NCBI GenBank assembly: GCA_013239625.1
Contig: MU053347.1
Span: 240,669 to 296,970, forward strand
From: Lama guanicoe
Taxonomy: Eukaryota
Length of the DNA stretch: 56,302 nucleotides
Direction: 5' to 3'
In this document: one piece after another, positions 1 to 56,302 of the stretch
Layout: every line of letters starts with the position of its first letter
How positions within the stretch are numbered: the stretch's first letter is position 1
Notes under the pieces: model-generated
What the model saw: only the letters and a program-made list of their open reading frames with translations
Databases searched by the model: none
Told to the model about the DNA's origin: nothing
Made by a program: the position numbers and the translations under genes

Positions 1-195
1 GGGGGATATTGATGGGAATACAATCATAGTTGGAGATTTTAACACTGCATTAACATCACTAGACAGATCTTCCAGACAGAAAATAAACAAGGCAACAGAG
101 AAATTAAATACTACAATAGAAAAACTAGATTTGGTGGATATTTTCAGAGCTTTACACCCCCAAAAAATAGAATATACATTCAAGTGCACATGAAA
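1..195 (+). mobile_element. L1 ORF2 endonuclease-domain fragment, cut abruptly at its 3' side
   Basis: Translates as DIDGNTIIVGDFNTALTSLDRSSRQKINKATEKLNTTIEKLDLVDIFRALHPQKIEYTF; GDFNT is the L1 APE-type endonuclease motif. Confidence 0.92.
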
Positions 196-1399
196 GGTAT
201 TTTTAGATTTTTACTCCCAAGACATTAAAATGCAAGATTCTGAATAATGACTGAAATAACCCAGGTACCTCCATCCACAGAGTTCATCCTTTCCAGTTTC
301 CAGGAATGGGGTGTGCATAGCAAAATGCTCACAACTATAGAGGAACTTCCGTTTGCTTCAAATTCCTATTTGCATCCTTTGACAAAAACCTTAGGACATC
401 CATTCTCCTCCATGAATTTTGGCTAGTTTGCAACCATTTTATATATGCCCAGGTTCTGAATAAAGTCCAGTTTGTAACAAGATCATTATTACACAGCTAT
501 GTGAGAAAATCGTCATGACTTGCTGCAAGAATTTCTCATCCTGTTGTCGATTACAGTTGTTTTGGACCAACTGTGAGGATTTTCTTTGGTGAGTTGAGAT
601 CAGAGAGCCATGTGAATTGCCTCAATCAGCTATGGGATTGAGCTAAGGGAACAGCAGAGCAGCCACCCTGAAACCATCCCGGCCCCAGTTTCCTCATCCG
701 CAGGGTGGGACTACTAGAGAAACCATTTCAAAGTTTCCAGGAGTCAGTGGTTGTCATGGCAAGAAATGTCTTGATCTGTATCATCTGTGGTTTGCTCATG
801 GTTTCACTGCTGGAAAGGAACTCAGTTCTCTAGACAAACTGTCTGCTGCTGTGTCCGTCTCGGCACCAGGGGGAACCTCCTGCTCACAGCTTTCCGAGGT
901 GTCTGAGGTGTCCATCACTGACTTTAGCTAAAGGGTTAACCTTGAACACTGGATGCCTGAATTATCCGTGCAGGCAAAAAGGTACCTGAAACAGTGCCAC
1001 GTCATGCTGCATTTTCCTTCCCTGTGCTCGCTACTCCCATGCTGAGCTCAAAGAAGGCTCCTAACTAAGGGTTCTTTGCGTAGATTTGGATGATGGAAGT
1101 CACTCCTGCCAGTTACACAAGCCTGCAGCCGGTGCATGCTGACGGCCTAGCCTGTTAGGTGCTTTGAGAAGAGAGCTCTCTAGGGGTCAGTCTTTCCTCA
1201 GTTTTACCAAAGAGCAGATTGACTGTAACCTGGATGGAGAAGGGGCCCTGATGAAGCCGTCTTTCAAACCACAGAGGAACTTTATTCTATGCCTAGAATT
1301 TGGGGAAGGGATGGGAAACCAGTGACGGCTTCACACTTCCGGGAGAATGAAAAGCAATACAACCTTTGTGGAAGGCAATCAGTCAACATATGTCAGTTA

Positions 1400-1950
1400 G
1401 AACAGCTGTTTTTTGTTTGTGTTTTTTAATATGCAAGTGACAGAAAGCATGACTGGTAGGCTTTAGCTGATAAATGTGTTTGATAATCCAAGTGGGGGCA
1501 GGTTTGGTACAGGAGCTCAGCGATGTATCAAAACCCAGTGATGTCATCAAAACCCAGTGAGGTCATCAGGGACTCAGCTCCTTCTTTTCAGGGTGCCAAC
1601 TGCAGTGTGGTTCTTGGGCTGGGCATTAAGGATTTCATCTCCACTGTTACATGAAATGGCAGCAGGAGAGGGGCTTGCCTTCATCAGGGCACTCCCAGCA
1701 ATACTCTGTTTATAGCTCATTTGGCTCATTGGCTGGGTCCTGGGCTCCCCACCCACCCTCACCCCATTTTAAGAGCGCCAGAGAAAGCACATCTCTGACA
1801 GAGGAGATGAGATTGTCATGATTGGCTTAGACCTGTTGTAACTCAGCCCTTAGAGTGGGGTGTGTTGTTGCACCAAACAAAACTGAGATTTTTTGTCAGC
1901 AAGGAAGAAAGGGGAGGGTTTGTTGCATGGTCGCCAACTGTGCCTGCCAC
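1400..1950. mobile_element. Old MaLR (MLT1-like) LTR relic, boundaries approximate
   Basis: Recalled MLT1-like motifs (ctcattggctgg, gattggcttagacc); degenerate. Confidence 0.4.
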
Positions 1951-1959
1951 GACTTAACA

Positions 1960-3110
1960 TGTGCATGTCCTTTGACCCAGTCTTCCCAGCTCTAAAAATT
2001 TATCCAGAAACATATCATGGATCAAACAAGGTTTTAACTCCAAAGATGGTCAAGGTGATGATTTTTAATCACTGCAAAGCCTACGTGTTCAATGAAAAGG
2101 GATTGTTCGTATAAATGATGGTGTACCAACACGATAAAATATTATTAAGCCATGAAAAATAATTTAGAAGACTATTTCTAACAAGGAAAACATTCATGGT
2201 ATGATATTAAGTGAAAAAAACCAGATTACAAAACTCTGTATTCCACAAGGGGTCCAAATGGGTAGAAGATATCCATATCTATTTTTCCTAGAAGGATAAA
2301 CAGCCAGAAGTGCATTTATTTTCTTTAACCTTGTTCTCTGAATTGTTGAAATAGTATGTGATGAACCTGTTCTACGTTTTATCTCAACTTTTTATTTTGA
2401 AAAATTTGAAACCTGCAGAAAAAGTTGTAGTTTCAAGACAAGTGTAACAAACACCAATTGTTACCACTGACCCCGCTTTTCGTCTCTCTGTACAAATACA
2501 TGGGTAATATATGTACATATCTTGCTGAGTCATTTGAGGACTAATTGGAACAAAGGCATTCTCCTATACAAGCAAAATACAGTCATCACATTTGAAAAAT
2601 TTTTGTATCAATGCAAAATGTTTTTCTAATATACAGCCCACATTCAGATTTCCACACTTGCCTCAATAATGCCCTTTACAACTATTTTTATTGTTGTCCC
2701 GGGACCCAGTCAAGGATTATGTGGTGCATTTCATTGTCTTGGTCACAACCATTGCCCAGTTATTTGTTTGTTCACATGACATTGATGATCTAGACCAGTA
2801 CACCAGCATCCCTCAATTAGAGTTTACCTGATTGTTTCCTCATGACAAAATTCAGGTTAGCATTTGTGAAAGGAGATTAATCAATGCTGGACCGTTCTCA
2901 GTCACCAGGTGGGACACTGCCAGTCTCCCTCATTATTGGTGCATTAATTATGTCATTTGATTAAGATGGAGTCCACCAGATTTATCCACTGTGAACATAC
3001 TTTTCCCTCTGTCCAGTGATTAATTTGAAAGATGACACCCTGAGACTGCATAGTTCTTATTTACCAACCATCTTTTACCCAATGATTCTAGCATCTGCCC
3101 AAATAATTTC
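1960..3110. mobile_element. Ancient L1M (L1MC/ME-like) 3' fragments in both orientations
   Basis: Degenerate L1 3'-UTR-like text (gatattaagtgaaaaaa, ttttattttgaaaaatttgaaacctgcagaaaaagttg). Confidence 0.5.
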
Positions 3111-3742
3111 TTTACTATGTTGGCTGCAAATAAATTACTTACTGTTGAAATGAGAAAATGATAACCATTTTAAGAAAGAATCTTTATTACATCTGGACAA
3201 ATTGTGAGTGTTTTACCTAAAGCCTTCTCCCTCATAAAATCTACTTCACTGTAAAAATTCCGATTATAAAAGTAACACCACAGATATTTGAGAGTACAGA
3301 AATGTAAAATGTAGAGAAAAAAATTCAGGAGTTCCAGTGACTAAGAAAACCATCAGCTTACTAGACCTTCCTAACTTGTTGATGGCAAAGTTACTCTCCC
3401 TGAGACATTCAGATGAGGATCCCATGAGCTTATTAAGAAATGTTCTACAACAATATAAAAAATGAGGAATCACCATTTTGTCTTTCTCCTTAACTGGATA
3501 AATTATTTACTTACAAAATTTAGCATACTTGGAAAGAACAACATGATAGCACAATTTTTTTCTACTTTATAAACTTCTGATAAATATAGTTTTTGATTGT
3601 TTTTATACGATTACAAAAGCATTTCTACCATAATGTAATTAACACATCTCTCACTTCATGGAATATTTAAATTGTATCAGAATTTGATCTGTTGTAAATA
3701 ACAGAAGAATAGCTTTGCACAAAGTGTTTTTGTTTCTGTATT

Positions 3743-4049
3743 AAAAAATTTTTTTTAATTGAAGTACAGTCAGTTACAATGTATTGATTTCTGGTGTACA
3801 GCATCATGTCCCAGTCATGTATATATATACACATATATTCATTTTCATATCTCTTTCATTAAAGGTAATTACAAGGTATTGAATACAGTTCCCTGTGCTG
3901 TACAGCAGAAACTTGTTTTTTAATCTATTTTCATATATGGTGGTTAACCTTTGCAAATCTCAAACTCCCAAATTTATCCCTTCCAACCCTCTTTCCCCCA
4001 TTAATCATAAAATTGTTTACTATGTCTGCGAATCTGTTTCTGTTTTGTA
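3743..4049 (-). mobile_element. 5'-truncated lineage-specific L1 3' end
   Basis: Poly-T start (ttttttttaattgaagtacagtcagttacaat). Flanked by an imperfect TSD, tgtttctgtatt (3731-3742) and tgtttctatatt (4050-4061). Confidence 0.8.
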
Positions 4050-4534
4050 TGTTTCTATATTTCATATTCTTTGGCAATTTATGGATTCTTACTGAGTTAG
4101 CATGCAACTTCACTGAGTAATTATCTAAAATATCCCTATTTGGGACCCAAGATGTTTTTTTCCATTCTCCTGAAATGTGGACTCAGTTTGGTTTTCTCTG
4201 GACACCACTTATTTTCCCACTTCAGACCTTAAAGAGGTGAGAGCTCTAGGAAGTGTCCCCATCATGACTGAATAGCCTCCCCTTGCACCGTCTGGTCTAC
4301 CCATCACTCCACATGTGCAGAGACCACTCTTCTGTTTCCTTTTGCACATTTCTCAAGTATTAAACCTGGCTTCTTGGCAAGTACGTATGACTACTGTCCC
4401 AGCATGGTGAACCCTTGCTGGATATTGTTCAGCAAACAAACAATCTGGGGAGAAAATGCCCACAATTTGGATATTTCAGAACACCAAATTAAATCCATTT
4501 GCTTCTAGAGGAATGCTGACTAACAAAATTTTCT

Positions 4535-4730
4535 AGATCACAGAACTGTTCTGTATCTGTGCTGTCCAATATGGTAGCCACCAGCCACCTGTGGTTATTG
4601 AACACTTGAAATGTACCTACTATAACTAAGGAACTAAATTTTAAATTTAACTTACTTTAGATTAATTTAAATTTAAGAGCCACATGGGGCTAGTTAGTGG
4701 TTTCTGTGTGGGACAGCCCATATCTAGAGG
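4535..4730. mobile_element. hAT-Charlie MITE (MER3-like)
   Basis: gctgtccaatatggtagccac...ggacagc termini and an internal palindromic arrangement typical of MER3. Confidence 0.7.
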
Positions 4731-4786
4731 GTAAACCCAGAAATATGTGGATATCTAAACCGATCTCTTTGCCTCTTTCTTGTTAG

Positions 4787-4840
4787 GGAAGTTCTAACAT
4801 TGATGGACCTCACAGGGGAACTGGAAGTGTTGGCCCTCAG
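4787..4840 (+). CDS. COL6A4: COL6A4-like triple-helix exon, 54 bp: GSSNIDGPHRGTGSVGPQ
   Basis: tttcttgttAG acceptor and GTaggt donor; two Gly positions are replaced (Asn, Arg). Confidence 0.85.
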
Positions 4841-4957
4841 GTAGGTATAGCCACTTGTTGGATGTATTTTATCTGCTTTTGTGGGAGAGAGAGAGAGGCT
4901 GGGGTGAAAATTGGCTTGTTTCCTTCTCTAAGGTCTCCACTTTCCTTCTATCCTTAG

Positions 4958-4993
4958 GGTCCAAGAGGAAGACAAGGTCTGCCAGGATTGAAG
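4958..4993 (+). CDS. COL6A4: Triple-helix exon, 36 bp: GPRGRQGLPGLK
   Basis: Pyrimidine tract plus AG, GTcagt donor, perfect Gly-X-Y. Confidence 0.92.
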
Positions 4994-7900
4994 GTCAGTG
5001 TTTTCTGGAAAGAGTTACTTCTTATTCCACACATATGGCTTCTGTAAATAGTTCTGTCTGGGGTCAAGGCAGGTGTTGGTTGGGCTGATGGAGGCTGCGT
5101 GATCCCTGAGAGGTTTCCATGGAGAAGGGAAAGTTTATATGGTTCCTCTCTGCTCCCTCCCCAACCTGCTGTAACAGTTCATCTAGACTGAAAATAAGCT
5201 AACATCTTAAATAATTGCTTTTACCTCTGAAATAGTGACTTTTTTGTTTAAAGAAGTGGGACTTACTACAGGTATATAAGGGGGTCTCATAGTCACTAAA
5301 TAAAGAGAAAAGACCAAGCGGTTACAATTTCCGAAGAAGGGTTGGTGGGTGTTATCTGAGGGTGGGGTGGGGCATCTCTGTAGGGGAATCATATTTTACA
5401 AAGCATTTGTCTAGCACTTTATTTATATGACCTCATGTAACCTTTCTACAACCCCAGGAGTTATGAGCATCATTGGTTACTTTTTATGGATAAGAGAGGA
5501 AATAAAGGTTTAGCAAAGTGAAGTTAGTTGTCAGAGACCACATAGCTAATAAGTAAGTGGTGGAGACAGGATTCAAATCCAAAGATCAAGATGCTCTTGG
5601 AAATTTTTGTTCAAAACGAGAGTTACGTGGACTCCTCTCTAATGTGGTTTGGTCCTGCTCTGCTGGTATTTTTTTCCCCCTAGCATTCTCAGGATTTAGG
5701 GGTGGAGGAGAGGTCAGAGACTGACTTATGTCATTTCTGAGCCTGGGAATGGCTGAGTGTATGTGTGTGTGTGTGTGTGATGGGTGGGCAGTGAAGCACA
5801 AAAGGAGACTCCTGTGTCTTCAAACTAAACATGTTGGAAAAGCATGGCTATTGAGAAATTTCAAGTCTCAAAAATGCAAACAAGCTTTGTTGACACCAAG
5901 TAAATACCAAAATATGACTTCTCGTAAAATGTTGAGGCTTGAAATAGATTCTTATGCTTTTAATTCAGTTTGAACATTTGTGAAATAATGTCTTGAACTA
6001 TCATTGTAGCCTATTGTTTTTTAGCCCCCAAAAGGCAGAAAGAAATAGACTACAACTTGACTAGGTTAAGTTTTGGACAAATTAAATGGCTCAGTGGAAA
6101 GAATTTCCTACTCTTGAATTATTTAATATTTTTGCAATCCTGTGTGTGGTTTATCTAACTAGCCATCAGCAGTGGGTCCTCTGCCCAGTTGGGTCTTGGT
6201 TATTTTTGGTTTGCTAAACTGAACTCCATCTCCTATGTCTTTCCTTTTTATTTAATTTGAACCAGAGCTCAGCCTGTGCATAAATTTAAAGTCAGATTGC
6301 TTACTCTTCTATTTCTTTGTTTTCCATTTTGAATGTTTTTCTATTGAATTCTTCTGATGGAGAACAAAGATTTTTCTTAACCTGTCCATCTCTTCCATAC
6401 ACACCTGTCCATCCATACACTTCCCCTCAATTCATCCTTATAATACACTTATTTTCTCTACTTTTGGTCAAATCAATTCATCATTCAGATGATGACTGAT
6501 AAACGTCACAAATAGCTGTAAGTGATATTTATCCGTCACTTTTGTATTCCTTGAGTCACCCTCTCTCCCGAGGTGCCTATTACTAGTTAATCATAAAGCT
6601 TTTCTACAAAACTGCTACCCTCCCAATATATTCTAACATGTGAGGTTTATTTTTCTTAGATTCCTCCTTCCTGAGCCCTCTGTCCTCCTGCTCTAATCTG
6701 GGCTGATTGCTCTCTGGGCCTCTGCACTGTTGTCTTCTAGGGACAGATTTTGAACAACAATCTTTCATTTTGGGAGCTGGGAAAAATGTGTGACCACGGC
6801 CATCTTTAATAGAAAACCTCTCCCTTTAATGCATCATAATCTTGATGAATCCCTCTACTTTTTGCTCTTTTCAAGAATCACTGTAGTTGTTTGTTGTTGT
6901 TTCTATTCAAGTTTGAGTTTTTAATAAGAGGAAAATTTATAATTACTTGCAGGTTCCAGAGTGAACTAGGTTTATCCAACAAGTCAGTGGTTTGCTAGTT
7001 AACCCAGTGTTGGAGCCGTGGTCATAGGACTCATTTAAGTTTTGAGGCTGTAACTTGCTAAAGATCAGTCAGTATTATTGGGAAAATGTGGCTTAAAGAG
7101 GTGCTGAACTCCAGATTACAGTATCCCTTGACCTTGGGAAAATATGGTTCATTATTGGGTATAAGTTAGATGTGCTGGCTTTTGCAAGGTGCATAATAAA
7201 ATGAAATTTTAAATAAGATTTTATTTATGGAAAAGATTGTACTATGGCAAACAAATCAATGCACAGATTATTTGGCAATAAGGGAAAACTTTTTGTTACT
7301 TAAGATAAAATTAAGAATATCATTAATTTTTTAAATGTGCACAAACCCACCGCCCTCCTGCAATTATTTTCCTGTTTGTATGTTTCCTTTATTTGCATAC
7401 ATAATAAAGAGCTGTTTTTAATGTATATACTAGTTTATATTCTGCTTTTCTATGTTTCCAAATCTTACTAGTATCACTTTAATGCATTATATTCTACTCT
7501 GTTGAAGAACAGTGATTTACTAAACCATTCTAATGTTGAACATTTAGATAATTTCTATTTGTTTAAATATGACAGTGATGAAAAGAAAAAGCTGTATTAC
7601 AGGGCTTTTGTTCTGTTCTTGCTTTATTGCTGTAATTATTTCCCTAGTATAAATGTGAAAGAGTCTGGCCTTTGCTGTACAGAGCCGCATCATTTTCCAA
7701 TCTATTGTACTACAAATGTCACTAATGTGATGAGCAAATTGGCCCACATCTTCCAAACAATTTGAAAATGTCTAGCTACATGCCTTTTAAAACGTGACTC
7801 ACACTTACAAATCTAGAAATCAACTCTTGAAGAATAGAACAATTTAACAGGAATGATTAGTAGAAGAGCTTCCCATTTATCTGAATGGTTTAAAAAACTT

Positions 7901-8633
7901 AAGAAGCACAAGTCATTGATCCACGTATTGATTCGTTCTGAGCTTAGGGTTTCTTGTCTTTGCAAATCTATNNNNNNNNNNNNNNNNNNNNNNNNNNNNN
8001 NNNNNNNNNNNNNNNNNNNNNNNNNNNNNNNNNNNNNNNATCCTCAATCTGGAATATGTATCTTCTCTGTAGAAATGGGATTATTAATTTGAGGGAGGAA
8101 TTAAATCAGTTACCAGATGAATTATTTTAATAGCTCACCCTGTGCCTAGCTCAGTGCTGTAAGAATCTGCAGGGTTTTAAAGCCAGTTTTCTGCTATTTC
8201 TTTGTGTGCTGTGTGTGCCTTTGTCCCCAAATGCCACACTTGCTGCTGTGCTTGACATTCTGAGTTTCCTCACAGGGGTTAAAGGCCCATAACACCAGGG
8301 ACCATCTAGCCCTTAAAAGGGATGGATGGGCTTTTATGAATTGTTATAATGTAAATTGGGAGTTTGGGTCATTTAAACACAGTGCTTTTATATTTAAACA
8401 ACTAGCTGTTTGGAAGGAGACTGGAAAGACAGTAAGAATTTCCTAAGCAAATAAGTGGGACCCCCTCCCCCACCTCCTCCCTGATTCTGTGTCCTAAGAG
8501 GACTGAGTGCAGACCTTCAGATCATTTTGCCTTTCTCTTGTGGCTTTCAAGTGACCTCTTGCAGGGAAGGCTGCCTTCAACAGGAACACTGAAGATGCCT
8601 GGAGAACTCATTGAGTTTTCTTCCTTTCTACAG

Positions 8634-8696
8634 GGTATGCATGGAGAATCTGGAGAACAAGGTTACCCAGGAGAGCTTGGCCATCCAGGCTTACAG
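8634..8696 (+). CDS. COL6A4: Triple-helix exon, 63 bp: GMHGESGEQGYPGELGHPGLQ
   Basis: ttcctttctacAG acceptor; weak GTtgta donor; perfect Gly-X-Y. Confidence 0.92.
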
Positions 8697-10484
8697 GTTG
8701 TATCAGTGAACTTACTTTTAGTGCTCAGCAATATTCGTTTGAAATTTTACCTTCTCTGATAGAAATTTAACATGTATTGGAATGTTCTTCAATGCTCCCT
8801 GCCAGGGCTTCCCTAAGCAAAATATGTAGCATCTTTTCTGGGGAGGTTAAACCCTGATGGCTAATATTTATTGAGCTTTTGTTGTGTCCTAGGTACAGCC
8901 CTAGGCACTTGTTTTAGCTCATTTAAGCCTTCAGTGGGGAGGTTTTATCATCCTCGTTTTAGAGGGGAGAAATGGTGGGGGAGGGGGGTGGGCTGGAGAA
9001 GTGAGGTAAACTGGCCAAGCTCGCACAGCTAGGAAGTGATGGAGGCCAGGTCCAGGCGCAGGCAGTCTAGTTATGAAGCCTGTGCTCTGAATTACTGCCT
9101 CTGAAGCTGTGAGTGCAAATTACTCAAATAGGATTTAATTCTTTAAAATTGGGATCAATTTGGCAGGAAAAATCAGCAGAGTGTTTACTGAGTAGCCAGT
9201 ATACACAGGGCACAAGGGCACTTTCAGGCTGGGTCATTTAGACAATGAAGGCCAGGGTCTCACCCTGAAGGATTCAGTCCATTGGGGCCTTGTAAACTAT
9301 GGAGTGATAACCAGAAATTAAACTTCCAACCAGTTCCTTTGAAATCTCCTAAGCATAACTCAAATCTGTCATTCTGTAAACCATTCTGGGACAATTTCTG
9401 CATTTTTTTATTAACCACATTATTTCCAAGTACCCTTAAAAGGAAAAACTTTGCAACAACAAATTTTACTAATGCATTGAATCGTTCTTCATAACTTTAA
9501 AAATCCTGTGAGTGTCAGATGGTCATTTAAGAAAGCTTCTGCTGCTTTGGCACTTGACAAAGGTACTGAAGAAAGAGCTGGGTCAAATCAGAGTGTAATT
9601 AGAGATGTGATTGTATTTATTTTATGGTAGAAAATAGCGTCCACAACCTAGAGGGAAAGAGCTGAGAGATACTTAGCGCTTTCCTCTTGAACACTGGCTC
9701 AATTCAAATTCAACTGTGGACCCCCCACCACTGTTGTGTCCTGGGCTTCTCCTTTGGGTTCACTTTATTGTATGGCTGAACACAGGAGAGTAAGTCATGT
9801 CGTGAACCATGACAAAATAATCGGTAAAAGCTCCCCTGGATTCTCACCTTCCCACTGTGGATGGTATGGGATGGTGATTAAAAAACCTCACCCAGGGATG
9901 GAGAAGCCCGGTCGATTTCCTTCACAGAGGAAAGCATCTCAGAAAAGTGGGAGAAAATGTAAAGTGGCAGAAAAAATTAGTAAAGTAAGTAAAGTAAAAT
10001 AGATCGGGGAGAAAATGAACACCCCCTAGCAAGGTGCAGAGTGAGCTTAGCCCACTTTTCCATGTGTTTGGGCTCTTGATAACATCTGAATGTGAACGCT
10101 TGTCCTTAGCCTTTATGTGGAGAAAGAAAAGGTTGATTTCTCAAAGGAGATCAATTTCCTGACAGCTTTTCTCATTCCCCTTTTAGGATTTAAAATTAGT
10201 TGGGTGAATTAAAACACGGAAGCAATTGTTAGTGTTTGTCAGATTCAGCTGGAGAGGAGGTTAAAAATATAGATACTGAGGACTCGTGTCCTGATGGAGG
10301 GAGTTTGGAGGGAGTGGGTGCTTCAGGGTGATGAGGCTGCTTGATTCAAGTGTGATGAATGAGATCATGGTGGGTCAGAGCACCTTCATTTGTGCCTCCA
10401 TCAGCATCCAAGATGGTCTTGTGGGTACATGGAAAAGAAAGCTCAATAAAAATTGGTTGAATTTAAATTTCATCTGTGGACCAG

Positions 10485-10547
10485 GGGCCAAGAGGAAGGC
10501 AAGGACCACCAGGAACTTTGGGAGAAAAAGGCTCACCGGGTGCTCAG
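10485..10547 (+). CDS. COL6A4: Triple-helix exon, 63 bp: GPRGRQGPPGTLGEKGSPGAQ
   Basis: ccAG acceptor with a poor pyrimidine tract; GTaggt donor; perfect Gly-X-Y. Confidence 0.9.
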
Positions 10548-11527
10548 GTAGGTTTGAGAGACTGACAGCTACAACATAGCTGCTCATTACCAAGGGCCGG
10601 TTCATGCACCTGTGTGTTCCTGGGCAAACAACATAAGGCTACCCCATTTGTTCTGGGATCTGTGGGCATCAGGAATTTCTAGAAAGAGCTGTTTCAAGGA
10701 AGTAGCCCTTGATCACAAGCTCCGTACCTACTCTAGGTGTTTGGGGGATACACTGACTAATGATATTGGGCTTGAGGCTCAAAGGTGTGTGACACAGGCT
10801 TATCCTTATGTAGAGTGCAAGAGAAAAACAGTAGTGTAAAGGGGCGTAAATGACTAACATCTTCCTCACAATCATATAAGGAAGCATTATTTGAAATCAC
10901 CCTACTTTTATAGAGATGAGGAAACTGAGGCTCAAAGAGATGAAATGACTTTTCATCTGGATCGTTTAAGTGGCTGGACTTGGCCTCCAACTCGGGTCTT
11001 TCTTTCTGGAGCCTGATGAGAGCCTCGCCCACTCGGTCTCCCAGGGCTTGTGGAAGGGTCAGATCAGATTGAGGCAGGCGATGAGGCGCGGCTTCCTACA
11101 GAAGGAGTATTTGAGAGAGCTTGAAACACCTGAGCAGAATGATGTAAGTCAGGGGTTAGAGTACCTGGAGACTCAAACAGCCGCTCCAAGAAGGCCTGAG
11201 CCACCTCTCTCTTGTTCGGGAAACATCTAGCCTCATAACCGATGGTATTGTTTTCATTCTCATTTGATCGTATTTTTAATTCAGAGTGACTAAAAGTCCA
11301 GGCATTTGTCTTCCTAATCTCTTAGCCAGATGGTGTTCTTCCCCTCTGGTAGCCAGATCCTCCCTCCCATTCTTGATATGTGGGAGAGGTGACTTCTTGC
11401 ACAGAACACACTGCTCCTCTGCCCCAAGCCCCCAGCTCAGAGGCTACATGTGTGTATGATGCACTTTGGAAGATGAAATTAATTGTCTAAAACATTACAG
11501 ATAATTTGGGTTGTGGTGTCATTACAG

Positions 11528-11590
11528 GGGAAAGCTGGGCTTCCAGGGCCTAATGGTTCCAAAGGAAAAGACGGACCAAGAGGAATGAAG
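11528..11590 (+). CDS. COL6A4: Triple-helix exon, 63 bp: GKAGLPGPNGSKGKDGPRGMK
   Basis: tacAG acceptor, GTaagt donor, perfect Gly-X-Y. Confidence 0.92.
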
Positions 11591-12123
11591 GTAAGTGTCA
11601 GAAAACACACCTTACCTTGACTGCAGCTTGGGGTCTCTTCTATGAATTATGAGATCATTTCTGGCATGAGTGTCTGATGTCATTGGTAATGATACTGACT
11701 GTCCATTACCTCACAGCTGGATAGGCGGATATAGACAAGGGAAGATGTATAGACAAGACATACAGAAAGATGGACAGATAGAGGGTTACATAGATTAGTA
11801 GACAAGGACACATCAATAGATAGATAAACATAAGGACTCAAATATAGAGTCATATACGCACCCCTAGAGAAAGCCATGTTAATGTGAAATTTTGTAACTG
11901 GCACTGCGTACCTGGGCTTGTTAATTTTCAGCACCAAAATCTTTCCTAGATTTGCTAGTTACCCGTATTTAACAAAGTCTAGAGGAAGATACTGACCTTA
12001 GACTGTAGGATCATGCCAATAGGACTTGAAAAGAGTGACTGCAACATATCCAAGGAAAATGACATAACATTGCATGAACTCACAGCAGAAAATTAATTTT
12101 GTGTTTACCTTTCATCATACAAG

Positions 12124-12186
12124 GGAGAACATGGTGTTCCAGGAGAAAGAGGACCACTGGGTCAACAAGGACCAAGAGGGCAACCT
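12124..12186 (+). CDS. COL6A4: Triple-helix exon, 63 bp: GEHGVPGERGPLGQQGPRGQP
   Basis: aAG acceptor, GTaagc donor, perfect Gly-X-Y. Confidence 0.92.
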
Positions 12187-13454
12187 GTAAGCCTTCAGTC
12201 TTTGTTTTGGATTCCTGATCGAATTTTTTGTTGTTTGTTCTTGCTTCACACAAAATTCTAATATTCTTGATGAATATTTGGGGTTACAAATATGTGACCA
12301 TCACTAGAGCTGTTGTGAATCCACTCAGTCCAGAGACTCCCAAACTCCTCAGATTAATAAAGAATCCAAAGATGCTTTGGAATTTATCCTGCCTTCTCGC
12401 ATGTTGTCGAAGAGGGAAGTTCCAAGGACCCTCTTCTCTTTGGAAGACCAAGATGTCTTAGGAGCATTTGAGCCTTTAGGAATACGGAAATGTTCAAGGA
12501 AACAATATTTTTCCCCCAGAGAAATAAATAAGACAGCCAATCAGAGTTGCAGACTTAAATTTTAAGAGTCTTTGGAGACCAAGGATGGTCTGCAGGCTAT
12601 GCATTTATACCTTAGTCATCTCTCCAAACACGAGAGTAAGTTAGTAATTTCGTGACTCTTTCCAATTTGCTGCCTCATGGGAATTAGCTTTATGATATGG
12701 CATAATGTTGTCTTTCCTGCAGCTCACATTTTGGAGATTTCTTTCATCAGGGAGGACCTGCTGTTGTTCCGCACTCAGCACTGAAATTGCATCTGTTGTT
12801 AGCAATGAGAGGAAACAAAAAACAGGCCTAAGAAACTTAAACTTTATTGTGGAAAGGGAAGGAAAAGAATGAAAGAATGGGATTACTATCAAGTGTGGCA
12901 AATAACGTTTAGCATCTATACTCAACTCAGATGATGACCTTAATACTGTTAAACTTTATAAAGAATCCTGATTTAAAACAATGCAAACTTTTGCATCCTG
13001 ACCTCTCCCTGGGCCAGACAAACTGAGCAGCAATGCCTTTCGTGAAGGCGTCACATCAGAGGGGACATCTCCAAAATGCTCAGTTTGGGCACCTGGGGCT
13101 GCCAGTGCTGGGGACACAGCATGTCCGTCTGCAGAGAGAAGCCGGAATAACAGCAACTGAATCTCATTTGCATCCTTTCCCCCCTGCAAATAATTTATTT
13201 TGGGCCATTTTCTTTATCTTGTTTTCTTTCTTTTCTAATAGTTCACATTTTCCACCTTAAGTTATAGCACTGATTTTTATGGCTTAAAATTTTTAAGTCT
13301 TTCTTCTCAGTTGATCTAATTGATATAGGTGCCATCTTTGTCCATTTGGTGAAAAATATCTCAAAGGTTTCTGAATTCACTCTTTATTATGGAATGCTTA
13401 CTGTCTGTATGTTCGGATGCTAAGATCCCAGCAGTATGATCAACGTTTTCATAA

Positions 13455-13605
13455 TTATGAACATCACCACATTGACTTCCCTCCCCACTGCCTCCACTGT
13501 CAACAACACCATCATCACCATCACCACTACCACCGTGAACCATCTGCACCTCCACCACCACCATCACCACCACCATTAACCCCCCACCAGCATCACTGTT
13601 ACTAC
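13455..13605 (+). repeat. Degenerate (CAC/CAT)n low-complexity tract
   Basis: Runs of caccaccatcatcaccaccac. Confidence 0.85.
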
Positions 13606-13639
13606 GGCCACTGTGAGCAGCAGAATCAGGGCCACTTAA

Positions 13640-13880
13640 CAAGTACTGTCTGTGTGCCTGGCATCATGCTTTCCATGCACAATCTCACTTAATCTTTCCC
13701 CAAACCCTGATACTTAGATGATATTATTATCCCCAATTAACAGATGAGGACACTGAAACTTACAGTGGTTGAGTAACTTGCCCAAGGTCACTTCTGTAAT
13801 CAGTGTTGGAAGTGGAATAAAAATTCAGGTCTGTCTGGGTTTATATCATAAGCACTTATTCACTAAATGATATTACCTCT
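13640..13880. mobile_element. MIR SINE; similar relics at ~5390-5590, 8860-9100, 10880-11000, 18330-18440, 24080-24215, 41500-41670, 43750-43965 and 44150-44410
   Basis: MIR core: cagatgaggacactgaaac...gagtaacttgcccaaggtcac. Confidence 0.8.
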
Positions 13881-14310
13881 ATCCTTTCCCCTCCATATTT
13901 GCCTTCATACCTAGAGATTCATCAGTTTGGGAGCTTCTTCCATTGTTACTTTATCCTACAAAGAAAGCAGGTTTAGCTCGAGGGGAACTTTTGTGCAATG
14001 ATTTGGCTTCCTGCAACCAAGGTAGCCTCTTGCTGAGGTCAGAATCTTGCTGAAGATGGGGTTAAAAATTAAAGCACACACCCACACAAGCTTACTTATC
14101 TCATGGTCTTTCAAAGTTTTAAACCCTTATCACCTCCTAACCCTAGGAAGGCAGTCTAAAGTTTATCCTACAAAGGTGGGATAAACCTCCGCCAAGCCCA
14201 TTCTGCCTCCCCTGCCTCTTTGTGCTGCTGATTTATCTGTGTTCAGATGATTTTATTGACCAATTATTGATCTGGATGACTCTACGATTCATTGTGTATT
14301 ATTTTCTTAG

Positions 14311-14361
14311 GGTCTTTCTGGCCCAGATGGATATGGACGTCCAGGAAGAAAAGGAACAAAG
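14311..14361 (+). CDS. COL6A4: Triple-helix exon, 51 bp, with a Gly-X-Gly interruption: GLSGPDGYGRPGRKGTK
   Basis: ttttcttAG acceptor and GTgagg donor; a 51-bp interrupted exon is typical of collagen VI long chains. Confidence 0.92.
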
Positions 14362-14799
14362 GTGAGGGTTACCTTTCAGAGAATTCTCAACCAAGGACCA
14401 GAGTTTTTATTTTATTTTACTAGAATAAGGGTTATTACCCAAGCATATGCCGGAAATCATTTCTATAGGTTGTTTATGACATTTCATAGCTGCCATAGTT
14501 CCCTCCTTAAAAAATAAAAGCTGATTTTATTTCTCCCTTATTTAAAAGCCAAACTCCTTACCTCATCTTCCATCTGTGCCGGATGGTCCCACCCCAGCTC
14601 CGGGTGTGCCAGACCTTTTGTCCGTGTCTTACCTTTGCAAATACTCTTGCTTCTCTTTGAGATGTCCCTCCCCATTTCCCTCTTCTGGACAATTTGTTCT
14701 CCTTTTCTGAGACCACCGTCTTCTCCATGTGGATGCCCCACTGAGCTTCCCCAGACAGAATGCATGGTGCTCCTAAATGCAGAATGCAGTGTTCCTAAA

Positions 14800-15670
14800 T
14801 AAAGCACCTCGCTCCTTCATCTCAGGGAGTGGAGACTCCATCCTGCCAGTTACTCAAGACAGATGCTTCTGTCATCTTAAATAAGTCTCTTTCTCTTACC
14901 CACTGCACTTAATCCATCAACAATGGTGAGCCTGTCTTCACAGTCTGTCCAGCATTGCACCACATCTCACCACCGCCGTTGCCACCCTCTGGGCCAAGCT
15001 AATGTGATTTTCCACCTGGATTAAGGCAACAGCCACCGACCTTTTCCCCCTGCTTCTGCCCCCACCTCCTCTGGTGAGCTCTCCTTTCAGGAACCAGAGC
15101 CATCCTTTAAACACACGTCAGATCCTGTCTCTTTTACTCGAAGCCTGGCTGTGGCTTCTGATGTCACTCAGAGTTGCCCCACTGTTAGATGGCCTACAAG
15201 ACTCCACGTCAGCTGGCCCCTCTGTGAGCTCTCTGACTTCGTCGCCTCCTGCCCCTCCCCCGCCCCTCCTTCTCCTTCACTGCTCCTCCAGCACAACACA
15301 CGCTCACACCCTTGTTCACAGTCTTCACATCCTCTCTCCTCCCCCGGGATGCTCTTCTCCCCAGATATCTGCTTGGTTTGCTTCTTCAGTTCATGCTGGT
15401 CTTTACCCAAATGCCACCTTTACAAAAAGCTTTCACCTGACCTCCTTATATAAAATAGTTACCCCTCTTGCCCCTACCCATGTCATTCTTTATTCCTTAG
15501 TCCTTCTTCCTGAATAGCATTGAGCTCCCCCTGACAGACTGTACATCTCTTCCTCACTAGCAGGTCGGTTCCCTGATAGCAGGGTCTTTGGTCTGTTCAC
15601 CACTGACTTCCTAGTGCCGAGAGGAGTGTCTGGCACAGAGGAGGTGCTAAGTGAATATTTGTTGAGTGAA
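14800..15670 (-). mobile_element. L2 LINE 3' fragment
   Basis: Ends with tctggcacagaggaggtgctaagtgaatatttgttgagtgaat (L2 3' terminus); pyrimidine-rich body. Confidence 0.75.
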
Positions 15671-16057
15671 TACTTGCTTTGTAGTCTGTCTTTGGTCTGA
15701 CAGTGAGCACCTGCCTCCCAGCACTCGGTGTGGTGGCCCTTCCCTTCCCTTTGGTTTCCATTGGATCATCCCTCTGGTTATTTAAACCTATAGATTAAAA
15801 AATGCTTAAGAGGAAAGTTTCATTATCAAGGAGGGAGGAAGAATTTGTAAAACTCAATTACATTGGATAATTGAAGTACAATATGGCTATTTGGGAGTAA
15901 CTCAAGAAAACAATTGTGTGATAGTTTTTCTTTTTTCCGGCGCCTATTTTGAGTCTATTTCCAATGATAGTTTCTTCTTCCCCCCCACCAAGGAATGTCA
16001 AAGAAAGATCTTAATCACATGACACTAAATAAGACCTTATCTCATTTCTGACACTAG

Positions 16058-16093
16058 GGTGAACCTGGATTTCCTGGCTACCCTGGTGCACAA
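16058..16093 (+). CDS. COL6A4: Triple-helix exon, 36 bp: GEPGFPGYPGAQ
   Basis: ctAG acceptor, GTaaga donor. Confidence 0.92.
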
Positions 16094-16201
16094 GTAAGAA
16101 CATATCTTTAAGAACCTGGCACTCTGGTATGCAGAATGTATCATTTGTTTGCACTTGTTATTTTTCTTTACACTCAAGGTCCTACTTTTGATTCTTTTAA
16201 G

Positions 16202-16264
16202 GGAGAAGATGGTGATCCAGGCCCCCAAGGAGAAAAGGGGGCAAAAGGAATCAGAGGGAAGAGG
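16202..16264 (+). CDS. COL6A4: Triple-helix exon, 63 bp: GEDGDPGPQGEKGAKGIRGKR
   Basis: ttttaAG acceptor, GTaaga donor. Confidence 0.93.
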
Positions 16265-17573
16265 GTAAGAACCAAGGGAATGTCCCCAAATCCACAGAAG
16301 GTCACATCATGACACTTTCCTCACAGGAATGTACTTCCACTGGGTTAATGGACTTCTTAGCAGGAAGCCCGTGTCCTCCTCAGGATATCCTGCACCTTCC
16401 TTGGTCACTCCCTACTTAATCCTGCTGTCCTTCATCTTCTGAATGCAAATGCAGCTCACCAAACCATAACGACAGGAAATTGAAGTTGGAGGTTCAGCTA
16501 TGCAATATCAACCTTAAAAAACCAAAGTTGGGGGCACCACTGTCTTTGGTAAATCTGAACATCATTTGGAAGGGTATTGCTTTAACTGCAAGGCAAGCAT
16601 TACCATTTCTTTAAGATTCTTCCAAGGACTAGACTCTTTCAGGTTAGACTGTCAAGAATGTGGCTGCCATCTTGGTGGACTCTGAGTCATGTTTTCCCTG
16701 TGCTTTTTAGAGAATCTACCAGGAAAAGCCCATTCCGTTAGGTTCAGAAGAGTCAGTCTTAAAGAGCCACAATCATTAGCAGCCCTTTTTGTGAAGGGTA
16801 ACCCTGTGGATATCTAAAACTTTGGTTGTTTAGCTGATAAACATTAGAGAGGACGGCCTTCTGGGAAAAGGCCATGGACTAGTGTTCAGGGCAGAAAAGG
16901 GAAATGGAAAGAGGATGTGTACCCTCTGGGCACTCAGTAATTGATGTTTTTATACCCTGGCAAGGACATAAAGAAAAATCTGATCTACGCCTAACTTGGC
17001 TTGCTGCTGGCTAGGATTAGCCTGCTCCCTGCTCGGAAGGGCGTCTCTCTCTTGTTTAAATTAAAAAAAGATAAAGCACCAATTACATGCAGATCACACT
17101 GTATCCATTCAAATACCTGTAAGACTGGCAGTGAGTTGGTGGTTAGCATATACTTTTTCTGAGACACTGAAGACCTGAAGATAATGGGGGAGTTTCTTTT
17201 CTCCTGATGCCTGGCCCTCGATACACGTTTCCTGCATTCTTTTAATTACATGACCTGGAGCCTCAGTGGAGTATTGAGAAGTGATTTAAAACTCTGTTCG
17301 GATGTGTGTGTGCACGTGCGTGTGTGTACACCTGTTGCCAGGGGTCAGGTATGTAGGGGGATTGAGAAGGTTCCCTGAAAGAGACCCCCTTCTCTTTCTA
17401 GCCTCTGAGTCTCACTCCACTGATCACGGTTCATAAACTGGCTGGTCCATAGCAGCCTCGCTGGACCTTATATATATGACACCTTGGAATCCCAGAGCGG
17501 TTCTGTTGGTTTTAATCATGTTGTGTTCACGGTGGGGGTGGTGGCTTATTCCTCTGGTTTTGCTCCTTTTTAG

Positions 17574-17636
17574 GGGAATGCTGGACTTCCTGGGTTTGTT
17601 GGACCTCCAGGAGACCCAGGACCTCCAGGACCAGTG
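17574..17636 (+). CDS. COL6A4: Triple-helix exon, 63 bp: GNAGLPGFVGPPGDPGPPGPV
   Basis: ctcctttttAG acceptor, GTaaca donor. Confidence 0.93.
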
Positions 17637-17875
17637 GTAACATGGACTTCTCATTTCATTTATTTTCAACCTTTCTGTAAAAACAAATAAGGATAAGACA
17701 AGAGGCATCTCTAAGAAGAAATGAATGTTTCAAATGCACAGTTGGAGCTACATAGGGAGTGGGTCAGATTTGCTTTAGAGGACATTAGCCTCAAGTCCTT
17801 ACACAGTATGGTACTTATTAAGTATAGATATTTTGACTTAATGTGGGGAAGATTTTAGAGTGGCTGGAGATTTAT

Positions 17876-17919
17876 TTATTTTTAAATTTATTGAATTACA
17901 GTTGATTTACACTGTTGGG
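17876..17919 (-). mobile_element. Ultra-short retroposon 3' tail
   Basis: T-rich tail plus ttgaattacagttgatttaca; 11-bp TSD TGGAGATTTAT at 17865-17875 and 17920-17930. Confidence 0.75.
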
Positions 17920-18816
17920 TGGAGATTTATGAATCTGTCTAAATACACAAAAAACAATTTGTAAAACTCACCGGAGAGTGAGTTTATCCATGTAATCCAG
18001 ATGCATAACAATAATTATGCAAAAAACAGAAAGAACTCCTAACAAAATCTGACATTTATATAATCTTACCTGAACAGATGATGTTGCAAGCCCACAGAGC
18101 TTTCTAAAATTCCCTGGAAGGTACTTGGTCTGAAAGGAAAGTCTCAAGGCTGTTGTTGTTTCACCCCATATCTCATCCTAAGAGGCTAGGCCATGGTTCG
18201 TGGAGGATGGGATGGTGAGGCAGCTGGGGGCTGGACCAGGTGGTTTCACTGCAGTTTGGGGTTTACCGGAGGGGTGCAGCTGAAATCTTAAAAGTAGAAT
18301 AAAAACATTTTAAAAGCAGAAGGACCACTCATGCCCATTTCACAGATGAGGAAACAAAAGCTGAGAAGATTTTAATGAGTGGCTGGAAGTCACAGATGAC
18401 TACCTTGCAGAGTCCAAATAAGAACAAAGATCTTAAGACTCCCAGAGTTGCTGGGGTCAGGCGGCTCTGTTCTGAAGGCTCGTGTGACACTAGGGAGTAG
18501 ATAGAGTGGTGGGAGGTGGCCGGAGGAGAAAGGATGGGAGGACTGAGGTCTACCTGAGAGCTGCCTATAAATGGTCCTGGGGTCTTGAATGGTCCCTTCC
18601 TGAATATGTCCCAGACTGTGGCTTGGTCTCTAAATGAATGATCTTCAAGGAGTCTTTATGTACCATCTCCCTGGGCATCCTGCACTCCAGGGTTTGGAAC
18701 TCATCCCCTACACACTCTGACTCCTTCCTTCAGGAGTCAGACAGAACTCCAGGCCCAGGAGTGATGCAGAAGGTGTTCTGTGTAACACGGTGAACCTTCT
18801 CAAACTCTCCTGTGAA

Positions 18817-19878
18817 CTTTTTTTTAACACCTTTATTGTGATATGGTTCCTGTACAGTAAAAGTACAGTTTGTTTTGATAGATGTATACACCCAAGAAAC
18901 CACAACCACAATCAAGGTAGCTAACATTTCCATCACTTTCCAAGAGGTGCAATTTTTGAATTCCCAATTTGTCTCTTCCCACCCTCTTTACCTGTTGGTA
19001 ACCATAAGTTTGTTTTCTGTGTCCATAAATCTGTTCTTGTTTTGTAGATAAGTTCATTTGTGTCTTTTCTTTTTTTTTTTTTTAGATTCCACATACTAGC
19101 TTTATCACATGGCATTTTTCTTTTTCTTTCTGGCTTACTTTACTTGGTATGATGATCTCCAGGTCCATCCATGTTGCTACAAATGGCATTATTTTATTCT
19201 TTTTTATGGCTGAGTAGTATTTCATTGTATACCACATACTACAGCTTCTTTATCCAGTCATCTGTTGATGGACATTTGGGTTGTTTCCATGTCTTGGGTA
19301 TTGTAAATAGTGCTGCTATGAACATTGGGGTGCAGGTGTCTTTTTGAGAGTTATATTTTTCTCCNNNNNNNNNNNNNNNNNNNNNNNNNNNNNNNNNNNN
19401 NNNNNNNNNNNNNNNNNNNNNNNNNNNNNNNNNNNNNNNNNNNNNNNNNTTCCATAGTGATTAGTTTACATTCCCACCAACAGTGTAGGAGGGTTCCTTT
19501 TTCTCCACAGCCTCACCAGTATTTATCATTTGTAGACTTCTTAATGATGGCCATTCTGACAGGTGTGAGGTGACACCTCATTGTAGTTTTGATTTGCGTT
19601 TCTCTAACAATTAGTGATGCTGAGCATCTTTTCATGTGCTTGTTGACCATCTGAATGTTTCCTTTGGAGAGATGTCTATTTAGGTCTGCCCATTTTTGGA
19701 TTGGGTTGCTTGTTTCTTTGATATTAAGGTGTATGAGCTGTTTGTGTATTTTGGAAATTAGTCCCTTGTCGGTCACATCATTTGCAAATATTCTCTCTCA
19801 TTCTGTAGGTTGTCTTTCAGTTTTGTTGATGGGCTCCTTAGCTGTGCAAAAGCTTTTAAATTTAATTGGATCCCATCT
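18817..19878 (-). mobile_element. L1 fragments: old L1M 3' end (~18817-18945) joined to a younger L1 ORF2 C-terminus/3' UTR; N gap at 19365-19449
   Basis: The minus-strand ORF 19513-19776 ([12 protein letters not shown]...[12 protein letters not shown]...HMKRCS...[12 protein letters not shown]) is the L1 ORF2 C-terminal region. Confidence 0.92.
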
Positions 19879-19939
19879 TCACCGTAATGTATTGAAATTC
19901 CAGAATCTTGCATTTTGAACCCATTTCTGTTCCTTCCAG

Positions 19940-19975
19940 AGCATCAAGGGCCCCCAAGGTTTGGCAGATATGATG
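19940..19975 (+). CDS. COL6A4: Last triple-helix exon, 36 bp: SIKGPQGLADMM
   Basis: ttctgttccttccAG acceptor and GTatgt donor; the first codon is AGC where Gly is expected. Confidence 0.87.
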
Positions 19976-20954
19976 GTATGTGAAGATTTTAATTCTAGAC
20001 TTGATTATTTTCAGAACACAGAGCTTTCCACTTTCATAAAATGGAACTCTGTAAAGGTTCCTTAGTTTCTTCTTTTACAAGTTCTTAGTTTATAGACTTT
20101 GCTCTGGTAGGTTATGACCAAATCAAATAAAAGGAGCAGAATAATATTTTAAATGCTGAAATAATATCTTAAATAATTTAAAGTGTAGAATAAGAGTCTA
20201 AATCTGGATATTTTAAAGTAACACTAGTTGACGTAAAATGAAAGACTTTGAGGCTACTAGCCCTGTGCAAAAAAAAAAAAAAAGCCTTTTGTAAGTTCAA
20301 AAATTGCTTATAAAGTATTTATAAGTCAACATGTAGTGTAGTACAGACCACTCTGTCTTATGGTCCACCTGGAACCAATTTCAAAAGTTACGGTGATTCT
20401 TCATCTCCCAGGAGCAAGGTACCTATGGGGGAGGCGGGGGCATATCTCGGGGCACTTGAGAAGCCAGAAGTGGTGAGGTCGAGGGAAGAACAGGATTGAG
20501 AGGATGAAGCAGAATTCTAGGGGAGGTGTTGGGGTTGGAGGGTCTTGGCCACCATTCTAAAGAAGTGTCACAGAAATCACTAATACACAAGCTCCAAGAC
20601 TTGAAGGCATTCCTCTGCCTTCCTTGCTGAGATTCCTGGAACTCAACTTCTTCAAAAGCAGATTTGATTCCTTCAGGGGAAAAAAAAGAGGTCCCCTCAT
20701 CTGCCTGTCTCTAATCATATAGGCACTCTATTATATATAAAATGCTACAAATATTTTAAAATACTCACTGGATCTAGAATGATAACTGCTGGGGAGTTCC
20801 ATCTGCTGCAGGAACTTTGGGGTTTCCTTTTGTGGATTCAGAAGCTTAAGATAGGCACTGATAACATCCATATGGCATTTCTAAGTCATGAGGGTGAGGA
20901 GAGATATGCTTCAAATTAAATACCGTTTCCTCTCTTTCTTCATCTTTCTCACAG

Positions 20955-20991
20955 CCTTGCGAAATTATCCATCTTGCTCAAGAAAACTGCC
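20955..20991 (+). CDS. COL6A4: Post-helix linker exon, 37 bp: PCEIIHLAQENC + 1 nt
   Basis: Long pyrimidine tract plus cAG, GTaagt donor; conserved Cys motif. Confidence 0.9.
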
Positions 20992-21373
20992 GTAAGTTGT
21001 GTGGGAAAGGCTCCAAAGGAGCAGTGGTGTGAAGTGGGGATGGATCATGGGCTGGGGACAGAAGTCATCTGGGGATTTGACTGAGGTGGTCCATCATAAA
21101 AGGCTATTATAAATTAACATTCAGCTCAGTCCCTGCCTTGGGTAAGTCATCGTCCCCAGTGTGGTCTCAGAAATGAAGTGGGTGAAAGGCAGGAAGAAAA
21201 ATTCCACCATGATATGGCACCTCATGCAACACACTGACAATTACGCACCTGCGTGTCTGAAGCTCAGCGCTTCTTTATCACAAGACAGGCAGAGAGGAGC
21301 TCTGTTCTTTTATTTCCTCCGTTTAAAGAAGAGGGATTAATGGAGAGCCTTTAGTAATGAACATGACCTTTTG

Positions 21374-21575
21374 CATTTTTTTTTTACATTTTTTAATTGA
21401 GTAATAGTTATTTTACAATGTTGTGTTAAATTCTAGTGTAGAGCACAATTTTTCAGTCATACATGAACATGTATATATTCATTGTCACTTTTTTTTCACT
21501 ATGAGCTACCACAAGATCTTATATATTTTTCCCTGTGCTACACCGTATAATCTTGTTTATCTATTCTGCAAAATG
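21374..21575 (-). mobile_element. 5'-truncated lineage-specific L1 3' end
   Basis: Poly-T then acattttttaattgagtaatagt; TSD TGACCTTTTG at 21364-21373 and 21576-21585. Confidence 0.8.
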
Positions 21576-23384
21576 TGACCTTTTGAATTAACATTTGTTT
21601 TAAAAATGGAAATATGAAACATTGAATTCTAAGTAATGCCTTGTCATGTTCCCAGATTGGAATTCCTTTACTGTCCTTAATGTTCTCTGGGATATTTGCA
21701 TCCTATAATATGCACATTTCTCTGCTCACTGGCAACAGGAAGAGAATGCTGATCTGGCAAATTGCTTAGCTGGATTTTCTCCACTATCATCCTGCCCTGT
21801 AAGATGCTAACTCTTCCACGTTCTGTCCATTCCCATCCAGTTGCAGTTCAAGGATATCTGGAATCTTTTTTCCTTGAAATCATAAAGAATAATACCATCA
21901 TCTTGACCACCAAGGGAAAGAGTCTCAGAGTTGGCTGTATAAAAAGTTAAACCCCTTTTGCATTCAAGAGCACTGTGTAGTCAAAACCAAACAGAAAAAG
22001 GGGGAAAAAATATGCACTACAAGCCATGAACCTAGGCAAAGGTCCTAACTTCTTTACCCTATCATGTTGAAATATGTAAACTTGCTGCTACTCAACCATT
22101 TTCATCTACAAACATGGAGATTTCATATTTGCTAAACCTAAATGTTAAAAGGTCTTTTAGACTGAAAACAGGCCAAAGACATAAATGAGGATTCAGAAAA
22201 GAAAAAATACAATAAACCTGCCATTGTTTGACCTCACGAGAAGTCAAAAAATACAAATTAAAATGAGATACTCTTTTGTGGCTCAAATTGGAAAGATTTT
22301 TAAAATGAAGGGAAAAAAATCCCTATCCAAAGCTGAGAAATGTAGGCACGTCCATTGGCACAAATTTTCTGAAGAGCCATTGGGCAATGCATATCAGCAT
22401 TATCAGAACTTATATGGGGCTGTAATTGGATAGATATGCACAGACGCACTTTCCAGTAAGGGATGCTGGTGGAAGAAGTTATGAGATATCCATGTTACGC
22501 CAGATGACTTTGCTCTCAATTTATTGTTGGAAAGAATAGATGTTTATCACACAATAAGGGGGAAAAAAAAGATTCAGAATAGAACATACCCTGAGCTCCA
22601 AGTTTTATAAAATAAAACAACAAAGTATATCTGTGCATATGTACACATACATATGATAAATTAAGGGTGATTTTAATTTTTTTGCTTTCTGCTATTTTCC
22701 ATGAAAATAACTTGTGTACACACACTCACATAATTTAATTAATGTATTTTGTATTATATGTATGTACTTTAAGGTGTGTGTGTGTATGTGCGTGGGTATG
22801 TGAGATGTGTGGGTTGCAGAGTAGCTCAGGGTATTAGGTTGAAGGTGAGCACAGTGTGAGCTCAGTGCCCAGAAGCACAGACACAAATGTAGTTCCCAAG
22901 TCAGAGCCTGGATGGGGCAAGTCAGGGCTGCTGGAACTCCACGGTGCTCAGAGAGGCAGTCTCTTTGTATTCTCTTGCTCTGTCATTGGGGCGAGGATGC
23001 TATTTCCCAGTCACCTCGTGGTCCAAGATGTCTATCAAGCTTCAGCCAGCAGGGAAAGGAAAGAAAAGGAGAAGAACATTGTGCCCGCCAGGTTTCTGAT
23101 TCTATTATCCAGGACTAAGTAAGTTGGCTACCCACCCCGGGAAATATCGTCTTTGTTCCAGGCAGCCAGACCCCTGGCCAGAGACTGGGGTTCTGTTCTG
23201 GAAAAAAGGGAGAGTGGGCATTGGGGAGCAAGTCGAGGTCTCTGCCACACTCAGGCAGGAGGCAGGGAGGCTCTAGTGTCTCAGAGGAGATGGTTCTCAG
23301 CCAAAGCCCTCACGTGTCAAACACGCTGTTGCCCATGGTAACTAACGGTGTCTTCTCTTCTCTCCGAAATCGTCCCCCTTCCAG

Positions 23385-23396
23385 CTTGTTCAATAG
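23385..23396 (+). CDS. COL6A4: 12-bp micro-exon (phase 1-1) completing P-C-S-I-G
   Basis: ccccttccAG|CTTGTTCAATAG|GTaaat; joins the flanking exons in frame to give ENCPCSIGVSRCP. Confidence 0.85.
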   Translation, partial: LVQ

Positions 23397-23484
23397 GTAA
23401 ATAACATTCCTTCTTATTCACGCCCGCCTTCCCCTGTTGAGAGGCCTTACAGACAATCCCAAATCTGCGTGTCCATGTGTCTAG

Positions 23485-23978
23485 GTGTCTCCAGATGCCC
23501 AGTGTTCCCGGCTGACCTGGTCTTCACCTTGGACACATCAAATGACGTCTCCCAGCTGGAGTTTGAGAGGAGGAGAGACATTGTTGTCTCTCTGCTGATG
23601 AAGATAGACATAAGTGGGGGTAACTGCCCCACGGGGCCCCGGGTGGCTGTGGTCTCGTACAACAGCAGAACAGACCACCTGGTTCGCTTCTCCGACTACC
23701 GGGGCAGGCCCGCGCTCCTGTGGGTGCTCGGGGAGGCGGCCCTGGCAGCGCCCTCCGGCAGCAGGAGCCTCGGGGGTGCCATGAGGTTTGTGGCAAGACA
23801 CCTGTTCAAGCGCGTGCACTCGGGCCTTCTGCTCAGGAAGGTGGCCCTGTTCTTCCAGGTGGGCTGGGCCCAGGATGTCGACACCATCAGCACCGCCACG
23901 CTGGAGCTCAGCGCCCTGGGCATCACCTCTGCCATCATCACCTTCATGGAGGGGCACAACCTCCCGGAGGCTCTGCTA
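23485..23978 (+). CDS. COL6A4: C1 von Willebrand factor A domain exon, 494 bp
   Basis: Lies within ORF 23469-23999 (CPVFPADLVFTLDTSNDV...CPTGPRVAVVSY...LGGAMRFVARHLFKRVHSGLLLRKVALFF); ctAG acceptor, GTacgt donor. Confidence 0.93.
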
Positions 23979-24244
23979 GTACGTGGGGGCCGTGGCTAGG
24001 CGGGTGGGTCCAGGGTGAGTGCCATGTGCCTCGTGAACACCGTCTTATTGAATTCTTCCCTGGACTCTACAAGGTAGGTGTTACCATGCGTCTCCCTTCC
24101 AGAGAGAAGAAATCCAAGGCTTAGAGAGGTTAAGTCTATCATCAAAGGTCAGATATCTTATTAGGGGCGGACTGATTTGACCTGCCTTCAGAGCCTGTGC
24201 TGAAACACTGTGCTAACCGGTATCATGAGGTCGGTAGAATGGAC

Positions 24245-24497
24245 TTTTCTTTCTTCTTTTTCACTCGGGCTATAAAATCCATACCCAGGTAACGTGCGGG
24301 GAGGGCGCACCAATCCCGTCTACAGCTGGATGGATGCTGACATAGGGTTAAACCCTGCAACCAAGACATGGTTCAAGACATTGAGCACCTTCAGCGTTTC
24401 ATAAGTTTTCTCTTTTCTCTTTCTGAACCATAAGATGCTCCTGGCTTCTGTCACAGTCAGACAGTTTCACCTGTTCGGGGTCTTCATGCACACTGAG
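24245..24497 (-). mobile_element. Degenerate old L1M 3' fragment ending at the compositional junction
   Basis: T-rich start, then ataaaatccatac, caaccaagacatggttcaagacattgagcac and gacagtttcacctgtt; recalled L1M 3'-UTR pattern. Confidence 0.45.
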
Positions 24498-25070
24498 TCC
24501 TGAATTTTAAATGCCTATGCTTGCCTGGTTCCTCAAAATGCTCTTTGGAACAGCTTTACCCTTTAACTATTTCAATCATTAATGAGCTAATAAATCTTTG
24601 AAAAGCATGCACTTGGTATTTGGATGTAGCAAATATTTTAACGAGAAAATTATGATTTGATATCTAGAAACTGGAAGCAATATTTTGTAAGAAAATTTAT
24701 TTACAGATAAGTTTTTAATTTCTATACCCTCTATGCCCCTAGTTTCCTTGAAATGTATTTTATGACTCTGCAATGAGAAAGATGTCTTTCTTATCTTATA
24801 AAAATAAATGTTAGCTATTGTAACTTTCACTCTTGAAAAATATCAAAAGATATATATATATTAGCTTAAAAATCATTTATATATCATCATGGTCTTAATC
24901 ATGGTCTGAAGGCACATCCTTGGGAGTCAGAGAGAAAGAGCATAGGTATGGAAATCTCTGTGGCATATTAATATGGCTTGTATTGCATCATGCATCCTTT
25001 AATATCTAGTAAAAATAAAATTGACTTTGAATTATTTATCTATATTTGAACATTTTGATATCATTTGGTT

Positions 25071-25170
25071 TCTCTTTTTTTCTTTTTCAAATGGAGGTAC
25101 TGTGAATTGAACCAAATACCTCATGCATGCTCAGCATGCTCTCTACCAACTGAGCTATACCCTCACCCCC
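25071..25170 (-). mobile_element. tRNA-derived SINE, camelid Vic-1-like
   Basis: Reverse complement reads GGGGGTGAGGGTATAGCTCAGTTGGTAGAG (A box)...GGTTCAATTC (B box)...A-rich tail. 20-bp TSD cattttga(t/a)atcatttggtt at 25051-25070 and 25171-25190. Confidence 0.9.
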
Positions 25171-28100
25171 CATTTTGAAATCATTTGGTTAATTATCTGC
25201 CATCCATCCAAAGGAACCTGATGTCTGTTACTCTGTTATTTCCTGTTGTAGTTTAAATGAATTAATAGACATCTTCTAGCTGTCCCAGAACAGAGTTTTC
25301 ATTCCTTCTAATTTTCAAATTAGAAAGACGGGAAGTTTAAATTTTATTCTTTACAATAAAGAGGAATCAAGTTTTCAGGAAATAAAAATGGCAGTTTTAG
25401 TGAAAAAAAGAGTTAAAATATAGCATTCACTTTATCATGTACATTTTAATGTGAAGAGGATAAACTATCAGATGGACCTCAAGAAAAATGTACTCTAAAT
25501 TTTTTTATTTTCTAAAAAATATCTGAACCCTTCACTTCTCAGGCATTACAACTGTTGGGTGTCTATTCAAATGGATTTATGATGTTCAGTTTAAAATGTA
25601 TGAGTCACATGATTAATTAAAAAGCTGTTACATAATTTCACTCCTGATACTTCAACAACTACTTCAATACTGAGGACATAGTGCAGAAGGCTCAGTATAG
25701 ACCAGTGACTAGGGTATGAATTTACTATGCAAAAATCACATCTGGTTCTTATTTCAGGATGGACCAGTATAAAATCCTAGTGGCTAAAAATTAAACCACT
25801 ACTAAACCAAAAATGAACTCAGAGCAGAGAAATGGGATGTGGTCATCTTTATAGATGTATATTGAACATTTGCTTCTATTTGGTCATAAGTAGATACAAG
25901 TTAGACACCGTAAAGATAGTCAACTAAGGTTCCTAGTCTTTTCACGTTCTGTGCATTTATCCTCATAATGCCAGAGGCTCCTTTGATTTTGATAAAATAG
26001 TAAATAAAAGTCAGAGGAGAAGGAATTTCCCCTTTGCTATAATGAATTTGTTGGCATACAAATTGTAGAAAATATTGGTCAGCAAAATGGGCCATGTTTC
26101 AGAATCAGAAACAAGAAAAAAGTAAAATATCTCTTCAGCAGAGCGTCAGTGTCAATATCAGCAAAATCTCTCTCCAGTCCTGCCGCCGCCTGTAAGTGGT
26201 GACCAGATTGGAACTAAAGGCCCACATGGCAATTGTAAAAAAACTTTTGAAGTGACAGGGAGGGTAAACTGTTTCCAGCTGCAGTCAATCCTAGAAGACC
26301 ATTTTTTGAAGGTCATAATTTTGCCCTACATTCTATTTCAATAACTTATATTTACAGTATTATATTTGAATTATAATTCATTTGCATGTCCTCTTTTGTC
26401 AAAATGAATATCAGATTCTAGATAGGAAAAACAAAATTGCTTGCTGTGAAGAAAACAAATCCTTAGTATTTAATTGGATGTATAATGATAATATCTGTAA
26501 AACTAATAGCAAAATCCAAATATGCTTTATTGAAAAGTTCTTTAGCATCTCTCTTATCATCTCTCATTTCCTCTGATGTACTAGGCCTAAATTGCCACTT
26601 ATATTATGTGATGAAATACAAAAACCTACATGTTGCCTTTTGTTTTATCTGGGAGCAAGTAGATTGTACAAATAAGCTTGAGTGCTCTGTGAAAGAAAAT
26701 GTGACCATCTGTAGCAATTCATATTGTGAACTTGTTACATAGATAATTATTATGATTAGTGTTACAATTCAGCAATCAGAAGTCTGTACAGGATCCAGAG
26801 GAACACAGCAGGATGATACTCCATTTAAATGGGCTCAGGAAAAATGCAATGTATTTGACATGCTCCACAAAAGAGGCAGAATCAATTTGACATACCGTAC
26901 AGTCATTTTTCTCTCTCCCAGTAGCTTGGCTTAGGAGCAGCATCATGCACAGAAGGGAGCTTCCTATACAGAACCGAGGTAATTGTATTTGCATAAGATT
27001 AGATCCACCCTTGGGTACATTCAAGATATTACTAGAGTTCCCTTTCTCCCAGCAGGACAGATTTCTCTAAAGACATACTGCTTACATTACATAGGACTCA
27101 GGAAACTAAACTTCCCCATGTCTCTAACTCTAAGTGGGTTCAAATGCAGCCATTACATTTAGATTGGACTATGTATATTACAAGAAAAAAACACTCCCCT
27201 CCTTAAAGCTCTTTGTAGCTGTCAGTATCAATTATTCTTTGAAAAATCAGGGAATCTTAATGTGAGAAATGTAAACTTATTTAAATGTTTTCTAGCACCC
27301 AATGGTTTTCTGAGTTTGAAAGATAAAACTTTTTATTACCATGCTGATAAAATCTGTAATTATTCAATTTTTTAAAAGCTGTTGTATATCTCTAGNNNNN
27401 NNNNNNNNNNNNNNNNNNNNNNNNNNNNNNNNNNNNNNTTGGTGGGAGTGGAGAGGGAGAAGGCAAAGGAGTCCTACAGACATGCAGGTGGATAGTTGTT
27501 CTCCTAAACATCTGGACCTATTTACTAGGTAGTTGCTATTCTGGGATAGAGCCATCTTATATTTATAAACTCCCATGGTGGAATACTAATAATGTAAAAA
27601 ATGGAATGCCTTTACTGCATAAAATATCAAAACTTGAAAATGTTAATTTTCAGAATAATCAATTATGAAATCACTAAGATGGAGCATCATTTGTTTCTAT
27701 TGAATAGAAAATTTAAAAAGTAGGTAAATGTCTGGCAAAAGTTTTTGAAGACATACTAATTTCAAGATATAGTCTCAAATTTTAAGCTATATATTTCGTA
27801 ATGGAATACTGTAAGATGGAATGTGATAAGTTCATTATATGACATTTTCTTCAAGGTATCCAACACATACTTATGGTCTATTTTGTGCCTGTATTTCAGG
27901 CAACATTTCATTAAAACTGTGTATATATTCTGGAGGGGCATGATTATATAACATCATAGTCTCTGTGTTTTTTTTCCCTTTATATATCATATGATTAATT
28001 TTTGAATAGATTATATATACACATGGCATACTTATTTTATAGGTATAAAATAATTGACAAATTAAAAAAACAACAACAACTGTTCCATGGCCATTCATTC

Positions 28101-28639
28101 ATTTCCTTTCTTAACTAGGAGCTACTTCGTTTTCAGGAGTATTCTACCTATTGTTTCTTTGATTCTTATTTTTAGCAAAATTATACCACTTATTGTTGAA
28201 AGAGTTTCATAGCTCTATGAATCTTGCACCAAAACAGGTATTTTGTTCTGCTCTCCCATACTTCAGATTGTAAACCCCAGATACCGTACTCCATTTAACA
28301 TTTCAGCTGTTCCTTCTGTTATTTACTCCATTTTCTGAATCACATGGGTATCCTATTCTTTCCTAATTATTCAGTCATAAGCAGTATCTATGGACCTGCC
28401 AAAATGGAAAACACAGGAGAAAAATTGAGCTTTCTTATGCTGCCCTCTCTCTGCAAGAGCTCGTATTTACAGCCATATGTATAAGCATATACCTATGTAC
28501 ACATACACACACACAACATTTCTTCCAAAAAAATTACATAAATCAGATTCTTAGTGTTTAACAGTTAACTCAATAGTCAGTATTTGCATTATGTAACTAT
28601 GTAAATAGTATTCATAGCAAAGCCACGTAGAATATGCCA

Positions 28640-29790
28640 TGTAGTATATTAACATTATATTTCATATTCTGCCCAATTCACTGTTGCCCTAGGGTTACTT
28701 TTTTCATTTGGTCACCTCTCAGTTTGACCATCACAAGTTCATCCTCAAACAATCTTTAAATGTCTCCTCAGAGGACCTAAACACGTTCCTATTCAGTTTT
28801 ACTCTTTCTTGGAGGTCTTCCTCCTGAAGACCTTTGTCCTCCAGCTCCAGTCTGAATCATTGGCTGTCTAGACTTCCTGCTGGGTGGTCATCTTGGGACT
28901 TCCTTCTTTTGCCTATCAGCTTTCACTCTTCTTCTGCGGGAAAGCTCTTTCCAGTGTATCCGTTCTTCCACTTTCTCTGCGCAGAGCACAAACTCCAGTC
29001 AGCTTCTTGAGGATGAATATGTGCATCAAGACTTTGACTATCTGAAAATCCTTTAGACAACCTTCATACATGGTTGGTGGTCTGGCTGGATCCACACCAT
29101 CTTGTCTCAGAAATTTGAAAACATCATTCCACCTTCTCCTAGTTTCCAATGAGAAGGCTAAGGACGTTCTGTATCATGATCCTGTAGAGTGGCCTGTTTT
29201 CTATTCTTTCCCTCTGTAAGAGTTTAGACTCTTCACTTCATAACCACTGTTGTGAAATTTTAGGGTGACTGGTTTTGGTATAGGTGTTTTTCTGGTCATT
29301 GCTATGGGGGCTTTTCTGATTCTTCTGGAAAATATTATTCAGTTATGGGACATTTGCTGTTAAATATAAATGTTCACTTCCATATTCTCTGTTATGTTTC
29401 TTGGAACTCTTATTTTTAGCTATTGATACTTCTGGACTGGTTCCCTAACTGATATATTTTTCTTATATATTCCCATGTCTTTTGATTTTAAAACTGGATA
29501 TTTTTATCAACTGTATCTTTATATATATAGTTATACATACACACTTTATACACACGGAGTTAACTCTGTTCTTTAAATATTTTTTATTATAGGATTCTAT
29601 TTTTTTCATACATATAATCATTTTAAATTTTCTCTCTGAGATTTCTGTTTACAAATTGTTCTCTATTTCCTCCAAATTCCCATTTTCCCCTTTCTTTGTT
29701 AAGACTTTTTTATGTTAGAGGCTTTCTTCAAACATCTGATAATTTTTTTTTCATTTGTTTATATGTGATCGTGAAATGCTAAAATTCTGA
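28640..29790 (-). mobile_element. Very old L1 (L1ME-like) internal fragment
   Basis: T-rich degenerate antisense L1 text; the minus-strand ORF METRRRWNDVFKFLR resembles L1 ORF1. Confidence 0.55.
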
Positions 29791-30139
29791 GTATGTAAGC
29801 TGAGATTTTCAACTACTCTTACTTGTAAATTCTGAAATTAAGTGAAATGAACATATTTTGACCACCTGGTGAACATCTTGCCTTCTGAAACTGTGGAAAG
29901 TAGGTAACTCAGTGTTTTTTTTCTGGCATGAAGAGAGAACCCTTATGGAGAAAACAGAAGCATGTGTAATTAACAACTACATGAGGTCAGATGAAATAAA
30001 TAAAATTCTTATTTTTTTTTGTTTTTTTTTACTTATCAGTTGAAAGCTACTTAGGTGTTAATCTGGAGTGCAGGATTTTTTCTGGCTTCTGAATATTTTT
30101 TAAGAAACCATCTCAGAAGCCTGTATTTTCATGTTAAGA

Positions 30140-30640
30140 TTTATGCATACATATGATGACTCTTTATATGTGAATAATGGAAGAGTGTATGATTAAGGTG
30201 ATTTTTGTGGTTGACTTTCCAACATCCTTTCCACTCTACATGACTTACCTTGGTCAATATGGCAATCCTATGCCCCTCGGCAGTGATTTACATACAAGCC
30301 TATCCTGGCAAATGATTTGTGAGCAAAAGTTTTACAATGACTTTCAGTTCTCCTTAGAGAACATGGAAAGAGATAGTCCTTTTCTTCACCTGCATATTTT
30401 TATATCTTAATATTTCATCTGAATCAACTACAGTCTTGCATCCATGAACATAAAGTCAAACTGAACATGGTGGAAAAGAAAGGTAAAAAGAACCTCCTGT
30501 CTTTGAGAGCAGCATTGGACCAATGTGTCTAACAGTCCTAGACTAACTCTATACCGTTGTTATATTAGATAATAAATATTCTTATTCAGTCAGGTTGAGT
30601 CATGTATTCAGTTACAAACATCTCAACTGATACAATAAAT
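30140..30640. mobile_element. MaLR (MLT1-like) LTR relic
   Basis: atggtggaaaagaaaggtaaaaagaacct...ctttgag, ending with ttacaaacatctcaactgataca. Confidence 0.5.
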
Positions 30641-33289
30641 TGCTTTATATTTAATACACAGGTTATAGTTCTTATAGGATGATGTACTGTATCAGCATAC
30701 TTACTTTCAAAGTAAATGTAAAAAAATCTGCTCACACTTTGTGGTACCATAAAATTAGTTTAGCTAATTGAAAGGAAGAGAGATTTCAGGCTATGGTAGT
30801 ATTTCAGATTATATGTAAATTTGAAAATGGACAACTGAATGAGCTTTCTTTCAGGAGGATTTGAAAGTGCAATCCTGTATGTAAAATCTGGGAGGGAGGA
30901 TTTCTTGCTGGCAGGATTATTATAGATGTACTACATTATACTAATGTTTTAAAAATAGAGCCATTTTCTGTGGCATTTGCTATGTCACAAATACCCTTTA
31001 GAATACCACTGAGACATGGATTACTTTTGTCAAATGTTTATGTGATTGCATTGTTGTAATTTGAAGTTAATACAAAAATAATAGTTATTAAAATGTATTG
31101 TTTATTTTGAAAATAGTGCTTATGGATATTACATATTTAATCTGAACAACAGCGCTGCAGTGAAGCTTAGGAAATAATATTGTAAATGATATTATATAGA
31201 TTTAAAAAATGAATGCAGATGGAAATTAAGATACTTGTACTAACAGGTGGACCTCCCATGTCTCAAGCCAGCTTATCTGGTAATGATCTACTCTAAAGCT
31301 TGATAAAATTCAATAATAAGCTCAGCACTTTTTAATGATTCTCACTGAAACATTCCTTATACACAACAGTATGCCCTCTGTTTGCTTCCCCATCCCCTTT
31401 CAGGTTTAGATTAATTTTGAGAGGGAAGCTGAAGGTGGAAGTAATCCAGTGAATCTGAAGGTGCAAATAATCCAGTGAAAAACATTTAGAAGGGCACTAG
31501 CTTTGATTGCAGTAAATAAATTTTCTTTAAAAATCTACGTTATTGTTAGCAACAAAATCACAAATATATAGAAGACTAGAAAGGTTGAGTCTATATTCAG
31601 GAACAGGTCATTCTGAGGGATTAAACCATGATGAACTTTAATGCCAACCAATTTGGGATTTTACTTAATATCTTCTTATTCTGGAGGGCAGAACAGTTTT
31701 GTGAGGAAATGGCCTGGAGCATGCCTTTGTGTATCTCAATATACAGTCTGTCAGTGCAGTAGTACTTCTGTTTGCTTGAACTACACAAAACTGTCAGTAT
31801 CTGACCACTCAGTACCTACAAAATGGCAATTCCATCAGGTTCAACTTAGCACACTTGGGCCTTTGTTTTTGCTAAAAAATATCTGAGAAGATGAAAGAGA
31901 ATAGATTAGATTATCAGTTTAAATTGTACTGACAACACTTTAAAAAATAATTCTTGTATATATAAAGCTTTACTTAATTTGGCATATTTAGTTTATACAC
32001 TTTTTGTGACTAAAATATTCATAACATAGAATCTTAACTTTAAGTAACAAATGCTTGCTCAAGCATTTTCATCTGTGTAGATGACAAGGTCCGTATGAGA
32101 ATGTCAAATCAACAATGTTTTTTGAACTTTAGGGTATAATATTAGCATCTAAATTTAAGAATACAGATATTTACTTTATGCTATATTGTCAGAAAATCCA
32201 TAAATAGCATCATTTCTAATTCAATGGCTCATTGTGAAAAGAACCCAAGAAAATAACAAAAATTAATTCAGGAAAAAAATATTCCAATTAAAATCCAGGT
32301 ATTAAAATTTTCTTTGATTTTGAAGGCAGAGACTTTGTGCTAGTCATCAGCATGTTCCTAGCCTTCTCCTAGCATGTGTACTTTGTGTTTAATATGCACT
32401 TCATGGAGTTCTTGTATTATGTTTTGTATAAAAATGTGATTATGCTCAGTGATTCATGATAAATGGAACTTAGAGTGGGAAAAAGCCTAGATAATAGACA
32501 AATATTTTAACAGTATATTTGACATTTTACAAATCGTAAACTTATACCTGTTTACTTACTATAGCAATGAGATCCTTTTTGATAATGCTTATGTTTTCCT
32601 AGGACTTTGATTTACATTATTTGATTTAGTTTTATTTTAAGGTTTTACTCGCACTTAATTCAGAACTATACCAAAATCAGTTTTAAGAAAGCATTCCAAA
32701 ATTCTGCATAGAAAAAGTAACTACTAAAACATTTTCCTTTACTGTTCTTAAATTTAAGGAGTAAAGTTGAAAATTATATATATTAGGTATAAAATATTCT
32801 TATTTATACATGCAACATTAAAGATGCTTCAAATTTTAAATAGTTTAAATAATAACTTAATTAAGATTAGTTCACCTGCCTTAAAATTCATCCTTTTAAT
32901 GTTTGCAAATCAGTGGTTTTTAGTGTATTCACAGAGTTCTGTGGCCATTCCTACTGTCTAATTTCAGAACATTTTCATCATCCCCTGCACCCATTAGCAG
33001 TTTAAGATTATAATTATTTTCAAAGAATAAAACAAACTACACATACTTTTTCCTGAACACAATACTAACACAAAAACTAAGACTATTTTCATCTCCTAAT
33101 AGAAAGCAATTATTAGTGAAAGTGGTGGTTTCCCCTTAGGTGTGCTGCTACACAAACTGCTCTTGGCAGCTTTGACTTCATGCTTGGGAGAAGACTTCCA
33201 AGGGATAATATAATAATAATATTTTCTGAAAATTTTTAGTCAATTTGGACTTGTAGTTTCTATTTTCTTAAATGTCTTCCTCCTGTGTG

Positions 33290-33790
33290 CACAAAGAATA
33301 TGATAACTGGGTGCATCAATGACCTTCACCCTTCCTCTACCCAGGGACTTTGCCATGTAACTTTGTAGTGCCCTCCCTCTCAGCTCTTGAATGTCACATT
33401 ATTTGCTCTGGCCAACATGACTTTTAGCTGATACAATACAAGCAGAGGCATGAAGTGAGCTTGAACTTTTGGGAAATTTTCTCTTGCCATCTGCCATTGC
33501 TGTAATTATTTTTTAAGTAAGCCAAGGATAACCTGTTGTTCCTAGGAGAAGATGAGACACGTGGATCAGTGGGAACCAGCTCAGCTGAGAGACCCAGCTG
33601 TCCAGCCACAGTCAGCCTAGATTGGTCAATAGCCAAATGATGCCATCTGTGAAAAAGCTCAGCCAAAATCAGCAGTCTCCTAACCTAACCAGTTCAGAGA
33701 TGTGAGCAATGGATGTTTATTGCTGTATATGTCTCTAGCTTCAGTAGTTGTTTGTTACCAAGTATTATGCTGATAGTAAGTAACTGATGA
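33290..33790. mobile_element. MaLR (MLT1-like) LTR relic
   Basis: gatgagacacgtgga...cccagctgtccagcc...gttgtttgttac...gtaactgat. Confidence 0.65.
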
Positions 33791-34221
33791 GAAATGCAAA
33801 GAATACGACATCAGTTTAGTAAGTTAGTAATTTCTCAAGCGATGGACAGGGTATATGGATAGTATTTTCTTTAATCACCATAACCAAATCCTTTCTTGAC
33901 ATATCTGAAACACTAGTAAACTCTGCCCCTGGCCCAGATGGAGTGAGTTGGTTAAAGGAGGAATTCCCTTAGTCGTTGGTTTAATAGGACACAATATTCC
34001 CCCTCAATCACAAAATAGGTCAAGGGAGAGTATTCTCTTTTGGAGCTGAAAATATTTTATACAGGAAGTAATCAACACAGAATCAGGGAAGAATTGAAAT
34101 AAATGAATACTGACATCGTAATTATTTTTAAAAATTTCCAACCAAACATGCAGAGTGCTTCAAATGGTTTGACTGCACTGACTGACTATACTTCTGGGGG
34201 CTCCAATTCCAGCCACACAGG

Positions 34222-34577
34222 ATGAAAGTGTTCCTGGGCCAGCCCACATTGTCAGGGTTTCGGTTGGGAGGAATCAGAGCAGGGGCATACCTCAGGCAAC
34301 AGAAAAACTAAAGGGCCACTTAACACCAAGTTCCTAAGAGCATGGAGCCTCAAGCTGAGGACACAAGATCAGTCAAGGAGGCAAAAAAAAACTTGCAAGA
34401 ATGAAAGTGTTCCTGGGCCAGCCCACATTGTCAGGGTTTCGGTTGGGAGGAATCAGAGCAGGGGCATACCTCAGGCAACAGAAAAACTAAAGGGCCACTT
34501 AACACCAAGTTCCTAAGAGCATGGAGCCTCAAGCTGAGGACACAAGATCAGTCAAGGAGGCAAAAAAACTTGTAAGA
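34222..34577. repeat. Near-perfect direct tandem duplication, 179-bp period
   Basis: atgaaagtgttcctgggcc... starts at 34222 and 34401; the copies differ only in A-run length and one C/T near the end. Confidence 0.97.
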
Positions 34578-36364
34578 AAGAAAGTAGGAGCCCAAAACCA
34601 GAGTCATGGGCTGAGGAGACCTGGAATCAAAGAACAGCAGTGTCTGGAGTAACAAGATATCATGAGCTATTCACACAAAAAGGACTGAAAATTGCATGGC
34701 TTTCATTCACACAACTCTGCATACTTAACATATGCTGGTTTAAAGCTGCAGTCACTGCTATTTCTTCAAGTGACATTCCAGTCTCAGTAATTTTCACCTG
34801 TGCATGTAAATATGACCACTTGGAAGGCCATAATTCCCACTTCTAGATTGGTCTGATACACATTTTAGAACCATCCTGACCTGAAGAAATGAAAAATAAA
34901 GCTAAGAAATATTACTCAATATGGGCATATTTCTGGAAACTATTTGCCACAGGAATCAGAAGAATATTAGACTGGCCTACCAGTTTATGTCAAAAGACCA
35001 TGGAATTTCTAGCACTTGTGGTCAGAACATCTTAAAAATAGTCTGGAATGGAAGGAGTGCTGGTTGAGAGAGGAGGCAGAATACAGGAGACCAGGAACGG
35101 CTGAAGTAAGATGACAGCAGGTAGCAAGAGACGGACCATCTGAAAAGAGGGGTGGAAGGAAACTTGAGAACAACCTAAAAACTACTCTTTGAAACAGAAA
35201 ACTAAAGATTAAAAGAAACCAGATGTAGAATATGTGTATATAGGACAAAGAAAATAAATCCAAACTGGAAATAAACTAGACGTGACCTGGTCAGTTAGGA
35301 CAAAAGCTCCACACAGATTTACACTAGATGAAACCTTCTTCTCCCAAATAAAAGAAAGTGTGATTTTCTAGGTCAAAATAACTGACATTAGATCAGTCAC
35401 ATGAATTCTAACTTTTGTTAAATATGATAGACTAAGCACATATTTCTGCTCATAAAGAGCCACTGAAATAATAGACTCGAGAAAGAGAAACAGCAAAGAG
35501 GGGACAAACCTGCCCAAGGGCTGGAAGCTGGGAAAGGGCAACCATCAGACATTCCAAGGACCTGGAACACGAGGCAGAATGGGCAGAATAGTTGGAAATG
35601 AGCTGGAGATATCACAACATGAGTTCTAAGAGTCATCCCAGGGCAGCCTCAGAGAAGCAAAACATCTAAGTCAGCAGCACCTCGGAGATTCTTTATTTTC
35701 TCAGGTTTCCAATGGATCATATATTGCCCTGATTATTTACTATAAAGTGAAAATTCTTTAACATGAATTAAAACAAAATGTCCTACACTTTGTACCTTGA
35801 AACTCCTTCTCTGGGAGTTCTAGCACAGACTCCAGGTCTGTGTATATTTAAATCCTGCAGGTGATTTTGAAGGACATTCCTGGTTTCAGCCACTGCCTTC
35901 CTGAGTGGCTGCAGGTGCTGACCGTTGGGCTCCTTGAATTAAACCAATTAGTGTTTTGCTGAGTAATGTGTGAGTTTAGGTCACAGGCTAAATATTTTTA
36001 TTTAACAAGTTGCTTTATGTTGTTTATAGTTCTAAAAAAATTTAATTATGTAGTGCAAAATAGTTTGTATTTAAAGATTTTTACAAGAAAACACATTACA
36101 GTTTTGTAGGGTTAGCTACAAGCATTCCAATTTTCATTCTAACTTCATTACATATACATAAAATTGTATATGTAAACTTTGTAAATATGTAATATTACAT
36201 AATATATAAATATACACTAATTAGATATAATGTCTATAATATAATGTAGTTAGTTATAGAATGTGCACTATATAAATGTATATTTATATATAAATGTAAA
36301 GATAGATAGAAATACTGTAGTTAGAGGTCACTATGCCAGATGCTCTGGAGAACAGTTTGGTGAT

Positions 36365-36815
36365 ATAGAGCTTTATGGTGCTTTCTTTTTTTTAAATTGT
36401 GCTTCACAGATATTGCCTTTTTGCCAAATTCAAGTTTTGTGGCAAATCAATCAATTGGCACTATTTTTCCAACAGCATTTTCTCATTTCATGTCTCTGCA
36501 TCACATTTTGGTAATTCTCAGATTATTTCAAAGTTCCTTTTATTATTGTATTTGTTATGGTGATCCAAACCAGTGACTATGACTAGCTAAAGGCTCAGGT
36601 TCTGGTTAGCATTTTTTAGCAAGAAAGTATTTTTTAATTAAGGCATATACATTTTTAAACATAATGCTATTGCACACTTAATAGACTACAGTGTAGTATA
36701 AACATAACATTTATATGCACCAGGGAACCAAAAAATTTGTTTGACTTGCTCTATTGCCATATCTGCTTTATTGCAATGATCTGGAACAGAACCTTCAGTA
36801 TCTATAAGGTGTCTC
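36365..36815. mobile_element. Internally deleted Tigger1-like DNA transposon
   Basis: tgtgcttcacagatattgc...tatttttccaacagcat...gctttattgcaatgatctggaacagaacc; a related terminal piece lies at ~46300-46350. Confidence 0.8.
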
Positions 36816-37175
36816 TATCTATCTATATCTACAACTATTTCATGTGAGAATCAAATACTTTCTCAATAATCAATTTACCAATAAACAAAATACTAAATCT
36901 GTAAATATAGTGACTTAATATGAAAAATATACAAATAATGAAACTTACTTTGACACTTATCAAATTAAAATTAAAACAAGGAACAGTTGAAAAATCTTTA
37001 TTTTAAAAAGTTCTAAAAATAAGCTTATATATAAATGAATTATTATTAAATATATAGTATCGTTACACAAATATTGATGGAATCAGGTATTTGTGGGATA
37101 ATAAGTTGATAATAGCTTGAGTCTGCCTCATAAAGGGCAAAGAGAGGGATAAGTTTAAACTCCTTCTCTGCCCGC

Positions 37176-37178
<3 letters not shown>

Positions 37179-37218
<40 letters not shown>
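37179..37218 (+). repeat. (AC)~20 microsatellite
   Basis: Uninterrupted dinucleotide run. Confidence 0.98.
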
Positions 37219-37220
<2 letters not shown>

Positions 37221-37869
37221 TATCAAGAAAAAGTAAAGACAGATCCAAGGTGAGTAATCCATTTTAAACCATAAGGGAGAAATTGGAGGTTATGGCTGGG
37301 ACATAAAAGTTCTATGCATCATTCTTTTCTATTCTCAGTAGGAGTTAGAGTCCTCAAAATGAACAGAACTTCAGGTTGCATTTACACATTAGGAGCTCCT
37401 TACCTTATAACTGCGGTTCACAGGATTCAAGCAAGGGAAGCTCTTTATAGTGGTGTTACTGATATATATTTCATAGTTGGGTGGGAAATTCTAAAATAGC
37501 CAATACTTCATTTTGCTTTAGAATTGGAAGCTAATGGGTCATGTCTACATCTACATATGAACAACTCAAAGAACTAATTATCAGAACTTATTGAGAGCAA
37601 ATTATATAATTCCTGTTTTTTCCAGTTCCCCAAAGTGTCCCCCTGCAACTGGCTTTTTACGCTTGAGTTACAAAATTTAAGATTTGGGTTTAATTCACTA
37701 AGCCAAAAAAAAAAAAAAGCTGTTTAAGTCTTTGCTTTGGAAGTCTTTAGGATGTAAGTTTTATTGATAAATTCCTCAACATCTAAGATTTGAGAAGTAT
37801 GAGGATGCCCCCCTTAATAGTGCATTGCTCTCAGCAATGGTGGTTTACTAGGATCTTGTTTCTCTATCG

Positions 37870-38040
37870 CAAGCATCGATCTGATGAATCAGTTGCTGGT
37901 TAAAGCCCATAGTGCTCACCCAGATCCTGTGACTTTGTAATCCAGTAGATCTGGGGCGGGCTTGTACAATTTGCATGTGTAACAAGTTTCAGGTGCTGTT
38001 ATGCAATTAGCACAAGGGCAAAACTCTAAGAACCGCTGGC
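37870..38040. mobile_element. MER5-like hAT MITE; others at ~35790-35895 and 44510-44880
   Basis: cagtagatctggggcgggc...tttgcatgtgtaacaagtttcaggtg...aagaaccgctg. Confidence 0.7.
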
Positions 38041-38518
38041 TTACAACATGTGTCCATTAATTTCTCAGCTGAAATCACATATATCTGACACATGAAAAGT
38101 AACTTGTGCCGATATTACCTATGTTTAGGTCTCCAAAGAGTCTCCAAAGAGACATATGTTCCCATATACCTTTACACAATAGATAAAGACATTTTACTTC
38201 TAGTAGCAAGTTTTAAGTTGTTAATACCTCTTGTGTAAAATGAAGGGAACTTGTGACTATTATGAATGCTGTTGTACTCAAACTAGGGCAATATTTTAGA
38301 TTAGTAAATTGCTAGTTTTTAGCTTTTTATGCATTTAAAACTTCAAACAAAAACCTTACCTAAAATGATCTCCTGGGGTTTTCCATTGACAGCATTTAAA
38401 GTGATTCATTTGCTGAAGGAGTGCACAGGTTAATCATTTTAATTCCTAATCGGCTCTCCCCGTATTCCAGAGGGAATAATCAATATGATCATAATTGTAA
38501 ATAATTGTAGGATGTAGT

Positions 38519-39000
38519 TGAAGGGGAGCAGAATAAGTCACCCTAAAAAAATTTTTAAGAAACAGCAGACACTGAAAACCGAGTAGAAATTACCATTTCA
38601 TAAGAGAAATTTTCACTTATTAGGGAAATTTCCATTTGTAAGGGTGTCTAGCTTTCTGTACCATGAAAAGGAGGGTGACTAAACCTCTAGCAACTCTATC
38701 AATGAAAAGACATGGACTTAAATCTTCATAACAACCATAACTTTGTTTACTGTGCTTTGCCTGAAAATCAGGCTCTCCTCACTGCCTTTTTTTGTCTTTA
38801 GCTGGAAACAGTATTTAAGGTGGGAGGTTGGGTCATTCTGGGGAGTTACTCAGTTTTCCTGGGTATCTCCCATGTATAAGGAAGGTATACCAGTTATTAA
38901 ATTTCTATTTGTTTTTCTCCTGTTAATATGTTTTTTATTACAGAAGGGTCTTAGCCATGAACCTGGAAGTGTAGAGAGAAAATAATTTTCCTCCCCCACG
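38519..39000 (+). mobile_element. Solo ERV1-type LTR, 482 bp
   Basis: Starts TGaaggggagcagaa and ends ttcctcccccaCG (CA mutated); 4-bp TSD TAGT at 38515-38518 and 39001-39004. Confidence 0.8.
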
Positions 39001-42000
39001 TAGTCCTTGCTTAAAAGACAACTTAAAATCTACTTAGGGAGGTAAGGTATATAATCCAAAATGTTAATGACATATAGTAAAGTGTAGATTGCAACACAGA
39101 GACAATGCATCCATTTATTCAATCAACAAATAATTATTATCTACCTGCTATGGATCATATACTATTCTAGGCCCTGGGAAAATGACAGCCTAGAATGGAA
39201 GCCACATTCTAGTGGATAGTAATGTGAGTAAAATATGTGTAATACAAATATAATCTTTAAAAAGACTATCATCATCAGTAACATGTTTCAGGTAATGGCA
39301 TGTTAAATCCTAATTCTCTGAAGCAAAGAATATAATGAGACTACACAGCAAGAGGATGCTGTTAGTCCAAAAATGCTATCAATGGAAAAACCCTCTAGTG
39401 TTCATATGACCTCTCTGATGACAAAAGGAGTGGGAAAGCATTCTCCCTCCTTGCACGATGAACACAATGTCACTCAGCACATATTCTATGCACATATTCT
39501 TAGAATATATTCTATATCCTAGGGGCATCAGATTCTATGGCTCTGCTCTGGCACTCGAATATCAGCAGGCTGTGGACTGGCAGCTCTGTCTAAAAGGAGG
39601 GAGCTTGGCTGAAAATCCTGGAGGCAGAGCCAAGGCCCCTTCACTGGACTATGTGACTATGTAGGCATCGAAGTTATCCGCCACAGATAGGAAAACCACA
39701 GGGGGCTAAAACAGAAAAGTAAACAGGTGGAGGATGTCATCTGGTGACTGACAGCACTTTGTAAGTACATGTGAAATATCAGCTGGGAACTCTCAAACCA
39801 ATTGGGAAGACTTTGCAAAGAGGTGGAAACACTGCAGTGGGTGGAGACATAGGTGAGGAAATCAAAAGTATTACATATTATTCCCTTGCCTTTTAATGAG
39901 AGAAATTCCTGATAATTGGCAGGTATGCTGCTTGCTAAGTCAGTTTTTAGAGGCAGCTATGAAAGTTAGAAAGAGCTGAAACAGAATTAATTTGTTCTAT
40001 TTAAGAAAGGAGAGAAAGGATTCAAGGAAAGATCTGGAATGGAGGACTGGAACTAGAGAGGTTTGGAGAAGAGTCAAAAGAGAGAGAAAACCTGTGGCTC
40101 TATGGCTGTGAGGAACTTGGGAATATAGATCAAGTCCACAGGTTTGGTGAGAAATGGTGTTTCCCATCCTGTGAGATAAAAATCCCTCTTATTGTTTTCA
40201 GTAAAATATACGCTTGGGGGCAAGTGGCTTCTTTAGAGTGAGTGAGAAAAATCGTTTGCCCCTACTCCATGTATGGGAATAACTAACTTCTGGGCTCCTT
40301 CGACTGTTGATGTGAACACAAAGTCACTTATTCCATGTCGCTCTTCCACACTAGGTGACAGCCTCCCTCGGGCTGGGGCTGTGCCAGCCATTGGTCACTC
40401 TGTCCCCTCTTCCTGGCACATAGGAGGCAACTGATGAGTATTTGTGATTCAGCTGTCTGGCTGACTCACTCACCTTTATCCTTGATGAAGAGATCTAAAG
40501 ACAGGAAAGTATTATTCTCTCTTGGAGGTTTTCATGTGCTGATCTTGCCTAGGTCCCAAAACCTCACTTTCTGAAGAGACACGTAAGAGACTCAGAGTCC
40601 ACAGATTTCAAAGAAAATCCCAGAAGTGGCAGCAGAACAGAACCTAACACTCCCAGCCACTAACAAGCATTGTTGTGGTTGAAGAACCATTCAAGAAACA
40701 CTGCAGAAATACTTTTCAGGGTAAGGTTACTTGTTAATTCCACAGTGGAGGTAACTTCTACAAGTACCCAATTTAGAAAAGTAAACAAGCAGCTGGAGAA
40801 GGTACCCAGCACACGTGCAGATGCCAGCGCTCCCTTCCCACCAGGATGGAAGAGGATTTCCACTGGAGACTCAGTGCAATGAGATTTTATTACACAAAAA
40901 CACATATAGACCACTTTGCATCTACTGTCTCCTTTGCTTTTTTCCCTATATTAAGTCTTAATCCCTAGAGGAGAGAAAAACACAACGGCTTCTCTGCCCT
41001 AAATTTTCCAAATTCAAGAAAAATACGTATGTTACATGTTCTCCAAAACTCAGAACTAGTATGTATTTGAAAGGAATGGCTGGAATCCCCATTTGAAGAC
41101 TCTTGAATCCAGTAGCACTTGAGTGGTGGCTAATCCTAGTAGCCAAAGCTGATAAGTGCCCTCCATTGAGCAGTGGCTTGAAAATACAGGACTTTCTGTG
41201 ATTTTGCCTTTGTGATTAGAAACATATGACAACCTGTTGTCAGAGATGGGGAGGCGGGGGCGGATCAATCACAAATATTGCAAACTCAGATAAAAATATG
41301 GAAATAGGATCCCTGAATTTTTCTAAAATCTACCATTTTTTGACTTTTACTCTTGTATTCATACTCTGTGTTAATCTAATTTTTTCTCTTTCCCCCTGCC
41401 AGGATGGATGAACTGTTCTATGGTGGTTAAGGTGGGGGGAAGATTGCTTTCTTTTTGTTTTTATTTCTTATTTATGCCATTAAACAAGCTTGGATTACAT
41501 TGGACAAGACATTCAATTGTTCTAAGTTCAGTGTCCTCATCCATAAAATGAGGGTGATAATATAGTGCCACTTATATAAGGGAGATGTGAAGATTAAATG
41601 AGATAATAAATACAGAGTGCTGAGCAAAGTGTCCAGAGCATATCAAGTGCTCTAAATGTTCATTCTTGTTGTCTTTAAATGTGAGTTCTCTTTCTTGTGT
41701 GCTACCTCTAAACTTGTTTAACTGAATTTTATGACTTAACTCTATTCCCAATTAATTCTTAATTGTTTAAAATCATTTCTGAGCCTCTTGAAAATAAGAA
41801 TATTTAAGAAGTACATTTTAATGTAGGAAGGTAATCATGTTCACAATGGTAGTTTACATAAACAGCTCTGATTTCCTTGAGGGCAGGGCCTTCAGTGGTT
41901 TTCCTCACTGCTACAAACAGTGAGTGCTTGACACATCAAAGGTGCTCAATAAATATTTGTTGAACAAATGAAACAAGTTGAAAACAATTTAGTAAAAAAA

Positions 42001-44265
42001 TATATATATATATATACTACTTCACAGTGACAATAGTAAGGCAGAAATATAAACCAGTCACATTTGGTAGTACGATGAGAATATTATTCCTTGGAAACCA
42101 TGGTAGCAATGTGGATGCCATTTATGGCTTCATCACCATGACTTGTTCTCTGACTCATTTCTGGCCAATTCAACTTAGAAGACCTTAATTTCAAGAGCTT
42201 ATTTTATGCCTGGACTTGTGGCATATATCACTCCATTCTGTTTCCTGGATTGGGGAGATAAAGTAGCCAGTTTTTGCTTCTGATAAAAAAGAACTGAAAC
42301 ATTCTACTATTAATCTTACATGAAACATAGCTTGGCATGACTTGCACATAAGCAAAGAAAACATTTTATTTATTTTTTTCCAGTACTAATTTTGCTTCCC
42401 TTCAGGATCCAATAAGATTAAGAATCTGGCCATTAAGTTACAAAATAAATTCCAGTGCTATATAAAACATGTGAAAATATAATGGCTTGAGCCAGGCTCT
42501 TACTTCATAAATTGACAAGAAAGTCTGGTCATATTAATGGCCATCTTAAATGAAGTACCCATTAATCCAAAAATTTACACTTTCTTTTTCACTGAATATG
42601 TGTGTTGGTTCTTTCCTCTTTATCTTTCTTTTATATTTAGTAAAATCTTTAAAGGGGAGAATTGTGACAAATAAAGGAAAGCTGGCATAGAAGATAACCA
42701 TACATGAACGAAAAATTAGAAAAGACTGTCATACCCATTTCATTCTCTACAGCTAAATGTTCCCCTACTTGTGATATATACAGATGGATCATTTTTTAGC
42801 TCCTGGGGCACCAAACAGCCTGCATATTTTACAACACATTTCCCAAATTTGTATCACATTCACATTCACCTTCACTGTATTTATCAAAACTGCATACATG
42901 CCCCTTATACTATTGTTCACCTAATATTTCCTTACCTCAAATTTTAAGCTTTCTATGTATCTTAGATTTGCTTTAAACAAGAGTATCTGGGAAAACAAGC
43001 ATGTGTGCTTTTTCCTAATGTATATTAAACACTGAATATTAAAATAAGTGCCTGTCCATTCAGCACCCATCAAATATTTCATAGCCCCCGTGGGATGTGT
43101 ACCAAACTTTAGGAAACATGACTGAGTGCTATCAGCAGCAGTTATCCTTTCCTGCGAACTGAATGAAGAAACCACCTCCTGTTAATATATTTGTGGAAAA
43201 GACTATTGTAGATGCCGCTGTGCCACGAGATCAGTTGGCATCACATCCAGAGCATTTGGGCATGGTTTCCATTCTGTAGTCAAATTAAAATTACAAAAAA
43301 CAAAAAAGCTTTTGAATAGAGGTGCCTGCACTTACACTGCCAGAGAGCATGTGAAGGACTTCCCTACATCCCAATCAGGAAGCCACAGAGGGGGACTGGC
43401 AGCCCTGTTTGTAATGCTGTCCACTGACAGAAGTGCCCAAGTGAGGGTCTGAAAAGGAAACTAATGATTGACCAAGAGTTTCAACATCTCTTCTCTTGAT
43501 TCTCACAATGGAAATAATAGTGAAGTTATTTACTGTCTGAAGAGTAACTCTTCACTCCTTCTCAGTCTTGCATTTAGAAGAGTGTTGCAGAAACAGTAAA
43601 CAAATTTCTTCTCCAGAGTTGCATTCTCCGTGGGGAATTTGCATTCCTTCCTGACATACCACAAAGAACTATAAAAACACATCAGCTCAAAGAGGAAAAT
43701 GAGAGTTAATATTTAAAGGAGCAGTTAGGAATCAACTACCCCTCAGATTAATAATAGTTAACATTTATTGAGTACCTAAGACATGCCCAGGACTGTCTAA
43801 TCCCTGCATTGCATTATCTGTTCTGTTACAATCACAGTAACTCAGTGTGTAGGAACTCTTATTACCATCACTTTACAGAGGAAAACAAACTTAGAGAAGT
43901 TTCAGACAGAACACAAACCCTGGGTTTTCTGACTCCAGAGCTGAAGCTTTTACCCACTACATACAACCAGTAAATACCCTCAGTCAGTTCTTTGAGAGCT
44001 TCAGCTGAACTCCCAAATTAATTATCTTGTTGATTTTTAACATACATTTCCTTATTTGTTAACCAATAAGAAGAACAGAACTTGACAGCCAGTTAGAATA
44101 AAGGAAAGTTGTGCTACTTGGAAATGAAAGCTATCAAGAAAAGTTAAAGATTCTATTTATTGTATGTCAATCACTTTACATATATTATCAAATTTAACAC
44201 TTAAAACAAGCATATCATACCCATTTCACAGATGAAGAAAGCAGAGCTCTAAAAAATAAGGAACT

Positions 44266-44329
44266 GTAAGGTACTGGGTTCAATCCCCAGTGCATCCATT
44301 AAAAAAAAGAAAAAAGAAAAAGAAAAAAA
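44266..44329 (+). mobile_element. 5'-truncated Vic-1-like SINE inserted in a MIR
   Basis: ggtactgggttcaatccccagtgcatccatt followed by an A-rich tail. Confidence 0.8.
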
Positions 44330-45539
44330 TTAGAAATTTGACCAAAGTTACATAGAAGAAGGGGCATTTTTAATCAGGCCTTCTGACTGCAAGGCCCATC
44401 ATCTTAATTAATATGCTAAAAGAAATTCTTCAAAATAGGTTAAAAAAATAATTTTCAAGGTATTTATATGGAGGTCTTCAGCCAGTACTCATCGTCACTG
44501 AGAGAAAAGGACACTAATTCATTGTCCTCAAAATTGGATCCTGGGCTAGCAACATCAGCATCATTGGGGATCTTGTTCATCACGTAAAATGTCAGGTCCC
44601 ACCCAGAACCACTGAATCAGAATCCAAAGTGTGGGACCCAGCTTCTTTTTAACAAGTCTTGTAGGGAACTCTGATGCTCATCCAAGTTTGAGAACCACTG
44701 GCTTGAATCATTATTCCCTCACCCTGGTAGCATCTTAGGATCACTTGAGAATTTTACTTAAATAAGATGCTTGGGCTAGTTCCTAAAGATTCTGATTTAG
44801 TTGATCTGGGTGGCAGCATAGACAAAGGTATTTTAGGAAATGAACTAGGTGGTTCTAACATGCAGCACGGTTGGGAAAGAAATGGCTTCTAATTGAAAGA
44901 GCTAACCAGGAAAAGAGGCTGTGAAAAGAGCTGGACTGGTTCTGTACAAAGAAAGAGTAAACTTACTTGGATATGCCTAAAAACATTTCTGGAGAGTTAT
45001 TTAGTTCTAGGATTAGAAAACAATGACTTTAGTGACTTTAAAGTGTTATATATTTAATTTCTAAAGCATTTAAGGACACAAAGATGACTACATATTAAAT
45101 AAACTGAACCCAAGAGATTAAGCATCTCCATGGTTCACATTGTTTTATTGTTGAAGAAATTTATCTCCTGTTTTATGTTTTGGAAGCCTTTAAAGAATAA
45201 AATATTTATGTCTTGATCACTTATGAGAACAAAGTTGACTCTCATCTAATAATTTACAATTGCTTTTATGATGACATTTTGTCTCTGATTTCATAAAGTG
45301 TCCTTATATTTTCCTCCCAAAATAAGCAGTCAGTGCCTGTGTTATCTCTAAGTGCTCCAATATTTGATTCACCTGGGATGAATGAATGACTAAGAAAAGC
45401 ACAGTGACAAGTCATCTTTCCCAAATAAATGACAAAAGCTTAGAGTTACTGGTTGTAACCCACCATACATAACCTACATGGATTCTACACCTTCTGCAAG
45501 GAAAGCATGAACTATTTTCTTGTATTAAATTGCCAACAC

Positions 45540-46025
45540 ATGTCTATAGCAAGACTATTCACAATAGACAAAAGGTGGAAACAACCCAATTGTCCATCAA
45601 CAGATGAAAGGATAGACGAGCCATGGTGCAACCTTATAATAGAATATTATTCAGTCACAAAAGGAATAAAGTACTGATATATTCAACAACATGGATGAAC
45701 GTTGAAAACATTATGCCAAGTGAAAGCAGCATGTGACAAAGTTCATATATTGTATGATTTCACTTATATGAAATATCCAGAGCAGGTAAATCCTTAGTAG
45801 AGATCGCAAGTAGATGACTGGCTTTCCAGGGGCTGCAGGTAGCGGGGAGTAGATAGCGGTAGTGAGTGCTAAATGAGTACAGGGTCTCCTTTCAGGCTGA
45901 TGAAGTGATTTGGACCTAGATAGTGATGATGATTGCACAGCTTTGTGTACTTAAAAGCCCTTGAGCTGTATGCTTTAAAATAGTTATTTTTTTAATGTTA
46001 TGTGATTTCTCCTCAATAAAAATGT
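45540..46025 (+). mobile_element. L1M (L1MB-like) 3' end
   Basis: ttcacaatagacaaaaggtggaaacaaccc...acatggatgaac...ctcaataaa. Confidence 0.85.
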
Positions 46026-46117
46026 TTTCAAAATAAGTGGCACTACATCTCTAAAAAGCATATTTGGCATCTGTATATTCTTTAGATAACCATGATGCAC
46101 TGAAATAAAACATGTAT

Positions 46118-48361
46118 TTTTTTTTACTTTTATTTTAAAATATAGATTAAACAGGAAACTGCAAAAGTAGTAATCAGGAAGACCCATGTACCCTTCACTC
46201 TGTTTCCCCACTGGCTGCATCTTACATAATTATAGCATAATATTATAATCAGGAATTGGACATTAGTACTATGTGCATGGATAGTTCTGTGTCATTTTTA
46301 TTGTGATATTCACTTTATTGTGGTAGTCTGGAATCAAACCCACAATGTCTTCAAGGCATGCTCATATTTCTTTCCTCCAGGTGGGACAAACTCTGTGATT
46401 TGATTTACATCATTACCCAGCATGACTGCAACCAAGAAACAGAAATATTCCACCAGCACAAACATCTCCCTTATGCTATTTCCTCACAGTCGTGCTCACA
46501 TTCTCTGCTCAACACCATCCTTAACCCTTGGCAGCCACTAATCTGTTTTCCCATTTCTATAACTCTGTCTGTCATTTCAAGAATGTTATATAAATTTGAC
46601 ACAACATTGTAAAATGATTATAAATCAATAAAAAATGTTGAAAAAAAGAATGTTATATAAAGGAAATTATGTTGCATGTGATCTCTTGAGATTGGCTTTT
46701 TTCATTCATTGTAATGCCCTTGAAATCCATCCAAGTTGTGCAGGCATTCCTGATCACTACTGAGTAATATTCCATGGTATGGATGTACCACAATTTGTTT
46801 AACTGTCACTTCCCAAGGGACAGTTTGGTTGCTTCTAGTTTGGGGCTATTACAAATAAAGCTTCTACAAATAACTGTGTACAGGTTTTTGTGTAGACATA
46901 AATTTCCAATAAATGTGCAATATATGCCCAGAAATACTATTGCTGGATTTTATAATAAGTATATATTTAGTTCTTTTAAGAAACTGCCAAACTGTTTTCA
47001 AGTGTCTATACCATTTTATATCCCCACCAGCCATATATGAGAGATCCACTTGCCCCACGTCCTTCCCAAATGCTGATTTGGTATTGTCACTATTTCTTAT
47101 TTCAGCTGTTCTAAGAGGTGTGGCTTAATACATCATTGTTATCTAAGTTTGTATTTCGCTAATGGCTAGTGACATTAAACATTTTTTCATGTACTAATTT
47201 GCCATAATGTACTCCTGTCAGTGAAATTTCTCTTCTCTATGCTTATATTCTAATTAGATTATTTGCTATTTTTATATTGATTTTTGAAAGTTCGTTATAT
47301 GTTTTACATGTGAGTCTGCTGTCAGATATATCACTTGCAAATATTTTCTCTCAGTCTGTGTCTTTTGTCTTTTCAATTTCCTTAATAAGGTTTTCTAGAG
47401 CAAAAGTCTATAATTTTCATAAAGTTTAATTTATCATTTTTTGTGTGAATAATGCTTTTTGTGTCATCCTTAATAAATCTTCACTTTAGGTACTGAAAAT
47501 TTTCTCCTATGTCATCTTCAAAATGTTTATAGTTTTACATTTCACATTTAAACGTATTAATCAGTTTAAGTTAGTATTTGTATAACATGTGAGGCTTACG
47601 TTGAAACTTTTGTTTTGTTTTGTTTTCTTTTTTTTGCTTGTGGACATCCAATTGCTCCAGCACTGTTTATTATAAAGATTATTCATTTTTCATTGAATTG
47701 CTTTTACACCTTTAGAAAAAAATCAGTTGACTGTATTTGTATGGGTTTATTTCTAAGTTCTTTATTCTATCCAAATGATCTCTGTGCCTCTCTTTTCACC
47801 AGGACCACCACAGCCTTGGTTTCTGTGGTATATCATCATTCTTGAACTCAGGGTAGAGTGAGTTCTCCTACTTTATTCTTCTTTTTGAAAATTGTTTAAG
47901 CTATTCTAGTTCCTTCACTTTTCAATATAATGTTGTCTACATCTATAAAAATCTCCCTGAGATATTTATAGGATCTGTATGTTAATTTGGGGAGAACTGA
48001 CATCTTTGCAATGCTCTACTATGTTGAGTCTTTCAATCAATGGACATGGTTTGTTTCTTCATTTGATTTATTTCATCAATGTTTTGTAGTTTTCAGTATA
48101 CAAGTCCTGCATGTTTTATTAAATTTACAACTAATTTTGAATGGATATAAATGGTATTTTTATATAACTTTGGTTTATACATTTTCATTGCTAACATTCA
48201 GAAGCATAATTGATTTTTGAACGTTTATTTTATATTCTAAATTCCTGAACTCACTTTTTAGTTCTTGAAGTTTTTTGTAGATTTCCTTGAATTTTGTACA
48301 TAGACTATCATGTCACTTGCAAATAGGGACAGTATATTTCTTCCTTTCTAATTTATGTCTT
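46118..48361 (-). mobile_element. L1M (L1MC-like) 3' UTR plus degraded ORF2, carrying nested insertions; runs into the N gap at 48362-48587
   Basis: The minus-strand ORF 46864-47058 (KWYRHLKTVWQFLKR) is an L1 ORF2 C-terminal remnant. Confidence 0.85.
46595..46645 (+). mobile_element. 51-bp young L1 3' tail nested in the L1M
   Basis: tttgacacaacattgtaaaatgattataaatcaataaaaaatgttgaaaaa; perfect 16-bp TSD AAGAATGTTATATAAA at 46579-46594 and 46646-46661. Confidence 0.88.
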
Positions 48362-48889
48362 NNNNNNNNNNNNNNNNNNNNNNNNNNNNNNNNNNNNNNN
48401 NNNNNNNNNNNNNNNNNNNNNNNNNNNNNNNNNNNNNNNNNNNNNNNNNNNNNNNNNNNNNNNNNNNNNNNNNNNNNNNNNNNNNNNNNNNNNNNNNNNN
48501 NNNNNNNNNNNNNNNNNNNNNNNNNNNNNNNNNNNNNNNNNNNNNNNNNNNNNNNNNNNNNNNNNNNNNNNNNNNNNNNNNNNNNNNCTCAACTTGAATG
48601 AAATCAATAAACTATAGATCAAATGAAATCAACTGAGATCAAATTAGGTCATATTCTGTGTTATGAATAAGGCCCTATTATAAGGGCTAAGGATTCACTA
48701 TGTCACTATACACGTGTGGAAGTCCAGTAAATTCCATTACTTATTATAAGTCCATCAATAAAAGTAAATTTATAAATTCTACAATCAATCCATGGGGATA
48801 CTGGCTCAAAATGTATTTCATCTCTTGATTTGGAAAGTCTACCTTAGAAACAAAAGTAGGATCCTTGGGTTTTAATCCCCACTCTTTCT

Positions 48890-50592
48890 TTCATCCATTC
48901 GTTCAGCAAGTATCTATTGAGGCTATCCTGAAGCACTGCTCAAGGTGTTGCAGGTAGAGCATGAAACAAACATAAACTTTCATGACACCACACAGCTTAC
49001 ACTCTGATGAGGGGGGACAGAAAAAAACAATTATTAATATATACCACACTGTATATTATATGGTGATCAGTGTTATTAAAACAAAAAAAATAGGAATGTA
49101 AGAGAAGGAATACTGTGGTAGTGGTGGATATAAATAGGAAAAGTGATCAATGAGCAAATATTAAAAGAGACGAGCGTGCTAAGCAAAATAATGGCCCTCC
49201 TCCCAAAGATATCCACATCCTAATTCCTGGAAACTTAAATGTGTTTAACTTACATAGCAAAAGGGAATTTGCAGATATTAATAAGGTTACCAACCTTGAG
49301 ATGAAGAGATTATCCAAGTGCCTGTCGCCGGATAGGTGCAACTGGTGTTCCAGGTTCTTGTCCCATCCCAGAAAGAATTCAGAGACAAGACTTAGAGGTT
49401 AAAAAGGTAAAGTGAGGATTTATTAAGGGGTGGATAGTACACTCTCAGGGGAGAGCGGGCAGGCTCAGGTGAGCAGCTGTCTTGAGTTTCTTTGGCAAGT
49501 TTGTTACATAGGGTGTAAAAATGAATGGGCAGAATATTCACTGGGGAGGGAGGGTTGGGGGTCGTATTCCCTGATTATCATCCCAACTCCACCTTCCCAA
49601 AGGGAGGAGGGATTTTTGTCCTTATTTAGTCTGGATTGGAAGTGTCATGGCATCAGTGCATGATGGGTACTTTTGATCTGTAAGGCTAATTTTGTTGAAA
49701 TGAGGGCATAATGGGCAAAATGGTTACATTCAGACACTGGAAATTCCTGCCTTTTCTGACCTTTCTTTGTTGGTCTCCAAGCCAAAAGTTTTGGTCCCTT
49801 ATCAACCCAAAGATTCCAGCTTTTCTTTCTCTGCCCAAGGATCCCTGCTGCTCACATGATGTGTGGTTTCCTGCATTTGGCCTCTGCCCCTCCTTTCTGC
49901 CTAATTCCTGCATTTTGGTCTGTGTCCCCCTTTCTCTGCTCATATCTAGCTATCTGCCTGCTCTAACAGACCCAGTCTAACCACATTGGGTCCTTAAAAT
50001 CAAAGCACCTTTCCCAGCTATGGTCATAGGGTTATGTGACTATGGAAGATGGATCAGAGAGAAGCAATCATTTTTGCTTTGAGGTTGGAGAAAAAGCACC
50101 AAAAGCCAATGAATGTGGGTGACCTCTATAAGCTGGAAAAAGAAAGGAAATGGATTTGCCTCTACAGCCTCCAGAAGAGAATACAGACATCCCAACATCT
50201 TAATTTTAGCCCAGTGAGACCTGTGTCAGATTTGTGACCTACAAAACTGTAAGATAATAAATTTGTGTTGCTTTAAATCACTAATTTTGTGATAATATTT
50301 TACAGCTGCAGTAGAAAATTAATACAGTGAGGGAGTGTCTTGCTTATTAAACAAGGAGCAGTGGGGAGGTCTGTGAGTCTGGAGAAGTGCAGTATTAGAA
50401 GATGAGGTCAGAGTGAAAGGATGGAGGTAGAAGATTATGAATGGCCTTGGCGGCTTGTGTAATAGAATTGGTTTTTACTCTGAGGTGGGAAGCCATTGTG
50501 AATTTTTAATCAGAGGAATGTGATGTCTTATGTCTTAAAGGGATAGCTACTTTGTAGGAGGGCAAGGATAAAAACCTGGAGCCCACTGAGTA
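48890..50592 (+). mobile_element. L2 relic interrupted by an MLT1 LTR (~49175-50326) and ending at the ERV
   Basis: L2 terminus ttcatccattcgttcagcaagtatctattgag; MLT1 text ataatggccc...ccaaagatatccacatcctaat...gtagaaaattaataca. Confidence 0.7.
49323..49968 (-). mobile_element. Solo ERV LTR, 646 bp, inserted in the MLT1
   Basis: TG...CA termini (tgtcgccgg...ctctaaca); minus-strand AATAAA at 49419-49424; MLT1 sequence resumes after it. Confidence 0.8.
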
Positions 50593-51040
50593 TGTAAAGG
50601 AAAAGCCCAGCTGGGCTAACTCATAAATCTAAAGTTTAGTGTTAGTCTATTGGGCTAACGAGCTCAGTCACAAATCTAAGTGTAATAAGTGTCGGTTTAC
50701 TGATATAAGTTCTGCCGGGCTAACTTGTAAATCTAAAGTTTAGTGTCAGTTTACTGGGCTAACAAGCTAACTCGTAAATCCAAGCTCAACAAGTGTCAGT
50801 AATGTGATCTGTTCCAAATTGATAAGCTCCAGTGTACTGATTCCTTCCTTTCTGTTATTTGAACCTTACTGGCTAATAGCCCATACTTGTAATTAACCCT
50901 ATAAAACCTCATGTACACGTCTTGGAGGTGCTCAGAGCTTCGGAGCAGAAGTCCCTCTGAGCCCGCCGGCATAATAAATCTGAGTACTCCAACCCTCCGT
51001 GTGGTGCTTGTTTCTTGGCTGGCCTGTCATTTCCGTAACA
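50593..51040 (+). promoter_or_regulatory. 5' LTR, 448 bp
   Basis: TG...CA; TATAAAA at 50900-50906; AATAAA at 50973-50978; homologous to 55741-56251. Confidence 0.95.
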
Positions 51041-51044
51041 TTTC

Positions 51045-51062
51045 TGGAGGCCCCAGTGAGAT
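51045..51062 (+). promoter_or_regulatory. Primer binding site, tRNA-Thr type
   Basis: TGGAGGCCCCAGTGAGAT, one CpG-type mismatch from the recalled Thr PBS TGGAGGCCCCAGCGAGAT; 4 nt after the LTR. Confidence 0.82.
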
Positions 51063-52320
51063 ACAACCATGCCGGCCCCTTGAGCCGCTGGACTGGTGGC
51101 TCCGGCCGACCGGGGGATGGGACTCTGGCAGCGAATGAGGTGGCGCCGCCTGACGGTATTCCGGGTTCTCTTTCGTGACAGCAACTCGGCCCCCGGGTGG
51201 CTGGGCTACAACCAGAGCCAGACTCCGTGGAGGACGGACAGACTCACCAGGTGGCCGTCCGGACAAGGTAGGATCCCCAGGAAGGAATCAGGTCCTGTCC
51301 CACTGGACAGAAGAGGAGGCTGATCCCATCCTACAGGCTTTCCGTCTGATGGTATTTCAGATGGGGAAATCAGGAATCAGGTCAGGAATCAGGTCCTGTC
51401 CCAGTGGACAGAAGAGGAGGCTGATCCCCTCCTACAGGAAACAGGATATTGGAATTGGTGGAAGGACTGTTGTTAACCTCTGTGTGTGTGTGTATATGAG
51501 TAAATGAGTGGCCTATAAAGCATGCGATCAGGCTCGAGTTTGTAGCTCCACAGCATTGTGCTACGGAATTCGAGTGAGTCCCAACCTGTGGTTCCGTGGT
51601 GACCTCATACGGCTCAGGGTGGTATCGGTTCCTCAGGGTCCCGATCGGAGTCAGCGGCTTATACTGACCCGCCAAAGCTAAGAGGCACCTACATCCCCAT
51701 GAGGGGAGTGGACAGGCGGACGCAATGAAAACCCTCCCTTGTCTTGTCTGCGACACCGGCACAGGGTGGCTACACTGGGAGGGAAAAGAACATAGACAGC
51801 CAATGTGTCAACGCCCCTGTACCCTTGGAGGCTAGGATACTATTTCTCTGAAAAAGTCTCCTACCTGACTCTGGCACAGAACACCCAAGACTTATTGTTC
51901 CCCTACTGAAGTGACCAAAGTAGTGCCCCTTTTCCCTAGCCTCAGACCCCCAGGACTCAAGTTTAGAAGACGAATTCCTTCAGGACCGGGCTTGCCTGGC
52001 CCTGGAGGTCCCTTTCCTAGTCCATTTGTTTTGCCATCTGCTGTCAGTCCCATGCCCCTGATACATTAGTTCAGAATATAGAGAGGATTTAATGAAACAA
52101 GTCCCTAAAACTGCTTGAGGCCTTGAGCTCCAGAGACATCAGCTGTGACTGGAACCCAGAGTCCCTGACCAAGTTAGCCTTAAAACAACTCATAGACCAA
52201 GCAAGAGAGCAGTCTCTCTGGAAACTCCGATGTCTTAAAGAGTAAAAAAAAAAAGATATAAAGTCTACCTTCCCAAACATCTAAAGCAACAGGACTATTA
52301 TCCTTAAACATCTAAAAACA

Positions 52321-52670
52321 ATGGGAGGCTCTAAGTCAAAACCCACCACTCTAGACTGCATGATTAAGAATTTCAAAAAGGGGTTTTCAGGAGACTATGG
52401 AATTCAAATGACCCCTGGCAGGCTCCGCACTTTGTGTGAGCTTGAATGGCCGGCCTTTGGAGTTGGGTGGCCCTCAGGAGAAACTCTGGACCTAGCAAAG
52501 GTGCAAACAGTCTATCAAATAATCACTGAAACCCCAGGCCACCCAAATCAATTCCCTTACATTGACTCCTGGCTAAATATTGCCCAGACTCTACCCCCAT
52601 GGATTTGGTTTTGCTCAAATGGACCTGGACAATACAAGATATTAGCAGCTCAGCCGGTCCAGGCCAAAAA
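52321..52670 (+). pseudogene. gag: gag matrix (MA) domain only
   Basis: MGGSKSK myristoylation motif; KNFKKGFSGDYG...LRTLCELEWPAFGVGWP...GHPNQFPYIDSW. Confidence 0.92.
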
Positions 52671-55110
52671 GACAGTCAAATACTTGGGATTTATTATCTT
52701 AGAGGGACACCGAGCCCTAGGACCAGAATGAAAACAAGTTATTTGTGCCATACCCAGACCGGAAACAAAAAGAAAACTGCGAGAGTTCCTGGGTGCAGCT
52801 GGGCTTTGCTGGATATGGATCCCCGGCTTTTCAAGAATAGCCAAGTCCCTCTATGAAACAACTGCTGGATCAGAAAAAGAAACCCTCAAATGGGAAACTA
52901 AACAAAAAAATGCCTTTAGACAACTAAAGAAACTACTAATCCAAGCCCCAGCACTAGGCTTACCAGATGTAATACGACAGTTTAATCTGTTTGTACATAA
53001 AAGAGACCAAACTACTCTTGGAGTCCTAACTCAGAACGTGGGGCCGTGACAGCACCCTGTGGCCTATTTATCTAAAAGACTGGACCCTGTAGCATCAGGA
53101 TGGCCACCCTGTTTACGGGCCCTCGCTGCCACAGCCTTCCTGGTCAATGAGGCAAACAAGCTCACACTGGGACAGACTTTGAATGTAAAAGTGCCCCATT
53201 CTGTGGTGGCCCTGATAAACGGCCCAGGTTACAAATGGGTAACTAACACAAGGATGACCCACTACCAGGGGCTTCTATGTAAAAATCCAAGAGTCCGTCT
53301 AGAGACTGTGCGAACCTTAAACCCAGCCCCATATTTGCCTGAGGGGGAAGGACAGCCTGACCACAACTGTGAAGAAATCATTAAAGAGGTGTACGCAAGC
53401 AGGCCTGATCTAACCGACAAGCCCCTGCAAAACCCAGACCTGGAACTTTTCACAGATGGCAGCAGTTACATACAAGATGGACAACGGCTAGCAGGTTACG
53501 CTGTAACAACAACCCGAGAGGTAATAAAGGCAGAGTCCCTTCCCCCAGGATGGTCTGCTCAGCGAGCAGAGATCTGGGCACTGGTCCAGGCACTAAGAAA
53601 AGGGAAAGGAAAATGAGTCAATATATATACTGATTCCAAATATGCATTTGCAACCTTGCATGTACATGGAGCCATCTATAAGAAGAGAGGACTTTTAACT
53701 GCTGGGGAAAAAGAAATCAAAAACAAAAAAGAAATTTTACAGTTACTGGAGGCAGTATGGGATCCAAAGGAAGTGGCCGTTATTCACTGTAAGGGACACC
53801 AAAGAGGAAATGACCCTGTGAGCCAGGGAAAAGGCTAGCTGATCAAAAGGCAAGAGGAGCAGCCACCTGGGAACACTCAGTAATTAAAGTTATGGCAGCG
53901 CCAGAGCTACCCACTGCCCCAGAATATAGTCACGATGAAAACAAGTGGGCACAGGCTGAACGAGGAGAGAAAGGAAAGGACGGATGGTGGGTCATGACTG
54001 ATGGAAGGGTTTTCATCCCAGAATGACTAGCTTATCGTTTAGTCCAACAACAACACAAAGCCACACATATGGGAAAAATGGCTTTGGAGGCCCTCTTAAA
54101 GCGATATTTCCTAATTTCTCGTCTCCCTACTCTGTGTGCATCAGTTTCCCAACGCTGCTTGCTCTGTGCACAAAACAATCCAAAACAAGGGCTAACTGGG
54201 CCAATGGGAATACAAGGATGTGAGTTGGCTCCCTTTGAAGATTTAGAAATGGACTTTACTAAACTTGGGCCCAGTAAGGGATATAAGTACTTGCTGGTTT
54301 TCGTCTGCACCTTCACAGGGTGGGTAAAGGCCTAACCCACCAGGACAGAAAAAGCAAAAAAAAAAAAAAAAAAAGGGAAATGACAAAGGCTCTTCTCAGG
54401 GATGTTATCCCTCGATTTGGAATGCCTACCTCCATTGGGTCTGACAATGGACCCACCTTTGTGTCAGAAATTGTACAGCAAGTGGCAAAGTCACTGAGCA
54501 TCCTCTGGAACCTGCACACAGCATACCGGCCTCAAAGCTCAGGGAAGTTAGAACGAATAAACTGGACTCTAAAACAAATTATAGCTAAAATCAGCCAAGA
54601 AACCCAGCTCCCCTGGGTGGGCATTCTACCCCAGGCACTGTTACAAATTAGATGCACCCCCAAGATTTAATATTGGGTACTCTCCCTTTGAAATCCTCTA
54701 TGGGCGACCACGAACTTTAGTCAGGATGAGAAATCCCACCCCAGAAATAGGAAATTTAGGGTTCCACCAACAACTGTTGGGACTAGAAAAAGTACTACGA
54801 GAAGTTTGAGGTTGGGTGATAGAGAAAACCCCCATTTCATTAGGGGTTCAAGTGCATCCCCATAAACCAGGTGACCAGGTATGAGTGAAGGATTAAAAAA
54901 AAACCTCTCAAACCAACATGGAAGGGACCATATTTAGTGATATTAACTACTCCTACAGCTGTTAAAGTTGCAGGAATCGTCCCTTGGATCCACCACTCCA
55001 GGGTCAAGAGAGCAACTGCACCTCAGGCAGACGGTCCCTAGAAAATTGAGAGTGTCCCAGGAGACCCGCTCAAGATCAAGATCAAGAGGGACCAGAAAAG
55101 GATCGACGAG
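52671..55110 (+). pseudogene. pol: pol remnant: RT thumb/connection, RNase H and integrase, with stops and frameshifts
   Basis: [59 protein letters not shown] zinc finger, MDFT/SDNG/LER (DDE) and WKGPY. Confidence 0.95.
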
Positions 55111-55276
55111 CCCTGCTCTAGCCACAACCGGAAGCTGGCTAGTCAACACACGGCCGAAGCCTGAGGATCAACGTGCCCAGCTCTAGCCACAACCGGAAGC
55201 TGGCTAGTCAACGCACGGCCGAAACTTGAGAAAAGCTCAACGCAGCTGTTAAATGTAAATTCAGCCACGATCTCCA

Positions 55277-55730
55277 ATGAATAGCAAAAACCCTGGGAAC
55301 TCTGCAAAATCAGACTGGCTCTCTGGCCGAGGTGGCTTAAAAAACAGGAGGGGCCTGGACTTACTCACGGCCAAAGAGGGGGGACTATGCCTCTTCCTAA
55401 ATAAAGAGTGTTGGTTTCATGCCAATCAATCAGAAATTGTCAGAGAAATGGTTCAAGAGTTACAACACCGAGTGAAAAAGAGAAAACATATTTTAGGTAA
55501 GAGCCCATGGACAGGACTCTGGGGCTGGACCTCCTGGGTAACACCATTCATAGGTCCCTTACTACTGATTTTTGCAGTTATGCTGTTTGGGCCCTGTGTC
55601 CTAAACTTCCTGACCCGCTTTGTCAGTGAGCGGATAGAGGCTATAAAACTTCAGATGTTAGCCTCAAATTATAAACACCTGCAACAGGTAAATAATGATG
55701 CTTACTCAAACAAGGGTTGTGAAAGCATCA
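55277..55730 (+). pseudogene. env: env remnant: TM immunosuppressive domain, membrane anchor and tail; SU deleted
   Basis: NRRGLDLLTAKEGGLCLFLNKECW (CX6CC mutated), WVTPFIGPLLLIFAVMLFGPCVLNFLTRFVSERIEAIKLQM. Confidence 0.93.
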
Positions 55731-55740
55731 GAGGGGGGAA
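55730..55740 (+). promoter_or_regulatory. Polypurine tract
   Basis: AGAGGGGGGAA directly before the 3' LTR TG. Confidence 0.93.
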
Positions 55741-56251
55741 TGTGAAGGAAAAGCCCAGCTGGGCTAACAAGCTAACTCACGAATCTAAGTGTAACAAGTG
55801 TCGGATTACTGATCTGAGTTCTGCTGGGCTAACTCATAACTCTGAAGTTTAGTGTCAGTATATTGGGCTAACGAGCTAAGTCACAAATCTAAGTGTGATA
55901 AGTGTTGGTTTACTGATATAAGTTCTGCTGGGCTAACTTGTAAACCTAAGTTTAGTGTCAGTTTACTGGGCTAACAAGCTAAATCTTAAATCCAAGCTCA
56001 ACAAGTATCAGTAACGTGATCTGTTCCAAATTGATAAGCTTCAGTGTACTGATTCCTTGCTTTTATTGTTTGAGCATTATTGGCTAATAGCGCATACATC
56101 TAATTAACCCTATAAAACTTCATGTGCACGTCTTGGAGGTGCTCAGAGCTTCGGAACAGAAGCCCCTACGAGTCCGTCGGCATAATACATCTGAGTATTC
56201 CAACAATCCGTGTGGTGCTTGTTTCTTGGCTGTCCTGTCATTTCCGAAACA
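55741..56251 (+). promoter_or_regulatory. 3' LTR, 511 bp
   Basis: tgtgaaggaaaagcccagctggg...gtcatttccgaaaCA; one extra U3 module; polyA signal mutated to AATACA. Confidence 0.95.
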
Positions 56252-56302
56252 ATGTCACACACACCTTTGGCGTTATTCTAAACCAAATTACAGTCGAGGG
56301 TC

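Follow-up and report, generated by a model that had tools for sequence, protein, structure and literature searches.

The 56,302-nucleotide stretch of guanaco (Lama guanicoe) DNA analysed here, which we call the window (C682:240669-296970), in all probability represents the 3' end of a COL6A4 copy that arose by segmental duplication, is truncated and has been joined to an unrelated duplicon, X. Its collagen exons stop at 23,978 because the copy lacks the linker, C2, unique-region and Kunitz exons. The full-length gene, which we refer to as the parent, persists on another scaffold of the same assembly, and the window as a whole is a mosaic of at least three duplicons and an endogenous retrovirus.

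Results

COL6A4-type exons of the copy

The window forms the terminal 56 kb of a 297-kb scaffold, C682, which ends at 296970. With its 55,231 contigs, the assembly consists of gapped scaffolds; the sequence is mammalian, and the window itself contains four runs of N, of 68, 85, 43 and 226 bases. Exons were mapped by ungapped tblastn with the camel alpha4(VI) protein P0057, residues 1520-1765 of which served for the triple helix. This placed twelve triple-helix exons and a C1 exon on the forward strand:

4787..20990, + strand: triple-helix (Gly-X-Y) exons, twelve in number, all open, sharing 86-100% identity with camel alpha4(VI)
4787-4840, 4952-4993, 8628-8696 and 10482-10547, + strand: triple-helix exons 1-4 (tblastn, P0057)
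11525-11590, 12121-12186, 14311-14361 and 16058-16093, + strand: triple-helix exons 5-8 (tblastn, P0057)
16181-16264, 17574-17636, 19943-19984 and 20955-20990, + strand: triple-helix exons 9-12 (tblastn, P0057)
23481-23978, + strand: C1 VWA exon, final COL6A4 exon of the copy, frame open (tblastn, P0057; Pfam VWA)

No stop or frameshift was seen in these 13 exons. The open reading frame at 23397-23999 is the sole long one near the breakpoint with a domain match (Pfam VWA, E=1.7e-15), and a splice donor, GTACGT, begins at 23979, directly after the C1 exon. A first-pass annotation of this DNA had described exons spaced at most about 3.6 kb apart up to 23978 and none thereafter, and both parts of that description hold. 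The widest gap, from 4993 to 8628, is 3.6 kb, and neither a later COL6A4-type exon by tblastn nor a Pfam-matching reading frame between 24.5 and 50 kb was found (0 of 45 stop-to-stop frames of at least 70 aa). Likewise, five proteins, including three with C2 and Kunitz domains, were searched by tblastn; beyond 24,177 no remnant of C2, the unique region or Kunitz was recovered at E<1, and the lone later match, at 48.9 kb (E=0.74), is noise. The 43-N gap at 27,396 falls inside a stretch that is collinear with other copies of X and so conceals no exon, in keeping with the earlier estimate that the N gaps are too small to hold one.

A full-length COL6A4 locus on another scaffold

The exons absent from the window are present elsewhere in the assembly. 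A genome search with a C-terminal alpha4-type protein located the following on scaffold C6476:

C6476:41345402-41345917: C1 exon of the parent
C6476:41356462-41356551: linker exon of the parent, 30 aa
C6476:41357847-41358539: C2 exon of the parent, its aligned part starting at 41357853
C6476:41360245 and 41360820: unique-region exons of the parent
C6476:41365743-41365919: Kunitz-like exon of the parent

The linker, C2, unique-region and Kunitz-like exons lie 10.5-20 kb downstream of C1, in order, and their aligned parts are free of stops. The C2 exons that the first-pass annotation had proposed to seek by tBLASTn are therefore missing from the window and present, as an alpha4-type C2, on C6476, collinear after C1. 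This C2 exon was single-copy in the genome search, and the N7-N2 VWA exons were found only on C6476, with N1 also on C682 and C1369, counts that are a floor under the stricter prefilter used. More generally, the genome searches score best candidates only (for example, the best 37 of 23,347), such that all copy counts given here are lower bounds.

The Kunitz domain is a feature of alpha4(VI), and Pfam PF00014 is present in most of the named alpha4(VI) matches. The best named full-length relatives come from many mammals, three Camelus species and alpaca among them, and are alpha-4(VI) collagen chains; eutherian alpha4(VI) matches are 61-100% identical, and alpha4(VI) is closer than alpha5 or alpha6. 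With N-terminal VWAs, a short triple helix, C1/C2 and a Kunitz-like exon, the parent has the architecture of COL6A4 save for one Kunitz cysteine: in the Kunitz-like exon (C6476:41365752-41365916), Ser replaces the second conserved Cys, and an additional Cys-Cys pair is present. No Pfam Kunitz match is found in the Camelus alpha4(VI) models, which place their final exon elsewhere (41363218-41363337), and decay of the Kunitz module may be under way in camelids. Farther downstream on C6476 are two more paralogous C1/C2 pairs, 30-51% identical to the alpha4 query, which we infer to be COL6A5 and COL6A6.

In this assembly, the parent also carries an in-frame TGA in a 63-bp triple-helix exon (C6476:41339236-41339298, the homologue of window 17574-17636) whose splice sites are intact. 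Gly (GGA) is found at this codon in the window copy, in its paralogue on C1743 and in the protein models of alpaca and camel, and the TGA could be either an erroneous base or a genuine nonsense allele. A second TGA, flagged in an N-terminal VWA exon, was set aside, as it falls in intron read-through outside the exon. Within the same 63-bp exon, the parent and the duplicates read 'FVGPPG', where the full-length alpaca and camel models read 'FVGTPG'; the parent's reading may reflect gene conversion or the mixing of paralogues during assembly.

The window copy matches this locus over almost its entire collagen portion, introns included:

191..24506, + strand: COL6A4-derived duplicon, portion inside the window (collinear blastn blocks, 94.4-95.4% identity)

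This 24.3-kb stretch aligns to C6476:41321859-41346440. The whole duplicon, C682:210005-265174 (about 55 kb), matches 56.8 kb of the parent (C6476:41289673-41346440); its left end is situated before the window, beyond a run of N (C682:237837-240668) that immediately precedes the latter, and corresponds to the parental intron between the N2 exon (ending at 41287813) and the N1 exon (starting at 41291756). The duplicon comprises N1 (located shortly before the window starts), all of the triple-helix exons and C1, and is without the 5' end of the gene, including the N7-N2 exons, as well as the linker, C2, unique-region and Kunitz exons. That the window might be a partial duplicate had been one of the possibilities raised by the first-pass annotation, and the roughly 95% identity to a complete parent elsewhere, introns included, bears it out. 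At least three further copies of the C1 exon exist beyond those of the window and the parent (on C1743, C5941 and C34662). The 5' part of the duplicon is multi-copy as well, since another COL6A4 N1 VWA exon lies at C1369:248403-248750, 87% identical to camel alpha4 and with one TAG inside.

A base-sharp breakpoint between two unrelated sequences

Alignment to the rest of the genome shows the breakpoint to be base-sharp at 24,505/24,506, about 8 bp from the position near 24497 at which the first-pass annotation had placed it:

24503..24506, no strand: junction of the COL6A4 copy with X; the match to the parent extends through 'cctgaatt', and that to X begins at 'ttttaaatg'
24505..38492, + strand: duplicon X piece, 14 kb, AT-rich, with no Pfam-matching reading frame

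The fall to AT-rich composition that had been remarked on at this point is equally sharp, from a GC of 0.478 to 0.300 across the 500-bp flanks, and 0.416 over 1-24,505 against 0.342 over 24,506-38,492. The match to the parent ends at window 24,506, equivalent to C6476:41346440 and 532 bp beyond the last aligned C1 codon, while identity to X starts at 24,505, leaving a 2-bp microhomology (tt) common to both. The two sides of the break match different scaffolds when mapped separately within this assembly and, for this copy, are not collinear, in line with the proposal that they belong to different blocks.

We probed the genome with 800 bp centred on the break and scored 12 of 12 candidates. The parent stops at base 401 of the probe, and the match of four unfused X copies sets in at base 400; the junction is spanned by C682 itself and by C1743 (94%) only. 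Short left-side fragments are present on C29051 and C5941, and the other three candidates are weak matches, shorter than 100 bp, to the beginning of X. Because this probe yields just 12 candidates, a young high-copy repeat can be dismissed for the junction-spanning sequence. The unfused X copies stay mutually homologous to the left of the boundary too, so that X is ordinary duplicated DNA cut at that point; a transposon, or the terminus of a mobile element, was considered for X and rejected on these grounds. Between the parent flank and the X flank no homology was found, the best being 12-nt matches with E=0.36, and NAHR between shared repeats was rejected for this reason. Judged from its sequence, the junction fits non-homologous or microhomology-mediated end joining as a putative mechanism.

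A genuine break of a single COL6A4 gene after C1 in this lineage, by inversion or translocation as in humans, would account for exons that end at 23,978 and for the mapping of the two sides of 24,505 to different scaffolds, and it has a precedent in the human gene, which was split by an inversion according to PMC6031366 and PMC10049728. We nevertheless regard such a break, which the first-pass annotation had put forward as an independent event in another lineage, as extremely improbable. The assembly keeps a full collinear COL6A4 locus on C6476, from C1 through the linker, C2 and unique-region exons to the Kunitz-like exon; the window differs from that locus by about 5%, introns included; at least three further copies of the C1 exon are present; and full-length alpha4(VI) models exist in alpaca and three Camelus species.

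The junction in a second copy and in public DNA runs

The fusion of the COL6A4 duplicon to X is not confined to one scaffold. C1743 crosses the junction in a single N-free block, equivalent to window 27828-19450, at 93.6% identity. Additionally, we examined Logan contigs from four public DNA runs (X1, X2, X3 and X6) that carry four organism labels and come from three studies, although X1 and X2 seem to belong to a single data set. Junction-bridging contigs occur in all four, spanning 24353-24547 or 24353-24574 and reaching 43 to 70 bases past the junction with 3-7 mismatches. In X1 and X2, a loose end at 24505 carries sequence of the type found to the left of X (1 mismatch and a 1-base gap relative to the X copies of the assembly), showing that fused and unfused forms are both present. 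At 24396, 24415 and 24462 the bridging contigs have the base of the parent and C1743, whereas the window bases are private; the contigs therefore establish the junction for the copy family and not for the exact window copy. The highest share of the window's sampled words in any public run was 0.56, and four possible RNA runs contained only 5-8% of them.

These data bear directly on the concern, also voiced in the first-pass annotation, that a COL6A4 contig might have been glued to an unrelated repeat at 24,505 during assembly. A scaffold of short-read type with N gaps, and a window at a scaffold end in a duplication-rich region, are circumstances in which a misjoin might be suspected. Yet there is no N at the junction, C1743 crosses it likewise, and contigs from four runs in three studies bridge it with at least 31 bases on each side, and we consider a misjoin very unlikely.

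Duplicons X and Y and an endogenous retrovirus

To the right of the junction, the window continues as a succession of further blocks, of which X (24505..38492, above) is the first and is followed by:

38499..47915, + strand: duplicon Y piece, 84-90% identical to C55226:8949951-8967810
50593..56302, + strand: degenerate endogenous retrovirus of gammaretrovirus-like type, cut by the scaffold end and present genome-wide in many copies (89-95% identity)

Unfused copies of X on C4153, C8494, C2809 and C5183 are 87-92% identical to the window. C73, at 97%, groups with the fused copies, and its contig ends before the junction; C789 (96-97%) covers a portion farther to the right only. Homology to X stops at 38,489-38,492 in all copies compared. 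At 25071-25170, the window, C1743, C2809 and C8494 have a tRNA-like SINE of about 100 bp, which C4153 lacks in its copy of X; at the SINE, read depth rises steeply to about 1,000-2,400, which identifies the element as a member of a high-copy family.

Within Y, about 8 kb of C55226 are missing from the window between blocks. Several unplaced contigs of 200-300 bp match the Y block at 97-100%, suggesting unresolved extra copies or haplotigs. All six of the retroviral reading frames examined with Pfam match Gag_MA, RT_RNaseH, RNase_H, integrase or TLV_coat. The proviral frames are broken, Env TM is also matched, and MA adjoins the RT-RNaseH region, which suggests an internal deletion. A related provirus lies at C682:201522-205805, 90 kb upstream on the same scaffold.

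The intron remnant and truncated alpaca models

Between the C1 exon and the junction, the copy retains the start of the parental intron, which is of interest in light of the annotation of alpaca:

23979..24504, + strand: remnant of the C1-to-linker intron, which holds all alternative 3' ends of the alpaca models listed
24589..24594, + strand: AATAAA located 84 bp inside X, the first to follow the cryptic terminal exons

A cluster of 32 multi-isoform alpaca models of the NCBI annotation, represented by P0002 (XP_0728140xx, XP_0728214xx), includes 31 that are named 'uncharacterized protein'. Among the 15 of these 32 that were listed, all 15 end within the equivalent of window 23,979-24,345, inside the intron remnant, through a read-through to VRGGRG* or with VGVTMRLPSREKKSKA*, REEIQ...GGLI*, AIKSIPR* or ...AGWMLT*. 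The AATAAA at 24589 is a predicted poly(A) signal that may serve such ends.

Like the window copy, these alpaca loci combine scrambled-frame collagen exons and a C1 VWA with a cryptic end in the intron remnant, and one alpaca terminal exon is identical to window 24103-24177 at 25 of 25 amino acids. They differ in that their C1, in the 15 of 32 models listed, is nearest to C5941 (98-100% identity) and not to the window (86.7-88.5%), with C1743 in between (91.5-93.3%), which makes them sister copies of the window locus. In contrast, the full-length alpaca alpha4(VI)-like model P0167 (2223 aa) has a C1 that is 100% identical to the C6476 exon.

Divergence and state of the copy

On the left side of the junction (19450-24504), Jukes-Cantor (JC) distances are 0.037 between the window and C1743, 0.039 between the window and the parent and 0.039 between C1743 and the parent. 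These distances are star-like and do not fix the order of primary and secondary duplication. On the right side (26124-27828), the window, C1743 and C73 group together at 0.020-0.028, while this fused group stands at 0.065-0.085 from unfused X, and unfused X copies are 0.067-0.093 from one another. The right-side distances thus indicate that X was already a diverged family at the time of the fusion and that the fused unit was duplicated again soon after.

The same divergence speaks to the possibility that the copies are uncollapsed haplotypes, that is, alleles of one rearranged locus instead of paralogues. Such a reading would accommodate the many contigs of 200-5,000 bp that match at 95-100% (C5941, C5020, C29051, C35362, C17457 and C12998). 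The window, C1743 and the parent, however, differ pairwise by 3.7-3.9% in substitutions alone, far beyond allelic divergence, and in alpaca the longest contigs encoding the full-length model P0167 (124.7 Mb) and the truncated, uncharacterized cluster (86.2 Mb and 1.1 Mb) differ as well. We therefore hold an allelic origin to be exceedingly unlikely and treat the copies as paralogues.

The C1 duplicates have M30R and R83G in common. A derived E-to-D change at C1 position 42 (E42D) is common to the parent and all copies and absent from Camelus, and this offers a weak hint that the duplication may postdate the split of Old World from New World camelids. A Camelus ferus protein of 543 aa (P0001, 'chain-like', ending in VRGGRG) was considered as an Old World duplicate and rejected: its C1 is identical to that of the full-length C. 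ferus P0058, so P0001 is a fragment model of the parent.

Between the copy and the parent, C1 differs at 25 of 495 nucleotides and 15 amino acids, with a pairwise Ka/Ks of 0.55. Ten of the 15 amino acid differences are derived in the window copy, none in the parent, and 5 are ambiguous. Near the junction, many of the bases private to the window are T at sites that read C in the parent and in C1743. With all exons of the copy in the window still open, it is the direction of substitution that suggests the copy may be under relaxed constraint, as a pseudogene-like fragment.

Discussion

Using a combination of exon mapping, whole-genome alignment and contigs of public DNA runs, we find that the abrupt end of a collagen VI gene in the guanaco assembly is the product of a lineage-specific mosaic segmental duplication of an ordinary kind that yielded a truncated gene copy. 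We propose that an internal COL6A4 segment of 56.8 kb, extending from the intron before N1 through the triple helix and C1 to a point 532 bp into the next intron, was copied, and that non-homologous end joining, involving a 2-bp microhomology, would then have connected its 3' end to part of X, which already existed in multiple copies. The fused product would subsequently have been duplicated again to give at least the copies on C682 and C1743, an order of events that is our suggestion, and C5941, C5020 and C73 are probably further pieces of the fused unit. Transcripts of such a unit, if any, would be expected to terminate in cryptic exons within the remnant of the intron.

Primate genomes are known to contain segmental duplications of mosaic structure, in which duplicons are juxtaposed and genes are partially copied. 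The arrangement described here resembles them in its long, intron-bearing blocks, 84-97% identical to their sources, in the sharp abutment of the COL6A4, X and Y blocks, in the renewed duplication of the fused product and in the poor assembly of the region. Unlike the primate cases, it is found in a camelid host and involves a collagen VI chain gene.

A parallel at the level of the gene is provided by humans, in whom COL6A4 was inactivated during primate evolution by an inversion that left two pseudogenes, COL6A4P1 and COL6A4P2, as described in two reviews (PMC6031366 and PMC10049728). The same gene is affected in both cases, and both involve a 5' gene part without the 3' exons. In contrast with the human situation, in which the only copy was broken and the gene lost, the full-length locus persists in the guanaco. 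Moreover, the guanaco piece is an extra copy that is also without the 5' end (N7-N2). A full-text search, which left most subscription journals outside its reach, returned no papers that link COL6A4 with camel or alpaca.

For genome annotation, our findings explain the camelid models named 'collagen alpha-4(VI)-like' or 'uncharacterized protein' that end after C1, and they caution against reading such models as a loss of COL6A4. A three-block mosaic duplication with junctions defined at the level of single bases is also useful for assembly quality control in this region.

A further reading, which we consider unlikely, is that the truncated copies constitute a small transcribed family in New World camelids that modulates or interferes with collagen VI assembly while the full-length parent decays. 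Its product would combine a partial triple helix and the C1 chain-association domain with a cryptic-exon end derived from the intron remnant and X, and the change of GGA to TGA in a triple-helix exon and the lost Kunitz cysteine would be signs of the decay of the parent. If true, this would represent a second independent route to the loss or remodelling of COL6A4 in mammals, beside the human inversion. Should the copies prove to be expressed, or the parental nonsense codon to be real, the locus would bear on the dispensability of alpha4(VI) in mammals, a chain that humans already lack.

Follow-up and report, generated by a model that had tools for sequence, protein, structure and literature searches.

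A provirus at positions 50593-56251 of the window (the whole 56,302-nt stretch of DNA analysed here) is most probably, at a likelihood that we put near 0.8, one member of a non-autonomous, helper-mobilised lineage with two deletions, derived from MLV-like endogenous retroviruses (ERVs), in which a fused open reading frame (ORF) would be carried along as a passenger. Judged by its domain content (MA, RT/RNase H, the C-terminal domain of IN and a TLV-type TM), the element is gammaretrovirus-like (class I) and MLV-like. An initial annotation had proposed a non-autonomous element mobilised by helpers, and a family of that kind was recovered: the same breakpoint stands at 20 independent sites, CA, NC, PR and the RT core are gone, and longer relatives are present.

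Anatomy of the provirus and its fused reading frame

The 5.7-kb provirus lies on the plus strand and is bounded by a 5′ LTR of 448 nt (50593-51040), beginning with TG and ending with CA, and a 3′ LTR of 511 nt (55741-56251); the two form a direct repeat and are 9.4% divergent. A PBS-like 18-mer with a TGG start (51045-51062) is located 4 nt past the 5′ LTR, and a polypurine tract (PPT, 55730-55740) adjoins the 3′ LTR; both are conserved across the other copies. The leader is long (51041-52320, 1.28 kb), and two 55-nt stretches within it, 51283-51337 and 51384-51438, repeat each other. LTRs, PBS-like site, leader and PPT have all been kept, as initially annotated. A leader with the 55-nt repeats is also found in a longer copy, L050. 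Rfam and ARAGORN searches of the whole window gave zero matches.

The leader is followed by a Gag matrix fragment of 115 codons (52321-52664), which starts with MGGSKSK and matches Pfam Gag_MA (E 1.4e-12) and the PDB matrix chains 1mn8 and 1uhu. Residues G2 and S6 agree with the myristoylation consensus. The deletion junction (52665-52675) is the sole retained copy of an 11-nt direct repeat, CAAAAAGACAG, whose parental sites were read in longer copies. Past it, pol continues with the end of the RT palm, the thumb and the connection (52676-53436; Pfam RT_RNaseH_2 and RT_RNaseH; MLV RT chains 4mh8 and 4hkq), interrupted by TGA at 52729 and 53047, and then with the RNase H domain (53437-53838; Pfam RNase_H, E 2.3e-24; PDB RNase H chains), which has a TGA at 53614 and a 1-base length change near 53831.

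Read from the ATG at 52321 to 53838 with X at each TGA, the fused frame has 505 residues, and X falls at 137, 243 and 432, so that the three stops of the initial annotation were reproduced. Pfam placed Gag_MA at residues 30-95, RT_RNaseH_2 at 191-288 and RNase_H at 373-496, with a match to RT_RNaseH as well. Residues 20-96 matched MLV matrix chains, and residues 105-503 aligned with MLV and XMRV RT/RNase H structure chains at E 2e-133. Pfam domains and chain alignments thus agree on an in-frame fusion of Gag matrix to pol. The annotated junction at about 52670, with the thumb on its pol side, needed adjustment: the fusion stands and its position is refined to the repeat at 52665-52675, but by comparison with L050 pol resumes about 40 residues past the YVDD of RT, in the last part of the palm and before the thumb. 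HMMER also matched the tail of MA to RT residues that precede the junction, but this match was set aside as chance, the 15 p12-keeping copies showing that this stretch is gag. The frameshift annotated near 53830 was also found (near 53831), but it is private to the window copy; all 19 other junction copies differ from it there in length by one base. The element lacks CA, NC, PR and the RT core, and the missing sequence is seen in L050 and in the copies that keep the RT core, in line with the annotated deletion of p12, CA, NC, PR and the YxDD core.

Integrase survives as remnants in several frames (53814-55041), with Pfam zf-H2C2, rve and MLVIN_C on separate frames. Four frame-breaking length differences in this region, near 53831, 54356, 54657 and 54900, are private to the window copy. 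Two 65-nt tandem units are located 3′ of integrase (55099-55228); L013 and L042 have many such units. At 55249-55257 a second breakpoint marks the absence of about 1.2 kb of env, and the C-terminal part of the env TM (55259-55852) matches Pfam TLV_coat over profile positions 458-559 of 560 (E 3.2e-32).

The deletion junction at 20 loci

We searched the assembly with 52560-52800 as the query and scored the best 40 of 119 candidates, among which 18 matched over the full length, two were cut off at the right, 19 matched only from 52665 on and one only up to 52678. A 39-nt junction pattern with up to three mismatches was present at exactly 20 loci of the 2.05-Gb assembly, and its reversed control at none, so that the recurrence exceeds chance. 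All 19 other junction copies, compared together with their flanks, had the overall architecture in common. Target-site duplications of 4 bp are typical of the gammaretrovirus genus; perfect ones, all different by locus, were seen in eight of the 12 copies in which both ends could be read; in one more, three of the four bases agreed. Comparison of the ends gave no matching duplication for the window copy, for L038 and, as read, for L048. When 30 flanks were compared all against all, a single weak pair was found (72% over 229 nt). Each junction copy has two full LTRs, the copies are 5-12% apart from one another, and LTR-LTR divergence ranges from 1.2 to 9.4% among 11 of them. Each junction copy goes back to its own retroviral integration of a genome that already had the deletion, and these integrations happened at different times. 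The recurrence that the initial annotation had named as its own test was accordingly positive, with 20 loci, unrelated flanks and individual target duplications.

A derivation of the copies by genomic duplication, assembly redundancy or LINE-mediated retro-copying of one locus has next to no probability. The window copy itself has no matching target duplication, which is all that could be said in favour; against it are the unrelated flanks, the eight perfect and mutually different duplications, the paired full LTRs and the distances between copies, and neither poly-A tails nor truncated LTRs were seen among the copies. LINE-mediated or segmental copying was rejected on architecture, target duplications and flanks.

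The two parental sites of the junction could be read in longer copies. In L050, which is the copy matching only up to 52678, and in pieces of 14 other copies, gag does not end at the junction but leads on into a p12-like, proline-rich region; in the RT-core copies, RT sequence including YVDD stands upstream of the junction repeat. Of the 15 copies that keep p12, 13 have an exact 11-mer at the gag site, as do 10 of the 11 RT-core copies at the RT site. The distance from the p12 probe to the RT-core probe was 1770-1797 nt in 19 of 20 longer loci, from which a deleted segment of about 2.38-2.39 kb was computed, and 1.65 kb in the remaining one. A breakpoint at a direct repeat with one copy kept is, as far as the sequence tells, the mark of a copy-choice (template-switch) deletion during reverse transcription. 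Deletion between direct repeats by retroviral RT is described as a precise loss of the intervening sequence that leaves one repeat (PMC3187697; PMC3678115). The repeats of the experimental systems described there measure at least 100 nt, whereas the one here has only 11, so that a rare event, propagated afterwards, would have to be assumed.

The repeat reads AAA-AAG-ACA in gag and in pol, that is, in equal codon phase, and fusion in frame is therefore a consequence of the jump site. Among four longer loci for which the distance between the gag and RT repeats was computed (2382-2393 nt), 2382 alone is a multiple of 3. The initial annotation had allowed an in-frame junction a one-in-three chance by accident; the continuity of the frame was confirmed, but its cause was found in the codon phase of the repeat, apparently as a by-product of the deletion. 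Two other gag-pol deletion variants occur in the assembly in one copy each: L026, with a 9-nt shared motif and out of frame as read, and L050, in which CA is joined to the PR/RT border. A further candidate variant, L021, was discarded since what looked like its breakpoint is a stretch of N.

An element without CA, NC, PR and the RT active site had to be mobilised in trans, presumably by a helper. The longer copies were read as short pieces, in a census of 40 candidates scored per search. At least 40 loci keep MA through p12 (all of the best 40 of 120 candidates were positive), at least 23 among the matches listed have an RT core with no less than 87% identity, and at least 20 among the matches listed have both the p12 and the RT-core probes and are candidate helpers. 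These 20 or more longer copies could have been the helpers.

The fused frame and comparable elements

Stops or frameshifts interrupt the stretch between 52321 and 53830 in all 20 junction copies. A TAA at matrix codon 29 is found in 10 of the 19 assessable junction copies vs none of 20 longer copies (Fisher p 1.5e-4), and always on a four-site MA haplotype (52397, 52400, 52405 and 52406) that is itself present in 13 of 19 junction vs one of 20 longer copies (Fisher p 3.9e-5). The copies with this TAA have target duplications of their own and LTR divergences of 2.0-5.6%, which means that stop-bearing genomes went on integrating over a long period. In the two copies whose LTRs diverge least (1.2%), four and seven disrupting lesions are already present. 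Besides codon 29, no lesion is common to more than six of the 20 copies, and the frameshifts of the window copy are private; the fused frame of the founder was probably continuous. Most of the shared stops fall in codons of the CpG type and are distributed without regard to the tree, a pattern that indicates recurrent decay. As subfamily markers the shared stops were rejected: those at codon 29 and at 52504 are scattered on the tree (6 and 5 changes, respectively), and the codon-29 stop alone is on a linked haplotype. The inherited stop is directly followed by an ATG at codon 30, and a shortened, non-myristoylated product would be possible in principle.

Selection on the frame was assessed by dN/dS with 1000 codon bootstraps, leaving L020 out of the junction set for its long run of N. 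In this test, whose power is low because most differences occur in single copies, the whole fused frame of the junction copies gave 0.69 in frame and 0.47 and 0.88 off frame, the true frame being lowest in 1.2% of the bootstraps; their pol part gave 0.64 in frame and 0.46 and 0.91 off frame (lowest in 5.0%). The pol part of the RT-core copies gave 0.43 in frame and 0.57 and 1.09 off frame, with the true frame lowest in 86%. Constraint on the fused frame beyond the off-frame controls is not supported by this low-powered comparison. Besides recurrence, the initial annotation had named an open consensus and a dN/dS below 1 as signs of an amplified family; the founder frame was apparently continuous, and the in-frame value of 0.69 falls between those of the off-frame controls.

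Among sequencing runs, the best-matching ones contain at most 0.32 of the sampled words, and words of the family turned up in five organisms. None of the contigs from three RNA libraries and one DNA run spans 52665-52675 with 31 nt on each side, and they are silent on transcription of the junction form; loose contig ends at 52665 and 52675 show undeleted forms.

A functional membrane-targeted MA-RNaseH-IN protein, as the initial annotation had it, is unlikely in view of the stop inherited by 10 of 19 copies, the breaks in all 20 and the missing frame-specific constraint. A related proposal would have the MA-deltaRT-RNaseH-IN frame encode a protein that aided its own mobilisation in cis, as in the mouse element IAP 1-delta-1, and would thereby explain the amplification. 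The apparently continuous founder frame, the good alignment of the RNase H catalytic region with MLV, and the 20 copies of this variant vs one each of the other two, one of them out of frame as read, can be cited for it, and a gag-pol fusion acting in cis has a described precedent (PMC6466679). We nevertheless give it little credence: half of the copies inherited the codon-29 stop and yet integrated over a long period, constraint does not exceed that of the off-frame controls, the youngest copies are already multiply broken, and a protein without CA and NC would have no evident way into particles. As the other two deletion variants are single-copy, something favoured the junction variant, and an early benefit of the open frame is possible; that the founder's frame gave such a cis advantage early on, with codon-29-stop lineages re-starting at Met30 or riding on others, has in our estimate only a slim chance. 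As a caution, an in-frame gag-pol fusion seen at many loci may nevertheless be just carried along: recurrence is a test of amplification rather than of protein function.

Mouse, cat, bat and human are known to have families like the present one, which is of a known type and comparable to IAP 1-delta-1, ETn and the env-less gamma-ERV subfamilies; the finding opens no new question. IAP 1-delta-1 (I-delta-1) has a 1.9-kb gag-pol deletion with an in-frame fusion, needs full-length elements, and is described as having a fusion protein that acts in cis (PMC6466679). The window element resembles it, as described there, in its internal gag/pol deletion, in-frame fusion ORF, non-autonomy and successful amplification. 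It differs in three respects. IAP elements are intracellular and belong to class II (beta-like), the window element to the MLV-like class I; matrix is the sole part of gag left here; and where a cis-acting fusion is reported for IAP 1-delta-1 (PMC6466679), half of the present copies inherited an early stop and constraint was not detectable. An ORF kept open in mobile copies, the defining test of IAP 1-delta-1, was not what we found in the 20 junction copies, given the codon-29 stop and the breaks in every one.

ETn/MusD and VL30 are non-autonomous LTR elements described as mobilised by coding relatives or by MLV, with VL30 co-packaged by a gammaretrovirus (PMC6466679). As in those, proteins would be supplied here in trans, and the LTRs, PBS, packaging region and PPT kept in them have counterparts in the LTRs, PBS-like site and PPT seen in the window. 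The interiors of ETn and VL30 are largely non-retroviral or non-coding, whereas here MA, RNase H, IN and TM are recognisable and the repeat-mediated breakpoint is datable. For FcERV_gamma6 (cat) and MLERV1_3 (bat), many proviruses with one deletion breakpoint are described as an amplified deleted progenitor under relaxed selection (PMC4643047). One breakpoint shared across many copies is the common trait with the present family; these two, however, lose env (PMC4643047) and keep gag-pol, so that cis retrotransposition is possible for them, whereas here gag-pro-pol is gutted and a helper would be obligatory.

Descent, env loss and probable editing

The junction copies carry four states of env. 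Fourteen copies, including the window copy, have the window's breakpoint with 9 nt at this place, compared with 1210-1219 nt in two longer copies and L020; two retain about 300 nt more, one retains about 150 nt, one (L020) has the full 1.2-kb segment, and two are not assessable. Most of env is thus absent in 17 of 18 assessable junction copies and kept in both longer copies examined. A spacing like that of the 300-nt form was also seen at other loci that are not junction copies.

The tree of the junction copies is almost star-shaped; stars mark 5 of its 18 inner branches, and its end branches have a median of 0.03. The pol tree does not separate junction from RT-core copies: it has six label changes, at least three of which are forced by starred branches. 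A simple clonal lineage is therefore unsupported, and recombination or some recurrent deletion must be invoked. One could suppose that there was no deleted lineage and that the same deletion arose many times from full-length genomes, the 11-nt repeat acting as a hot spot; the intermixing on the pol tree, the four env states, the grouping of L020 with longer copies and the two MA haplotypes among the junction copies would all fit. Deletion is described as becoming less frequent as repeats get shorter, and recombination that lacks long homology as occurring at least 1000-fold less often than the homologous kind (PMC3187697). Given this rarity, 20 fresh events in a family of some tens of copies are implausible, and both the enrichment in junction copies of an MA haplotype seldom seen among longer ones and the env deletions in nearly all of them speak against a hot spot, which we regard as very improbable.

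The family is instead read as a mosaic, in which one rare deletion would have been followed by amplification, with recombination among co-packaged relatives and stepwise loss of env. A single rare deletion is preferred because an 11-nt repeat should delete rarely and because the MA haplotype and the env deletions are enriched in junction copies; some recurrence of the deletion may have occurred alongside the main lineage.

The history that we propose begins with a jump of reverse transcriptase between the 11-nt repeats, from the end of the gag matrix to RT about 40 residues past YVDD. The jump would have removed about 2.4 kb with p12, CA, NC, PR and the polymerase core, and since gag and pol probably share a frame and the repeat has the same phase in both, the product would automatically have been in frame. 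The shortened genome would have retained the LTRs, PBS, leader, 5′ part of gag and PPT; proteins of intact relatives would have packaged, reverse-transcribed and integrated it, and the outcome would be the insertions now seen, at least 20 of them separate and accumulated over a long period. Along the way it would have recombined with family members, undergone APOBEC-type editing and suffered further env deletions, and the fused ORF would have been a passenger, unnecessary for the spread. Read in this manner, the family is a clean, datable case of an MLV-like retrovirus reduced to a parasite of its own relatives, with the steps visible: a rare jump at an 11-nt repeat, spread in trans and then env loss, accompanied by recombination and APOBEC-type editing.

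Editing is suggested by the polymorphisms that the junction copies share. Among non-CpG sites with the minor allele in at least four junction copies, 113 are A/G vs 13 C/T, and the G allele is followed by A at 71 of the 113 polymorphic sites vs 135 of 538 invariant Gs. APOBEC3-type editing of minus-strand DNA produces just such a bias from G to A on the plus strand, in a GA context and repeatedly at sites that independent copies have in common. The A/G bias and its context fit amplification by reverse transcription and would explain some of the stops.

Plus-strand G/A polymorphism among the junction copies

The 20 copies sharing the gag-pol deletion junction (window 52665-52675) were compared over window 51041-55740 and the 19 fetched loci (L031-L049). 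Shared non-CpG polymorphisms showed a strong plus-strand G/A excess, with 113 A/G sites against 13 C/T sites, and the base following G at the G/A polymorphisms was mostly A. The same sites were hit repeatedly by G/A changes across independent copies. Taken together, the excess, the A following G and the recurrence at identical sites form an APOBEC3-like editing footprint. N runs break up 13 of the 19 fetched copies, with 46-1135 N per locus, and represent either gaps in the assembly or withheld sequence; for 8 of the 20 copies with the junction they restricted the reading of LTRs and target duplications.

Ends and length variation of the provirus

The two LTRs of the window copy are unequal in length, 448 nt (50593-51040) versus 511 nt (55741-56251), and their divergence of 9.4% was the maximum among the 11 copies measured. 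Comparison of the flanks (50589-50592 and 56252-56255) revealed no matching 4-bp duplication. The window copy may be a recombinant of two proviruses. Internally, the A-rich run at window 52766-52768 is an indel hot spot, with length changes of differing size in 7 of the 20 junction copies. Two 65-nt tandem units lie 3' of integrase in the window copy (55099-55228), an array that has grown to more than 10 units in another family copy, L013/L042 (L042 5308-6271).

Related loci and a probable host exon

Another family member keeping MA to p12 lies on the window's own contig, some 37 kb upstream of where the window starts (G000:C682:202947-203507; 85% identity). L022 and L024, two copies on separate contigs that retain the RT core, showed no differences over 1,625 aligned pol columns; this identity could reflect a recent duplication, assembly redundancy or a very recent insertion. 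The locus L026 carries a single-copy deletion variant (C4123, junction at about 134292-134331), in which gag codon 3-4 is joined to RT at a common 9-nt motif; it is the family's second case of short-homology deletion. Elsewhere in the window, an open stretch of 200 codons on the plus strand (23397-23999), resembling a von Willebrand-A-type domain by eye, is probably a host-gene exon.
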